Shown here piece after piece: positions 1-64,000 of a DNA stretch of 64,000 nucleotides. This DNA is from Octopus sinensis. Taxonomy: Eukaryota. Location: the NCBI RefSeq assembly GCF_006345805.1, contig NC_043002.1:73842001-73906000 (forward strand). The letters run 5' to 3'. Numbering within the stretch: the first letter of the stretch is position 1; every line of letters starts with the position of its first letter. The position numbers were made by a program, and so were the translations under genes. The notes under the pieces are model-generated. The model had not been told where the DNA came from. It was given only the letters and a program-made list of their open reading frames with translations, and ran no database searches.

Positions 1-1566
1 ATGCTTAAGAGGGAAGGGGTTGTGCTCTGACAACCCCTCCCCATCCCCTCTGATTCTCCTGTCATCACACACTTTTGACATATTACCTTGAGGACATGCT
101 CTGACCCCTTATCATCATCATCATCATCATCTTATCTCTCCTCCACACACCACTCTACCCATCCATATAACATATCACTGCATCTCTTCCTCCCTTCCTG
201 CTACCCTTATCATTCTCTCTTTCACTAATCTCCTGACACTGCTTTTTCTTTTCTCCTTCCTATTACTACTGGGCCATCTTATCACATCACTATACCCACA
301 TGTATAACTCGGGATGCACTGCATTACTCCCCCATATTCTACCCCCTATCTCTTTCTCACACACACACTAACCCACAAACACTCATTTTCACTTTCCTTC
401 TCTATCAGTCTTTGTTAGTTGCTCCCCTACCATTCTCTCAACAATAAACCTGTGTAATTCCAATGCAATCTGTCTTAGATCCTGATGAACAGCATAACCT
501 ATGCTGGCATAACAGAAGGACTGAACCACTCCATCACTGGTTTCACCTACTCAACCCACTCCATTATTACCTCCTCATACTAATACCTGACATTACTAAC
601 CCCTTCCCCTTTCGTCTGTTTCTATTATACCCACTCCAACACTGTTCTCTTTGTTATTCTCTCCATCACCATCCTCTCATAATAAATCTGTTCAATCCAG
701 TACAGAGGCTCTTTCACACTGCAAGCTGCAAGGTGACCCTCAACATTGATGGTGCCACAAAAATCACCCATTACACACTGTAAAGGATTGGTAATTGATT
801 CAAGCTGCGACAAGGCAAGGCTTGAGAGTGTTCATTTGTCTTGCTAACAGCAATTCCACCTCTATAGTGCTGGTGCCATGAAAAACAGAGTTAGTACACT
901 CTGTAAAATAGTTAGTATTATGCTAAAACTGAGACATTGGAGCAAGATGCGATCCTCTAACCCAGTGAATCCTGTCAAACCATTCTACCCATACAAGCAT
1001 AGAAGATGGATGGTTGATGATGTGGTGGAAGAGATAAAAGAAACTTGCAATATTGATCTTACACTCTGAAGTCAAACAATCTACTCTAAATACTATTTGC
1101 ATGAGGAACAGAGACATTTTAAAATCCATGTTGGAACAGACTGGCTTGGTTATATGACAATTAGTAATTATTGCTGTGTAAAAGTCAATTAATTAAATCT
1201 ATAAATTAAACATCTATGATGTTAAGGTGCTGAACTAGAGATCATATGATCATACTTCACACCTTAACATAAACACTGCACTGAATTACTGGGAAGTAAC
1301 TATAACTGTCTCATAATTTCTGGCTGACAGCAGTATCACTTCTACTTCAAAGTTCAATTTTGAAGTGGGATGGGCAACTAAATGAAAAATAATTAATTGC
1401 ATCTAACTGAAAAATAATTGATTTCTATCTAAAAAAAGTTATGTTAGTTTCTCAACTCATTTCTTACTCACAAGTTAACATTTTACACTGAATAGAGTCA
1501 TACATAACATTTTCATCTCTAGTAGCTAAGGATTTTATGCACAATTACATACAATTTTAAAATTTT

Positions 1567-1770
1567 AAAATTCCTGGCTTTGGGTAAAATAAAATACAGG
1601 AAAATCAGTTAATTATTTTATTCAACACATTCGCCTCTCAGATTCACACACTTATTGCAGCAGTCTTTCAGTTTTCCTAAGCCCTGTAAAAGAACTTGGA
1701 AGGTTAGGCCTTCAACCAGGTCTTTTGCAATACCCTTAAAGCCAGGAACTTTTCAATCACGCACCTCGTA
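1567..1770. mobile_element. Mariner-like MITE, left end eroded
   Basis: aaaattcctggcttt (1567) is inverted to aaagccaggaactttt (1738); right end ...cacctcgta is mariner-style; abuts the Tc1. Confidence 0.6.
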
Positions 1771-1774
1771 TATA

Positions 1775-3364
1775 CAGTAGCGGCCATAATATAAGGACCA
1801 GTAAGAACAAGCGTATTGAAATATTTATTATAGAAGATTAACAAAACGTTCAGACTAGATATTTTACACATATTTAGATATATCTAATATCTATCTTTCA
1901 TGAAAATTTCAATTGAATGGAATAAATATTTTGTAAGTTATGAGGAAATAAATAATCTTCCAAAGTGCAACAACAAAACGTTAAGGGTCACTTAGAAAAA
2001 CCATGAAAAATGGAACAAGAACAAAAAAGAAAAACCCTTACTACTAATATTTTCTGACCATCCCTTTACTATCAATGACCTTCTGACATCTGTTACCACA
2101 GGACTGAATTAATTTCTTGCAAAATGATGAAGTAATATTGTTCCATTTGTTTTTCAATAATTCCAAGAGTTCATCTTGGTTCTCTGGATTTCTCCTTTGT
2201 GCCTCATCGCCAATAATCTTCCAAACGTTTTCTTTAGGGTTGAGATCGAGACTTTGAGGTGGCCAGCCCATGAGATCAACCCCTTCATCACTCAAACAAT
2301 CTTCGACTCTTTTCGCAGTGTGACAGGGAGCATTGTCCTGCATGAAGATAGGAGGTTGAACTGACGAGGGTCAGAGATATAGATGGGCATGCTGTCTGAG
2401 AATCTGTTTGCAGATTTCAGCATTGACAGTACCTTGTAGGGGAATAAATCGACCAGCAGCAGAGAACACTCCCCATACCATTACACTGCCTCCTCCATGT
2501 TCCACAGTCTTCTTCAAACATGCACAAGATAACTTTTTGCCACTTCTTCGCCAGACATACATCCTGCCATCAGAACCAATCACACTGAACTTTGATTAAT
2601 TGCTAAAATAAATCTGTGACCACTGTTCTTCTGTCCAAATGACATGCTCATGAGCAAAACGAAGACAGGCTCTTTGATTCTTCTTGGAGATCAGAGGTTT
2701 CTTTGCCGGTGCCTGAGCAAGCAACCTAGTACCTTGTAATCCCTGAGAAACTGTTTTGCTTGATACATTGACGTCAGAAGTGGAGCTAAACTCACGGGAT
2801 ATCTCAGCAACATTCTTAAACCTATCCCTTGTGACATTCTAACCATAATATGATTCTGTTTTACGTCTATCGGTTTGGGGTTTAGTGTCTGTCGAGTCTG
2901 ATGACTTGAAATGAACTACAATTCATTGTAGACCTTCCTACAGTAATTGCAATCACAGAATTTGACTTGTCCTCTTGGTGAAGGCACACAATCCTTTGTT
3001 TCCTATCACAGGACACTGGTTGTCTCTCACAAGCTGCCATGTTGACAGCTGAATGTTCCAATAATGTAAGATCATAAGAAGTAACTGCTTGCTCATTAAC
3101 AGTCTTCTAAACAACAAACACCTCGGTTAGTAGTTCATTCCTTCTAAGTGACCCTTAACTTTTGGCCACTGCAATTTGGAAGATTGTTTATTTCCTCATA
3201 ACTTACGAAATATTTATTCCATTCACTTGAAATTTTCATGAAAGATAGATATTAGATATATCTAAATATGTGTAAAATATCTAGTCTCAACGTTTTGTTA
3301 ATTCTCTATAATAACTATTTCAATAAACTTGTTCTTACTGGCCCTTATTTTATGGCTGCTACTG
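1775..3364 (-). mobile_element. Full-length decayed Tc1-family transposon (DD34E) with ~223-bp IR/DR-type TIRs
   Basis: TIRs 1775-1997 and 3142-3364 (CAGTAGC...); TA on the left, TG on the right; transposase motifs HGGGSVMVWG, QDNAPCH and WPPQSLDLNPKENVW with 34 residues between D and E. Confidence 0.95.
2044..3040 (-). pseudogene. Tc1 transposase pseudogene (frameshifts and stops)
   Basis: ATG at 3040; broken into ORFs 2371..2583 and 2044..2343; first catalytic motif FSDESK decayed to FSN*SK. Confidence 0.9.
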
Positions 3365-3366
3365 TG

Positions 3367-3370
<4 letters not shown>

Positions 3371-3410
<40 letters not shown>
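3371..3410. repeat. (TA)20 microsatellite at the Tc1 right end
   Basis: Direct reading. Confidence 0.95.
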
Positions 3411-3419
<9 letters not shown>

Positions 3420-5265
3420 ACACCAATGCACACAGACATCTCATATTTTACTTTTTATTCTGAGAGAGAAAGAAATGCTTCCAACAGAGGTTACATTACT
3501 CAAATCATTCTTCTATCTCTGAATCTTAATCATTCTTCTAAACAGTAGATCTTATCTCCAAATTCCAAGATTCTTACCCTATAGTTTTCAGCTGATTTTA
3601 AAATTTAATAAGGAATCTTCAATATTCAATTATAAGACAAGTTGTAAAACTGATACAGCTGATATTCTCTTTGACAAAAAAAAAAAAAAAAAGAGAAACT
3701 CACATGAATCTAGGTTTCAATTTTACCAATAAAATCCTCATAATCAACAGTGAGATGTCTTATTTGTTGGAACCAGATTCCAAAAATTTACACACAATTA
3801 TTTTTCTCAGATGTGAAATATTTATAAAAATAGACCATAGTAATAATGTAAAAGCCCAACAAACTGCTAAAGCTAAACCAAATTTGTTTAATGCAAGGCT
3901 GTTTCTTCCATGAATCAAACTCTTGTTCATGTCATAAACTTAATATGCCTTGTTATATCCACACTAATATATTATTTAATATAGTTTGTGTGTGTGTGTT
4001 TGTGTGTGCACTGTTATGCAACCAGTGTTACACAAAACTAGCCAATCAAATGTGGCTCTAAGGAAAATAACCTCACAGCCTAATTTGTTGAGAAATTTTA
4101 AAATCCTGAAACCAAAATAAACAATTAGGAACATTTTTCTTTAAACAAAAATGAGAAAAACTAATTAACATTTGTAAAAACCTAATTAGTTTTCTTTCCA
4201 ATCATATAAAATACAGTAAAAGAAAAAAAAATCTCAAAACTAATTAAAAGCTATTGGTAGTTTGTGTAAAATTTCCATAAAGCACAATTCTATAAAATTA
4301 GAGCATAAAATGAGACAGAAAATCCTTGAGGAAAAGATTATGTGTTACTATGAATAGCCATAAATGTTAGGAAGAAAAACATCAGAAAAAAATGGAACTT
4401 GAAATTATTTTGAGATCAATTAGATCAGTGTTCAATTTTAGAAACTATTGTATATAATTTGTATTAGCTTTCACACAATCAAACTCTCTTTCGTAAATAT
4501 TTGAACTGACTAGTACTTTGTCAAAACTATGTTTGTGGCAGCATTGTCAATCAATGAACTTTGCAGTAAAAACTTTTAGATATAAGTAGTGTCACACACA
4601 CAAAGACTATGAAGTATTTATGAAGAATAGAAGTTGAAAACAAAAGTGGCTGATATGTTCATATAAGAGTTCAGTTTTCTATGAAAACATAACCTCAAAG
4701 CGCATAGTAAATAGTTTGAAGGAATTTTTATTGGAGCATAGATATAGATATTTGAGGTTGCAGACAAGAAAAAATACAGTAATAAAAGGAAATCTTTTGC
4801 ATATGCAATAGCCCATCTTAAAAACTTACAGCTTAAGAAAAATAACAATAGATTGCACTCTCTTTAGAATGATTTGTTTGAAAGAATTTAGTGTAGACAG
4901 AATAATGTCCAGAAGCAAGACTACTATCTTCTTTCTTTTATTAGGATTTAAAATTGTTAAATATTATCTTGTTTGAAATACTTAATCCATAAAAATATTC
5001 AGGCCAACTTGACTGAAAAATCTCAACTATATATTCTCTTGAACAAACTTCACACTTAGAGAAATGAGAAATTAATCTTTGATGGTCAAAAGCCATTAGA
5101 CATGAAAGCAAAAGAAATCCATGTCAGTGCCAAGCAAGCCTGTTCTGAAAAGAGGGCAAAAAAGAAACAACAGTAATTATCAGTAATATTACAAAACAAT
5201 ACGTTGCCCAGTAATTCATAAATATTAAAATCAATGAACTTTGTAGCAAAATCTTTTAGATTTAA

Positions 5266-5476
5266 CCCTTTTGATACCAACTTGCCTAAAACTGCCTCTG
5301 ACTCTGTCTTGTTTTCAAAAGTTCTAAATTAAAATCTTCCACCAAACCTTACCCATAATTTATGTTCCTAACACTAGCTTAATGATAACTAAGTTATTTT
5401 ACTAAATCCTTTGTTTTATTTAAAATTAATTGAAAGAAACACAGAACATCTCAACAGAAATATGGTAACAAAAGGG
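5266..5476. mobile_element. piggyBac-like MITE (211 bp)
   Basis: TTAA on both sides; TIRs CCCTTTTGATACCA / TGGTAACAAAAGGG (13/14 match). Confidence 0.85.
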
Positions 5477-6193
5477 TTAAGTAGTAATTTATAAAAATAT
5501 AAACAAACTAGTTTCTGTTATTTAAGCACTTAAAATACTAAGAAACTAATTCTTGCTATCATCTGATCGTTCTAAAAATAGCCATAATCCCTTTCTCTTG
5601 TGAAAAGTTTTTAAAAAAATGAAAAACCAATAAAACAACACATATTTTGAAGTAAAACCAATAGAGAAATCTAATATCAAAGAAGCTTGAAGATATCAAG
5701 ACAGCTGCTAAGTGTAACAGATAAGATTAGAGGATTTTAAAATATTTTCAATTTAGACGTGAAAATAAATCTATACAATTTATATTAATAAAAATTCTAT
5801 ATCAATTAAACTCAACTTTTAACAAGAATTCGATTAATATGATATTTTACAATTGAAAATGTCATATTAAATTTTATGGTGTGAAGAGACTTGTTCTGTA
5901 GAAAACTACAAGCATATAAAAGAAAAGAAAAAGACAAGCAAAAAATAAAATAATTTGGGGGAGAAATGGAAACAAAGCAACAGATATAAAAAATAAAAAT
6001 ACAAGACATTTTATCTGTGATAGTAAATTGAATGCTTTCAGTCGTTTCTCCACTCAGCAGCCTGATATATATATATATATGGAGAGAGCAATATATATAT
6101 ATATTTATATTTGCAACAATATAAAAGAGAAAGCAGTAAAAGCAAAAGTTGAAAAATAGATGTAGTAGTTGGCATAGAGGCCTGCATACCTAC

Positions 6194-6238
6194 CTCATAA
6201 CTCTCAGCTGGCACTGAAGATAGCTCTTTATCACCACC
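6194..6238 (-). CDS. APBA1: 45-nt exon, phase 0-0 (GGDKELSSVPAESYE), PTB loop insert
   Basis: ttctccttcattctcctggccag|GGTGGT...TATGAG|gtaggt; open frame; an in-frame upstream acceptor gives exon start 6268. Confidence 0.75.
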
Positions 6239-9200
6239 CTGGCCAGGAGAATGAAGGAGAATAATAGGCTAGAGAATAACCAGTAATAATAGACAAAAGT
6301 TGATGTTTCTCATCTAGACCAGAATGCCCATGGTCAGGTAATCAATTTGAACTATCAACTAAAAGATAGCCCGGTTTCAAGAAAAACAATAGGTTAGCTA
6401 ATAGTTTGTTTAATTGCTAACCTAAATATTTAATACATACCTTACTAGGCATTCAGAATTACAAAATAATTTGAAAAGTAACAAATTCCTTGAAAATAAT
6501 TTATTTTTGTGGGAGAAGTTACATAAATTATTAAAATAGTATATTTTATCACTATTTTAATAGTCTATGAAGGTATTCTGAGTGAAGAATGAATTATCAG
6601 TTGTATGCATAAAAATTACATATTGATAGTCCGACAGTTTTGCAAAGCAGCTTCATATGAATGTCTCTAAAATATATTTAACTGAGTTCTGATGCAAATA
6701 AAAGCAGTTGCAATTTAATAGTTGGTATAAAACAAAAAAATAATCTGTTACTACAACTGAAGGGATAATTGATAGAACTAAAAAGCTCAGAACCTGACTA
6801 AGCTTATATTGAGGTAATAAACAAATTTAAAAAAAGAAGAAATGTTTAATAACATGAAAAATTAAAATAAACCATTTAACTGCAATATTATATGAAAGAA
6901 AAGACAAGATTTGCAAGAAGCAAATTGACAAAAATTTGTCATCATTCATTTAGTTTCTTGAATGTATGACTGAGATAAAGAAGCAGGGTATATGTTCTTT
7001 CCTAATTAAAAGACATAAAAACTTACAGACTTAATATGAGGATCCTAACATTTTCATCTTTAATTAATGAAGATTCTATTGTCAACTGATAAACTATGAA
7101 TTCATGAAATAAGCTTAAAACAAATTTTTAAGCATGAGACTTAATGAGATCAACAGTAAAAATATTAGCAAACAATGTCAGTAATAATTACTTAGGTTTT
7201 AGGAGTCAAATTTGTAAGGTTTCAGAACTGGAAAGCAAAGTAATGTGTTTGCAAAGCAATATTGATTAGAACTGGAAAGTTGGTCACAGACAGATTCATT
7301 GAAAATCTGTTGCCTAAACAGGACATCCACTACAAACTGTATTAATAAGGGGAAACTTATAAAATTGTTTTGCTTTCTCTTTATTTGTCTATTTGTATCC
7401 TCAGTTTGAGGTTTTAAATTATCAAAGTCATAAGAATGTCATTAGCTGGGTTGCCTTGTTCAATTCATTCTGGCTCTCTGTGTTAAAATCTTATTGAGAT
7501 CAGTTTTACCTTTCATCCTTTCAATATTGATAAATAAAAGTAATAATTCAATATTGAGCTGATTCTTATTTCTCTTTGTCAATTTCACTCTTTCTCTGAC
7601 AGCACATGTAATTCAAAGATCCTCCTTGTCATAGACTAACATGCTGATCTGACATGAGAATTATAGTAACGATATATATGTCTATGGAATACTCTATCAC
7701 TTGCAAGTTTATTTCACAAATAAGAATGCAGTTGATTAAACAACACTGAATGCTCATTGTCAAAAGAATTCACCATCCTATGCATATGTTTAGAGAAGTA
7801 AAACAGCCGAGTTAATAAGAGATGACTTTTGAGGAAATATCAAATCTCAAGTGTGTGTGTACATAAGTTAAGTGAGATGATGGTGCTTCACATTTTCTAT
7901 TTTTATTATTATTACATACTGTATTTTGTGAACAACAATGTTATTGGTTTCCAACGGGTTTCCAGCAAGCCATTCATTGGTTCGCTGCACACCTTAACTT
8001 AACCAAGAACATAATTCAAGTGAAACTGAAAACCTATTCTTTAATATTAATCATATTGTTGATATCAATAAGATGAGTGTTATGAGAACATTTAATTTTA
8101 TATTTAAATGTACTTTCTGCTACTGAACAAAGTTGGAACAATACTTATTTTGACAGCCAGGTAAATGGAACCAAGTATTGTTAGGGGCTTTGTATAAAAT
8201 TAGCAACAAGGAATGGAAACTGGACAGTAAAGTTTGAATCTATTACTATGAAGTCAATAATTTTACATCTAAATATCACAGCCATTGTGCTCTGTCTTTT
8301 CTGTTTTGTCAATAGACTCAACAATATTTTCTTTGCATTTAGTCAGAGCAGCTGTTATTTTTTATTTTTTTTTTTACATTAGGTACTGTGGTTAATGTGC
8401 CTATGTATAACATACACTAAATATAACAAACTTTTAATTTACAATGAATTTTATTTCAGCCATATTTAAAATTGATTAAAAGTAAAAGCCTTGTACATAT
8501 TACAAAACCTACAAATAATGGCCTTCAACTTTTTGTGCTAGTACAACTTTAGGATAGCAATTATTTCTTTATTCTTTATGTATAATTTTGACTTTTTATA
8601 TAGGCACAAGGCCATGAATTTTAAGGTTATAGAAGATTAGGTCAAATGCACTACTTGACAAGTACATGTTATATCAAATGAAATTTGAACTGAGAACATA
8701 CGGGGGGGGGGGGCAGAGGGAGAGAGAGAGAGAGAGAGATCTGTCGTGAGCCCTATGACTCAAAGTCAGAGCTTAACCAGTTTCCCATGGCTTATAAATG
8801 CACGAGATTACAACACCACCACTCCCTGAATGAGATGCTGGTCCACCACAGGGTTAACTTTTCAGCTATTGTTTGAACTCATTTACAACTGAGTGGACTG
8901 GAGCAAGGTGAAATGAAATGCATCACCTGGTCAGAAAATCAAAACCATGGACTTGATTGAGTACACACCCTAACCACCAGGCCATGCACTTTCACCCCTA
9001 ATCACTAGGCCTTGCACTTTCACAGAACATAATTGAATGCAATTAAATACCTTAAAGTATTTAATCTATCGCACAACAGAATCTATTAGCCAGTGCTTTC
9101 AGTAACCTTTAGTGGTAGTTTATAAATTTCCAGCAAGACTAGAGTTTTAAGGAAAGCAGCATAGTAGATTTTATCAACTCAAAGGGATGAAAAGTGAAGT

Positions 9201-10194
9201 TGACCTTGAAGAGAATTGAATTCATTACATACAGAGAAATAAATAAATGCAACAAGACATTAAGTTAAGAATTATAACTAATGATTTCTAAATACTAATA
9301 ATAAAATAGTATGCAACTTTCCTAAAAATTATTAGGCATGAAATTTAAGATTTAGTGGGAGATGGAAAACAGAAAATTGTCATGCTCATGCCTTTTCCAA
9401 GAACAATATCAATGGTAAGTAAAAGAAAATCTCCAAAATGGAAATCAAAACTAGGCTATGTGGTTAGGTTGCCAGATACATGCCATGGTGATGATACTAC
9501 TACAGAATTATTGAAGGGAGGGGAAAAGGTCATGCTGTTCAATTACAGAAAAGAAACAAAAAGCTCTTTTCTCTCAGTATTGAGCAGAACATGTAATGAA
9601 AAGGGTTGTATTAAAGAGTGAAATGATAAAGGGAAATAAAAGAAGAAAACTAACAACACATTAGGAAATTAAGAAAGGTACCACATATTCTAAAAATATG
9701 TGAATCTTAAAAGTCACACTGAGAGTTAAACAGCGAACAGAACCTTGGTAAAACTCTTTTGAAAAAATAAAAGAGGTCCATTAATAAATAATGGACACTT
9801 AATTTAAGAACATATATATGGCTATCAATTACCAAATAGTAATAGAATTGACTCTTAGAGAAAATTTATGGATTATAAAGGATAAACCAATTTTACCATA
9901 TTCTTGGTAAAATTTCACAAAATGTTAATGCAAAAGAGAATTTTTGACTTGAGTATGAAAGTTCCTCACAAATATATATCTTAGATTTAAGGCTTCTTTG
10001 TTTAGAATATTTCCAATACTAGTCATGAAGTAGTTAATAATTTTAGAAACATGTTCACTTGAAAACACTTGTAATGATAATCTATAAGTGTGTGTACAGA
10101 TTGAAAAAAAGAGTACAGAGAAAGAGAGTATTATAAGTGTTAGAGGAATATATTATGATTGGCTTTGATAATTATAAGCATTTGCAACAGTAAA

Positions 10195-11583
10195 CACTGG
10201 TCAACAAAGAATTTCCATTGGGGAGTATATTTAAGTGAATCAGAAAGCACTTTTGAAGCTATCTTCAGTTTTTCAGAAGAACAAAGTTTTTGAGATTAGA
10301 CCAATTGTATTTTTTTACAGATATATTTTGAAATATTTTCTATTCTTTAGAATAGTCAATCAGACCATTACCATTTAATCAACATTCCTCATAAATGTAA
10401 AAATCATCCAGAACACAGTTAAACTATCACTAGAGATCTATATATATACTAGATATAGTTTGGTTGCTGTATAGGAGACCAAGAAAAGCAGTGGGTACCA
10501 CTTAAAATCTGCACTGTTTGATCATGTGGACTATTTGAATGATTAAAAAAAAAAAATTAAGAAACAATCAATGCTTTGCCACAGACAATGGAGTCATGTA
10601 ACAAAAGATCATTGTTAAATGCAACTGGCCAATAAGGTCACCATGTGTCCCATGAATAAACAGTTTCAAGTCTGTCCTCTTAGTTGACCCCAAGAAGATA
10701 TTTTTACCATGTATCCATATTATATTTAATTTAATGAAAGATTTTGTAAAAACAGTGGGTAAAATCAATTCAAAAGGATTTGAATACCATTCCAAGGAAA
10801 ATTTCCAAATGTGAGTGCAAAGAGTGGACTTTTGTGGGGCTGCAGATCAATGGGGTTTTAAAAAGTACTGAATTTGAACAAATGCTCAAGACACTGGAAT
10901 TACCAGCTTGGAAAGCTTTTGAGTGGTTATATGAAAACTTTCTGAGAAATAAATTCCCTGGATATAGAAGTGTGATTGAGAAACTCCTTGACACCTATAA
11001 AGAAATGGGTGTAATCATCATCATCATTTAACATCCATTTTCCATTCTGGCATGGGCGGGATAGTTTGACAGGGGCTGGTTAGGCAGAAGACAGCACCAG
11101 GCTTCACTGTCTGCTTTGGCAAGGTTTTTACAACTAAATGCCCTTTCTAACACCAACCACCTTACATTTCTAATAGTCTCATTAAATTTCTTTCAAGAAA
11201 ATCTTGATGCCATTAGCAAAGAGTAAGAAGAATGATTCCATCAATATAGTTATGTAATAGAAACTTGATAGCAGGGATTTTGGAATGGAGGCATTATAAT
11301 GTATATTCTCCACAAACATGTGTAGTGTATTTAATTGAATCTACCATATAAAAGTAAGGTTAAAATTAATTATGTTTGAATTAATCAACTGTAGGCTGTT
11401 TCAGTTCAAGTGATATACAAATTCTGCATAAAATGCTATTTAAAATACTGTAAATATTTTTAAAAAATGAGATAAAAGAAACTGTTAAAGTCCAAAAATG
11501 CTAAAGAAAGACTTAGAATTCCTGCCAAGGATGCAATTGGATGCATCTCTGAAGAAAAAATAGTTTATTTTTGTTGACCAGTG
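10195..11583 (+). mobile_element. Internally deleted, decayed DNA transposon, probably CMC-Chapaev3
   Basis: Perfect 14-bp TIRs CACTGGTCAACAAA; remnants LVDPKKIFLP..LMKDFVK, FVGLQI, AWKAF..NFL, LLDTYKEMG, FQENLDAIS..FHQ; family name assigned from memory of these motifs. Confidence 0.75.
11014..11165 (-). mobile_element. RTE-tail SINE fragment nested in the Chapaev-like transposase
   Basis: (ATC)n-tttaacatccattttcca..catggg is the reverse complement of the RTE 3' tail at 21340-21399; interrupts the transposase after KEMG. Confidence 0.8.
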
Positions 11584-14537
11584 TTTGCGAAGATATAACA
11601 AGTACCTTTGATATTTATTCAATCAAAGGGGATCATATGAATGAAAAACATGTATCAGTATGAAATATACATAAAAATTCATTAAATGACAGACAATATA
11701 TTTCTCAATTTCTCACTTATTCTTAAATAAGTTAAAAAGTGAGATACTGACATTGTGCTTAAACAAAAAGTTATAATAAAATAATGTTCTAGAACTACAA
11801 TATATGAAATACATAAAATCACTGAGATCAAAGTGAATAGAAAAGCAAAACAAACAAAAAAAAATAAATAAATAAAGCTAAAATACATCACAATGAATTT
11901 TAGGAAAATAATGAGACTGGTGCCATATGAATGCTGAAATTATACTAATTAAAGGCTGTTTAAATGAAGTGCATGATTTTGACGCTGAGATAATGATGTG
12001 AAGACATTTTTGTGCCAATAAATAAATAAATAAATAAAACATGATGATATTCCAGAGTTTTGAACAAATAAATAAAATTAGTTTTGCTGAAAAATTTCAA
12101 ATGTGAATATATGCATGCAAAATAATATAAAGACTACACATATTTAGTGAACAGATAATGCTGACAAAAGAAGACCGTAAAGAAGACACTTCAAAACTTG
12201 ACACATTCTTACTATATAAAACATTCTCACATATAAAAAAAATTGAAATGCTATCTAAATGAAAATTAAGGACAACAGGCCTTATAGACAGATAAAATAA
12301 AAGATTAGTAGCCAATTCTTTCATCATACTACAACATCAAATCTTGGTAATAGTTTACAAAATTTATTACTTAAAAGTTAAAAAGTATCAAGTAAAAGTG
12401 AAGAAAATACTATAAAAATGCATTTACTATTTTAGGCTAAATATATAGACAGAAAAAATGTATGTATGTGAATGGATGGGCAAATATACATACATATGAG
12501 AGGACACATCGATTGTGCCCATTGCTGCAGGAAAGATACAATCTACATCAACAACAACTGCCTCAAAATGTCACACTACCTTTTCATGAGACATGACAGT
12601 GTAGCCAAAAATATTTACAATGCTATTACATGAAGGATTGTCTTGATGCTCATACAAAAAGCACACCAGACCCATGAATCCGCACCTTTAAAAATAAGGA
12701 ATACTGTGGAGCAATCCAATAGAAACAACAAACTTATGCAAAAACAACAGACCTCACACTGTTTCAGGGGACAGGGAACAACTATCATAATTTATAAGTT
12801 AGTTGCCCATAGAGATCAATGTCTCATCTAAAGTTGTAGAAAAGATCATCAATGAGGAACTGATGCAGAACTTACAACTTTTGTATCCTGGATCTAAATG
12901 TCTTCCTGTAATTATCATAGATGCATTGGATAATGAAACAACAGATTTGAAATAGAAAATAGAAGCCCAAAAGTGCTAGAACAAAGCAAACTCACTCACA
13001 CCCTTCAAATCCAATTAATTAGTGGATACAGTGAAGATGTGCAAAACATTCTAAAGATTCTTCATTTAAATTTCTTGGAATAAACATATATACACAATCT
13101 TATATGTACATATAGTAAACACACATACACACACATCCAGATATACACCCACATATATGCATTTATTAACTCATTCTCATATTCACAAATTGCAGGATGT
13201 ATCTTGACTCAAAGAATCCTTGTCACTTTTCTAGTAACTGACTTCAATTCTGCACAGAAAAATATACATAGATACACACAAATTAGTATGTATACATAAT
13301 ACATACACACATGATCGCTTAGCTGGTGCTTTATAAAATACAATGAAAGAACCATATTTCTGGGTTAGAAACAGGCTTTTTCCTGTATTGGTAATAAATT
13401 TAAATTATATAGCCAGAAAAACAACAGAACACACATACATTACACACACACATACAAAATGAATAAGCAATAATGCATTTCCTGAATAAATGAGAAAAAA
13501 TAACAAAGATCAACAACTAGTAGTGTTTCACAATATGAAGGTTTCCAGTTTGAATGTTATGATAAACAGATAAAACTTCAGTTACTCATACTTACAGATG
13601 TATAAACAGATATGAGTTTGATAGAAAAGAAAAAGTAACTTTCCTTCACTAAAATTGCCATAGAAATATTTTTTACATGACCCTAAACACTTCACTTATT
13701 TAGCAAAATAAAATATTTTAGTGTATTGAGGAAATACATATCAAAATGGTAATTTCAGAAGAATGCAATATGTTTACAACAAGTATAAAACAACTGATTT
13801 CTTGCATAAGCACAACTTCTGATTTATGCATAAAGTCATCTGATTTGTGCATAAGTATATAAATGTAAAAAATTTAAATTCAGAATCTAAACAGAGGAGA
13901 GAATGCATCTTATGTTCCAAACAACTATACAAGTATAAAGTGATGGAAAATTAAAACCAGGAATGGAATGTTTGTTTCAAGCATTTTTAAGATGACCTTA
14001 AAATTTACAAACAACTAATTAAGACTAAGTGAAAATTCAACAGAAATAATATTTCACACACACACAACAAATAATTCAGAGACTCAAATGAAATGATTCT
14101 AAATGATAAGAATATCTTCCTTTTTTTTTTTCCTGTCCAGAGTCAATTTAAAATCAAATTAAAATTTTCAAAATATATTGGAAGACTTAAAGGTAGTGTT
14201 TATATTATAGTATAATAAAAATTGAAGGTGGCAGGATTCCAACAAGGTAATGCTAAGTTATCAGTTACAACGCAAATATATTTGAATTTTTTCTTTTTGT
14301 ATTTTTATTAATTATATTAAAATAAATATTAACTGTATTCTCCAAAAAAAAAAAAAAGAAAAAAAAAAGGAAGATTCTTCTACATTCAAATAGCTTTAAA
14401 TGAAAAATACTGAATATTGCTTTCTTAAATTACAGCGAGTAAAGAAATAAATAGCAAGTAGTAACTAAATATATGGGTGAGATGTTTTACAACTATTGTA
14501 CAGACAATATCAAAAAAGGAAGAATGAGATAACTCAC

Positions 14538-14543
14538 CGAAGC
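14538..14543 (-). CDS. APBA1: 6-nt microexon GCTTCG (Ala-Ser), phase 0-0, inside the PTB domain
   Basis: Long pyrimidine tract tttcctccttttctccctcacttctttcatattacatttttag, 6 nt, then consensus donor gtgagt. Confidence 0.7.
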
Positions 14544-14961
14544 CTAAAAATGTAATATGAAAGAAGTGAGGGAGAAAAGGAGGAAATGTTAAAATGCATT
14601 AAATTAAAAAGAGTTCATCAGGATAAATAAAACTTAAACATATACACACATAGCACAAGATTGCATCTAATTCACACTCACTCTCTCACACATAAACATA
14701 TATACATATATATGGACAATATACATTTTTAGATGGAAATACATACACCTAAGATATATGATTTTATGAAAAATATATATACATATATCTTAATACAAGA
14801 TATATGTAAGTTAAAAAGAATATAATAAATGCACAAACAAATGGAAAACAGACAGAGAAGGTTGCCAAATCCTTATCAGTTATTGGCCAAAAGATCAATG
14901 CAATTTCGCACCTATGCAACATATCTTTATATAAAACATAGACACAGGGATATATCTTTAT

Positions 14962-14964
<3 letters not shown>

Positions 14965-15053
<89 letters not shown>
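14965..15053. repeat. Compound microsatellite (AT)n(AG)n
   Basis: Direct reading. Confidence 0.95.
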
Positions 15054-15057
<4 letters not shown>

Positions 15058-15104
15058 GGTGGGGAGCAAATATATAAAAAAATACATATCATATACATAT
15101 CAAA

Positions 15105-15640
15105 TATATGCTGTCATCCCAGTGAAACGACTGCAGTAAAAGTATTTAGCTAGTAGTAAGCCAGAGTACCTAGCATTCATTGCCAGTGTGCTAGAGAAAG
15201 CCTTTTTACAGGATTCCATGCTTTGTAAACTGGTGATCACTAAAGAAGCTAGGAATAGATGAGGGTAGTACAAGCCATATACAGGGATGCCATCATCAAG
15301 GTAAGAGTCAACAAGAACAGCAATAAATTTAGCATGCAGGTAAGAGTCCACCAGGGCTCAGTTTTCATTTCTTTCTATTTGTCATAATCCTCCAAGCTAC
15401 AGCAGAGGAGTCAGAAACCAGTTGTCCATAGGAACTCCTGTATGCTATTGACCTAGTTCTCATATCTTGAATCTGTAGCAGAATTAGAAGAAATTCCAGA
15501 CATGGAGGCAAAACCTGGAATTGTAACCTCAAATGAAGCAAAGATTAACATATTAGTAAGAAAGAAGACAGGACTCTGCTACCATCAGGGAAATGGCCCT
15601 GTTTGATATGCAGAAATGGGCATGATAGGAATTCCATGAA
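15105..15640 (+). mobile_element. Old RTE reverse-transcriptase fragment
   Basis: Decayed motifs RLQ*KYLA..LAF..LEKAF, VHQGSV, CP*ELLYA.DLV, GKWPC.ICR. Confidence 0.8.
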
Positions 15641-16264
15641 GTATAAACTATGAACTCACAAGAAGTATAGTAAAATCACAGGTACAATAATAGAGAAGGT
15701 AGACTTTGTATACAGCAGATGTGCAGGAGCATTAAACACAATAAGCACACAGAAAATTAATTCTCTCAAATACTAAGAAAATTCTCTGGAAGTAGATCTA
15801 CTAGGATCTCCTGGCACTTTTTTACCCATCTTTTATCATCCAAACTACATGTCCAAACTCATCTGGTCGCCATTCTTGCACAGTATGACTGATTGCTCTT
15901 ATACTTAGTTTTCCTCAACTCGTTTATACCGCACCATTCATCATAATCATCATTTAATGTCCTCTTTCCATTCTGGCATGGGTTGGACAGTTTGATAGTA
16001 ACTAGCAAGTCAAAAGACTGCACCAAACTGTCTGCTTTGGCACAGTTTCTAGGGTTGGATGCCCATCCTAATGCCAACCACTTTACAGAGTGTACTGAAC
16101 ATTTTTTATATGGTCCCAGCAGCAGCAAGGTCACTGAGTAACTAGCAAGACTGGACCCCTCAACTGGCAGTGTGCAAGGTGATGAAAGTTTACAGTATGA
16201 ACAGAAGGTCAGATATAGGTGTCTTAACATTATTCAGACAGTAGAGTATACTTGCTTCATTTCT

Positions 16265-16387
16265 GTCCAAACTTGCACATCCTCAGCACTAAGTCCTCAT
16301 GTCTCCCTACAATGCAGCATTGCACTTTGTACACAAGCTCCATACAATCTACCCTTCACCAAAAAAGAGACTTCTCATGTCACCAGC

Positions 16388-16424
<37 letters not shown>

Positions 16425-16520
16425 GCTTCCTGAACTTTTTCCACTCTGTTCTTACTCTAGCTACTATGCTTGCTGAGCATCCTCTTTCACTGCCAGTTAG
16501 GTTACCAATATAGCAGAAGC
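16265..16520 (-). mobile_element. Old RTE ORF fragment
   Basis: Minus strand reads ARVRTEWKKFRKL..LLVT..VKGRLYGACV..AMLH, homologous to the 20107 ORF. Confidence 0.8.
16388..16423. repeat. (AAT)12 microsatellite inside an RTE fragment
   Basis: Direct reading. Confidence 0.95.
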
Positions 16521-17973
16521 TATTGACTACCTTTATAGAGTTTCCTAGCATTGAAAAGAATTTATCTTGCTACATAGATACATGAATATATATAAATCTA
16601 AAATAAAGATAATATATTTAGTGATTTTCAAGAAAAGAATTAATTAAAACAGTTTTGGACTTCTGAATCAGTCCTGATATGAAAGTAATCTTCAAAGTGT
16701 GACTACAAGCTTAAATCTATATCCTTTCGTAATTATATTTCAAATATCGTTAATGATGATAACGATGATAAAACTTTTCAGTAAAATCATAAGAACACAT
16801 ACTGACGAGGTAAAAACACATAAAACATGATAATGAAATATAACTTATATGAACTTTTTCATTAAGTGGCATACATCAGAGAAGTCTGCAACAAACAGAT
16901 GAACATTTAATGTGCAAATAGTTTGTTGGAAGAGATTTCATTGTTACCATAAGAGGTTTAAGTAATTATGTAAGCCTTTATTAGGTAAAATTCATTCTTT
17001 ATTATTTCTGTATATAAAATAATCTGCACATTTTTCAGTAATGAAGTAATCTATTTATTTATTTCATACATAATTAATTAAATTGCATAAAAAGCTAAAA
17101 AATAAAACCAACTAAAAACTAAAAAAAAACTAATGATATGGTAAATGATCAATGAAGCCAGTGTTGTTAATATACCTGTTACAAACCAAAATTTATTCCT
17201 GAAAGCAAATATTACTTGTAAATGCTGTTGTACTTTTTACACACACACACACAAAACCCTTTTAAGATAGGAAAATCTCAAAATTATACTATAATATATT
17301 TTTAAATGGGTTTTTTTCTGAAAAATACATTTATATTAAAAGATTATACATTTTAGATGCTCTCAAAATAATGCATATGCCATAATGTCAGTAAGTATCA
17401 AGAAAGCTGGATAACAATTTCAATTCATTTTAACTAAAAGTAGTAAATACATTGTGAAATGGTTAACTGGTTATGATACTGAGATACAAATACAAGAATT
17501 ATCAATTCCAAGTTGAAACTAGAATGCATTTGTATTTTATAATAGTGTTTGTTAATAGAATACCTGTGAAATAAAACAAAAATATGAACTAAGGGAAATA
17601 ACTGTAGTGGAACGATGGCATGGATTTACATATATTTGTTAAAAGTTATATTTTGAATGATGCAGCAAAAACTGTTTACCATTTTGCCTTTTAGTTGGAG
17701 AAAAAGTAAAAAGCCAAAAGTAATTCTCAGCAGAGCTCAAAGGGAGGGGGAGATAATTTAAAGAAATTTATCTCGTTTCAGTCACTGGGTACTGACCAGA
17801 TAGGGTTTGGGCAAAACAAATCAACCCCAGTACTTATCTATTAAGTCTAGTACTCATTCTATCAGTATCTTCTACCAAACCACTAAGTTATGGGAATATA
17901 AAAAATCCAACACTGGTTGTCAGGAGATGGCAGGGGCCAAACATAAAGACACACACACACATAATTATATATA

Positions 17974-18930
17974 TCATCATCATTGTTTAACATCCATCTT
18001 CCATGCATGCATGCATGCATGAGCAGGACGGCTCACAGAAGCTGGCCATGTAGAAAAACTACCCTATACTACTGTCTGCTTTGACAAGGCTTTTATAGTC
18101 GGATGCCCTTCCTAACACCAACCACTTTTTAGAGTGGACTCAGTGCTTTTTATGTCGTACTAGCACAGGTGAGGTTAGTTTTCGCATGATTTTTACAGCT
18201 GGATGCCCCTCCAAATAACCACTTTACAGTGTGGACTGCATGCTTTTTATGTGGCACCAGCACTGGCAGGGTCACCAAGTAGCTTGCAAGACCAGGAATC
18301 ATGAGAGGGGCAGGTGCATTTGAGGAGGGGAACCCATGTCAGAGGATGAAATGTTAGAGAGTGACAGAGAAATAAGTGTCTTGCTATAGAGAAGGTACAT
18401 GGTTACCCAGGGAGAGACAGAAAGAGAGTGACCAAGAATGAGGGCAGATATATATATGCTGCTAGAGAGGAGATATGTGACTACCCAGCCAGAGGGAAGA
18501 GCAAGGGTAAGAAAGAAAGAGAGAGTAGGAAATAGCAAAAATGTAAGAGAGAAAGGAAGTGCCAGTGTATACTCACAAGTAACAAGGATCAAAGCGTAGA
18601 TGTGATGGTAAAGAAAAGGGAAGTACGAAGGTAGTAATATACACAGTCAAGTGTTGCCAAGAAGGCGCAAGTAGGGAGTGGGGATTGTAGTGACTGGCGA
18701 AAACCTGAGTAGAGGGCAGGGAAGGGGATTGAAAGACAATCATAGCTTATGAAGAGAAAATCTATATATAACACACATACATATAATAGGCTTCTTTTCA
18801 CTTTTCATCAACCAAATCTATTTACAAGGCTTTGGTCAACCTGAGGCTATAGCAGGAGATACTTGTCCAAGATACCACACAGTGGGAGTGAACATGAAAC
18901 GATGAGGTATGGAAGCAAACTTCTTACACA
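17974..18930 (-). mobile_element. Composite SINE: tRNA-like head, CT-rich spacer, RTE tail
   Basis: Head 18787-18930, purine-rich (+ strand) spacer ~18300-18760, tail 17974-18295 homologous to the RTE 3' UTR. Confidence 0.6.
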
Positions 18931-20075
18931 GTATGCTTGAGAATTTTGGATTTGTCAGTAAACAAAGAGATGGTAATGGGTACTGTAGGCTAACAAAGAT
19001 TGGATTTTGAAGAGAGCATGTAAAGTAATGCATTCGTGAAATTAATATCCAATTTCTTAAAATTAAATCTCTTCTGAGGAAGTTGCTTACAATAACCGCT
19101 GATTTTTCTTTTCTTTCTCTTACTAAAAAGTAAATCTATCGCAGTTCATATTATTGGCCCAAATGAGTTATTTCCCTTGGTTCATATTGTGTAATTATGC
19201 AAGCTTAGTGGCTAAAACATTTTTTTTTCCACTTGTAAAAAAAAAAAGTTTCTCAACTCATCGACCAGGTGCAAATCAGCTACATTTCTAATAAAATGGA
19301 AACATGTTCCTTGCCTGCTAACAAGGATCAGATTTTCTATTAACCCTTAAACTGAGAAATTAAACTTCATGGTTATTCCTGTAAGACTTAAATATCTACC
19401 AAAACATTCAAGTTGGTATTTTCTGCAAGTTGTGTTACCGCAATGAACTTGACATATGAAAAACAAGAAAAAGTTCCAACAGAAGATAGACTGGTAAATG
19501 AAACCACTTTCTGTAGTTAAGGGTAACAAAATTTTGCATGTGTATTTCTGATTTCTGCAGTGAATAAATATTTGTTGTGAAATTATCAACTTTTTTCATT
19601 GAGATTCACTTACAACTACAACTAGGTTTTTGTTGTCTTTTACCAATTATAATGCAAATTTTAAATATTTGAGAATTATTAGCAAAGTCAATATGAAAAT
19701 TCCTCTAATCAAAACAAAATTTCACTTACTTAAACCATATATGAGATCAGTAAGGGAAGCACTTCACTTTACTCCTTTATTATTATTTTTATATATATAT
19801 ATATCAATGCAGTGCACTAGCACACTCTGAATATATTGAAATGTGTAGAAAATATTTGGAGTTAACCTAGAATGGGTTTACAAAACAAAGGGAAACAACT
19901 CGGTCATCTAGCTTTGATGATTACCGGAATACCTTTTGTAGATACTATTTTACAAAAAGTATTTCTCTTTGTCAAATCCCATTTAATGCTTAAAGCTTTT
20001 ACATGTCTTAAAAACAGTATATTTTCAGCAAAATAATATATGGAACTAATAATAATGTATATATGAATAATATAT

Positions 20076-21399
20076 GGAAGGCTAACTAGGAAGGCTAACT
20101 AGGAAGATGGTTTTTGTATGTGGCAGATGCTCAGGAACAATAAACACTGAAAATGCTCTGAGACCAACTTCCGTCACTTTCCAGGGAGAAAAACTAGAAA
20201 TAGTTGATAGTTTCCGTTACCTAGGTGACCAAGTCAGCAGCGGGGGCGGGTGTGCTGAAAGTGTAACTGCTAGAGTAAGAATAGCTTGGGCAAAGTTCAG
20301 AGAGCTCTTACCTCTGCTGGTGACAAAAGGCCTCTCGCACAGAGTGAAAGGCAGACTGTATGATGCGTGTGTACGAACAGCCATGCTACATGGCAGTGAA
20401 ACATGGGCTGTGACTGCTGAGGATATGCGTAAGCTCGCTAGAAATGAAGCCAGTATGCTCCGATGGATGTGTAATGCCGGTACTCACACTCGGCAGAGTG
20501 TAAGTACCTTGAGAGAAAAGCTGGACCTAAGAAGCATCAGTTGTGGTGTGCAAGAGAGACGTTTGCGCTGGTATGGTCATGTGGCGAGAATGGATGAAGA
20601 TAGTTGTGTGAAAAAGTGCCACACCCTAGCGGTTGAGGGAACCTGTGGAAGAGGCAGACCCAGGAAAAGCTGGGACGAGGTGGTGAAGCACGACCTTCGA
20701 ACTTTAGGTCTCACTGAGGAAATGACTAGAGACCGAGACCTCTGGAAGTGTGCTGTGCGCGAGAAGACCCGGCAGGACAAGTGAGTCCACAACCCGTGGC
20801 CTTCTACATGGGATGGAGCCAGCCTACGTATGCATACCTTCCCTTCTTGGGACACAAAACTCTACTTGTGAAGACGTGTTGAGGCAAGTGAGGATCAGAA
20901 TCGAAATCGATCAATGGAAATTGCGGATGTGCTACCAGTGCCGGTGGCATGTCGAAACTCTGCTTGTGAAGACCCATTGAGGCAAGTGAGGATCAGAATC
21001 GAAATCGATCAATGGAAATCGATCAATGGAAATTGCAGATGTGTTACCAGTGCCGGTGGCATGTAAGAGAACTTTCCGTTTCGCGACCGTTGCCAGCACC
21101 GCCCCGTTTCGTGTCCGTTGCCAGCCTCGCCTGGCCCTCGTGCCGGTGGCACATAAAAAGCACCATCCGTTCGTGGCCGTTTGCCAGCTCTGTCTGGCAC
21201 CAGTGCGGGTGGCACGTAAAAAGCACCCACTACACTCACGGAGTGGTTGGCGTTAGGAAGGGCATCCAGCCGTAGAAACACTGCCAGATTTGACTGGGCC
21301 TGATGAAGCCTTCTGGCTTCACAGACCCCAGTAGAACCGTCCAACCCATGCTAGCATGGAAAACGGACGCTAAATGATGATGATGATGATGATGATGAT
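20076..21399 (+). mobile_element. Young 5'-truncated RTE-clade LINE (ORF C-terminus, 3' UTR, (GAT)n tail)
   Basis: Uninterrupted 225-aa ORF 20107..20784 with FRYLG, ARVRIAWAKFREL, MLHGSETW, MLRWM, RRLRWYGHV, GRGRPRKSW; CpG-rich; ends in (GAT)n. Confidence 0.95.
20107..20784 (+). pseudogene. RTE ORF C-terminal fragment (post-RT region, with CxxC)
   Basis: Typical RTE C-terminal motifs; endonuclease and RT core absent because of 5' truncation. Confidence 0.9.
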
Positions 21400-22034
21400 G
21401 GATCTAAGCCAAACATTTTGTCATCCTGATTCAAAATACTCTTGTAGCACAGCCTTTCATTTATACCTTATCATAATATAATGAAATAGAGGATGTCTTA
21501 AAAAGGCAACAATGGGAATAAAGTTTCAGACTAGCCCTTCATTCAACGTAAACCCATACAGTATAGGTATTGGTTATATGACTGGTGTATGAACAATATA
21601 TACACCTATAATGATCTTGTTCAACAATAAATACACAGCAGCAGGATGGTTGAAATACTAAAGTTTAATAACTTAAAAGAATCACAAGATATTCCAAAGC
21701 CTGTCAAATACTGTAAAAATAGGAAATAGGGAAGTACTACATCAGGTAAGTAATAAAAAATATATCTTGAATAAGTCCCACACCTTGAATCCTATTGATA
21801 TTCATTTATCAAATAGCCTTGTTTATAATTAGAGTAATGTATTTATCCCTGGAGCAAAAAAATAATGTAGCACCCATAAAGATCATTTGTGTGTGTGTGT
21901 GTGTGTGGTGTGTGTGTGTGTAAAACACTTGGACACCATTTTCTAGTGAATTTAAAAATCTAAATAAAATAGAAAAATAATATGTAAATAAAATAACTTC
22001 TAACATAAAAGAAATTTATGTCAAGTATCTTCAC

Positions 22035-22186
22035 CTTAATTCGTCCAACAGCTTCTTGTGCTTGTATCATTCTCATTGGTTTTGATGGTTGCCCTTCAGA
22101 TATTAATTGTGTAGAACCAAGGTAACGTGCTCGAAATAACACACCTTCTATCAATACTGCAGGGTTGTCCGGATCATTTATGCAAA
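22035..22186 (-). CDS. APBA1: First PTB-domain exon, 152 nt, phase 1-0 (CINDPDNPAVLIEGVLFRARYLGSTQLISEGQPSKPMRMIQAQEAVGRIK)
   Basis: Recognisable X11/Mint PTB N-terminus (F-x-A-x-YLGSTQL; RMxQAQEAV); acceptor tatttggcag (in-frame alternative gives exon start 22156), donor AAG|GTGAAG. Confidence 0.95.
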
Positions 22187-23759
22187 CTGCCAAATATAAT
22201 AAAGGTTTATAATCATTATGATACATTATTCATGTACTTGTTGCTTATTTACAATAAGCAACAAAGTACACTGTAAATTAAAAAAAAAGAAAATATACAA
22301 TAATCCCAAACTGATATCAAAACTAAAAAAAGCAAAGACCACTTCACTGAAAGAAATTATCACAAATACAAAAAGTAACTGTCTAATCCCTAAAAATAAT
22401 CAAATTTTTATAAGGAATTAAAAAAAAAAATTAATCAAAATCTGGTTGAAAGTTTCAAACCACTCTGAAAAATCTGGATCTAAAATTATAACATTTTCAA
22501 ATCTGAGAGACTCTATTTACCATCTGTTGAATGAAGAAAACATTATAGAAATAATATATATATATATATACACACACATATACATTAAAAATAAATAATA
22601 TATACACTAAAAACAAAACAAAGTAAAGAAAATTAACTTACAAATCTTAATTATAATATTTATATACCCAAATGTCAAAGAAAAAAGAATGGAGTATGTA
22701 AAGCCAAAAAGAAAACAAATAGAAAATGAAACAAAACCCCATCTTGTAAACTTCAATAAAAACCATATAACCTTTTACCTCCTAAATCAGGACTTTTATT
22801 GTATCAGATAGAAAATTTTTAATCCTTTGGATCAATTTTTATAACTTAATATTCAATTATGAAACTTTATTGACTGATGAAAAAAAAGAAAAGCAAACAA
22901 AATATAAACTAGACAGTATTATATTGTATATTTTACTACCAGAAATCTCAATCCATATGATAGGATAACTGGTAAGTCATATATTTAACGTAATTAGTTA
23001 TTAAATTAAAAGAGAGTATTTAAATACAGTTCACTAACACAAACTGAACATCAATTAAATAACACAAACAATAAAAGTGATGTTATTAAACTAAACCTTT
23101 TGGTTACTTCACTCATATTTCAAGTGCAAAAAGAAAAAGAAAATCTTATAAATGGAAATGGTTTTTTTTTTTCTTTTAAGGAATTAGCAGACTGGAAATA
23201 TCTATGACCTTTTTGCAGCACCCACAAGACTAATGGGAGAAATGGGGCAGAGAGCATGACTTGTGGCTCATTACAGTAAGGAGCAGTAATTAGATAGTTT
23301 TGCAATTAAGATATGATTCTAAAACAAGATAGTGTTAGAAAAATAACAAATAACAAACAACAATCATACAAATAATGTTTAAGAACAAGGTGATTTAATT
23401 TATTTATTTCATATTCATACGACTGCTATTTATGTTAAAGATTAAATTAGGAAAAAAAATTGAAATAACTATATCACTTGACGTAATTATTTCACTATAT
23501 ATTAATAATAAAGCACTAAGTCTAAATGTTATAAACACTGAATTAATACATTGCCATCACTTATAAAGTTTTATTGTAAATACATCATTTGGTAAGAATA
23601 ATGTCCTAGGAATCCTGGAATTTTCAACATGAAAGAAAACACTGTATAAACAGCTGAATATCTAAAACTCTATACTTTAACAAATTTTTGCAAAGTTAAA
23701 CAACTTCCAAATCATTCTTAAATAAAGGTACACTATTTAATTTCAGTTATTAAATGGAA

Positions 23760-24160
23760 GAGAGGTGGTTCTATGGATATGAAGTTCACTCCATAACCAT
23801 GTGGTTTGGGGTTCAATCTCTCAGCATGACACCCTGAGCAAATGCCTTCCACTGTAGTCTAAGACTGACCATATGCCTTATGAGTAGAATTGGTAGATGG
23901 AGACTGTATGGAAACCTATTGCATATAACATGTTTATGAGCATGTGCTTGCAAATGTTGATACTTCATGGCTTCATTACCATAGCCTGAGCAAAAAGGTG
24001 ACGTTTACATTCTCTACTGATTACATTAGTCTGTAATTTCAAATCAAGATCCCTCACTGAAAGCATGTGAGGATTAGTAACAGAAATGGCATCCAGCTAC
24101 AAAATTATGTCTCGATTAAGTCTCCATCCAACCTATGCTAGCATGGAAAAACAGATGTAA
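23760..24160 (+). mobile_element. tRNA-derived SINE with RTE-type tail
   Basis: B-box-like ggttcaatc, conserved body (gcctt.tgagt.ga.ttggtaga.gga.actg), tail cc.atgctagcatggaaaa. Confidence 0.7.
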
Positions 24161-25449
24161 AGCAAGAGATATGTATTTAGGTGTGTGTGTGTGTGTATAA
24201 AGACACACACACATATACACATACACACATGTATCTATATATAAATACACTAAGAGAGTAATTTATGAAGCATAAATCGATTCCACTAGCACCAATGGAA
24301 GCACTGAAAACAAGAATATAATGGAATGCCTGAAGGAACAAAGACTAAACTCTGAAGAGGCAGACCAAAATAAATAAATAAAAGCATATCAAGCAAAGAG
24401 CTAAAGAGATTTAATTTTCGACTGTAAACCCACAATGTGAGAATGCATTATTTTATCTTAAAGGATGCCGAGTAAGGTGCAAAGTATTTTTTCTAATATG
24501 TAGCAATGTTTTTAGACTGTCCAGAAAAACAGTTTACAGCAATCTTCTCAGATAATTGCTTAGAAAAAACTGAATAACTCAAAAACCTTCTACTTCTTCA
24601 ATAACAGAAGATCCCGATGACTCTCACAGAAAAAAGTGCTTCTCCAAAGAAATTTACAAGAGATTACTTTTTTTCTCAATAATTTCCTTTTATGCACCAT
24701 CTTGCTGTCTTTTATCTTAGCTAGAAAGCCTGTCAGAAAGTGTGTGTGTGTTTTCAATCAGTAATCTATAATTATTTATTCTTAAAATCTTTCATTTGCT
24801 ATTTTAAATTTGAGTGAACAAGTGTATGTGCATGTGTAGATGTATGAAGCCCGAAAATCGTGTTGGATTATTTCCCTTTAATGATATGTGCCAAACCAAC
24901 AATAAACAAAATGATCACATGGATTGAAATTGCCCATGAATTTAATTGATATGAATGATGTTGCTGATGACAGATATGGTAATGATGTTAGTGATTAATT
25001 TCATGCAACTATCTAATTCATGTAGGGAAGCATGTACGCAGAGAGATCAACTTTCAACAGTCATGATACACTGTTCTCACTTTTTCCTCCTATTACGCAA
25101 TTTTTCATATCTATGTTTAACATTCACATTAACAAAATTACATCTCAAACAGGTTCTTTTTCTTTATGTGTGTAGATATTCCACATAAGATATGATTATT
25201 CTACTATAATATACAGTTCACACATCTAAAATAGTGCCTGCATTACATGTAATCACATTTTCTGGACCAGATTAAAAATAATATTAATTCAAAGTAATCC
25301 AGCCGAGATAAACTATACTTAATACTTTTCAACAAGTTTTTGCAGTTTTCTCCTCTACTGAGCTGTGTTCTCTCTCTCTCTGTCCCAACCTCTCTCATGC
25401 CTACTACAAAAGTGTGTGTCACATTTGTTTTTTAACAAGACAGCCATAT

Positions 25450-26700
25450 CATTGCAAAGCTTCTGAGACTAACATAGGCAATATTTTGCTTGAACATGTG
25501 TGGACCCATGTTTGCAAGGTGAGCAAACAAGACTCTCCAGAGGATTACAATTCTGGGGAGTAAGGATCAGGAGATGTGTTGTGTATGAGCTGGGAAATGA
25601 GACACAATTAGGTGAAGTGAGACAGGTGGGATTAGTACACCTGGGTGGTGAGGAACTAATAATTATTATAAATGTCCACAGAAGAAGCAGAGATAGGAAA
25701 CCACATGTCTGAGATTCGGTGGTTGAAGTGTTTTTATGAGTGATTCTTTGCCAATCAGTTGATTAACCTTCTTTTAGATCTAATTAAGGTCTCTGTGTCT
25801 GCACACAAATATGCTGCAATGATGGTCTTATAGATTTCAAGAGTGAAATATTTCTTGGCTCTAACGAAGAATCTTAGCCAGCAAGAAGACAGCTTGGTAA
25901 CATTGCAAAGGCTTAGGGTACACCAGAGTTGATAGAATGTGGGTTAGAGAGAGAGTCCTGTTGGCACATGCTGCATTACTTCAGCGTAACAGGAGGCTTC
26001 CAATCCAAAAGAGAAAAAAAAAAAAAGGAGATGGAGTCTTTAGGCAGGTACCTTCATCAGAAGGTTCTCATGCCAGACACAGTAAAAAATCAAAACTAGG
26101 CTATGTAGTGAGGTACATGATACTACTACAGAATTATTGGACAGCGGAGGAAAGGTCATGTTGTTCAATTACAGAAAAGAAACAATTTTCTTTTCTCCCA
26201 GTACAGAGCAGAACTTGTAAAGAACAACAGTGCATTTCCTCAAGGCTAAGGGATTGCTGGTGAGGGACACAGGAGAGTAAGTCTTTGGTAAATCTGGCTG
26301 TATGGAAGATAAACTGATTGTTGCTGAGAAAGGAGAGAGACTACAGTGATGAACATAATTGTTAACCATTTCCATTACATCTGAGAGGTTAATAGATTAC
26401 AGGGTCATAGAGGTTGGTCATTTGGATACAAAACACATTCTAGTGTATTTCCAAAAATTGACATAGACTTCTTGAAGAATCTGACAAAGACAAGAAGAGC
26501 TAACTTTAAAGTGTACAGTTTGAAAGTGAAAGGATACCACTGGGTCGTTTGTCTTGGTAAATCTCAATGATTACAGGCATTCATGGAAGCAGTGAGTGTG
26601 AGACTGAGAGTAGAGAAAGAATAGTTTGAGAGAAGTTTTGTTGGGGTATGTAATATCAGGTTGGATACAATGTGAACAGCAAATGCAGAAGCTTTTCCAT
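25450..26700 (-). mobile_element. Highly decayed CR1/Jockey-group LINE RT fragment
   Basis: Minus-strand remnants LLSNNQF.FHTARFTKDLL, WIGSLL, HSINSGVP* (SGVPQG motif); boundaries approximate. Confidence 0.55.
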
Positions 26701-29404
26701 TTGTATTTTCTCTTGTTACCTTTTCTGAGTTTTATCCTCTAGATCCCATATTAGGTGCTTAATCCAGTCTTCCTTCCTCAGAACTTTCTCCTTAGCTATG
26801 CTTTTCTCTCAACAGCTCACTCATCTTCAAATTCAAACAGCATCAATCTCACACACTTGTGAAACCTAAACTGTGTCTTCAAATTTAGGGAATATATGAA
26901 AAAGATAGGCCACTACCTCATTCCCTAAGACTAAATCATCATAAAAAAATATTATAGATCCCCCCATCCCAATGATTATGTTTCCCAACTACTATCAATA
27001 TGAAATTCTAAAATACACAACCATTTCTCTTCCATTCTAACAATTTTTTCCCCCAAATATTTTTGTTTCTAAAATATTCCTGACTTTTTGGACAACCTGG
27101 AACTATTTAAAAAAATTTTCTATGATAGATCATCATTTAAATTCTCAATATTTCTTACACATTCATCAAATATTATTTTGCTTCAAAATTTGATGAATAC
27201 ATTAGTTAGCATTTGAAGAATTTACATATTGCAAACAATTTTATTTTTTGTAAAGTTATATGAAAAGAATATTTAAGCAGAACATGTAGATAAATATTCA
27301 AGTCCTTCATTTCCTTTGCAACTAATTCAATTATTAATAGCAACTGTCTGAATAAAAGATTTTATCTATTGCTTCCATCTCATTATAACAGGCTATCTTC
27401 TTCAAATCTTGTTCTGTATCAAGCATGTTAGTATTTGAAACCTTGAATTTGGTTCTTTGATATATTTTCCTTTGGCTTACATCTTTCTACTGGATTTTGA
27501 AGGTAATGACACTTTACATTTAAACCATATTTACTAACCACATCCTTTAAATGGTATTTTTAAATCTATTTCAATCAGCTATAATTTTTTTTTCCCCAAA
27601 TATAAGTAAGTTCCCATAAATATCCAAGATGGAATTCTGCTAATCAGACTTGTGAATAAGAAATTGGATGTAAAGAAAAGACACACAGACTTGAACTTGA
27701 TATATTTAGTGATTTTTTTTTATATTTAAGTAGGTTAAACTCTAGGTACATTAGTAATGTTAACCACAGTAGAAATAATCTATCCGGAAATAAAATACTT
27801 CAAGAATACATAAATATTATCTACTTCAATTTAAACAAATTTAACTATTTTTCTATTAGCAATTTCTAATTTAAGCTTATTTTATAAAATAAATTGTACT
27901 ATAGCTGCTGAAGTTGCTTCTAGTAGGGATCTATCTACCTGCTGTTGTTAATATAATCTAACTAAAGAATTCTACTAAAAATTAAAAGTCAAAAGGTTGA
28001 GATGATATTAAGATTATTAAAGTATTTAAAATATATAATTTTATCTAAATTTTTAAAGATAGAATTATATATACAGTAGAAAATATATATCTTTACATCT
28101 AATTACTTCATATTAAATAAAACATATACTAAAAGACATTGTCTAGTCAGTGCTGTTTTTGGTATAGAGTCTCAAGTATTTTGATGAAACCAATGAAACA
28201 CCAACAGAAAGAGAAATTTAAAAATAGCAATAACACAGAAAGCACAAAGAATAGCCCCATTACATTAAAGAAGCCACACCATGTAAGTATACACAACATC
28301 AAACAGTTTGGTTATGTAAAACAAAACTTACCAGAAGCCAATCAGATTAGTAGCATTCAATGATCCAAAGTGAAGCAGCATAAGAGGGAAATTAGAACAT
28401 GTGAGATTCAACAATAAATTATGACGAAGACACAAAGTATGATGGTAAATTGATATTTATTTTGGATGGAATAGGTTAGCATTTTGTGTAAATCAAGAAT
28501 TCAAGCACGACAACCTCTTGTAAAATATTAAGTAAAAAAAAGTAACCATAACCAGAGTTTCTACTGAAAAGAAGAGATGATAAAAGTATGGCTAGAATTA
28601 TTGATGCAAAGAATACTGTAAATAGCAACAATTAAGTATTATTAAGGCTTTAAATGTTATGTATGTTGGGAGGGATTATATAATTAGATTCATACCATGT
28701 TAATATTAGCATTCCTCACTGGGTGTGATAGACATTTAGAAACCTATTCCTATATATGAGATTACTCATATCCATTTAGATACTTACATAAGAAATGGCA
28801 TGGATGTAACAATACGCATATAATGGGTTCTACAGACTCCATAAGTATATACTGAGTACTTTAATGTTTACACACATAAATCCCAAAACATACAGCATGC
28901 ACACATGAGTAACATTATTCATAAAATATTACATAAACACCAGCAGCAATAATATATATAACACAAATTACTTTGAATATGTCAATGAGTGTATATAATT
29001 CTAAATATCATACATAAAAGTATATAAACAACTGGGTGTTTAAGACCTGTTGGTAGTTACCAAAGCAGGGGTGAGACTATTATCAACCATCACCCATGCT
29101 AACTACTTACTATAAAATATAGGAAATAATAGTCATGTTTTATACCTTGAATATAAGACAAATTCATTTATGGGAGAGACGTAATATTAAAATATCAATT
29201 TATATGCAGATATATACAGTATGTTTACAGTAACATTCATTAACAAAGGGTTTCCATCAGTTGAGTTTAACCATGCATTTGCATGTGTATGTGCAGTTCT
29301 GAGGAAGACTGTCGTTTTTCATGCATACTAGTCTTCCCTCTTGATGTCATCAATGGAGAAGCTGTCAGCTTTGACCAATACAGCTTGGCATCAATATTAC
29401 CACA

Positions 29405-29990
29405 AGCATAGCTGGCAGAATCATTAGCACCATGGGCAGAATGCTTAGCAGCATCTCATCTGTCTTTACATTCTAAGTTCAAACTCTGCCAAGGTCAACT
29501 TTGCTGTTCATCCTTTCAGGTTCAATAAAGTAAGTACCAGTTGAGCACTGGGGTCAAGGTAATCGACATCCCCAAACCTGCTGGCCTTGAGCCAAAATTT
29601 GAAATCAATACTACCACAGGTGTTGCTGCCAGAACACACACTACAAGGCATTTTGTCTGCTCCTTAACTGTTTTGCCAATTCAATGTTCTGGATTGGTAT
29701 TTTTATATCAACCCTGAAAGGATGAAAGCCAGAATTGGCCTTGGCAGGATTTGAACTTGGAAATGCAGAAAGTCAGAACAAATACTGTAAGGCATTCTAT
29801 CCAACATTCTAATCACTGCCAATTCACTGCCTTAACATTGATTAACATTTTCAAATTCCACTGAGGTCTATTTTGATTTTCATCCTTTCAGGATCAATAA
29901 AACAAGTACTAGTTAAAAATCAGTCGATGTAATTGGTTTATCCCCACCCGCGAAATTGCTGGCCTTGTGCCAAAATTTGAAATCAATATT
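29405..29990. mobile_element. Cluster of three SINEs (+,-,+) with a Meta/MESC-like core
   Basis: Core ttcatcctttcagg.tcaataaa..aagtac at ~29507 and ~29879 (+), reverse complement at ~29696-29730; B-box-like gttcaaa. Confidence 0.75.
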
Positions 29991-30080
29991 AAAAGTAACT
30001 TAACATATTTACCTCCCTTGAAACATTCTGCTAGTTTGTAAGTAATGGTAAATTAAGAGGCCTACCTTTCACAGTATATA

Positions 30081-30158
30081 CAGGGTGGCCCAAAATTCAC
30101 TCTACCACTTAATACATAAAAATATATTAAACAGTACCTTAAATTTTGGGTCACCCTG
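30081..30158. mobile_element. 78-bp Tc1/mariner-type MITE
   Basis: TA on both sides; TIR CAGGGTGGCCCAAAATT matches at 16/17. Confidence 0.85.
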
Positions 30159-30299
30159 TACATACACACCACATTCGTTTCTGATCTACTCTGGAGTGAT
30201 GATAGGAGTTAAAAAGTAGGGTCATGTCGTTAGTCAACAAGATGACAAAAACTTAGTGTTAGAAGCTAATGAAATTGAAACACTGATAAATCTAAGTGC

Positions 30300-30535
30300 T
30301 CTTCAGTGAAGGTGTTTGGTGCAGTAATTTGAGTGTTGGGTTCACTATTGCTAGGTCATCAGTTAGATTCTCAGACTGGGCAACGTGATATGCTCTTGAC
30401 TAAGGCACTTCATTTCACATTACTGCTGTTCATTCAGTTGACTCTGTAATCGATTGGCATTTCATTCATGGGGTGGGGATCTTGTACTCTCAGTTGCTTA
30501 AACTCCAAGGAAAACAGGATAAGCTCCAGCCTAAT
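30300..30535 (+). mobile_element. V-SINE-like element
   Basis: gattggcatttcattcatgggg...ggataagctccagcct resembles the V-domain SINE 3' part; related minus-strand copy at ~8750-8995. Confidence 0.5.
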
Positions 30536-32358
30536 AGATGTGTAGCTACTAAACAAACTTTAGACAATGGGCTTCATTAAGTTATGTTACTGAGGAGAAA
30601 TGAACTAGTCTTTTAAAAATTAAATGTCTTATCCAGAGAACATAATGATATGAAAATACAAACTGCCAAGTACTAATTGGGTGATCAGTGGCCATCAATT
30701 CAGCTCTTTAGACCACTGTTGTAGTAAGGTCAGTACTAAGGTACTGGGTGAAATTTTTTTATGAAAATTACACCTGGAATGAAGAGAAATAATAGCTTAA
30801 AGATCATTCTGGATCAGAATGGATTGTTTAGCTAACAACTTCTCCTCATTGAGCTTAGCGTTTGGTTTCTATGTAGAACATGTTTGAGCATTTTACCATG
30901 GATCTTAAGTCCTTATGTCTATGCTACTACCATTGCTGCTTACAAAATTAAATTTCCTGAAAATGCCAACAAGTCAAGAAACATTAGAACAATTAATCCA
31001 GTGAAATAAATGTGGATCCTTTCTTATAAATCAAGGTTCATTTCAAAATTACAGCATTCTTTCTACAAATTAGTTTTGAAAATAAAATAAAACTGCTTAT
31101 AAATCTAAAGTCAATTTACAATACCTTGGAAAGAATGGTATTGTAAAATATTTGAATTTACAGATAGTTTTATAATGTAAATAGGCAAACTTCTGATGAA
31201 GTGATCAAGGAAATACCATGGGAACTAATGTCTTATTTCTTAACAAACCACTTCTCTTACTATTTCTTTAAATAAGACATAATTAAAACTTAAGTGTACA
31301 GTATATTAAAAACTAAGCAGTTGATTTTATTTTATATTTAACACTGTTTACAAAGACATAGTACTCTTCCAAAGAATTACCTATGTTTAAGTAAGATAAC
31401 TGTATTATAGGTTATTCTCATGCAAGTATTTAAGCTTTTCACTGCATGTTAATGAAACACTAATCAATTAAGATGTGTGTTCATGCTGTTGACTGCAAAA
31501 AAACTATTGACAGCTAAGTGAAATTACTGAATGAGTGTTCAGTACTTTTGCTTAGAAGACAGTGCAACACAAGTGTTAGTGCATCTAATGCTACTTATTT
31601 AGTCAGTAGACTGCAGTTTATGAACACTACCAACTACAAAAATTTTTAATCAACATGCTAAAAGTAATGATTAGTGGATTAATTCACAAGAAATAAAAGA
31701 AACAATCAATAATATTCTCCCCAGAGTTAGAAAAAGATCACAAAAGAGTGAATGTATAAGTTAATTAATAAATGATTTATTATGTTGGTGGCTAGTGTCT
31801 ACAGTAAGCAAACCAAGCAATCCAGTTAAAACTGAAAATATTATTTCAATCCTCTGGATCATACTGTATTTTGTTGTGCAAATAAAATTGCCAAAAAAAA
31901 ACCCAAATTAAGTCTAAATTTTAACTTGAAAAAAGTTTTACGATATGATAATTACATTTATACAAAAAGCAGACATAGAGGAAAAGGCAAACAGCAATTA
32001 AATGTGAATAAAACAACTTCTTCAGTTTAAAACCAGCAATTAAGAAATTAAACTGCAAAGACATCCATAGCAGTGCAAATCTTATTCAGTTAGAAGTATC
32101 AAATATAGAACATGATCAGAAAAAGATCTAATTTGGTAACACAAAATAATCTTTTGAAGTTCTTAAGAGCAACCAACGTAATTAACAATAAATAATAATA
32201 TAAAGGATATAAAACAAAGATACGAGCTGAATTTAGTGTCTAAGTCTGGAATGTATGATCAATAATTTTTAAGTAAAGAAGAATAATTTAAGATCGCACC
32301 ATTTCAAAAAAATATTTTGATACTTAGAAACAAAGTTTCTTTTTGAATAATTACTCAC

Positions 32359-32389
32359 CCTCCTTAGCACGTGATCGCCTTTTCTCAGC
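32359..32389 (-). CDS. APBA1: 31-nt small exon, phase 0-1 (AEKRRSRAKE)
   Basis: ttttgtttgtcttttcag|GCTGAG...AAGGAGG|gtgagt; supplies the phase 0 to 1 change needed to enter the PTB exon; basic patch before the PTB. Confidence 0.85.
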
Positions 32390-34689
32390 CTGAAAAGACA
32401 AACAAAATTGCGTAAGTTACAAAACTATTTTCTAATAAATAAAAGAACCAAGATATATAAAACTTTCATTAACATAATAAATATTTCTTTTGGATAATAT
32501 ATATTTCTCACAATAACATAAAGCTACAAAGCTGATGGGAAGGTGCTTAGTGAACTGAACTGACACTAATATATGGTTAGTACTTATTTTCTTGAATTAA
32601 AAAGTATTAAAGGCACTAATTAGTGAGATTTGAATTCAGAATAAAACTGAACACTATAAAGCATTAAATCTACTGAAAAGAAACACAATTAAGATCAATG
32701 AATGTGAATGATGGAGAGAGCTAGAGTTGTTATCAAAATGTAACACGTACAATCCATTAAGAATAATACATTTGACTTGAAACTAGAATGAAAATACATA
32801 ATAAAAGTTTTTTTTAAAAAGCCCTAGAAACCACTGTCATAAATGGAGAGTAAAAAAAACACAAACTGAATATAGTTTTATGACTGCGTATGGATCTAAT
32901 TTTCAGCAATAACTTTAGTTTTATAAATAAGAAGCAAACAATGTTCAATGAAATAATCTAAATGTAATTAGTGATGTAATGTAGTTAGAGTGAAGAATTA
33001 TACAACAGATTGTAGACATCTAATATACACATAAGCAACAAATAAACTACATGTATGCAAACACATATACACACTTTCAAAAACACCATTATCACCATAT
33101 TTATAGTCACTGACCATGTGATCCTCATTTTAATTAATTTCCCATTGGTTTTAATATGTTGGCATGTATTAAATGATATATATATCACGGGTCAATTCAT
33201 ATGTAAGTACATATCTAAAGACTTCTTTCAGTTGCGTATATCAGAAAATAAAAGCTCCTTAACACAATTAAATTATAATTTTTTAAATAGAACTATAATT
33301 TATAATCCTTACAATTCAATTTTACTCATATTTGCTTGAAAAAAAGTCAATGATAAAATTACAAACTACAGCAGTGAAGCTTATAATAAAGATCTTTGAA
33401 ATTGAAAACAGATTTTATTGGCAACAAAATATTTTTAAAGTTGATTGTATTTAACTTATCAATGGCATCTACTTCATCATCATTATTCTTCATAGTACTA
33501 TTCTTTTCACTACCCTAATATTTGGTTTCATGTCACTCTCCAAATCTGACAAGCTACCAATATAACACTTTGTTCTTTTTAGACTAGATTCTTTACAACC
33601 AAAAATCTGAGTATATTCAGTTTTGGCAAGTAATGATTTCCTGGATAACTGCTAATTATTTTGTTAATCATTCAACTAATTTTCACAAAGTTTATTTGTT
33701 AAAATTACCCACTGGGATTGTTCTTAACAACACATACATAAGATAAAAAAAAATAAAACAATGCTGGTTACAATGAAATTGCCACTTATAAAGTTTCCAA
33801 ACAAAAGGAGTACAATAATCTTTCATTTATATGTCCAGAGCTTCCTACTATTGTTTCAATGTATTTATTCAAAGTAAATTACTACAGTACATGATTCTGA
33901 GGATATAAAAGTACAGTGTAATTCTTGTGGAAAATCAATAAGTTACAGAAAATTCCACTCAAATTATAATTGTAACTAAGAGAACAAAGAAAAAAAGTGA
34001 AACTATCTGATACATAAAAGGCAGTTTATTTCTGGTATATAGAAACCAAATCTTTATATAAGTGCGAAAATATCAATGAAAATTACACTAACACAACATG
34101 AAAATTTTAAAAAAAAGACTACAATACACTAATTTAATTTATATATTTCAAGTGACAATAAAACACTCTTAGTCCATGCTGTGGAGTTGTTGGTGATAGA
34201 GAGGGTATCCATCTGCAAAAACCATGCCAAAATGAAAGAGCAAGGGAAGGAAGAGTAGAACAGACTCTTTAATCCCACTGCTAACAATCAAGACTGTTTA
34301 GTCACACTAGACAATTGCTCTAGTGTTTGCAGCATGAAAAAATACATTTAGTTCACACTGTAAAATGGTTGATGATAAGAAGGACATCAAGCCTTAAAAA
34401 TCATGCCAAAAATACCATGACATACAGCATAACAAATATTGTCAGTTTTTCTCTGTTGCTGTGCATGCCAAATGACAAAGGACTATAACAAGAGACAAGA
34501 CACTGAGACCGATAGAATCCATGCCAGCATGGAAAAATGGATGGATAGTGAATGATGGTGATAATGATGATAACAATAATGATGGTGATGATATCCCAAA
34601 CTGCTTTGCTTTAAAATGATACTATTGGAGGAACTACATAGTTGTCTTTTCTAAACAGTTATGTATGAAGTGCAATATTACATAGTGAA

Positions 34690-34990
34690 ACATAGACACT
34701 GAATACAGAATATGTGCAGAAGAAATGAAGCAAGCATGCTCTGTTGGATGTGTAATGTTAATGTGCATGAAAATTGGAGTACAAATGAGCTGAGAGAAAA
34801 CACGAGAAATCAGATGAAAGGGAAAGGATACGTGATGCACATGGAAGATACCAGAAGGGAAACCACCCCACCAAAAAAAACATGAGAAGAAATAGCAAAG
34901 GCTGATCTCAGATTGCTGGATCTCATAAAGGAGATGATAATGGGCCATATGTGGTAAGATACAGTACAAGAGAAAACTCAGTCAACTCAC
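34690..34990 (+). mobile_element. Old RTE ORF 3' fragment
   Basis: agaaatgaagcaagcatgctctgttggatgtgtaatg (RNEASML.WMCN) and later segments align by eye to 20440-20770. Confidence 0.7.
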
Positions 34991-37900
34991 AGAAAAACAA
35001 ATAAAAAAGGATGATGGTCATGTTAACTGATGTGAATCATACAAATCCACACATGTTCAGAAGCATATCTAAAGAAATATAATAGACATACATATTCAAA
35101 CACACATATATACATAAATATAAATGTCGATTCCATATCAGTATTTCCTAATCACTGCAATGCGAGGAATTAATATAAAATTTGCCATACCTAACATACA
35201 CACACGCACAAATGCATGTACATGACCACACTAAATTTTAAAATTAATCTTTCCACCCTGTCCTTATTCCAAACCCATCCTAAAAACAAGTATCTTTTAT
35301 ACTTGGGTGAACGTGTTTTTTTTTTGGGGGGGGGGGGGGAATCCCCAATACAAGGGACATAACTCCAATAGGCAACCTATTCTTTTCCATAGGTTTGATT
35401 TCAATGATTTCTGCCCTTAATGTTGTTTCAATTTTGAACAACAGCCAAGAGACCAATAGATCAGATGATACCTTTTCATGCCTCCAGTAACAATGAGTGC
35501 ATACCATACTATTCCTTTCAGCCATTTCCAATGATTGCTGGAGTTGGTTTTCTACCTCTGATATGAAATCATTCAGTAATTTGGTTGTCAGGAAATTTAT
35601 AATATAATCTTATAATAATAATAATAATAATACACATATACACATATATGATCATTTAACATCCTATTTTCTATGCTTGTATGGGTCAAACAGACTTTGT
35701 TGAAGTAGATTATCTACAGCCTGATGCCTATCTTTTCACCAAGTAAGGTAAATATATCCTCAAACCAAGACATGTTTTTTACAGAAGAATGGAAACAAAG
35801 AACCTTTCTTGTATGACAATGATGCACATTTACAACCATCTACCTAATCTACTCAGGTTTTCGTCAGCCCAAAGCTAGAGTAGAAAAGGCATGCCCAAGG
35901 TGCTCTGCAATGTGACTGAACCCAAGACCACATGAGTGGGAAGTAAGCTTCTTAACCACACAACCACCGTATATGTATCACTGTCATACAACTAGTGTCA
36001 TTCATTGCCAATATTTTATGAAAACATATCCAGCCACAGGAAAATATTACCTTGCTAGAACATAGGTGAGGCTTAGTGACAAGAAAGACATCTGGTCATA
36101 AGAAATCTGCCTCAACAAACCCCATCAGCCCCATGCAAGCATGGAAATATGAACATTATGATGATGATGACACACATTACTGATATGTGCCTGTAGTATA
36201 ATAAAGGTTACTGTAGAGTACACCCAAAGATTCTAACCACCACTGCATTCATAAATCAAATTAATTAAATTTACTAGACACAGTAGAAAGGCATAGATAT
36301 TTGTCACATTCACTATATAGTTTCATTGTGGACAGTAAGAGAAGGATTGACTGGAAGATGCTGTCTCTAGTTCTTGAGTGTAGTGATGGTTAAAATCTTT
36401 GGGTATACCCAATAGCAACATTTAGTATGGAAAATAAATACTGCCGGAACATCAGCAGCTGTAAATACAATTTTGTAAGGGTTATAAAATGTATGTGTTG
36501 TCCAGTCGATCCATCTTGTACTGATTAATTTAAGTAATTTGCAAACAAAATGATGGTTAAAATTTTTAGATATTACTCATTAGCTAATACACACACACAC
36601 ACACACACACGTATAAACACACTACCTTAAAGGTAGGTATTTTGGGCACTGATATTGTGTTTTGCATCTTATGATTATTTAGTGTGTTATTTTCTATGTG
36701 TAGGTGTGTGAACCATAAAATATGATAGGTTCACTGCAAATTTGAGGTCAAAGTCTGTTTCTTTTACAGTGTTCAAGGATTGTTGTCAAATTTCTGTGTT
36801 AAAATAGGATAAAGAGAAGGAGGGAAAGAAGGAGAGATGAATGGACAGAAAGGAGAGATGGAGGGAAGGATGGACAGAGGGAGGAATAGAAGATGGACAT
36901 AATTATCATCAGTTCACACATGATTTTCATGCTAGTATGAATTAGATGGGTTATCACAATCTAAGTTTTTACTCAACACATGATCAGGAGACTGGTCATG
37001 TTTTATTTTGGCATGGTTCTTGTAGCTGGATGCCCTTCCTAACACTGGAATACTTTATAGAATGTACAAGATGCACTATCAGAACTAGAGGCAGTATCAT
37101 GTCTCCAACTGCACAACGCTGATCCTCTCAGCTCTGTAATATCTCTACTCTTTCAACAACCTCTCTACAGAATGTACTGGGAGCCTTTTATTACAACACC
37201 AACACTAGCAAAGTTGTTTTGTACTCTGCAAGGCAAAAGGGGATCATAATGAATCTATATTGTCTCCATTTATTCAGTGCAACGTCACCAATAGTGTAGG
37301 GAGGAAGAAGGTTGTTTGCCAAAGATTAACTAAGGTGAGAGAGAGAAAGAGAGTATGAAAGGAGAAACAGTGACTGAGGTGATAGTGTGGAGGAGGAAAG
37401 GGACATTTTGGAGACAGTGTTACAGGTATAGTGAAGAGAGACAAGATGTAGAGATGTAGTAGTGGCATTTGGTAGTGGGAGAGAGACATTAATGGTAGCT
37501 ACATATCTGCAAGTATGACAGAATGAATAAGGAATAGTCATAGAAATTATCATTATAAAGAGAATGTGATGTATGTCAATAATAGGGGACCTATAAAAAG
37601 TGAGTGATAGCTTGCAATATACAAGGGATGATGTTAACAGGTAAGAGACAGTACAAGAGATGGATATTTGATAATAATTTAGATGACTCTCTCTCTTAAT
37701 CTTTAAAGCCTTTGTAAAGGGGTTATTAACAAAAAACAGAACTAATTCAATATTTATAAAGTAAGATTTCAATATCTTTGTTATTGCTATTTTTGATATA
37801 TGTATTCATTATAAGTATGCATACATTGTACATATGGTTCTGAAACGATACACAATGGGAGGTATATTAGATGAACTGCAGACATTTAAATATATAATTT

Positions 37901-38351
37901 CAGGCTTTAGAATATTAGTAGTAATGCTTGAACATCTTGACAAAACATGTATTTATAATTTTGTTAGACTGAAGTACAATAAATAAGATGAGGTAAGCAA
38001 TAATTTCATACATGTTTATCTTTGAAGCTACTTTGTTTAAACTTTCCATAATTTTTAATTTTCTATGCAAGCTGCACCAATAATATTTGGGGTTTGATTT
38101 TCAGTACAGCACTAAGATAAAAAAACAAAACAATTGGGAATCATTCACTGATCTGTGTATTTATTACACGTGTGATGTAAGAGGTGAATAAAGTGTTGAT
38201 GACAGGAAGGGCATCTAGTCAACTGCCTCTACAATGGAACCATGATGAGTATAATACAAAATGGAAAAGATTGTTACGGAGTCCACAAGTCTAACCTCTT
38301 AGCAAAGAGAAAATATTCACCACTGTTGGATATTTTATATATAATTTTTAT

Positions 38352-38392
<41 letters not shown>

Positions 38393-38589
38393 CGATATAA
38401 TATACATACACTTACATACATGCACTCAAATGTTTGTACGTAACACAAATTCTAAAAGGTGCCTAAAATTATTTTGAGTGAAGCCAGTCTATGTAAGAAA
38501 AGAAAATAAATAACCATAGAGAAAACTACAATTTGAGTGACAACAAAGTGTAAGGAATAAACATGGCTATAAAGTACACAAAATCTCAC

Positions 38590-38607
38590 CATATTCTTCT
38601 TCACAGG
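38590..38607 (-). CDS. APBA1: 18-nt microexon, phase 0-0 (PVKKNM)
   Basis: ttttttttttgtctcttag|CCTGTGAAGAAGAATATG|gtgaga; frame-preserving between two phase-0 junctions. Confidence 0.75.
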
Positions 38608-38995
38608 CTAAGAGACAAAAAAAAAATAATGTCTTAAAATGTTTTGTGAAAATTTAAGTTGAGGCATAATGTGTAATCTATGTCATACAAAATACTTCAA
38701 GAAAATGAGATAAAAAGTAAAATTTTTAAAAATATATATAATAATAATAATTTAAAATTCAATAAGAAAAAAATCAATTATCTTTAAAAAATTTATGATA
38801 TATATATATATATATGTAAATATATATTGGAAGTAGGGAGTGGGGAGGGAAAATTTCCAGAAACTAGAGATACTGAACTTTGATTTAATTTTAATCCCAA
38901 AACAGATAAATGTGTTTAATCATATGAATGAGTGAATTATAACAAAATATATTTTGGTATGACATATGCTATATTTAAAAAAAGAAATAACTCAC

Positions 38996-39105
38996 TTGTG
39001 CACCGAGATTTATTGGAGGTTTACTCAACTCTGGAATGTCAACATGCTGGTCAGTTTGATATTGTTTTTGGAGTAATTTGTCAGTTTCTTCATCTGTATC
39101 AAAAT
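38996..39105 (-). CDS. APBA1: X11/Mint exon, 110 nt, phase 1-0 (FDTDEETDKLLQKQYQTDQHVDIPELSKPPINLGAQ)
   Basis: Acceptor catatttttccttag, donor CAA|GTGAGT; DTDEETDKLL resembles a motif I recall upstream of the PTB in invertebrate X11 proteins. Confidence 0.85.
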
Positions 39106-41201
39106 CTAAGGAAAAATATGAAATGTTAATGTCCAATAACAGTGAAAACCAGAACTAAAAGCTACTAAGTGCACAGAACTAAATTGATATAAAAGACATT
39201 GTTGATAATGCTGAAGTAGTTAGAAAAGCAATATCATATAATAATTTGAATCTTGACAATAGTAATGAGTCCCAATAGTAATCTTTAAAAAAAAAATCAC
39301 ACATAATTAATTGAACATCAAAAAAAAATCACAAGCACAGGTGTAACAAAAAAATGCCATGTCAAGGAAGATTTCAACAAATTACAAACATACATTACAC
39401 ACACACACACACACACACACAAACAAGCATTCATTTGATTCAATACAAAGTGATTTAATCAATATTTTACACTTATTTTTATCACTGACAATTTCAATTC
39501 AAGCTGAAATCATCCTGTCAATGATAGATTTGCTTCAGCTAAACAATTGTTCCAGTATAGAGCAGCAACAAACTTCATTTTTATCATGGAATTGACAAAA
39601 AAAAAACTTTTGCAAATAATGTAGCCCTAAAGGGTTGTGCAGTATCAGATCAAATAAGCAGATTCACAATAAACCACCATTCTTTAGAGCAAGATACCAA
39701 GTACAGAGCCAATAAATTAATCAATAGACATTTGAGTTCTACACAGCTGCTTGACCTTAATGTAGTAGTCAAATCTCTGCCAATAAACTCTCAAACATCA
39801 ACTAAATAAATTAAGTCCTTAATCTTAAAGACAAAGAAAAAGATGGTTATGAAAATGAGTGACAAATTTTCACCCGATATAACATATTATATTTGCAAAA
39901 CCAAAGCACTGAATATGAGCCTTGTTTCTAACGATTTGATGAGCTACCACCACATGGATCAGCTCAAGAAGATCTAAGCATACTCAACAACAGGTAGTAT
40001 AAATGAAGGCAGCATCAGGCTTTACTTTGAATGATCATTACTTATAGCTACTTAGAAAAAATAAGTTATATTTTGTTTTATTAACAAGAAACTCAGTCTC
40101 ACTATAAACAACATCATAGCTCAATATCAAAAATGTGATTTTGTGTAACTATAAAACCTAGAAACTTTAAAACATAAAGCTATAAATATACATGCAGAAT
40201 TTGAATTGTAAATCTAGGGAATATACTACCATATAACTGAGAAATTAATGTTAATTAAAAATATCAACTGTTGATTGCAAAAAAGAAAACTGAAGTTATA
40301 TGTATCTGTAATAAAAACTGTTTAAAGATAGCTAAATTTAAACCATTATAAATGGAAATTAAATCCATATTAAACTTGGCCTGTTTTCATTAATTTTGAG
40401 ATAATACTCTTTTACTGGTAATACAGCCAGTTATCTATGACCATGCTTAAATAGAATTGAGTTTTAAATAACTAACAATTTTTATTTAACATATGCCAAG
40501 TATGTAAGCCAGTTAACAAAAAGAAATTAAAATACTGAGTTCTGAAAACAAAAATAGTCCTCCAACAACAAAGAATACCTACAATAAACATAAAAACATT
40601 ATTGTATAACTGTAGAATATATAATTTATATTGTCTTAATTATAGATACTAATAATAATAAGACGAAGATTCAAGATAGAGATGTTAAAGAAAACAGATT
40701 ATAAAATGTTTGTTTGTAACTCCAGGGAAGTAAAAGAAATAATCAAATTTAAAAAATGTCAGGTAAGAAATATAAAAGTAATAAAAATGCCTAATGTTGA
40801 CATTAGTAATAAAAAGGTTTACACAATTCACAAAACTAATGTCATCACAGTAGCTCAACTTAAATATTCTGAACATATGTCTTAAGAATACACACACACA
40901 TGGAACAAAAAAAAAAAAAAATAAAGAAAGAAATTGCATGAGTGTGCACATCACAAAACAGGAAATAAGTTGTTATTAATTGATTCATTTATTCAGGACA
41001 AGATTTCATATAATCCAATGTTTTCAAATCTGATCAATAACAATATCTTTTGACTGCATACAGAGCCAGAATTTTTTAGGAGCACATGTAACCAACAGAC
41101 TTTAAATATGTACCAGCAAATAGTTGTACAAACTAAGAAAGACAAAGATAAATTCAGCTTTCTATGAATTTAAACTCAGAAAATTAACACACAAAGTTTA
41201 A

Positions 41202-41328
41202 CCTTTAACATATTTAGGTGCATCATGTCACTGTATGAGTTTTCTCTTACATAGCTGCAGGCACATTGTCACATTGAAAGGGGAGAAAACTCATACAGCA
41301 ACATGATGCACCAACAGCATGCTAAAAG
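41202..41328. mobile_element. TTAA-flanked hairpin MITE (piggyBac-like)
   Basis: TTAA at 41198 and 41329; internal 30-bp inverted repeat 41217-41246 / 41283-41312 (28/30). Confidence 0.65.
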
Positions 41329-42965
41329 TTAATACAATATAATGGGCCACATCTAGCTCTCTACTACCCTTGGAAAGGAACCAATGAGAACACTGATATG
41401 ACCATGATCTTTTCAAGAAATATAAAAAGTATTAATATTCTAATATGGATTTAAATCTATTTTGATGTGTTCCTATGACCAGCAAAATGCCATTTACATT
41501 ATGCAAAGATCAAAACCTTTTAGAGATCATATTTTTATAATGAACAAATTTGGAGGGAGTCAGTAAAGTAGTTAGCTTTTTTATTAATTGTTCTATTAAA
41601 CCAATTAGAAGTATAACTAACAGGAGGTTCTTACTTAAAATTATCATCATCCAAGGTATTTAACTAAGAACATTTTAAAACGAAATTTTTTATCTTGAAC
41701 CAGAAGTAGTCTTAAATGGAGTGATATCAAAGGGTTTTAAAAGAGCTCTAAGTACATAAAGGTAACCTAAGAAAAGGCTCAATTGAGAATTCATATAAAT
41801 AAAAAAAAATTACAACTGTCTTTGAAAAAGAAAGCCATCACTGAAAAGCAAAAGTGTACAATATAAGATAAAGAGAATTTATTAATGCACTCAGAATACA
41901 GACATCTATAAAAGTGGGCTATAGAATCTATTATATGAGAGCAGACTCCAGAATTTATTATAACCTAAAATAAATGATCAAATCAATATTGTAAAAACCA
42001 CATTAAATAATGCTCTCTTTAGATAGTTGAAAAGTAATTTCCTATCAAATTATGGTGTTTAATACCAAATCCACTTGAACACAAAGATATTTAATAAAAA
42101 ATTTCTAAAGTAATCAAGCTCTCTATAAACTTGTTAAATTAGGGCAACCAACAGTATCTAAGGCTGCTTTTATGAAGTGTAAAATGCTTTGAACTAGCAA
42201 CAACCTTGACTTGAACATCTCTTTATCACCATGGTATCATTTGTACACTACGATGAGAAAATGAAAATATGGGATACACAGTAGTTCATTTGGATCCTAT
42301 CCTTTAAGATACATAACTTCAGATAAGTTAAAAGAATTTGAAAAGCACTATGCTATAATCATGCATGATATAAAATGTATAAATTTTATTTTAGAATGTG
42401 TAAAACTTATAAACTGTCAACAAGAATTTGTGCACTAACAAGGGCAGCTTCTTTGGTACTGTAAATTAAATATAAAAGATATATAAAACTACTATTATTG
42501 TTGTTGTTTCTTCCTTTTTTTCTTCATGGTGGCCTTTTTTTTAAAAATAATTTATAAGATATTTTAAATAATTTACAAATAACATTTTTTTTTTACAATT
42601 ATTCAATAAACTTAACTTTCATAGATATATAGGCTAAATTTAGTTTGAAATATCAGTATAGCTAAACACTTTCCATTTTTTCAAATGTGTGTAGTTTTAG
42701 CAAAAGTGGGACAATTTCAGTCATCTATTCAATCTATTCTTAAATAGAAATTTAAGAAGTAGACCAAAAAGACCACATTTTAAGATAATATAGATGTTCA
42801 CTAGAGACAAAATTTCATAGTGATAAAACAGATGAAATCCTAACAGTTACTACTCAATATTTTAACTTTACATTAATGTCTCAACCGTTAAAATATGCTA
42901 ACTTTATTTCCTTCCACAATTCAATTTCTTTTGAAATATTATCAATTTTCAAGTACAAGCTGATG

Positions 42966-42968
<3 letters not shown>

Positions 42969-43019
<51 letters not shown>
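42969..43019. repeat. Interrupted (TA)n microsatellite
   Basis: Direct reading. Confidence 0.9.
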
Positions 43020-45152
43020 TTCATTAATTTCAAATGTTTTAATGTTCATTACACAATACTAATTAAACTTATCTTATTAATGTTATTAATTGCATCTTGT
43101 AGTGTTAACAGTTAGGTTTCATTGAATATATGTCTTCCAGAATGGTTGTATTGACTGACTTTTGATGTAGAAAAATGCTAACAATGAAGACCTGAGAACT
43201 GGAACATAGTTGACTTTAAGAGTCCTCATTGTTGGCCTGCTTCTTTCTTACAACATCTGAAGACTTCTTCTTTGCAGTTACATTTAAGGAAAGTCAGTTC
43301 AACATGGTATTTTCCTCTTCCAAAGTGCAGACAATGGGATGCATCAACAGACCACAAAAAATGTCAAAGGTTTTGAATGTTTACTTTAGTGGTCCTTGTA
43401 TCATTGCCTCTTACAAGATACTTTACTTCTTGCAGTTTGTAAGGCAGATCCCAGCAGTTATCACACCTAAAACAACTCAAACAAGCTTTTCAATAATTTT
43501 TTTTTCAATTTTACTTAACAGTGATAAAGTAAAATTAAACAAATTTGATAAAATACAGCAAATATTTTTTCAACTTAAAATGTGTTATGTGTATATCAAA
43601 AATGGGAGGGAATGAAAAAGGGAAGCAAAATAGGAGAATCTTATTTTTTAAATAAACATTTCATAAAAGAATTATTATTATAAGAAAATCTTTAGAAAAA
43701 CCTTTATTTAAAGTTTCATTTTGATAGAATTTTTTCTGTGGAAGGAAATAATGGGAAAAGTGCAGTTTAAACTTCAAAGGTGCAATGAATGAATAGGTTT
43801 GTTAATTTATATCCATGCTTATAGGATGTGAATAAGTATAAACAAAAAATTACATCAGTTACATATCATTTTAGAATATATTCATAAAATTTTAATATTC
43901 ATAACTGTTGAAATGATGTATGTTTTGTGCATTAAAGAAAATATTTCCTATTTTCTTTGATCATGCATATCTCATTCAAATTGAAAAATGATAATCTTAT
44001 AAAATTAGATTCCTTATCCACATAAGTTGTGAGCTTTATACTAAGGAATTATCTTCAATAGCAAACTATTTAAAAACAAGATTGAAGAATTCAGTTTGAG
44101 CAAAAGTAAAAAAATAACAATTTTGTTTCCACTCTTTTCTTCCCTTTAGTTTTTTTGTTTTTTTCAAAGCCCATATTAGAACAAAAATTAATTATTCATT
44201 TAGAGAAAAGCACAAAAGAGGGTTCAAGAGTGAAATGCTAAGAGGTAAGAAAACTTTTAATCGGAGGAATTAGTTACAAGCGGGAGTATGCCAATAATAT
44301 GAAACTAAAGAAGTAGCCAATAGTTATAGATTTAAGACAATTAATGAAGCTTCACAATAAAACTGTTAAAGAACTTCATTAATATGCAGAAATCATTATC
44401 AAAATTTCAGAAATCAAATGAGACAGAGTGATGTGTGAAAAAACACAGACAATAATTTTAGAGAAATGTCAAGCATAACAAAGAAGTTGAGAGTGAAAAG
44501 ACTACTATTACGTGAAAAAGTTTGTCATGTGGTTTAATCCACTGGACAGTCATTAAGGAAATTAGAAGTTTGAATATGTTAGTATTTTAGTTTTAATTAT
44601 TTATTATTTGGAACATTCATTAAGATTTCAGGGATAACAGTTAAACACTACTAGCATTATCAACAACAAGAAAGAAATGAACTTCTGTTACAAATTTATG
44701 CCAAAATATATATTTTTTCATTAAATGCATCTTAATCTACATTAAAAGTGTACCACAGATAATATGAGTGGGGATTATAGAAATATAAACTGCTTAATCA
44801 CAATTTGCAGCTTGTGAAATATAGATAAAGAAAGAAATAAGGCACTAAATGATTTCAATGAGTTTTCCAAAGGCCTCATATGATAAAAAGAAAGTTTTGT
44901 TTGTAACTGAATAAGAAGAAAACACCTTATCTGTAAGCATTCCACTTACATAAATTTATCTATTTCAATAAAACAGCTGTTTATTATTTAAAAGCCAGAG
45001 TAAGCGTAACTCAAAAGATGTAAGAAGCAAATGTAGTAGTGTTGACATAAGAAAGGAAAAAGGAGAGGACTGAGAGGTAGAACAGAAACAGTGGTAGCCT
45101 CCACCTGAAAAAAGAAATTAGGGCACTAAATCTATTTGTGTTGACCACTCAC

Positions 45153-45227
45153 TGGTAGCAGGGCAGCGGAATTGCACGGGCGAATCGCCATCTTCATCAT
45201 CATAGTCTGTACTGCTTATTGAATTTA
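45153..45227 (-). CDS. APBA1: X11/Mint exon, 75 nt, phase 1-1 (NSISSTDYDDEDGDSPVQFRCPAT)
   Basis: Acceptor ttattctctttctccag, donor CCA|GTGAGT; CpG-containing GC-rich island in AT-rich intron; open frame. Confidence 0.8.
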
Positions 45228-48200
45228 CTGGAGAAAGAGAATAACATAGCAAATATAAGCCAGATGGCATATTATAAGAACAAAAGATGTCTGGAAATAA
45301 TAGAGAAGAAACAGAATTTTAAAGTAGATGAATTATTAGGGAAAAGCTTCAAATAGATGAAAGTAAGAGTAAAGGCTTTAGCTTGACACAGGAATGAAAA
45401 GATGAGGTAAAAGAAAAAGAGAAAGTTAAGTGGAAAGAAAAAAAAGGATTAAAATGATAAAAGTTGGCTTTATATATATACAATTTAAAGCTGTTATCTA
45501 TCTGTTTTTAAAATGTCTTGAACACTAATCTGAAATTTCTTAGATTTGAAAAGAAAAGATTTGTAAAATGTATGTGCACATTTGAGAATGGGAGAGTACA
45601 CAACTGTATTATGTGTGGGAACATTTTAGGTGAAAGGAACTGATCTTTTAAGATGCCTAACTACTAAACCAAAAGTCTGGTGTTCAAGCTCTCCAATGAA
45701 TATGCTCACTAAGTAGATGTGGTACCTGAATAGTATTGTGAAGGTTGAGTGGGTGTTGAAGTAGTTAACATGTTTTTTCCATGCTAGCATGTTTAGAATA
45801 GTTTATTTGTTGATGCAACTGTTTTTGTAGCTAGATGTCCTTTCTTATTCTAAGGAAGAAGAAATGGAATCTGGATAGTGTTACATGGCAAGTTCAGAGG
45901 TACAACTCAAAGCTTAAGCTTGTGGCTGTAGGATTGAGTTATTAAGAAAATCAACATTAAAAATGAATGTGTGTAAGAGCAGAAATGACAGGTTTTATCT
46001 ATTTCTCTCTCCCCCCTTTTTTTTTTATTTTCAGTAGGTGCAAGCAGGTTTGTTTTAATACAGAGTTCATGTTATGAACATGTATTTTCAGGTTCTGTAG
46101 CTGTATCTTGAAAAGACAAGTGGTATAAAAATCTTTTATTTATAAAAAACAGTTAAGGGTTGGTAACAGGAAGAGCATCTGGCCTGAAAATACTACATCC
46201 AATAAATCTTCATCCACACCATGCCAGCATGGAAGAGTAAAGATTAAAATGAATGAAAAATAGAAAAATGATTTCATTAATTTCAAAGGTTGGTTTGAAA
46301 TTGGAGCTATAGTTAAAATTCAGCCTCTAGTTTAGAGATTTGAACTCTTGGACTATAGGCTGATAATCCACTAAAATATCCACTCTACCAGTTCACACAC
46401 ACATTTGTTTGTTTCCTCATTAAAAATGCATTACCCAAAATGATGCACTGATAACCAACCAAAAAATGGGCTTTAACTGCTCCATTCCCTTCCCATCCTA
46501 TCAGCAAGTTACTTATAGTCTACTAAGTTCTTCACCAATCACAATTTCCCCCCCCCCCCCAAATGACAGCTCACTGGAATTCCCCAACCATCCATATTTT
46601 TCATGCAGACATCATATTGCAGATGTTGAAATGAAACATAAAACATCAACCTCACAAGTTTTGCGCCAGAAAAGATTATGGGTACAGTTCCTTCCTCCTA
46701 ACTAAACTGGAAAAAAAATAAAGAATTTAAAAATCAACTTTACTGTAAACACCAACCAGACATGCAAGTGAGTGTATTTGTATTATAACACCAGTTATAT
46801 TCTGTAATAATTTGATACAGCTACAATTATTTCCCTTTGCAGTAAGCAAGAATTAATGAATATTTTATATTTCTCATTACAGTATATTGTTTCTAGATTT
46901 TATATCTTTAAATGCTGATTCTTAGCAACATGCTTTCTCAGCAGCTTCTGCAGCATGTAAAATGCTTCCACAGAAAAACAGATGCATAAAGCCTTGAATT
47001 TTTCCACTGTATTCATTCACTAGCATGAAATAAACACATACACACACACAATAAATAAATAAATAAATAAATAATAACTGAAAACTTATTTCTGTGAACA
47101 TCTTATATGGCCTAATACCATATAACAGGACAAACAGAACATCTCTACTCAGGAGAAGAAAAAAAAGAAAAAATTTACAGTTTTGAAGTTTCACCTTTGC
47201 TAAACTTAATCAAAGGAAGGATTTTGAAAAACTGCATATATGTCTTTCTTTTGTTATCAGAATTCAATAACACAGGAATACTCTCACCAGAAAACAAATA
47301 AAGCTTAAATGATAGAGCAAATATAGAAAAAGAAGTAAAAAGCATGTGGCACTAATGGATAAGATTTCCATTGTAGTCAAAGAACTACAGTGAGGACTAA
47401 TAAAAATCAAGGAGGCAGGATATGAAGTTTTGAAAAATCTGGTTAGTAAACCTAACACAGTCTTGCCTTTACTGAAATAAGTTTAAATATCATAAAAATA
47501 TGAGTGATAGAGTGTATAGAAATCTTGAAATTGGCAACAGAATATGATGAGTTCAGTGTTAAAATTATGGTTTCCAGGAAAGACAATAAAATACCAATAT
47601 TCTAAATAACAATTAGTTATCTTCTATAATTAAACATCCATTAATTTTTTTTTTAATTACAAAAAGTCACTGTTGATTTAAGAAAAATAAGAACAAAACT
47701 CCAAGATTTTAAAATATTCTCTGTTGGAATTTGGGTTTTGAAGTATATGCAGAAATTTCAGATTATATCACCAGCAAATGAAAACAGACTAAGATGGTTA
47801 AGGCATTCTGCCAAAAATATAAAATATTGAAGCATAAAGAATTTAAGAGGATCATGAACTAAAAATACTTGAAAAATCAGATTTCACATCAAGACAAAAC
47901 TTAGAATGCTAGTTCAGATGTTAGAAGCTAAAATATAAGGAAACTACTGCACTGCTGACCTTGCCAACATATACCAGCACTGAAAAACCACTAGTGATGG
48001 ATAGGATGAGATTGATGACCATCTTCATTATCAGGATAATGATTTTGTTAATTACAATAGTGATGATGATGATGATGATGATAAATGATGATGATGAATA
48101 ATGTTGAAGATGAGGCATAAAACAATATGAATGTTGATTTCTTTGCACTATCATTAAGTTTATATGCTGTGCACGAAATCTGAAGTAGTAGGCATAACTC

Positions 48201-49479
48201 TTTTGATGCCTGAGTATTCTGAATGTATTTTGGGGATATAGCTGTTGCTTAAATGCAGGTCAACCTTGATTAAGTAAATCTATGATCTAAGGCATTTCAG
48301 CTGTGATCATCTTTTTTTGTATCTAGGGCTGCATTGTCTAAAGTGCCCTTTCATTTTTAAGATGGTAAAATATGACACAAGGGAATGTGCCTGCTATTTT
48401 ATATAACTGGAGCACCCATATAGCAGTTCCTTCATTGGACTGTAATGTAGAATGTTATGTAGAGATATATTTAGATAGGAAAGGATATGTAAATGTTAGA
48501 GAAGATAAGTAAATTTGACAACATCCAATGTGTGCTCTTTGCTGAGGTGTGTTCTTTTACAATGCATTTTGTTGTTAGAACACCAGGCCTATCATCATTA
48601 TCATCACTGAATGAGTCATCATAGTTTGTGTCAAAACATTATTTGGAGAACTGAATCAGAGGAACATAATCTTACTCATTTCTCCATTTGTGGATGGTTT
48701 TCAACAGCTGGATGCCCTACTTAACACTAACCACTTTACAAAGTGTATACAGGCTGCATTTTATTTTGGCATAAGCACTACAGAGGTCCAAGTCCTCAAC
48801 ACAGCGAAAGAATCCAATCTACTTTATGTTGTCTCCACTCAATTTCCAACTTATTACAGGATTTACTGGATGCACTTATCTCAGTACAAACACTAAAGTG
48901 GTTGCTCTATTCGCTAAAAGACTAGTTTCCCTACTCTACATAGTCTCTGTTCTTTCAAAGCAAACACAAGAATGGACAGAAGGGGAAAAGAACAGAGAAT
49001 ATGAGTATAACTGAGAGAGAGCACAAGAGGAAGGATTGGGAGGGAGGGCAACAGTGATGGAATGGCAGTGGAAAGGGACTTATAGGGACAGTTATATCTG
49101 GTTATTGGCAAGAGTTTGAATAGAAAATTCCATGATGAATCTCATGGGATAGCAATAAAGATGATGGTTAGAGATAGAGGGAGATGGTATGTTACAATGG
49201 CCATTACAATGCCATCCTTCATTACACAGGTGTCATGATGGAAGAAAAGTAGAGAACTAGAAGGATGATATTGGAAGAGAGAGGGATAATAAGAATGGAT
49301 GATGGTGGATAGATAAAGCAAATGCCATTCTTTGTTACACAGGAATCAGGCTACAGCAAATAGGATAGAGGGTAACAAATAGGGCTGTACATGGAAACTT
49401 AAGAACATAATGGGTGAGAGAATAAAATATACATCTCAAGCTCTATCACCACCATCATTATTTTAATGATTATTTTGCC

Positions 49480-49700
49480 ATGCTTGCACCAGTGAGTGGA
49501 TCTTCTCCATATGTCACCAATCATCACAGACCAATCACCACATTTCCATTATAATTTCTTTGTCATCCTATATCTTCCTCTACTACAGACTTCACCCATT
49601 TCACACACTTGACACTTCTTTACTCAACTCTCATTCACCATGCTTGTATCAGTGCCAAGTTCTCTCTTGCACAAGGCATACATTAACTATTTTAAACATT
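49480..49700 (-). mobile_element. Old RTE ORF fragment
   Basis: Minus strand gtgcaagagaga...atggtgaatgagagt...gaagtgtca resembles the VQER..WY.H..RM..VKKC region of the 20107 ORF. Confidence 0.5.
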
Positions 49701-51674
49701 TTAGACATGTTCAGAGTTGTTAGGATAGTTGTTTGGGGCCTAAAGAAGAATGTTTTCATGGCATATGGTGATACAGGAAAGTATTTCTGAAGATATACTT
49801 TCGATGGGTTTCTTTTTATGCTTAAGAATATATATATATTTCTCTAGTATCCTTGTTATCCTTAGTATATGTGATGGGCTGTTATGATGGTCCCAAGTTC
49901 ATATTATTTAGCATTAAAATGTGCAGTATAGTAAAGCTGGCATTTGTATACCAACAAAGTGTTTAATATTTGTAATAGCAGACGGAAGTAATGATGATAA
50001 TGATACATCATGTTAATAATAGTGATTATGGCTTTGGTGGTGGTGTTGATGATAAAGCTACCATCACAAATGATAATGAATGGTGGTGATGAATTGTGAT
50101 GATGAATCATGTGGGTGATCATGATGATTCTCAATTTTAAGAAAATTTCAGGCTATATTTATTGCTATGAACATTAACGTTTGATTTATTATCATTTCAC
50201 TTTCCAGATGTTACAAGTGTTTTTTTTTTTTACTATTATCAGTTTTTTTACATAAAAAAAAAGCTACAAGCAAACACAGATGATATATTGTCCATAGGAC
50301 AAATATTAGATTAACACATCATAATCGTTAATGTATTTCTAATTAAACTCAGAAATTTTCATCAAGCCATATTAATTAAAATCATTACATGAAAAACATT
50401 AATTATAAATGTCTATATAAAAGAATAATTTTATACGAAATCACTTTAGGGAATTTACTATGATTTCATTCACATTTAGGAACTGAATATTTCAGCATAA
50501 ACCAACAGACTTACTGACTTGTACTATACTAAGTCACCTTGGTCTTTTAGTAATTAAAACGTTCCATGTGAAATATACTCTTAATGAATAATAATATTAT
50601 TGTTAGAAGGAATTTAAATCATTTTCAGAAGTTACTAAGCATGCAAAATATACAGTATAAACTCTCAGTCCAACAACACAACAAGCAATGAATGAATTAC
50701 AATGACATGTGGTAAAATCATGCAAAGCAGTTGTCTATAATTTTCAATAAACCTTTCACTTCAAATTCCTATTGACAAGTTGCCAAATCTGCAACATTTA
50801 AGTAGATGTAATCGAAATTATCAAACACTGGCTTATTTATAACATTAAGAATGTCTTAATTTATTCTGCAGTGAACTATTAATAAATAAAAAAAAATGCT
50901 TTATTTTATTTATTTGGCTATTTCTATAAATAAAGAAAGCTAAATGTTGCCAATAAGTAGTCTAATCAATAATAAGAGTACAACTAAGTATTTATCGTGT
51001 GTGTACTGAACAAATTAAATACACTATTTATGTATCTTTAGAATGAGACTATGATGTTTGAAGACTAGACTAGGAAATTAAAGCAGTTATCTTGTGAATT
51101 TTATAGATACAAAAACAGATTTGATAATATTGAAGGAAAGAGGCAGTGTTAATTTACAGTAATAAGTGCATTTATTAATTAAGTCTAAATTTTAAAAAAA
51201 TAATGAATATCAAATTGTTTTGTAAACAATTAGTTGCATGATTCACATTCAATAACCTTAATTTATTCTATTTCACTTCATAATTGTTCAAAATACCCAA
51301 GTATGATAAAATACATTGGTAACAATTTTACTATAAATGATAAACTAAATTTATGGGAGAATTGATTCCTTCTTATATCTAATCAAACTTTTCATGTGTT
51401 TTAAAAAACTGCTAAATAAAACTAACAGTGTAGTTTGATTAAATACATATTGAGTCTTCTATCTTTTCCACATCACATTCTTCTTAAAGACTTCATATTC
51501 TAACATGAAATTTCCAAACGCTTAAGCTGATGATCTATCTAAACTTATATAATTCATTGCAGTTTATTCAATAGATTAAAAAAAACCCTCCAAAATATAT
51601 AGCTTTTAAGAAGTTCATTAAATTAATGTTGCATATATTACATTAGTCATTATTTCTTTACAATTAAACTTCAC

Positions 51675-51677
<3 letters not shown>

Positions 51678-51725
<48 letters not shown>
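51678..51725. repeat. (TA)n microsatellite
   Basis: Direct reading. Confidence 0.95.
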
Positions 51726-51733
<8 letters not shown>

Positions 51734-52537
51734 TAAGTCAAGACTTCTGAAATATTTACATATACTAAAGAATGAATATATGGAGCATGAAAATAAAATA
51801 TAAAAGTTTTTAATGAGAAACGAACTGATTGAAGCACCCAAATTTTATCTCTGATTCTAAACAATATTTCCTTTCCTCCTCATCTGTTAATTACCTAAAA
51901 TATATTTTGATAAAATATTTCAGAAATGTAAGCAAATTGCAATTTGAAAATTTCATTGAAAAAAAATTTGAAAATATATCTGGGTAGTAAGTAAATGTAG
52001 TTGAATATTAGATGACATGAATATGAAATAAGCTATTTTATATTTGCATGAAAATTCTTAGAAGAATATTGTAAACATTAATGTTTATAAAAACTTGGCA
52101 ACTTGAGGTGCAAAAAAAAAAAAAAAAAAATTAAAGGTTAATGATCAAAATAATGATTGTAATCATTTTTAGATTTTGATGACTACAAAAAAAACAAAAA
52201 AAAAAACATGTGATTTCAAGACAAACATTTTTCTCATTTAACCTAAAATACATCACAAATACAACACTACAAAAAAAATGTTAGAGAAAGTAGGTTAAAA
52301 GCTATCATAAGCCAAAGAAATAATAGATAGAGATAAGTAACAAATTCTAGTTAAATATTTTTTAAAAGGACATTAGATATTAAAATTAATTAATTAAGAG
52401 AAAGGAATTATAACTTAAAACATTTTTTCTAAAATGATTATTAGCTATGACTGTAATATAAACAAGAATTAGTATCTAGAGATGTTTGAAGATAATAGGG
52501 TTGGGGGATGAAATTCTCCTTATATCTAAGTCAGTAC

Positions 52538-52897
52538 CTCCAGGAGTAGCTGTCTTGACATAGGCAGTTGTACTATTGGATGGAGAAACAACTTCATCAC
52601 TTCCACTTTCCTCAGATGAACCCTGTGATCCCGAGTAGTACTTGGTTGGGACAGACGTTCGCTGACATGCACTAGAATTAGGAGCACCATGTGCAGAGGC
52701 ATGCGAAACATCGTTATAAAACTGGTCTTTATCCTTGCTCAGTGACGACAGATCACTGGAGACTTTTTTGGAAACTGTGCGATAAACAGATTTCTCAATG
52801 CCTTCATCATTTGGAACCGACGCATATTTTCTCCCCTTGTTGCGCCGAACATAACACATATCTTCATTATCTTCATACTCATCATCGGTTTCATAAC
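52538..52897 (-). CDS. APBA1: X11/Mint exon, 360 nt, phase 1-1 (GYETDDEYEDNED...VKTATPG)
   Basis: Core of ORF 52476..52916; acceptor catttatttctag, donor GAG|GTACTG; higher GC than the flanks; low-complexity Ser/acidic sequence typical of a disordered N-terminus. Confidence 0.85.
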
Positions 52898-55800
52898 CTA
52901 GAAATAAATGAATCATGCCTGGATATGATAATCATGCAGCATTCAACACAAAATGTTTAAATAAATACCAAACAATAAATTAAAAAAAAAGACATCACAT
53001 GAACAGCAAATACAATAGCAATGCAACATTTCAAAAGAAATAAAAATGAATAACTTATAAAAGGCACAAATACTTATGTGAATTGCACAATTAACTAAAT
53101 TTTATAAAGAACTATAAGCCAAAACATAACTGAACTGGAGAGTAATAAATATCAAACCACATGAAAGAAATCTTTAAACTGGTCTTAACTTAAAAGTAAA
53201 ATCTGAAGAAGTTAGAAAATACTTGCTATTTTTAACTATTTATTTGATTCATGCTTTTTGGCAATTTATAATAATTTCTCAGTTGCTGAAGTTACTTTTC
53301 TATGGACAAAATTAATTATTATACTTGAGTGGTATTTATTTCATCACCTTGGAGAAGTCAAATGCAAAGTAGACATCAAATATAATAGTGTATTTGATAC
53401 AACATACACTGTTTCATACTTGCTTTAAACTGAATAGTGTTTATCATCAGTATGTCATATATTTAACCAACTTAATGCAGTCTAGATTTAAAAAAAAAAA
53501 AATTTGTATTTTATCTACATGTCTACAAATACTAACATTTTAAGTAGGAATTTTATGACTGTTTCAGTAACAAAGTGGCTCTATTCAGACACCACATTAT
53601 GAAGAGTAACTATATGCTTAAGTCAATCAATATACTCTATTTGAAACTGACAAAGTTTAAGGTAAAAAGATTAGCACTAAGGAAAGGACAACAAATGAGA
53701 ATGACTAGAGATATGGGATTTTCTAATCCACTCCAACTATGCCAATTTAGAAAAAGAAACAAAACTTAGAAAACTCTATTTTTAAAATTTATTTTTCAGC
53801 TACTTTCTAATGAAAAATTTTCAATGAACCTTGAAATATAATGGAAATACATATGAAAAGCTTAGAAACAGTCTTGTAGAACACTTGATATTCTGTGAGT
53901 TCCCTTTCATATTATCAATCAAGTTTTGAAATGCAAGACAAAATATAAATTATTCAAAGAATAGCATGACAGCTTACAATATATTAATTTTCAGCATAAT
54001 CAACAGTCTTGCTGCTCAATCTAATTAAAATATAAAATTAGATATTAAAATTTACTTATAATTTTCAACAAATTTTCTTTTACTCTTCATCAAAAAAGAT
54101 ATCCATCCACTTCAATATAGTTTTTCTGTTGTAACTATCTTGTTTTCTTTTTTTTTATTACTATGAAACCAATGCTTTTCATTTTACTTACTAAGAATAT
54201 AAGAAATATGATTCAGTTTTCTTTAGCTATTTCAATAAATTGTTGTTTCTGGAAACTACTATGAGCATCATAAAAAATAATATCATTGTTAGTGATGAAA
54301 AAAATTTTTTTTTTATTTTAGGATTTCAAAAGTGAACATGGAGTTAATTTAAGTTATTCATTCTAATAAACAGAGTGATTTTAGTAAACCCCACACTGCA
54401 GAAATATAATCAATATAAATACACCAGCCAATATTTCTAATGAGTGGTTTAGAGTACATTATAATTACTTCCCTCAAAGATGTCATTACAGATGTTAGTA
54501 CTGAAGTATTCTAAAACAATCAGCAGATCATACCACATAGACCTAGAAAAACTGATAGGATTAAAAGACTAATAGCATAATACTAAAAGCCATAATAATA
54601 AAGCAATTGTACATTAATTTCCTAACAACTAGTCATAATGTAAAGTGAAAGGGCAGCCCACAAAATGTACAGTGTTCAATTATAATGTAAAATTATTGAG
54701 GTAAAAACATGCAAACCATTTATTAAAATGCTTCATGCAAGAGTTTACATAATGTATAAAGAGCCATTTCAACAGACAACAAGGATTACAACATAATCAA
54801 CAGTATAAAATACAGAGTAGTTTGTAAAAATGCAAAGATTTAAATTAAATACAAAATTTACTGTAAAGAGACCCATGCACTGTGACAAAGAAACAATGAA
54901 TTGCATCAATAATCTTAAACAGAGAATTGGACATAATTATCAAGCAAAAGTAATTAAAAAGTGACAAGAAAGGAAACTATTTATAAACGATGCATTAGTT
55001 CTTTCTATACACACATATATATATTAGCATTCAAAATTAGAATAATTCAACAACTATTTTGAACCATTATTTTTTTTATAATAAAAATAAGTCTTCTTTA
55101 GTAGTTTCTCATTTCAAGTTTCAATTTAACTAGTCCACTAGTATAGTACTAAAGTTAACATTTATAATTCACGGGTTATTGCTAAATTACACAGAGTTTA
55201 ATAATTTGTTTTGTCTGCCAGTTATTTTGGTAGGTATGGAATAAATATATAATAAATATTCTTCATGACAAAAAAAAAAGCAAATAATAGAAATAAATAG
55301 AAAATGGCTTAATGAAAGACAACTGAGTTAAAACCAAACCTGAATGATAAGTTTGAAAAGTTAATGTAATATTTTCATACATATTAATTTAAAGCTAACA
55401 TTAATGTAATGATTTATTTTGTCTTCCTTTCAGAACCAGAAATATTTGAAACAGGAATACATAGGAAGAAACAGATTGAAAGAAATAGAAAGAAACAGAT
55501 CAATTGATCTATCAACAGACGAAGTGTTTAATTTTCCGATAACTATTTTAACAAAGTGAACGTTACAACCAAAATGAATTCTTCACACAAAAAAATTCCA
55601 CAAGACAGAAATGAGCTGGTCTCTTTAATTTGAGAAAATTTCAAATATATCTCCTTAAACTGGAATCAAAGTTAAATATTAAATTTAATACATACCAAAT
55701 AAAAATAAGTTCATATAAATCAGATTTCCTTATGTCAATGTTACCTATGATAGTTATTTATGAAGAATTAAAAGTCAAAAATCTATGTACTTCAAAAATA

Positions 55801-56288
55801 GCATGCTCTTCAATCATATTTTTTTCCCCAATAATCCAAAATTTTCAAGATGTAAAGCTTAAGTAAAAATAAATCTTCTATAAAAAAAAATTATAAATTA
55901 ATGGATTCAACATGCTTCTTTTATAAATTCAGGATAATTATAATGAAAATAAATTCAGGTAGTTTATTGTAATCCAAGGGAAATAGTAGTGTCAGCTATA
56001 TGCATGGAAATAAATAATTTAAAAACTAAAGAAAACATTTGAGGTTTCTTTTAAAAATATCAAATGCTCTTTATAAATCTCACTCAAATGTCTCCCAAAG
56101 TTTTCCTTTTTATTTTGTTTAAAAGCATACTTTACTTGTAGGTTGATACCATTGAGTTTAAAAAAAAAAAATTTTTATTCTAAATCAAAATATCAAAATA
56201 TCTGAACATTTTTCACCATTCATATTTTAATTAATTTTGAAAAACTGAAAAATAGAATTTTAACTTCATAAGCAGTTAGTTTTCTTAC

Positions 56289-56372
56289 CTTTTGGTGTCT
56301 GATAGGTTTTACCATCATTTCTAGTGTACTGGTTTTCTAAAAGACCATCTTTCTCATTTTCCATCTCATAGA
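56289..56372 (-). CDS. APBA1: X11/Mint exon, 84 nt, phase 1-1 (YEMENEKDGLLENQYTRNDGKTYQTPK)
   Basis: Acceptor tcttcttgtag, donor AAG|GTAAGA; 2+81+1 nt open frame, compatible with both neighbours. Confidence 0.8.
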
Positions 56373-57224
56373 CTACAAGAAGATATATAGTTAATGTGAT
56401 TAAATACAATAGAATATATGTACCCTAATGTAAAACAGTAGTTTTCAAAGAATTAGATAGCATCAGTTAGAGAATAAAAATTAATTTTTTTTTATGGCTG
56501 AGTTAAGGGAAGAGCAGAACCTATGTCTTTTGAGATTAATGGCACAAAAAAGTGGAAGAAATTGCAAATTACGTTATTCTTAGGCCACCCTATTGGGTGG
56601 CCCGCCACTCAGTGTGTTAAATAGCTTATTTTATAGATATTATTTTCATAGGTAGAGCTGAAATAAATACATTGAATTAAACAAAAACTTATAAATTCCG
56701 TTTATTTTAAGTATCATCAAGCAATTTTAGTAACTTTAAAAAAAAAGCAGTTTTAGTATCCTGAAAACATCCAGTTTAAGTTAGTGTTATGTATTGCTCA
56801 ATGGGGATAAGTAAATAGACTTCCTTTTTTTTTTTTTTTTTTTGTAACCTTCATTTTGTAAATGGACTTTTGATGTTTCTACAGCTCTCTACAACATGAA
56901 GAGCTTATTAATTAACATTAACAATAATCATTACTAATATAATCGCAAAGTCTGGAATTTGGGGGAGTTAGTCAACTGCATCAACCCCAGTACTTCATTT
57001 TATCAACACTGGAAGAATAAAAGCAGAAGTTGAACTCAGAATGTAAAGAACCATAACCAAATGAGCATGATTCTACCAAATGACTGCATTAAGTCCGATT
57101 TTAAATAATAACATATTGTTTAACGTATTTCCACTTAAAGTTCCAGGACCTTATATAAAATAACAAAATTGAAATAAAGCAGAAAATTCACTTGCTATAT
57201 ATATATATAACAAGAAAGAAAGAG

Positions 57225-57313
57225 AGCAGTGATTAGGAATAAATGAATTTAGTCAAAATATGTCACAAGCATATTTTAAAGAACCTAGAGTTTGTTTATT
57301 CCTAATCACTGCT
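57225..57313. repeat. Perfect 19-bp inverted repeat with an inner 8-bp stem (probable MITE)
   Basis: AGCAGTGATTAGGAATAAA / TTTATTCCTAATCACTGCT; inner AAAATATG / CATATTTT; a partial arm recurs near 35145. Confidence 0.75.
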
Positions 57314-57828
57314 TGGTGCTGTTATTTTTATCCTGTCCAAAAGGTCCACTAGCACAACCCATTCACTGTAGTCAAATCTACAGCTTTGAATCTGCTCATG
57401 GTTATTTCTCTTTGGCATTTCCCATTGAAGGAGGCTAAAAAGCCATAAATGTGCTGCTGAGAATCCACTAGAGGGAAGCAATGGATAGGTATGGTGTTTT
57501 TATACCTTTTACCAGAAGAGATAACTTTTTCTCTATGGAATTTGCTTTTGGAAGTTAAAGTGTCATAAACATATTTTAACTAACCTAATATGCTAAAGGA
57601 GAGAGATACCAAAAATTATACTCTAATATATGCTATCTTTTACTAGTTTCAGTAAGACTGTGGCTATGCTGAGGCACCAACTTGAAGAATTTTCAATGAA
57701 TCAATCCCAGTACTTTTTTTATTTAAAGCCTGGTATTTATTCTATTGGTCTCTTTCACCAAACTGCTAAGTTACAGGGACATAAACACTGACAAATATAT
57801 ACACACACATATATATATATATATATAT

Positions 57829-57985
57829 GCGATAGGTTTCTTTCAGTTTCCATCTACCAAATCCACTCACAAGGCTTTGATCAGCTGAAAACTATAATAG
57901 AAAACACTCGCTCAAGGTGCCATGCCATGGGACTAAACCTGGAACCATGTGGTTGGGAAGTGAACTTCTTACCAAACAACCACCT
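57829..57985 (-). mobile_element. tRNA-derived SINE head
   Basis: Reverse complement of the head at 23760; further copies at ~35850-35965 and 18787-18930. Confidence 0.7.
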
Positions 57986-59276
57986 ATTAATTAATACTGA
58001 ATGATATGTAATACAGCTTATTATAAAGACTATTTAATACACATTGTATCACAAGTGGTTGGCATTGAGTTTCAGATACATCAATTATGCCAAAATAAAG
58101 TTGGAGTTGAACTCTGAAGGTCATTTAGATATTGGGAGGAGGAATGAGTATGACAGAAGACTGTAACATCTATAAATAACGGAAATACAGAGATGTATCA
58201 ATGGTTAATGTAGAAAAGATTTTAATCAGAAGAAAGGTACAGTAATTAGAGCAATACACAATGGTATAATTCACAAGCAGAATTTTAAACACTAACTTCA
58301 TAACATGATGAGATAAAGCTGATATCCTGGATGTAGAAATTGCTCATCTATTTACTTTACATCTGTTTTTCCATACTAGCATGTGTTAGATGAACATATG
58401 TTGAGGCATTATTTCATTGATGGATGCCCTTCCTGCCACTAATTCTTACTTATTTTTTTAAGTAAGGGAGCTGTCATTCTACTAGTCTTCGAAAGTGCAG
58501 AGTTACCAGATGATTTATTGACAAAGAAATGACAGACACCAGTGGCTGTAGTTCAGGGATTTTTCATGCAATCACAGAAAGTAAGCATTCACACTCAGAC
58601 ACACATGATGGACTTTCTATCTCTCAAACTCACTAATAAGGCATTAATCAGCTTAGGACATGTGGTTTTGCAAAGCAAACTTTTTAACCACACAACCATG
58701 CCTGCACGTAAATGTTTTTTTGTTTTTTGTTCCCCCATCTAAAATATTAGTTTTTATAATTTAATATTTCCAGGTGTAACAGCATTCAGTACATAAGCTT
58801 TATCAGTTGAAATGAAAATATTTACCTGATAACAAATATATTAAATTTACAATATCTCTTATAAATGCCATCAAAAGAACCAATTTCCTTATTCCTACTT
58901 GTGTACAATATTTGATTCAATTACCATTACAGCTGACAGGACACTTTGCTCTGAAATTCTTTGCATTACACACATGTATATCTGCATGTGTGCACAGACA
59001 TACTGATACACTCTTAAAATGTTCCAGTGTAAACACTTCAACACTTCAGAGTATTTGTTGTTGACTTTCTAAAATAAGTGTTGCCTAATTGGTAAGGTAT
59101 CAGTTTTAGGAATAATGAAACTATGTGGGCTAGACTTTCTCTTTGGTCAATAATGCTCTTCCTGCTCATGAAACAAAAATATAATTTTTGTAAAAACATT
59201 CCACTATCTTCCACAATCACCCTTACTTGGATGCATTAAAACAGTGTTATATTGTCTAAAAGAGAAAACATTTTAA

Positions 59277-59477
59277 CCCTTTAATATTTAGATTACTCTG
59301 TCAAATGTGATACTTATTCACATTGTTTTGAATTAATCTTACATTATCTCATAGCTTCATGATTTCAATGATAGGATTGTTTATTTTTAGAATGATATTG
59401 TAGAGTAGGTGTGTAAGAGGCCAGACCTGGCTGGTTTGAGCATAAAACAGGTAGAATATTTGGGTCTGATATGGCCA
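59277..59477. mobile_element. Truncated piggyBac-like MITE
   Basis: Starts TTAA-CCCTTT like the element at 5266; no right TIR found. Confidence 0.45.
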
Positions 59478-60192
59478 ACAAGAAGTAAGCCGTAAAAATT
59501 CCCCTACAATTAGTATGATAAGCTGAAATTTCTAAGATCAGCAGCAACTTCTATTATATTCTTTTCCAAACTATTTCTCTTTAATTTTCTAAGACCTCCA
59601 ATATCAGAACATCAAACTACAGAAACTGAGAAAAAAACTGGTTTTGCAAATATCAAGGAAAACAAGGTTCCAGCACAGGTTAAAGAATAGACAAAATAAA
59701 AAAAACTAATTATTAAATTAAGAACTGGAACATTTAAACCAAGAACACAAAAAAAAAAACAAATTAACAACAGTGCCATTAGTGAAGAACAACATACTTT
59801 TAAATATAAAAACATTAACAGAAACAAACAATTGTAATTGTTTGTATATTTCTCTAGAGAAGATAAAAATATACAAAATTAAGCCATACATATTACAGAG
59901 AAAGAAATTTAGAAGAGATAAAATTAAATATTAAAATTAAATTAAGTTAACTAATGAGTAATTAATTACAACAGCTCATAATTCATTAATCAATATTCTT
60001 CTTTAAATCCCTGAACCTCTAAATGATGTCAGAAAAAATTTAAGATCTTATAGAATATAGCATGGATAAACAAATTAATTTAGTACTAAATTATAAAATG
60101 GGAACCATATCCATAGGCTACTGAAATAGACTAATACATGAACTTTACCCTAATGGAGAGTCTAATATATAATGTGCAGAGAATTGGATGTA

Positions 60193-60338
60193 AAATGTTC
60201 TCTAACTTGGGTAATGCTCACTATAACATGCAAAACGTTCTTTTGCTCTGTTAGTGTTTACTGTCACATGTGAAATGTTCTCTTGCTAGAATAATGTTCA
60301 CTGTCACATATGTGATCTCTTATTATGGTAATGCTCAT
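60193..60338. repeat. Degenerate 40-bp minisatellite, ~3.6 copies
   Basis: Unit approx aaatgttctcttgct.g..taatg.tcactgtcacatgtg. Confidence 0.7.
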
Positions 60339-62276
60339 AGGGGCCGTACAGCCATGCAGTACTACACCTCTTACACTTGCTTGACAATTATCATTAACGG
60401 AGTTACTATCCAATATAGTACATCATTATAAAAATATCAATGCTTTAAAAAAGTAATTATGAAAATACTAAGGAAGTGAAAGCTGCATGAAATTCAAAAT
60501 ATTGCTTTTACTGACATTGCTACATCATTCAAATACGATTGTCAACATGATGATCCACTTAAAAGACACTGAATATATTTATTTGTACTTATAAGCAGTT
60601 TTCTTTTATTTATGTTCATTTACTTGTTTTTTACATATGTAATTTGAAACAAGCTACTCTTAACCTATCTTGCGCCACGTCATCAGATAATGACAATGCA
60701 AAAGATTTATTCAAATTTTGAATGAATTAATAATATCAATTATTAATTAATAACATTACTTAAATGACCTAACTTAGGCCAATTTGGTAAAATAAAGAGT
60801 ATGGCCATTCGAATCCACATCAAAACGTTACTGATACTTATTTTACTGACAAAGAAATAAAAGATGTTAACTCTAGTGGGGTTTGAAATCAAATCCAAAA
60901 TGAATGCAGCTAAATACAACAACTGCTTTTGGTTATTTCTACTATTTGCCAACTTGTTATTGTACCATTCCATTAATTGAGAATTTAAAAACATATACAC
61001 ACAGTAATACTTGTACAATACTTATCAACAGGAAGCAAATAAACAACCTGTACGTTTTTTTCACTCAATATTCTCAATTTTGACACTTGTTATTTGTAAC
61101 CATGCACCAAAGCATTGTCATTTGCAAGAACCCATGTAAAATATACATGTATTTTGTTTTACATATAGCAACTAGATTATTAAAATTTTCTGTTACTATT
61201 GATTTAGTTAGTAAGTGCATGGTGAAAAGCAATTTGTTGTATAAATATATTGGCTCTACAACTAAATATATTGATATTTAATTTAAACTATCAAAGATTT
61301 TGGAGTAGAAATTGCTTTCCTATGAAGATGAATGGATGAAGAGAAATATGTTCAGATTAAAAATAGATTCTCCATTTATATAGAAATTTTTTTTAAATGT
61401 TTAATGTAAAAACAATATGATAAATATGAAAGATCAGTTCTAAAAGTTAATTGATAGTAAATATCTTTATGAAATAGCAGTAGTAAAAATGTCTTCATGC
61501 TCCATAAACCTAAAGTGTAGGAAATCTTGGTTTGAGCATGAGTTTGTTATATGAAAAAAAAAAACTTCAAATCTGTATAGTTGCTTAATATAAAAATTAA
61601 AAAGGTATGTAACTAAGGGTTCTATAACCAATTTCCTAGTCTAATTTTAGTTTCTGGAAACTAATACTTTCACTTTTTTGTTAAATCTTGAGAAATATGC
61701 AGTCAGCATAATCATATCTACATCAAATTTGGTGTTATCAACAAAAGGATAGGGTATTTTAAAAACAATGAAATCAAAATAGTTCAAAAATTAATTTTGC
61801 CCCTAATGTTAACTGAAAAGAAAGCAAACAGGAAATCAAAACTTCATAGCTACACACAAGAAAGTAAATTAGTAATATCTAATAATAGATATTATGATTA
61901 GAACGTATGTCCTACAAATAATATCTATTATTATTATCATTGTTATGATGATGATGATGACACTGGTTAGAAAGAAATTGTCAGATTGATTGCAACTGAT
62001 TAAATGTTTAGTAATCTAAAAATAAAATTAGCTGAGAAATATGAAGCTAAAAATGCAACTTGTATATACAAGGATTAATATGAGTAAGCAAGAAGTTAAT
62101 CCACTGAAAAAACAGTTAAAAAAAGGAGGGAGAAGAAAAGAAAGAAAAAAAAGTAAAAGAAATACATATGAGTCTTTGATGGGTCTGTTAAAAAGTAAGA
62201 TTAGGATAGTTGCTGAGAAATCTCTCTTGCAAACTCATTCAAGTTTCAAATATTAACAGCAAGTGAATACAGCTAC

Positions 62277-62399
62277 CTTTAGCTTCTGACTGTGGTGGAG
62301 ATGTGACTTTCGATTCAGATTTGGGTGAACTGTTATTGCCTTCAGCTTCTCCATCAGCTGAGGTGGATACAGGTAATGGTTCTGAGTCATCAGCATCCT
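62277..62399 (-). CDS. APBA1: X11/Mint N-terminal exon, 123 nt, phase 1-1 (DADDSEPLPVSTSADGEAEGNNSSPKSESKVTSPPQSEAK)
   Basis: Acceptor cttattcctctactatttccag, donor AAG|GTAGCT; open Ser/acid-rich frame; phase matches the next exon. Confidence 0.75.
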
Positions 62400-64000
62400 C
62401 TGGAAATAGTAGAGGAATAAGAAGCAGGTGAAAGCTTCTTCCAGTCAAAGTCAGCAAAAGTGACCCAGCTGAATATACTTTGACCATAGCCATGACTACA
62501 AAAAAGCAATTCTAACATGTCATGCAGCTAGCAGCAAACACAGGAGCAATGCTGCCATTTTATCTGCCCTGAGAAACTGACCACAATATCACTGATAAAA
62601 GCCAAGCAGAAGAAAGCGACTCACTGCCATGCACAGAACTGGCACCAATATGGAGAGATTTTTTTCAGTATATCAACCAATGAAATACTCTTCCAAAACA
62701 AATGAATTTACTGCTTCGATAAAAAGAAAATGACAAAAATGATTAATTTAAAAGCCAAAATCATTTCCACATATGGCAGCATAAATTACAGACAAATACA
62801 ATTTTCATGCAACGTACTTTAACTCTTTCAGAGAAACCATACAGAATTCAAAGTCAGTGCATATGAAATTTAATGAAAAAAAAAAAAAAAACGAAGATAT
62901 GTCACTTACAAAAATGTTAAACAAAGATACCAGAACAAATATATCAAACCTCCTCAAAATAACACTCTTATAAAATAATTATAAATAGTTTTACTTTTGA
63001 CTTTAGAAAAAAAAAATTAGGGGAAATAATATAGATGTAATAAATGTGCTACATTACACTGATAACTTTATTTTAACAACTGCATAATAGTATTTCTTTT
63101 TTCAATATGAATTCAGAGAAAGGGAAATTTCAGTAAAAGACAGTTAAGTTATCATTTAAGATGCCTGACTAGACTACTGAGCAAAAGGGGTCATCACTTG
63201 AATTGGGAGACTAGTGATGACTTGCATCAACAAGAATTGGATTGGGATTAAAAACTGAAAAAGTATATGTTGTCAATAAGATGCCATCATTTTGGGCAAT
63301 ACTCTGATGAAAGGCATTACTGAAATAATATTAGTCTCTACTTCATTTCAGAGCATAACTACACTTCATCAGTTTTTAATACTAAACTAGAAATTCTAAG
63401 ATTAACGTCTTTCAGAAATAAAGACACTATAGATAGATACTGTACTTAAAATTTATTATGCTAGTTGTATGGGTAAGCTGGACTACAAATACAAATGCTA
63501 AAAACTGGCCATTAGCACTGCGCTATATCCTTAGGCAAGAAGCATTACTTGTCTTAGCTGAAAATAGATTTCATTTGCCATTTAGAATTAAATAGTACTA
63601 AGTACTAAGCATATGTTGCAAATGCAAATATCTAAATTTGTAAACATCTAACCATTTTTTCAAAAATGATTTTGTAGTGCATATTTCATACTGCCAATTG
63701 TTAACGTTTGCTATGAAAAAACAACTACTCTGAATAAAATCAAAGCTCTCTTCCAGCCATATTTAATACTGACGCAACAATTAAAAACATTTCTTTTAAA
63801 GAAACATGCAGAATACATCAATACTAACAATTGCACATTTAAACATACAACAAATATACAATGAATGTAAATCACAAAATATATAACCAACCCTGGATAA
63901 AATAATAAAGGTTTTAGAGGAAAAAGATTGAAATTAATTTCATTCTGTATCATTTCGAAAAAGACATATTGCATATGAAAAAAAAGGTATAAATTAATTG

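Follow-up and report, generated by a model that had tools for sequence, protein, structure and literature searches.

What does a PTB domain gain when its coding sequence is interrupted by a long interval that holds small, in-frame exons? The question arises from a 64,000-nt stretch of the Octopus sinensis genome (hereafter the window), which contains part of the X11/Mint (APBA/lin-10) adaptor gene on the minus strand. The assignment is based on an X11-type PTB sequence, on a Pfam PID and two PDZ stretches in the proteins P0128 and P0124, and on a comparison with PDB chains in which the best matches of the PTB are Mint1 and Mint2. The exons of the gene map exactly to the genome. Constitutive exon A (152 nt, 22035..22186, minus strand) spans the PTB from its first strand to the end of its first long helix and closes with ...AVGRIK at a phase-0 donor. 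It matches positions 1-36 of Pfam PF00640 as well as X11/Mint PDB chains, and is identical to residues 907-957 of RefSeq isoform X1. A second acceptor lies inside this exon; its use drops 10 aa, and RefSeq isoforms X4/X8 lack those 10 aa.

The continuation of the domain, APEGENQPSTEVDLF, was not found within the window. The interval occupies 1..22034 (minus strand), runs past the window edge and totals 40,317 nt; the PTB resumes at G000:C6:73823717, in constitutive exon B (87 nt, APEGENQPSTEVDLF..., G000:C6:73823631-73823717, minus strand, outside the window). The initial annotation, which had described a PTB exon ending in ...AVGRIK with no continuation in the remaining sequence, was therefore correct on this point. 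The weight that it gave to the size of the interval is less warranted: a later PTB intron measures 46 kb and is free of cassettes in the 18 RefSeq models compared, so that 40 kb is unremarkable for this gene. Transposon remnants occur in the A-B intron.

Three cassette exons interrupt the interval, in the order 6, 45 and 36 nt. The 6-nt microexon (GCTTCG, Ala-Ser or AS, 14538..14543, minus strand) and the 45-nt exon (15 aa, net charge -3, 6194..6238, minus strand) lie inside the window. The 36-nt exon (12 aa, TLGTLHFGKRYQ, net charge +2, G000:C6:73839998-73840033, minus strand) lies 2 kb past its edge, beyond the view of the initial annotation. All three are phase 0, divisible by three, free of stops and bounded by canonical AG/GT ends, and each is used in only part of the transcripts.

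Four runs (presumed RNA, 'RNA?') were mapped to positions 6120-6420, and two of them, from two studies, yielded a contig; these contigs are spliced but are not single molecules. Both join exon A to the 6-nt and then the 45-nt exon. The contig of run X8 continues into the 36-nt exon (AS+15+12), whereas that of run X2, at depth 38, passes from the 45-nt exon directly to exon B (AS+15, then APEGE). In run X8 the exon-A contig ends 6 nt beyond the donor, at the end of the microexon, which together with the 30-nt overlaps of a 104-nt contig would, by assembly geometry, give a second path in the same run, AS+12. Runs X3 and X14 gave no contig on the 45-nt exon, which does not prove its absence from them, and no exon joint was found among the 15 of 386 joints listed (19.4 kb, four runs), where repeats dominate. 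Run X5 gave a contig of 1,421 nt.

The RefSeq isoforms, whose combinations are computed models, carry an insert of 29 aa in 13 of 18 O. sinensis cases and of 27, 15, 14, 2 and 0 aa in one case each; the microexon is present in 15 of the 18. A form with the 12-aa cassette only is found in an O. vulgaris model (P0117) and in none of the 18. Models of both O. sinensis and O. bimaculoides include the 45-nt exon, and forms that skip the 6- or the 45-nt exon occur both among RefSeq models and among the cephalopod-type proteins derived from Logan. The AS+15 form (1,300 aa) would fit RefSeq isoform X5 by length; isoforms X5 and X14 lie outside the 15 of 23 cluster members that were listed.

These results bear out the claim that frame-neutral cassettes can be stacked at a single site of the PTB. 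The locus is not confined to a single isoform and the cassettes are not consistently left out, as both the contigs and RefSeq carry varied inserts. The proposed alternative 75-nt form of the 45-nt exon found no support. The 30 nt that it would add at the 5' end (6239..6268, minus strand) are where the shorter exon has its polypyrimidine tract and acceptor. Splicing enters at 6238 in both contigs, and the extension occurs in 0 of 18 O. sinensis RefSeq isoforms. We found no contig over 6240-6268, which is not proof of absence. With a third cassette and no support for the 75-nt form, the possible inserts become 0, 2, 12, 14, 15, 17, 27 and 29 aa, in place of the 0, 2, 15, 17, 25 and 27 listed originally: 25 is lost, 12, 14 and 29 are added, and 27 is the sum of 15 and 12. 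When the 40.3-kb intron was scanned with strict splice-site criteria, five candidates emerged; 30 block shuffles gave 0.87 on average and at most 3. Just two of the five are supported exons and the scan passed over the 36-nt exon, so it is the RNA and protein evidence, not the scan, that carries the claim. The three further candidates (two at window position 12254, one past the window edge) are absent from all models seen.

The acceptor region of the microexon spans 14544..14632 (minus strand). Its AG-free zone extends over 87 nt, versus 28-55 nt at the five other acceptors; the last 40 nt before the exon are 87.5% pyrimidine, a branch-like TTAAC (not CTAAY) lies at -49, and the nearest TGC is at -55. 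Hallmarks of eMIC-dependent microexons include a long AG exclusion zone, a long pyrimidine tract, a strong branch point and a UGC near the acceptor (PMC8797185). The corresponding size range of 3-27 nt accommodates the 6-nt exon and is exceeded by the 36- and 45-nt exons. The long AG-free zone goes with these hallmarks, but no TGC lies nearer than -55. By analogy with the fly X11L exon, inclusion of the octopus microexon may be neuronal and eMIC/Srrm234-dependent.

Across species, the junction is without an insert in 85 of the 147 proteins parsed. The AS dipeptide is found in 9 of 39 taxon groups and is retained in three classes of molluscs; the 12-aa motif is found in 13 of 39. The seven variants of the latter, from cephalopods, gastropods, bivalves and the nemertean Lineus, share 8 of 12 invariant positions (T-L-G-x-L-H-F-G-x-x-F/Y-Q). 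A third cassette (12 of 39 groups) differs between lineages in sequence, length and place: in octopus and pond snails it comes before the 12-aa cassette, in oysters after it. Relatives of the octopus 15-aa cassette were seen only in cephalopod-type proteins, among them a 14-aa relative in the Logan proteins P0183 and P0184. Proteins of Aedes, Anopheles, Phlebotomus and Bombyx carry a two-residue AL at the junction. The fly X11L gene has a 6-nt exon, GCTTTG (DmeEX0007022), one base different from the octopus GCTTCG, and supplementary data list it as eMIC-dependent and pan-neuronal (PMC8797185, PMC8042270). This fly exon is probably the same junction exon as the insect AL insert, and the 6-nt exon may be a protostome-old neural microexon.

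The junction has a counterpart in vertebrates. The octopus inserts fall exactly where exon 6 of human Mint1 is inserted (IK|APEGE); PDB 1AQC has 11 extra residues there, Mint2 chains have 12 and 4DBB has none, and a mass-spectrometry peptide of Mint1-826 reads IK|APEGESQPMT (PMC3667844). In the same report, which used two-hybrid, pulldown and FRET assays, the human Mint1 PTB without exon 6 bound Rab6A/B, both wild type and Q72L, and with exon 6 it did not; APP was pulled down, in a qualitative assay, with or without the exon, and only the short form accumulated at the Golgi. As consulted, the report gives the effect of the deletion and no mapping of the Rab6 surface. An invertebrate X11 PTB also binds Rab6, as the PTB of C. 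elegans LIN-10 pulls down RAB-6.2-GTP (PMC3255976), and Rab6 is present in O. sinensis (P0320). The vertebrate inserts are basic and, by eye, have no motif in common with the octopus cassettes, so that any effect is transferred by position only.

On balance, we consider it likely that the three phase-0 cassettes (2, 15 and 12 aa), alone or stacked after the first long PTB helix, constitute a partner and localisation switch. This reading draws on what is observed at the locus, namely the exons and their order, the two stacked junction chains, the junction shared with Mint1 exon 6 and the conservation across species. By analogy with Mint1, an insert-free octopus PTB would bind Rab6-GTP and reside at the Golgi, and longer inserts would block the Rab6 surface, perhaps with an effect graded by cassette combination. 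The groove for NPxY cargo would remain usable with inserts in place. Two residues, as in the AS insert, might be too few to obstruct anything.

The initial annotation had instead proposed that stepwise changes in loop length adjust autoinhibition or the binding of phospholipids or NPxY peptides, which we consider improbable. The Mint1 PTB does bind phosphoinositides and insert into membranes (PMC3564535), NUMB exon 3 alters lipid binding and plasma-membrane localisation (PMC11889595), and a 6-nt microexon of APBB1 raises Kat5 binding and, to a lesser extent, APP binding (PMC8911335). However, the membrane-inserting leucines mapped in Mint1 belong to another loop and, on our reading of the alignment, fall inside exon A; the 15-aa cassette is acidic; and the autoinhibiting helix lies C-terminal of the PTB, according to the title of 4DBB. 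The persistence of APP binding with and without the human exon argues against an NPxY effect, although a qualitative pulldown leaves room for tuning. Because the exon at this same junction abolishes Rab6-GTP binding and Golgi localisation and spares APP, a switch of partner and localisation is the likelier reading, ahead of a length code for lipid or NPxY binding. A code of pure length also fits badly with a 12-aa cassette whose residues are unchanged at 8 of 12 positions between octopus and nemerteans; its sequence therefore matters, and not length alone.

Conservation this strict points to a binding motif that was gained, and not simply to a blocker. As a short linear motif, the 12-aa cassette could bring in a new partner, much as NUMB exon 3 lengthens helix alpha-2 and confers binding to MDM2 and LNX1 (PMC11889595); AS and the variable cassette would be spacers setting its reach, and Rab6 would be secondary. 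In a model of a snail AS+9+12 isoform (P0351, mean pLDDT 72) the PTB fold is kept, the prolonged helix takes in AS and ends at residue 216, and the 12-aa cassette (residues 220-232) is unplaced, with pLDDT below 50. For the complete octopus isoform with all cassettes (P0136, 49 sequences) the predicted fold reached a mean pLDDT of 40 and was set aside. Against a motif, the functional data found at the exact junction in the X11/Mint family show Rab6 loss only (PMC3667844, as consulted), and the loops of NUMB and Mint are equated on a review description and a reading of the model, not on a superposition. A fold search with the P0351 model listed X11/Mint PTB and PDZ chains, with no NUMB chain among the 35 matches listed. 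We regard motif gain as rather unlikely to be the main account; it is compatible with a partner and localisation switch, and both could hold. Least probable is that a tolerant surface loop in a huge intron has collected in-frame exons largely neutrally, most combinations being without separate function. The lineage-specific third cassette, the transposon remnants and the many insert-free proteins would agree with this, but the retention of AS across molluscan classes, the 12-aa cassette in a nemertean, the depth of the AS+15 contig and the neuronal regulation of the fly exon speak against it. Neutrality could still apply to the 45-nt exon alone.

A broader scenario extends the partner and localisation switch, and we put it forward tentatively, as possible rather than probable. 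The 6-nt exon would be one ancestral protostome neural microexon (Ala-Leu in insects, Ala-Ser in molluscs), at a junction that served as a splice-coded Rab6/Golgi switch and was elaborated separately by vertebrates, insects and lophotrochozoans. The last would have gained a hitherto undescribed, conserved motif of 12 residues for binding, together with a spacer specific to the lineage; in octopus neurons the outcome would be a trafficking code with eight states. Neural microexons that different phyla share at one position are reportedly rare: a fly-mouse comparison names four same-position eMIC exons, X11L not among them (PMC8797185), and another study speaks of 'at least two' ancestral cases (bioRxiv 10.64898/2026.09.05.749416). 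An insect-mollusc match, if true, would add one such case, in a gene whose junction function has been measured in mammals. As the exons are already in RefSeq models, the gain lies in interpretation, not in exon discovery. By analogy, the inserts likely decide which partners octopus X11/Mint holds and where in the cell it resides. The locus offers a natural series of eight inserts for asking whether length, charge or sequence blocks Rab6; with it, the Rab6 surface on the Mint PTB could be mapped, which bears on APP and receptor trafficking.

Several known systems resemble this arrangement in part. The 6-nt exon in PTB1 of APBB1/Fe65 is a two-residue neural microexon that tunes binding in an APP-binding adaptor, but it belongs to another gene family, encodes two charged residues and, in the accounts consulted, is not described as stacking (PMC8911335, PMC8304848). 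NUMB exon 3 is an 11-aa cassette that changes partners and localisation; it lengthens helix alpha-2 and runs on into a flexible loop that points away from the peptide groove, much as the octopus inserts would; unlike the octopus cassettes it is single, basic and chordate-specific, in another PTB family (PMC11889595). Drosophila X11L shares an orthologous gene and a 6-nt exon, its position judged from the AL of other insects, but the fly microexon sits in short introns and the octopus one between introns of 7.5 and 8.3 kb, and octopus adds two larger cassettes. Closest is exon 6 of human and mouse Mint1 (APBA1), an in-frame PTB cassette at the same IK|APEGE junction in the orthologous family, whose skipping yields a Rab6-binding, Golgi-located form that still binds APP (PMC3667844). 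Mint1 has one basic 11-aa exon, whereas octopus has three unrelated cassettes and eight possible forms, known from sequence. The position of the junction is shared, whereas no sequence resemblance to the basic vertebrate exon of 11-12 aa is visible; the octopus cassettes may work like Mint1 exon 6, but they are not that exon.

A cluster of stackable cassette exons within the PTB of octopus X11/Mint is real and supported by RNA. The exon that opens the PTB and ends in AVGRIK (exon A; window 22186-22035, minus strand; Pfam PF00640 positions 1-36) encodes a product whose nearest PDB matches are Mint1 and Mint2, and the proteins identical across it carry the NCBI name X11/Mint (APBA, lin-10; Octopus sinensis LOC115212775) and a domain set of PTB plus two PDZ. 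The window spans G000:C6:73842001-73906000. When RefSeq isoform X1 was mapped to it and to a further 80 kb of genomic sequence downstream, the PTB resolved into four constitutive exons across ~90 kb. The initial annotation placed an interval of >22 kb within the domain, and this was confirmed: the continuation APEGENQPSTEVDLF (exon B) starts at G000:C6:73823717 on the same contig, 40,317 nt past exon A and 18.3 kb outside the window edge. Between them, on the minus strand, lie three phase-0 exons of 6 nt (encoding AS; window 14543-14538), 45 nt (window 6238-6194) and 36 nt (G000:C6:73840033-73839998, outside the window), the successive gaps from exon A to the continuation being 7.5, 8.3, 8.2 and 16.3 kb. 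A strict splice-site scan returned 5 candidates versus a mean of 0.87 in 30 shuffles, recovering two of these three cassettes and missing the third.

The size of the interval, stressed initially, is ordinary for this gene, since a later PTB intron is even larger (46 kb, G000:C6:73820711-73774392, outside the window) and is cassette-free in the 18 models compared. At that junction the O. bimaculoides model P0003 has ~47 extra residues, possibly a model artefact. The window also holds a 231-aa open frame (20089-20784, plus strand), highly repeated in the sequencing runs and without a Pfam match, which presumably resembles the C-terminus of a LINE reverse transcriptase, and a broken DDE-type transposase remnant with stops (~2100-3150, minus strand), which we take to be Tc1/mariner-like.

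Splicing was examined at window 6120-6420 in four runs from four studies, presumed to be RNA and of unrecorded tissue. Two of the four gave one contig each; these are assemblies, not single molecules, and their loose ends were matched to exon sequences by eye. The contig from run X8 (104 nt, depth 3.5) joins exon A to the 6-nt, 45-nt and 36-nt exons, and that from run X2 (453 nt, depth 38.3) joins exon A, the 6-nt and 45-nt exons and exon B. Because a separate run X8 contig across exon A ends 6 nt beyond the donor and both ends of the 104-nt contig show 30-nt overlaps, the contig geometry suggests a second path in run X8, AS plus the 12-aa cassette. We compared 18 O. sinensis RefSeq isoforms, whose numbering runs to X20 and which do not include X5 and X14: 13 carry a 29-aa insert, and inserts of 27, 15, 14, 2 and 0 aa occur in a single isoform apiece. 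Three cassettes allow sums of 0, 2, 12, 14, 15, 17, 27 and 29 aa, and seven of the eight are found in O. sinensis, where models show 0, 2, 14, 15, 27 and 29 aa and contigs show 17 and 29 aa; the 12-aa cassette alone is seen solely in an O. vulgaris model. The proposed stacking of phase-0 cassettes thus holds, in contigs (AS+15+12 and AS+15) and RefSeq models alike. The 75-nt form of the 45-nt exon, and with it a 25-aa insert, gains no support: both contigs use the 45-nt acceptor, and the longer form occurs in none of the 18 isoforms.

Other alternative exons are present in the same gene, all on the minus strand. An 18-nt in-frame microexon (PVKKNM; window 38607-38590), upstream of the PTB, is skipped in RefSeq X3, X8, X13 and X17, and exon A has two acceptors (window 22186 versus 22156) that add or remove 10 aa just ahead of the PTB (RefSeq X4, X8), a region likewise short in some other molluscan proteins. 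RefSeq isoform comparison gave three more in-frame cassettes in the N-terminal half, of 41 aa (window ~62400-62278), 120 aa (~52897-52538) and 25 aa (~45229-45155).

An initial set of 182 proteins included 147 with both flanks, of which 85 have no insert and 62 carry one. Sorting by source name gave 39 taxon groups, many with a single model, so that blanks carry little weight. AS was found in nine groups (O. sinensis, Haliotis, Crassostrea/Magallana, Pecten, Mizuhopecten, Lymnaea, Biomphalaria and two more) and the 12-aa cassette, with seven variants and 8 of 12 positions invariant, in 13, the nemertean Lineus among them. Twelve groups have an additional lineage-specific cassette, which lies ahead of the 12-aa cassette in cephalopods and in pond snails and behind it in oysters.

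Of the 150 representatives from a broader search, 110 could be parsed and 40 could not; among the parsed ones, 85 had no insert, three (Phlebotomus, Aedes, Anopheles) had AL, 11 had vertebrate-type basic inserts (10-13 aa) and the remainder were other. In a Bombyx cluster, AL is present in 8 and absent in 7 of the 15 listed among 19 members. Five insect X11 models (P0002, P0370, P0380, P0386 and P0104, from moths and other insects) show a second, divergent PTB first exon beside the usual one, a strand and helix with a basic run; the two look like a mutually exclusive pair at the IK/APEGE junction. One fish APBA1 (P0502, P0522-P0529) has a basic insert and a lone Gln that vary independently of each other at this junction, so a vertebrate model set shows stacking too. 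In the supplements of PMC8797185 and PMC8042270 a Drosophila X11L 6-nt exon, GCTTTG, is catalogued as both eMIC-dependent and pan-neuronal, alongside a 6-nt exon of X11Lbeta, GCGCTG; we infer that the X11L exon is the AL at IK/APEGE. Regulation of the junction is known in mammals and probable in flies. The octopus 6-nt acceptor, with an AG-free zone of 87 nt, 87.5% pyrimidines and no nearby TGC, appears to match the eMIC signature in part.

For function, the cassettes may act as a Rab6/partner and localisation switch, a reading we hold slightly better than even. As described in the accessible parts of PMC3667844, the PTB of Mint1 without exon 6 (IK|APEGESQPMT) binds Rab6-GTP and the protein gathers at the Golgi; with exon 6 it does neither, and both forms bind APP. 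The LIN-10 PTB of C. elegans binds RAB-6.2-GTP (PMC3255976, in part), and O. sinensis encodes Rab6. The predicted structure of a Biomphalaria isoform with AS+9+12 agrees with crystal structures of X11 PTBs; its PTB core has pLDDT ~90, its helix continues through AS, and its 12-aa cassette is at pLDDT <50. In NUMB, exon 3 extends helix alpha-2, adds a flexible loop and alters partners and lipid binding (available text of PMC11889595). Our ratings rest on these lines of evidence and on the position of the vertebrate inserts in PDB chains. Counting against a Rab6 switch are the unrelatedness of the octopus inserts to the basic vertebrate ones, a Rab6 surface left unmapped in the portions of PMC3667844 available, and the place of X11L outside the four same-position fly-mouse eMIC exons in the accessible part of PMC8797185.

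Gain of a new motif is a tentative possibility. In PMC10820826, whose available text makes no mention of Rab6, a second, non-NPxY peptide site has been mapped on the PTB. The initial annotation favoured a combinatorial loop-length code (0, 2, 15, 17, 25 or 27 aa) affecting phospholipid or NPxY binding or autoinhibition. We consider such tuning by length unlikely: in its favour, lipid binding changes in NUMB; against it, the leucines with which Mint1 inserts into membranes sit in a different loop (PMC3564535, in part). That the cassettes are neutral seems more improbable still.

The octopus cassettes themselves are already present in RefSeq models; what is new is the layout in three tiers in lophotrochozoans, the conservation of the 12-aa motif and the match between insect and mollusc microexons. 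No paper among the matches listed treats PTB cassettes of molluscan Mint. Cross-species splicing databases of the VastDB type may hold the exon; the accessible text of bioRxiv 10.64898/2026.09.05.749416 lacks 'X11' and 'PTB', and its supplements may list the octopus exon. In PDB chains the octopus cassette junction carries 11 aa in Mint1 (1AQC), 12 aa in Mint2 and none in 4DBB. Vertebrate Mint1 and Mint2 share with octopus an in-frame insert at the same junction, but the vertebrate inserts are basic, whereas those of octopus are of unrelated sequence.

What the first reader, a model, noticed from the sequence alone, without database searches (positions are those of the whole stretch)
14530..14605. 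6-nt microexon (Ala-Ser) inside the X11/Mint PTB domain
Seen: on the minus strand, a long AG-free pyrimidine tract ends in TTTTTAG, then GCTTCG, then a consensus GTGAGT donor. It is isolated ~7.5 kb from the upstream PTB exon and in the correct phase 0. Known: neural microexons often tune interaction domains, e.g. the 6-nt exon in the PTB of vertebrate APBB1/Fe65, and vertebrate APBA1/2 carry a short insert at about this PTB position. Inference: a neuron-regulated two-residue switch in an APP-binding adaptor that standard annotation would miss.
Basis: partly seen in the sequence, partly recalled or inferred. Interest (0 to 1): 0.8.

Follow-up and report, generated by a model that had tools for sequence, protein, structure and literature searches.

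The report
Ancient two-residue microexon in octopus Mint
A six-base optional exon adds two amino acids to a surface loop of the octopus trafficking adaptor X11/Mint; it is already annotated and has same-site counterparts in other molluscs, insects and crustaceans, and it is likely a neuron-biased switch that would tune binding to the Golgi GTPase Rab6 rather than to APP.

Summary
The unit is real: TTTTTAG|GCTTCG|GTGAGT at 14543-14538 (minus), phase 0, after an 87-nt AG-free tract. It is the only such unit in 164 kb; 4 of 200 shuffles give one. It is not missed by annotation: 15 of 18 retrieved Octopus sinensis RefSeq isoforms carry RIK-AS. It is the first of three cassette exons (6, 45, 36 nt) in one 40.3-kb intron. 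The AS insert recurs in 8 other mollusc species, and an AL insert sits at the same junction in 17 named crustacean and insect species. Fly X11L's 6-nt exon (GCTTTG, one base from octopus) is a published pan-neuronal eMIC target. Human Mint1's 11-residue exon at this junction blocks Rab6-GTP binding and leaves APP binding intact (PMC3667844). Neural bias in octopus was not testable: 4 of 4 laid runs (tissue unknown) show only full skipping. Whether two residues affect Rab6 binding is untested. Verdict: a genuine, annotated microexon of a known kind. The new point is that the mollusc and arthropod exons may be one protostome-ancestral neural microexon.

The parts
14538..14543 (-). 6-nt cassette microexon GCTTCG (Ala-Ser), phase 0-0, between RIK and APEG in the X11/Mint PTB domain
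   Evidence: RIK-AS in 15 of 18 retrieved O. sinensis RefSeq isoforms
14544..14632 (-). 3' splice site: TTTTTAG acceptor preceded by an 87-nt AG-free, pyrimidine-rich zone; one TGC at -55, one TCTC at -32, branch-point-like YTNAY at -49, -27 and -18; no CTAAY
14532..14537 (-). 5' splice site GTGAGT (consensus)
22035..22186 (-). upstream PTB exon (CINDP...LIEGVLFRARYLGSTQL...QAQEAVGRIK); some isoforms lack the first residues (CINDPDNPAV stretch), consistent with an inner acceptor
6194..6238 (-). second cassette exon in the same intron, 45 nt (GGDKELSSVPAESYE), seen only in Octopus records. A third, 36-nt cassette (TLGTLHFGKRYQ) starts at G000:C6:73840033 and the constitutive APEG exon at C6:73823717, both beyond the window's left end
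38590..38607 (-). another alternatively included 18-nt microexon (PVKKNM) upstream of the PTB domain
32359..32389 (-). 31-nt exon (AEKRRSRAKE) directly upstream of the PTB exon
   Evidence: (loose end behind 22187)
38996..62400 (-). further N-terminal X11/Mint coding exons at about 62400-62278, 56373-56286, 52897-52540, 45228-45153 and 39105-38996 (edges approximate)

Best explanation
This is an alternatively spliced 6-nt exon of the octopus X11/Mint (APBA/lin-10) gene that inserts Ala-Ser where the first PTB helix is predicted to end and a loop begins, and it is likely included mainly in neurons, where, alone or with the neighbouring 45- and 36-nt cassettes, it would lengthen a loop that likely governs Rab6-GTP binding rather than APP binding. 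Shown: exon, frame, skipping, annotation, same-junction inserts across molluscs, arthropods and vertebrates. Predicted: position at the helix end. Inferred: neural inclusion through the Srrm234 eMIC domain (from the fly counterpart), and the Rab6/Golgi effect (from Mint1 exon 6 and LIN-10).
For: Exon real and optional: RefSeq isoforms with no insert (X12), AS only (X11), AS+36 (X7), 45 only (X6), 45+36 (X2) and all three; the skipped junction is in 4 of 4 laid contigs from 4 studies. Conservation: 36 of 486 fetched proteins have an AS-led insert (O. sinensis plus Haliotis rubra, H. rufescens, Biomphalaria, Lymnaea, Crassostrea gigas, C. virginica, Pecten, Mizuhopecten) and 47 have AL (17 named pancrustacean species) at the same junction. 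Fly X11L 6-nt exon DmeEX0007022 is 'eMICdep, pan-neuronal' and mouse Apba2's 36-nt exon is 'Neural' (PMC8797185 Table S2). Its sequence is GCTTTG, and X11Lbeta has GCGCTG, both Ala-Leu (PMC8042270 Table S4). The long AG-free zone matches the eMIC-target architecture and is the longest of 7 exons compared here (87 vs 23-55 nt). The genome has an SRRM_C (PF15230) match over cut-off. The AlphaFold model puts helix H33-49 ending at the inserted Ala, with a loop 50-59 before the next strand; best fold matches are Mint1/2 PTB structures. Mint1 exon 6 (aa 495-505, MAQKLAKSRKK) aligns to this junction; its skipping enables Rab6-GTP binding and Golgi location without changing APP binding (PMC3667844). 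The LIN-10 PTB binds RAB-6.2-GTP (PMC3255976), so the partner is conserved in protostomes.
Against: No read or contig with the microexon was seen here: 4 of 4 laid runs show only full skipping (contigs collapse minor forms, tissue not on record). Inclusion in octopus rests on RefSeq models. The AS insert was absent from the O. vulgaris (3), O. bimaculoides (2) and Argonauta (1) records with this junction, from all 15 listed Mytilus records, and from the annelid, brachiopod, nemertean, chelicerate, myriapod and nematode records retrieved; these are mostly gene models that can miss 6-nt exons. The only TGC is at -55 and there is no CTAAY branch point, so the eMIC signature is partial. The Rab6 block is documented for an 11-residue, lysine-rich insert; two small neutral residues may do far less. 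The D. melanogaster X11L protein itself was not retrieved, so its exon's position is inferred from its AL sequence and from related dipteran proteins.
Confidence: 0.55

Rival explanations
1. The exon is real and probably neural, but the two residues are nearly neutral for Rab6 binding. Any switch is carried by the longer 36-nt (TLGxLHFGxxYQ) or 45-nt cassettes, or AS tunes another property such as loop dynamics, lipid binding or another partner.
For: AS is small and uncharged, and is mostly annotated together with longer cassettes: 35 of 36 AS-led inserts carry more residues. The 36-nt cassette is conserved in molluscs and the nemertean Lineus.
Against: Arthropod records carry AL without the mollusc cassettes across crustaceans and insects and in both fly paralogs, which suggests selection on a two-residue insert itself.
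Confidence: 0.3
2. The exon is a genuine cassette but not neuron-biased in octopus (broad, developmental or low-level inclusion).
For: No tissue-resolved octopus data were obtained. The eMIC motif set is partial. Published work finds eMIC programmes largely rewired between phyla (PMC8797185 section 13). Human Mint1 skipping and inclusion forms both occur in brain and testis.
Against: The fly counterpart is pan-neuronal and eMIC-dependent; mouse Apba2's 36-nt exon is neural; the AG-free zone is unusually long.
Confidence: 0.12
3. Chance splice-like sequence or annotation artefact that is never used.
For: No inclusion contig in 4 of 4 laid runs; absent from the other cephalopod records retrieved.
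Against: Independent annotations in 8 other molluscs give the same AS at the same junction, including a Lymnaea record AAO83852 (recalled as a cloned cDNA). This locus is the only AG|AS|GT unit in the intron. 4 of 200 shuffles give such a unit.
Confidence: 0.03

Closest known systems
Drosophila X11L 6-nt microexon DmeEX0007022 (GCTTTG, Ala-Leu) and X11Lbeta 6-nt exon (GCGCTG)
   Same: Same gene family, length and phase; 5 of 6 bases identical to X11L's; AL sits at the RIK|AP.G junction in dipteran and other pancrustacean proteins.
   Different: Ser instead of Leu; lies in a 40-kb intron (fly X11L: about 230 nt) together with two more cassettes; neural, eMIC-dependent inclusion is shown for the fly exon only.
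Human APBA1/Mint1 exon 6 (33 nt, aa 495-505; Mint1 vs Mint1-826) and Apba2 36-nt neural exon MmuEX0005512
   Same: Mint1 and Mint2 PTB structures carry an insert at the same junction; optional; skipped forms appear in vertebrate records.
   Different: 11-12 basic residues, with no sequence likeness to AS; function (Rab6 exclusion) measured only for Mint1; probably a separate origin at the same site.
APBB1/Fe65 6-nt neural microexon
   Same: 6-nt microexon in an APP-binding PTB adaptor; named as one of only two bilaterian-ancestral neural exons in bioRxiv 10.64898/2026.09.05.749416.
   Different: A different gene family (APBB, not APBA); not orthologous.

Membership tests
Cassette microexon | 3-27 nt with canonical AG/GT sites, frame preserving | tested here: met
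Cassette microexon | Both included and skipped transcripts exist | tested here: met
   Skipping: 4 of 4 contigs. Inclusion: 15 of 18 RefSeq isoforms, i.e. from gene models, not from reads seen here
Neural eMIC/SRRM3/4-dependent microexon | Neuron-biased inclusion | not testable with these tools
   Runs carry no tissue label and are contigs; the fly counterpart is pan-neuronal
Neural eMIC/SRRM3/4-dependent microexon | Long AG exclusion zone and long pyrimidine tract | tested here: met
   87 nt and 0.81, against 23-55 nt for six other exons of the gene
Neural eMIC/SRRM3/4-dependent microexon | UGC close to the 3' splice site, UCUC repeats, strong CUAAY branch point | tested here: inconclusive
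   TGC only at -55 (and -112), one TCTC, no CTAAY; features as listed in PMC8797185
Neural eMIC/SRRM3/4-dependent microexon | Regulator present and inclusion depends on it | tested here: inconclusive
   SRRM_C (PF15230) match over cut-off at G000:C11337, E 3.3e-4; that this family is the eMIC domain is recalled; dependence is untested
X11/Mint/APBA/LIN-10 adaptor gene | PTB domain followed by two PDZ domains | tested here: met
Ortholog of the arthropod AL microexon | Same intron, length and phase, similar sequence | tested here: met
   position in D. melanogaster X11L inferred
Ortholog of the arthropod AL microexon | Continuous presence in intervening lineages / conserved flanking intron sequence | tested here: inconclusive
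   Not seen in annelid, brachiopod, nemertean, chelicerate, myriapod or nematode proteins retrieved; no other animal genomes were available

The most novel reading that the evidence does not exclude
The mollusc Ala-Ser and pancrustacean Ala-Leu exons are one neural microexon inherited from the protostome ancestor, at a PTB-loop site that vertebrates also use for a neural exon. Neurons across bilaterians would then uncouple X11/Mint from Rab6-dependent Golgi traffic by splicing one loop, with molluscs expanding the site into a combinatorial three-cassette code.
Probability: 0.3. Interest if true: 0.65.

Novelty: new member of a known kind. Interest (0 to 1): 0.42.

Why it matters
Microexon programmes are reported as almost completely rewired between phyla: four same-position exons between fly and mouse (PMC8797185) and two bilaterian-ancestral neural exons (bioRxiv 10.64898/2026.09.05.749416). 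A 6-nt exon shared by octopus, bivalves, snails, crustaceans and insects, at a site where the vertebrate exon has a measured effect on Rab6 binding, is a rare deep candidate with a ready assay, and the fly allows exon deletion. The exon itself is already in RefSeq and the fly exon is already catalogued, so the gain is the cross-phylum link and a testable mechanism, not a new gene part.

Tried and rejected
The look-up of sequencing runs: no RNA holder listed on record (runs guessed as RNA, no tissue labels), so neural versus non-neural could not be compared. I laid 4 of the 24 listed runs, on the upstream exon only. Complex prediction of the skipped PTB with a stand-in Rab6 (unnamed representative P0624), GTP and Mg gave no verdict (0.25 and 0.00 against a mark of 0.34); it is no evidence either way. 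The 2019 eMIC paper (doi 10.1038/s41559-019-0813-6; recalled to include octopus) is not held. The supplements of the 2026 preprint, which includes O. bimaculoides, are closed and may already list this exon group. Literature searches that found no description of this exon in molluscs: microexon+APBA1 (0 papers), microexon+octopus (4), cephalopod+microexons+neural+alternative splicing (1), Lymnaea/Mint1/splic/PTB, microexons/Apba1/Apba2/Mint2/X11L; listings only except where a paper is named as read. The search of earlier findings returned nothing. Rejected: AS arising from alternative splice sites of the flanking exons (the neighbouring intron ends encode other residues); an APP-binding switch as the main effect (PMC3667844).

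Full report
Observation. The minus strand carries ...CATTTTTAG|GCTTCG|GTGAGTTA at 14543-14538, after an 87-nt AG-free zone with 0.81 pyrimidines. The upstream exon (22186-22035) encodes the first half of a PTB domain and ends RIK in phase 0. The window is G000:C6:73842001-73906000. Ten neighbouring stretches show the constitutive APEGENQ exon at C6:73823717, the rest of the PTB and both PDZ domains further left, so the intron is 40,317 nt. Under a post-hoc filter the unit is unique on both strands of 164 kb and appears in 4 of 200 shuffles. It is the only AG|Ala-Ser|GT unit in the intron.

Identity and annotation. The exon's best matches are Octopus APBA/lin-10 proteins at 100% identity; the O. 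sinensis records (LOC115212775) lie on a contig of the same length as C6. Of 18 O. sinensis RefSeq isoforms retrieved (numbered up to X20; X5 and X14 were not listed), 15 contain RIK-AS. They reveal three cassettes in order: AS (6 nt), GGDKELSSVPAESYE (45 nt, window 6238-6194) and TLGTLHFGKRYQ (36 nt, C6:73840033), in combinations none, AS, AS+36, 45, 45+36 and all three.

Transcript evidence. The run search listed 24 runs, none on record as RNA and none with a tissue label. In the 4 runs laid (4 studies), one contig each covers the upstream exon and continues directly into the APEG exon, i.e. all three cassettes skipped (loose ends). This shows that skipping is real and dominant in those samples. 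Contigs drop minor forms, so it neither shows nor excludes inclusion. I saw no inclusion read myself.

Conservation. Among 486 proteins fetched, 65 gave no scorable junction, 310 junctions had no insert, 36 had an AS-led insert and 47 had AL. AS occurs in O. sinensis, Haliotis rubra, H. rufescens, Biomphalaria glabrata, Lymnaea stagnalis, Crassostrea gigas, C. virginica, Pecten maximus and Mizuhopecten yessoensis; a Ruditapes insert beginning LAS was not counted. The 36-nt cassette is shared by gastropods, bivalves and the nemertean Lineus, and each lineage adds its own further cassette. AL occurs in 17 named pancrustaceans, from shrimp, crayfish and barnacle to mayfly, beetles, ants, a wasp and flies. 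No two-residue insert was seen in the other cephalopod, Mytilus, annelid, brachiopod, nemertean, chelicerate, myriapod or nematode records retrieved; most are gene models, so this is weak. Vertebrate Mint1 (MAQKLAKSRKK) and Mint2 (about 12 residues) insert at the same junction.

Published data. PMC8797185 (passages, section 13 and supplement rows read) lists fly X11L's 6-nt exon DmeEX0007022 as eMIC-dependent and pan-neuronal, and mouse Apba2's 36-nt exon as neural; its main text does not mention X11L. PMC8042270 (passages and supplement rows) gives that exon as GCTTTG and an X11Lbeta 6-nt exon as GCGCTG, both Ala-Leu. The octopus exon differs from X11L's by one base. PMC3667844 (abstract, introduction, part 1 of section 21, section 24, passages) shows that skipping Mint1 exon 6 enables GTP-dependent Rab6 binding through the PTB and Golgi accumulation, without changing APP binding. 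PMC3255976 (passages) shows that the LIN-10 PTB binds RAB-6.2-GTP. bioRxiv 10.64898/2026.09.05.749416 (passages, sections 9-10) names only APBB1/2/3 and MADD as bilaterian-ancestral neural exons; APBA and X11 do not occur in its main text, and its supplements are closed. Passage searches of PMC11405698, PMC10820826, PMC12626424 and PMC10484994 added nothing on this exon.

Mechanism. A 180-residue model of the AS form (mean pLDDT 80.9) has the first helix at 33-49, with Lys48 the last upstream residue, the inserted Ala49-Ser50 at the helix end, and a loop before the strand at 60. Its best matches are Mint1/Mint2 PTB structures. From established PTB structure (my knowledge), APP binds between the ISYIADI strand and the last helix, which are different elements. 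The exon has the long AG-free zone of eMIC targets but only a distant TGC and no CTAAY, and the genome has an SRRM_C match. I infer that neurons likely include AS, often with the longer cassettes, lengthening the loop and weakening Rab6-GTP coupling, while the skipped form would act as a Golgi adaptor like Mint1-826, Mint3 and LIN-10. My odds: real exon about 0.97; neural bias about 0.75; this loop's cassettes together gating Rab6 about 0.55; AS alone doing so about 0.3.

Origin. A single protostome origin is supported by the same site, length, phase and first residue in two phyla and by the one-base difference. Convergence remains open. The downstream exon begins GCT CCA (Ala-Pro), and both Ser (TCN) and Leu (CTN) codons are one change from Pro, so duplication of that acceptor with its first two codons could produce such an exon once or more than once (inference). 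The vertebrate exons share only the position.

Verdict. A real, annotated microexon of a known kind, with a catalogued neural counterpart in the fly and a functionally characterised same-site exon in mammals. The cross-phylum link, the molluscan three-cassette cluster and the Rab6 hypothesis are the added value; I did not find them in print in the searches named under Tried and rejected. Interest 0.42.

Noticed in passing
G000:C6:73840033-73839998 (minus; about 2 kb left of the window): 36-nt cassette TLGxLHFGxxYQ/FQ is conserved across octopus, gastropods, bivalves and the nemertean Lineus, more strongly than expected for a plain loop insert; possibly a binding motif of its own.
   Followed up: partly
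window 38590-38607 (-): Second annotated alternative microexon (18 nt, PVKKNM) just upstream of the PTB domain; present in some O. sinensis isoforms and absent in others.
   Followed up: partly
insect X11 proteins, e.g. P0194, P0203, P0349, P0401: Many insects carry a second, diverged copy of the PTB first-half exon (VFRLxFLGSVEV...EEAVTKIK) just before the AL/APEG junction, possibly a duplicated alternative exon. Not searched for specifically in octopus.
   Followed up: no
window 2047-2838 (-): Broken Tc1/mariner-like transposase fragment in the intron (recognised by eye from the translation; family name recalled).
   Followed up: no
window 20086-20781 (+): Non-LTR retrotransposon (RTE-like) reverse-transcriptase C-terminal fragment, followed by short repeated elements to about 21350 (family name recalled).
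   Followed up: no
L020 (G000:C11337:11167-11301, -): Exon matching SRRM_C/PF15230 (SPSHLDKRRIT motif), likely part of the octopus Srrm234 eMIC domain, on a small unplaced contig.
   Followed up: partly
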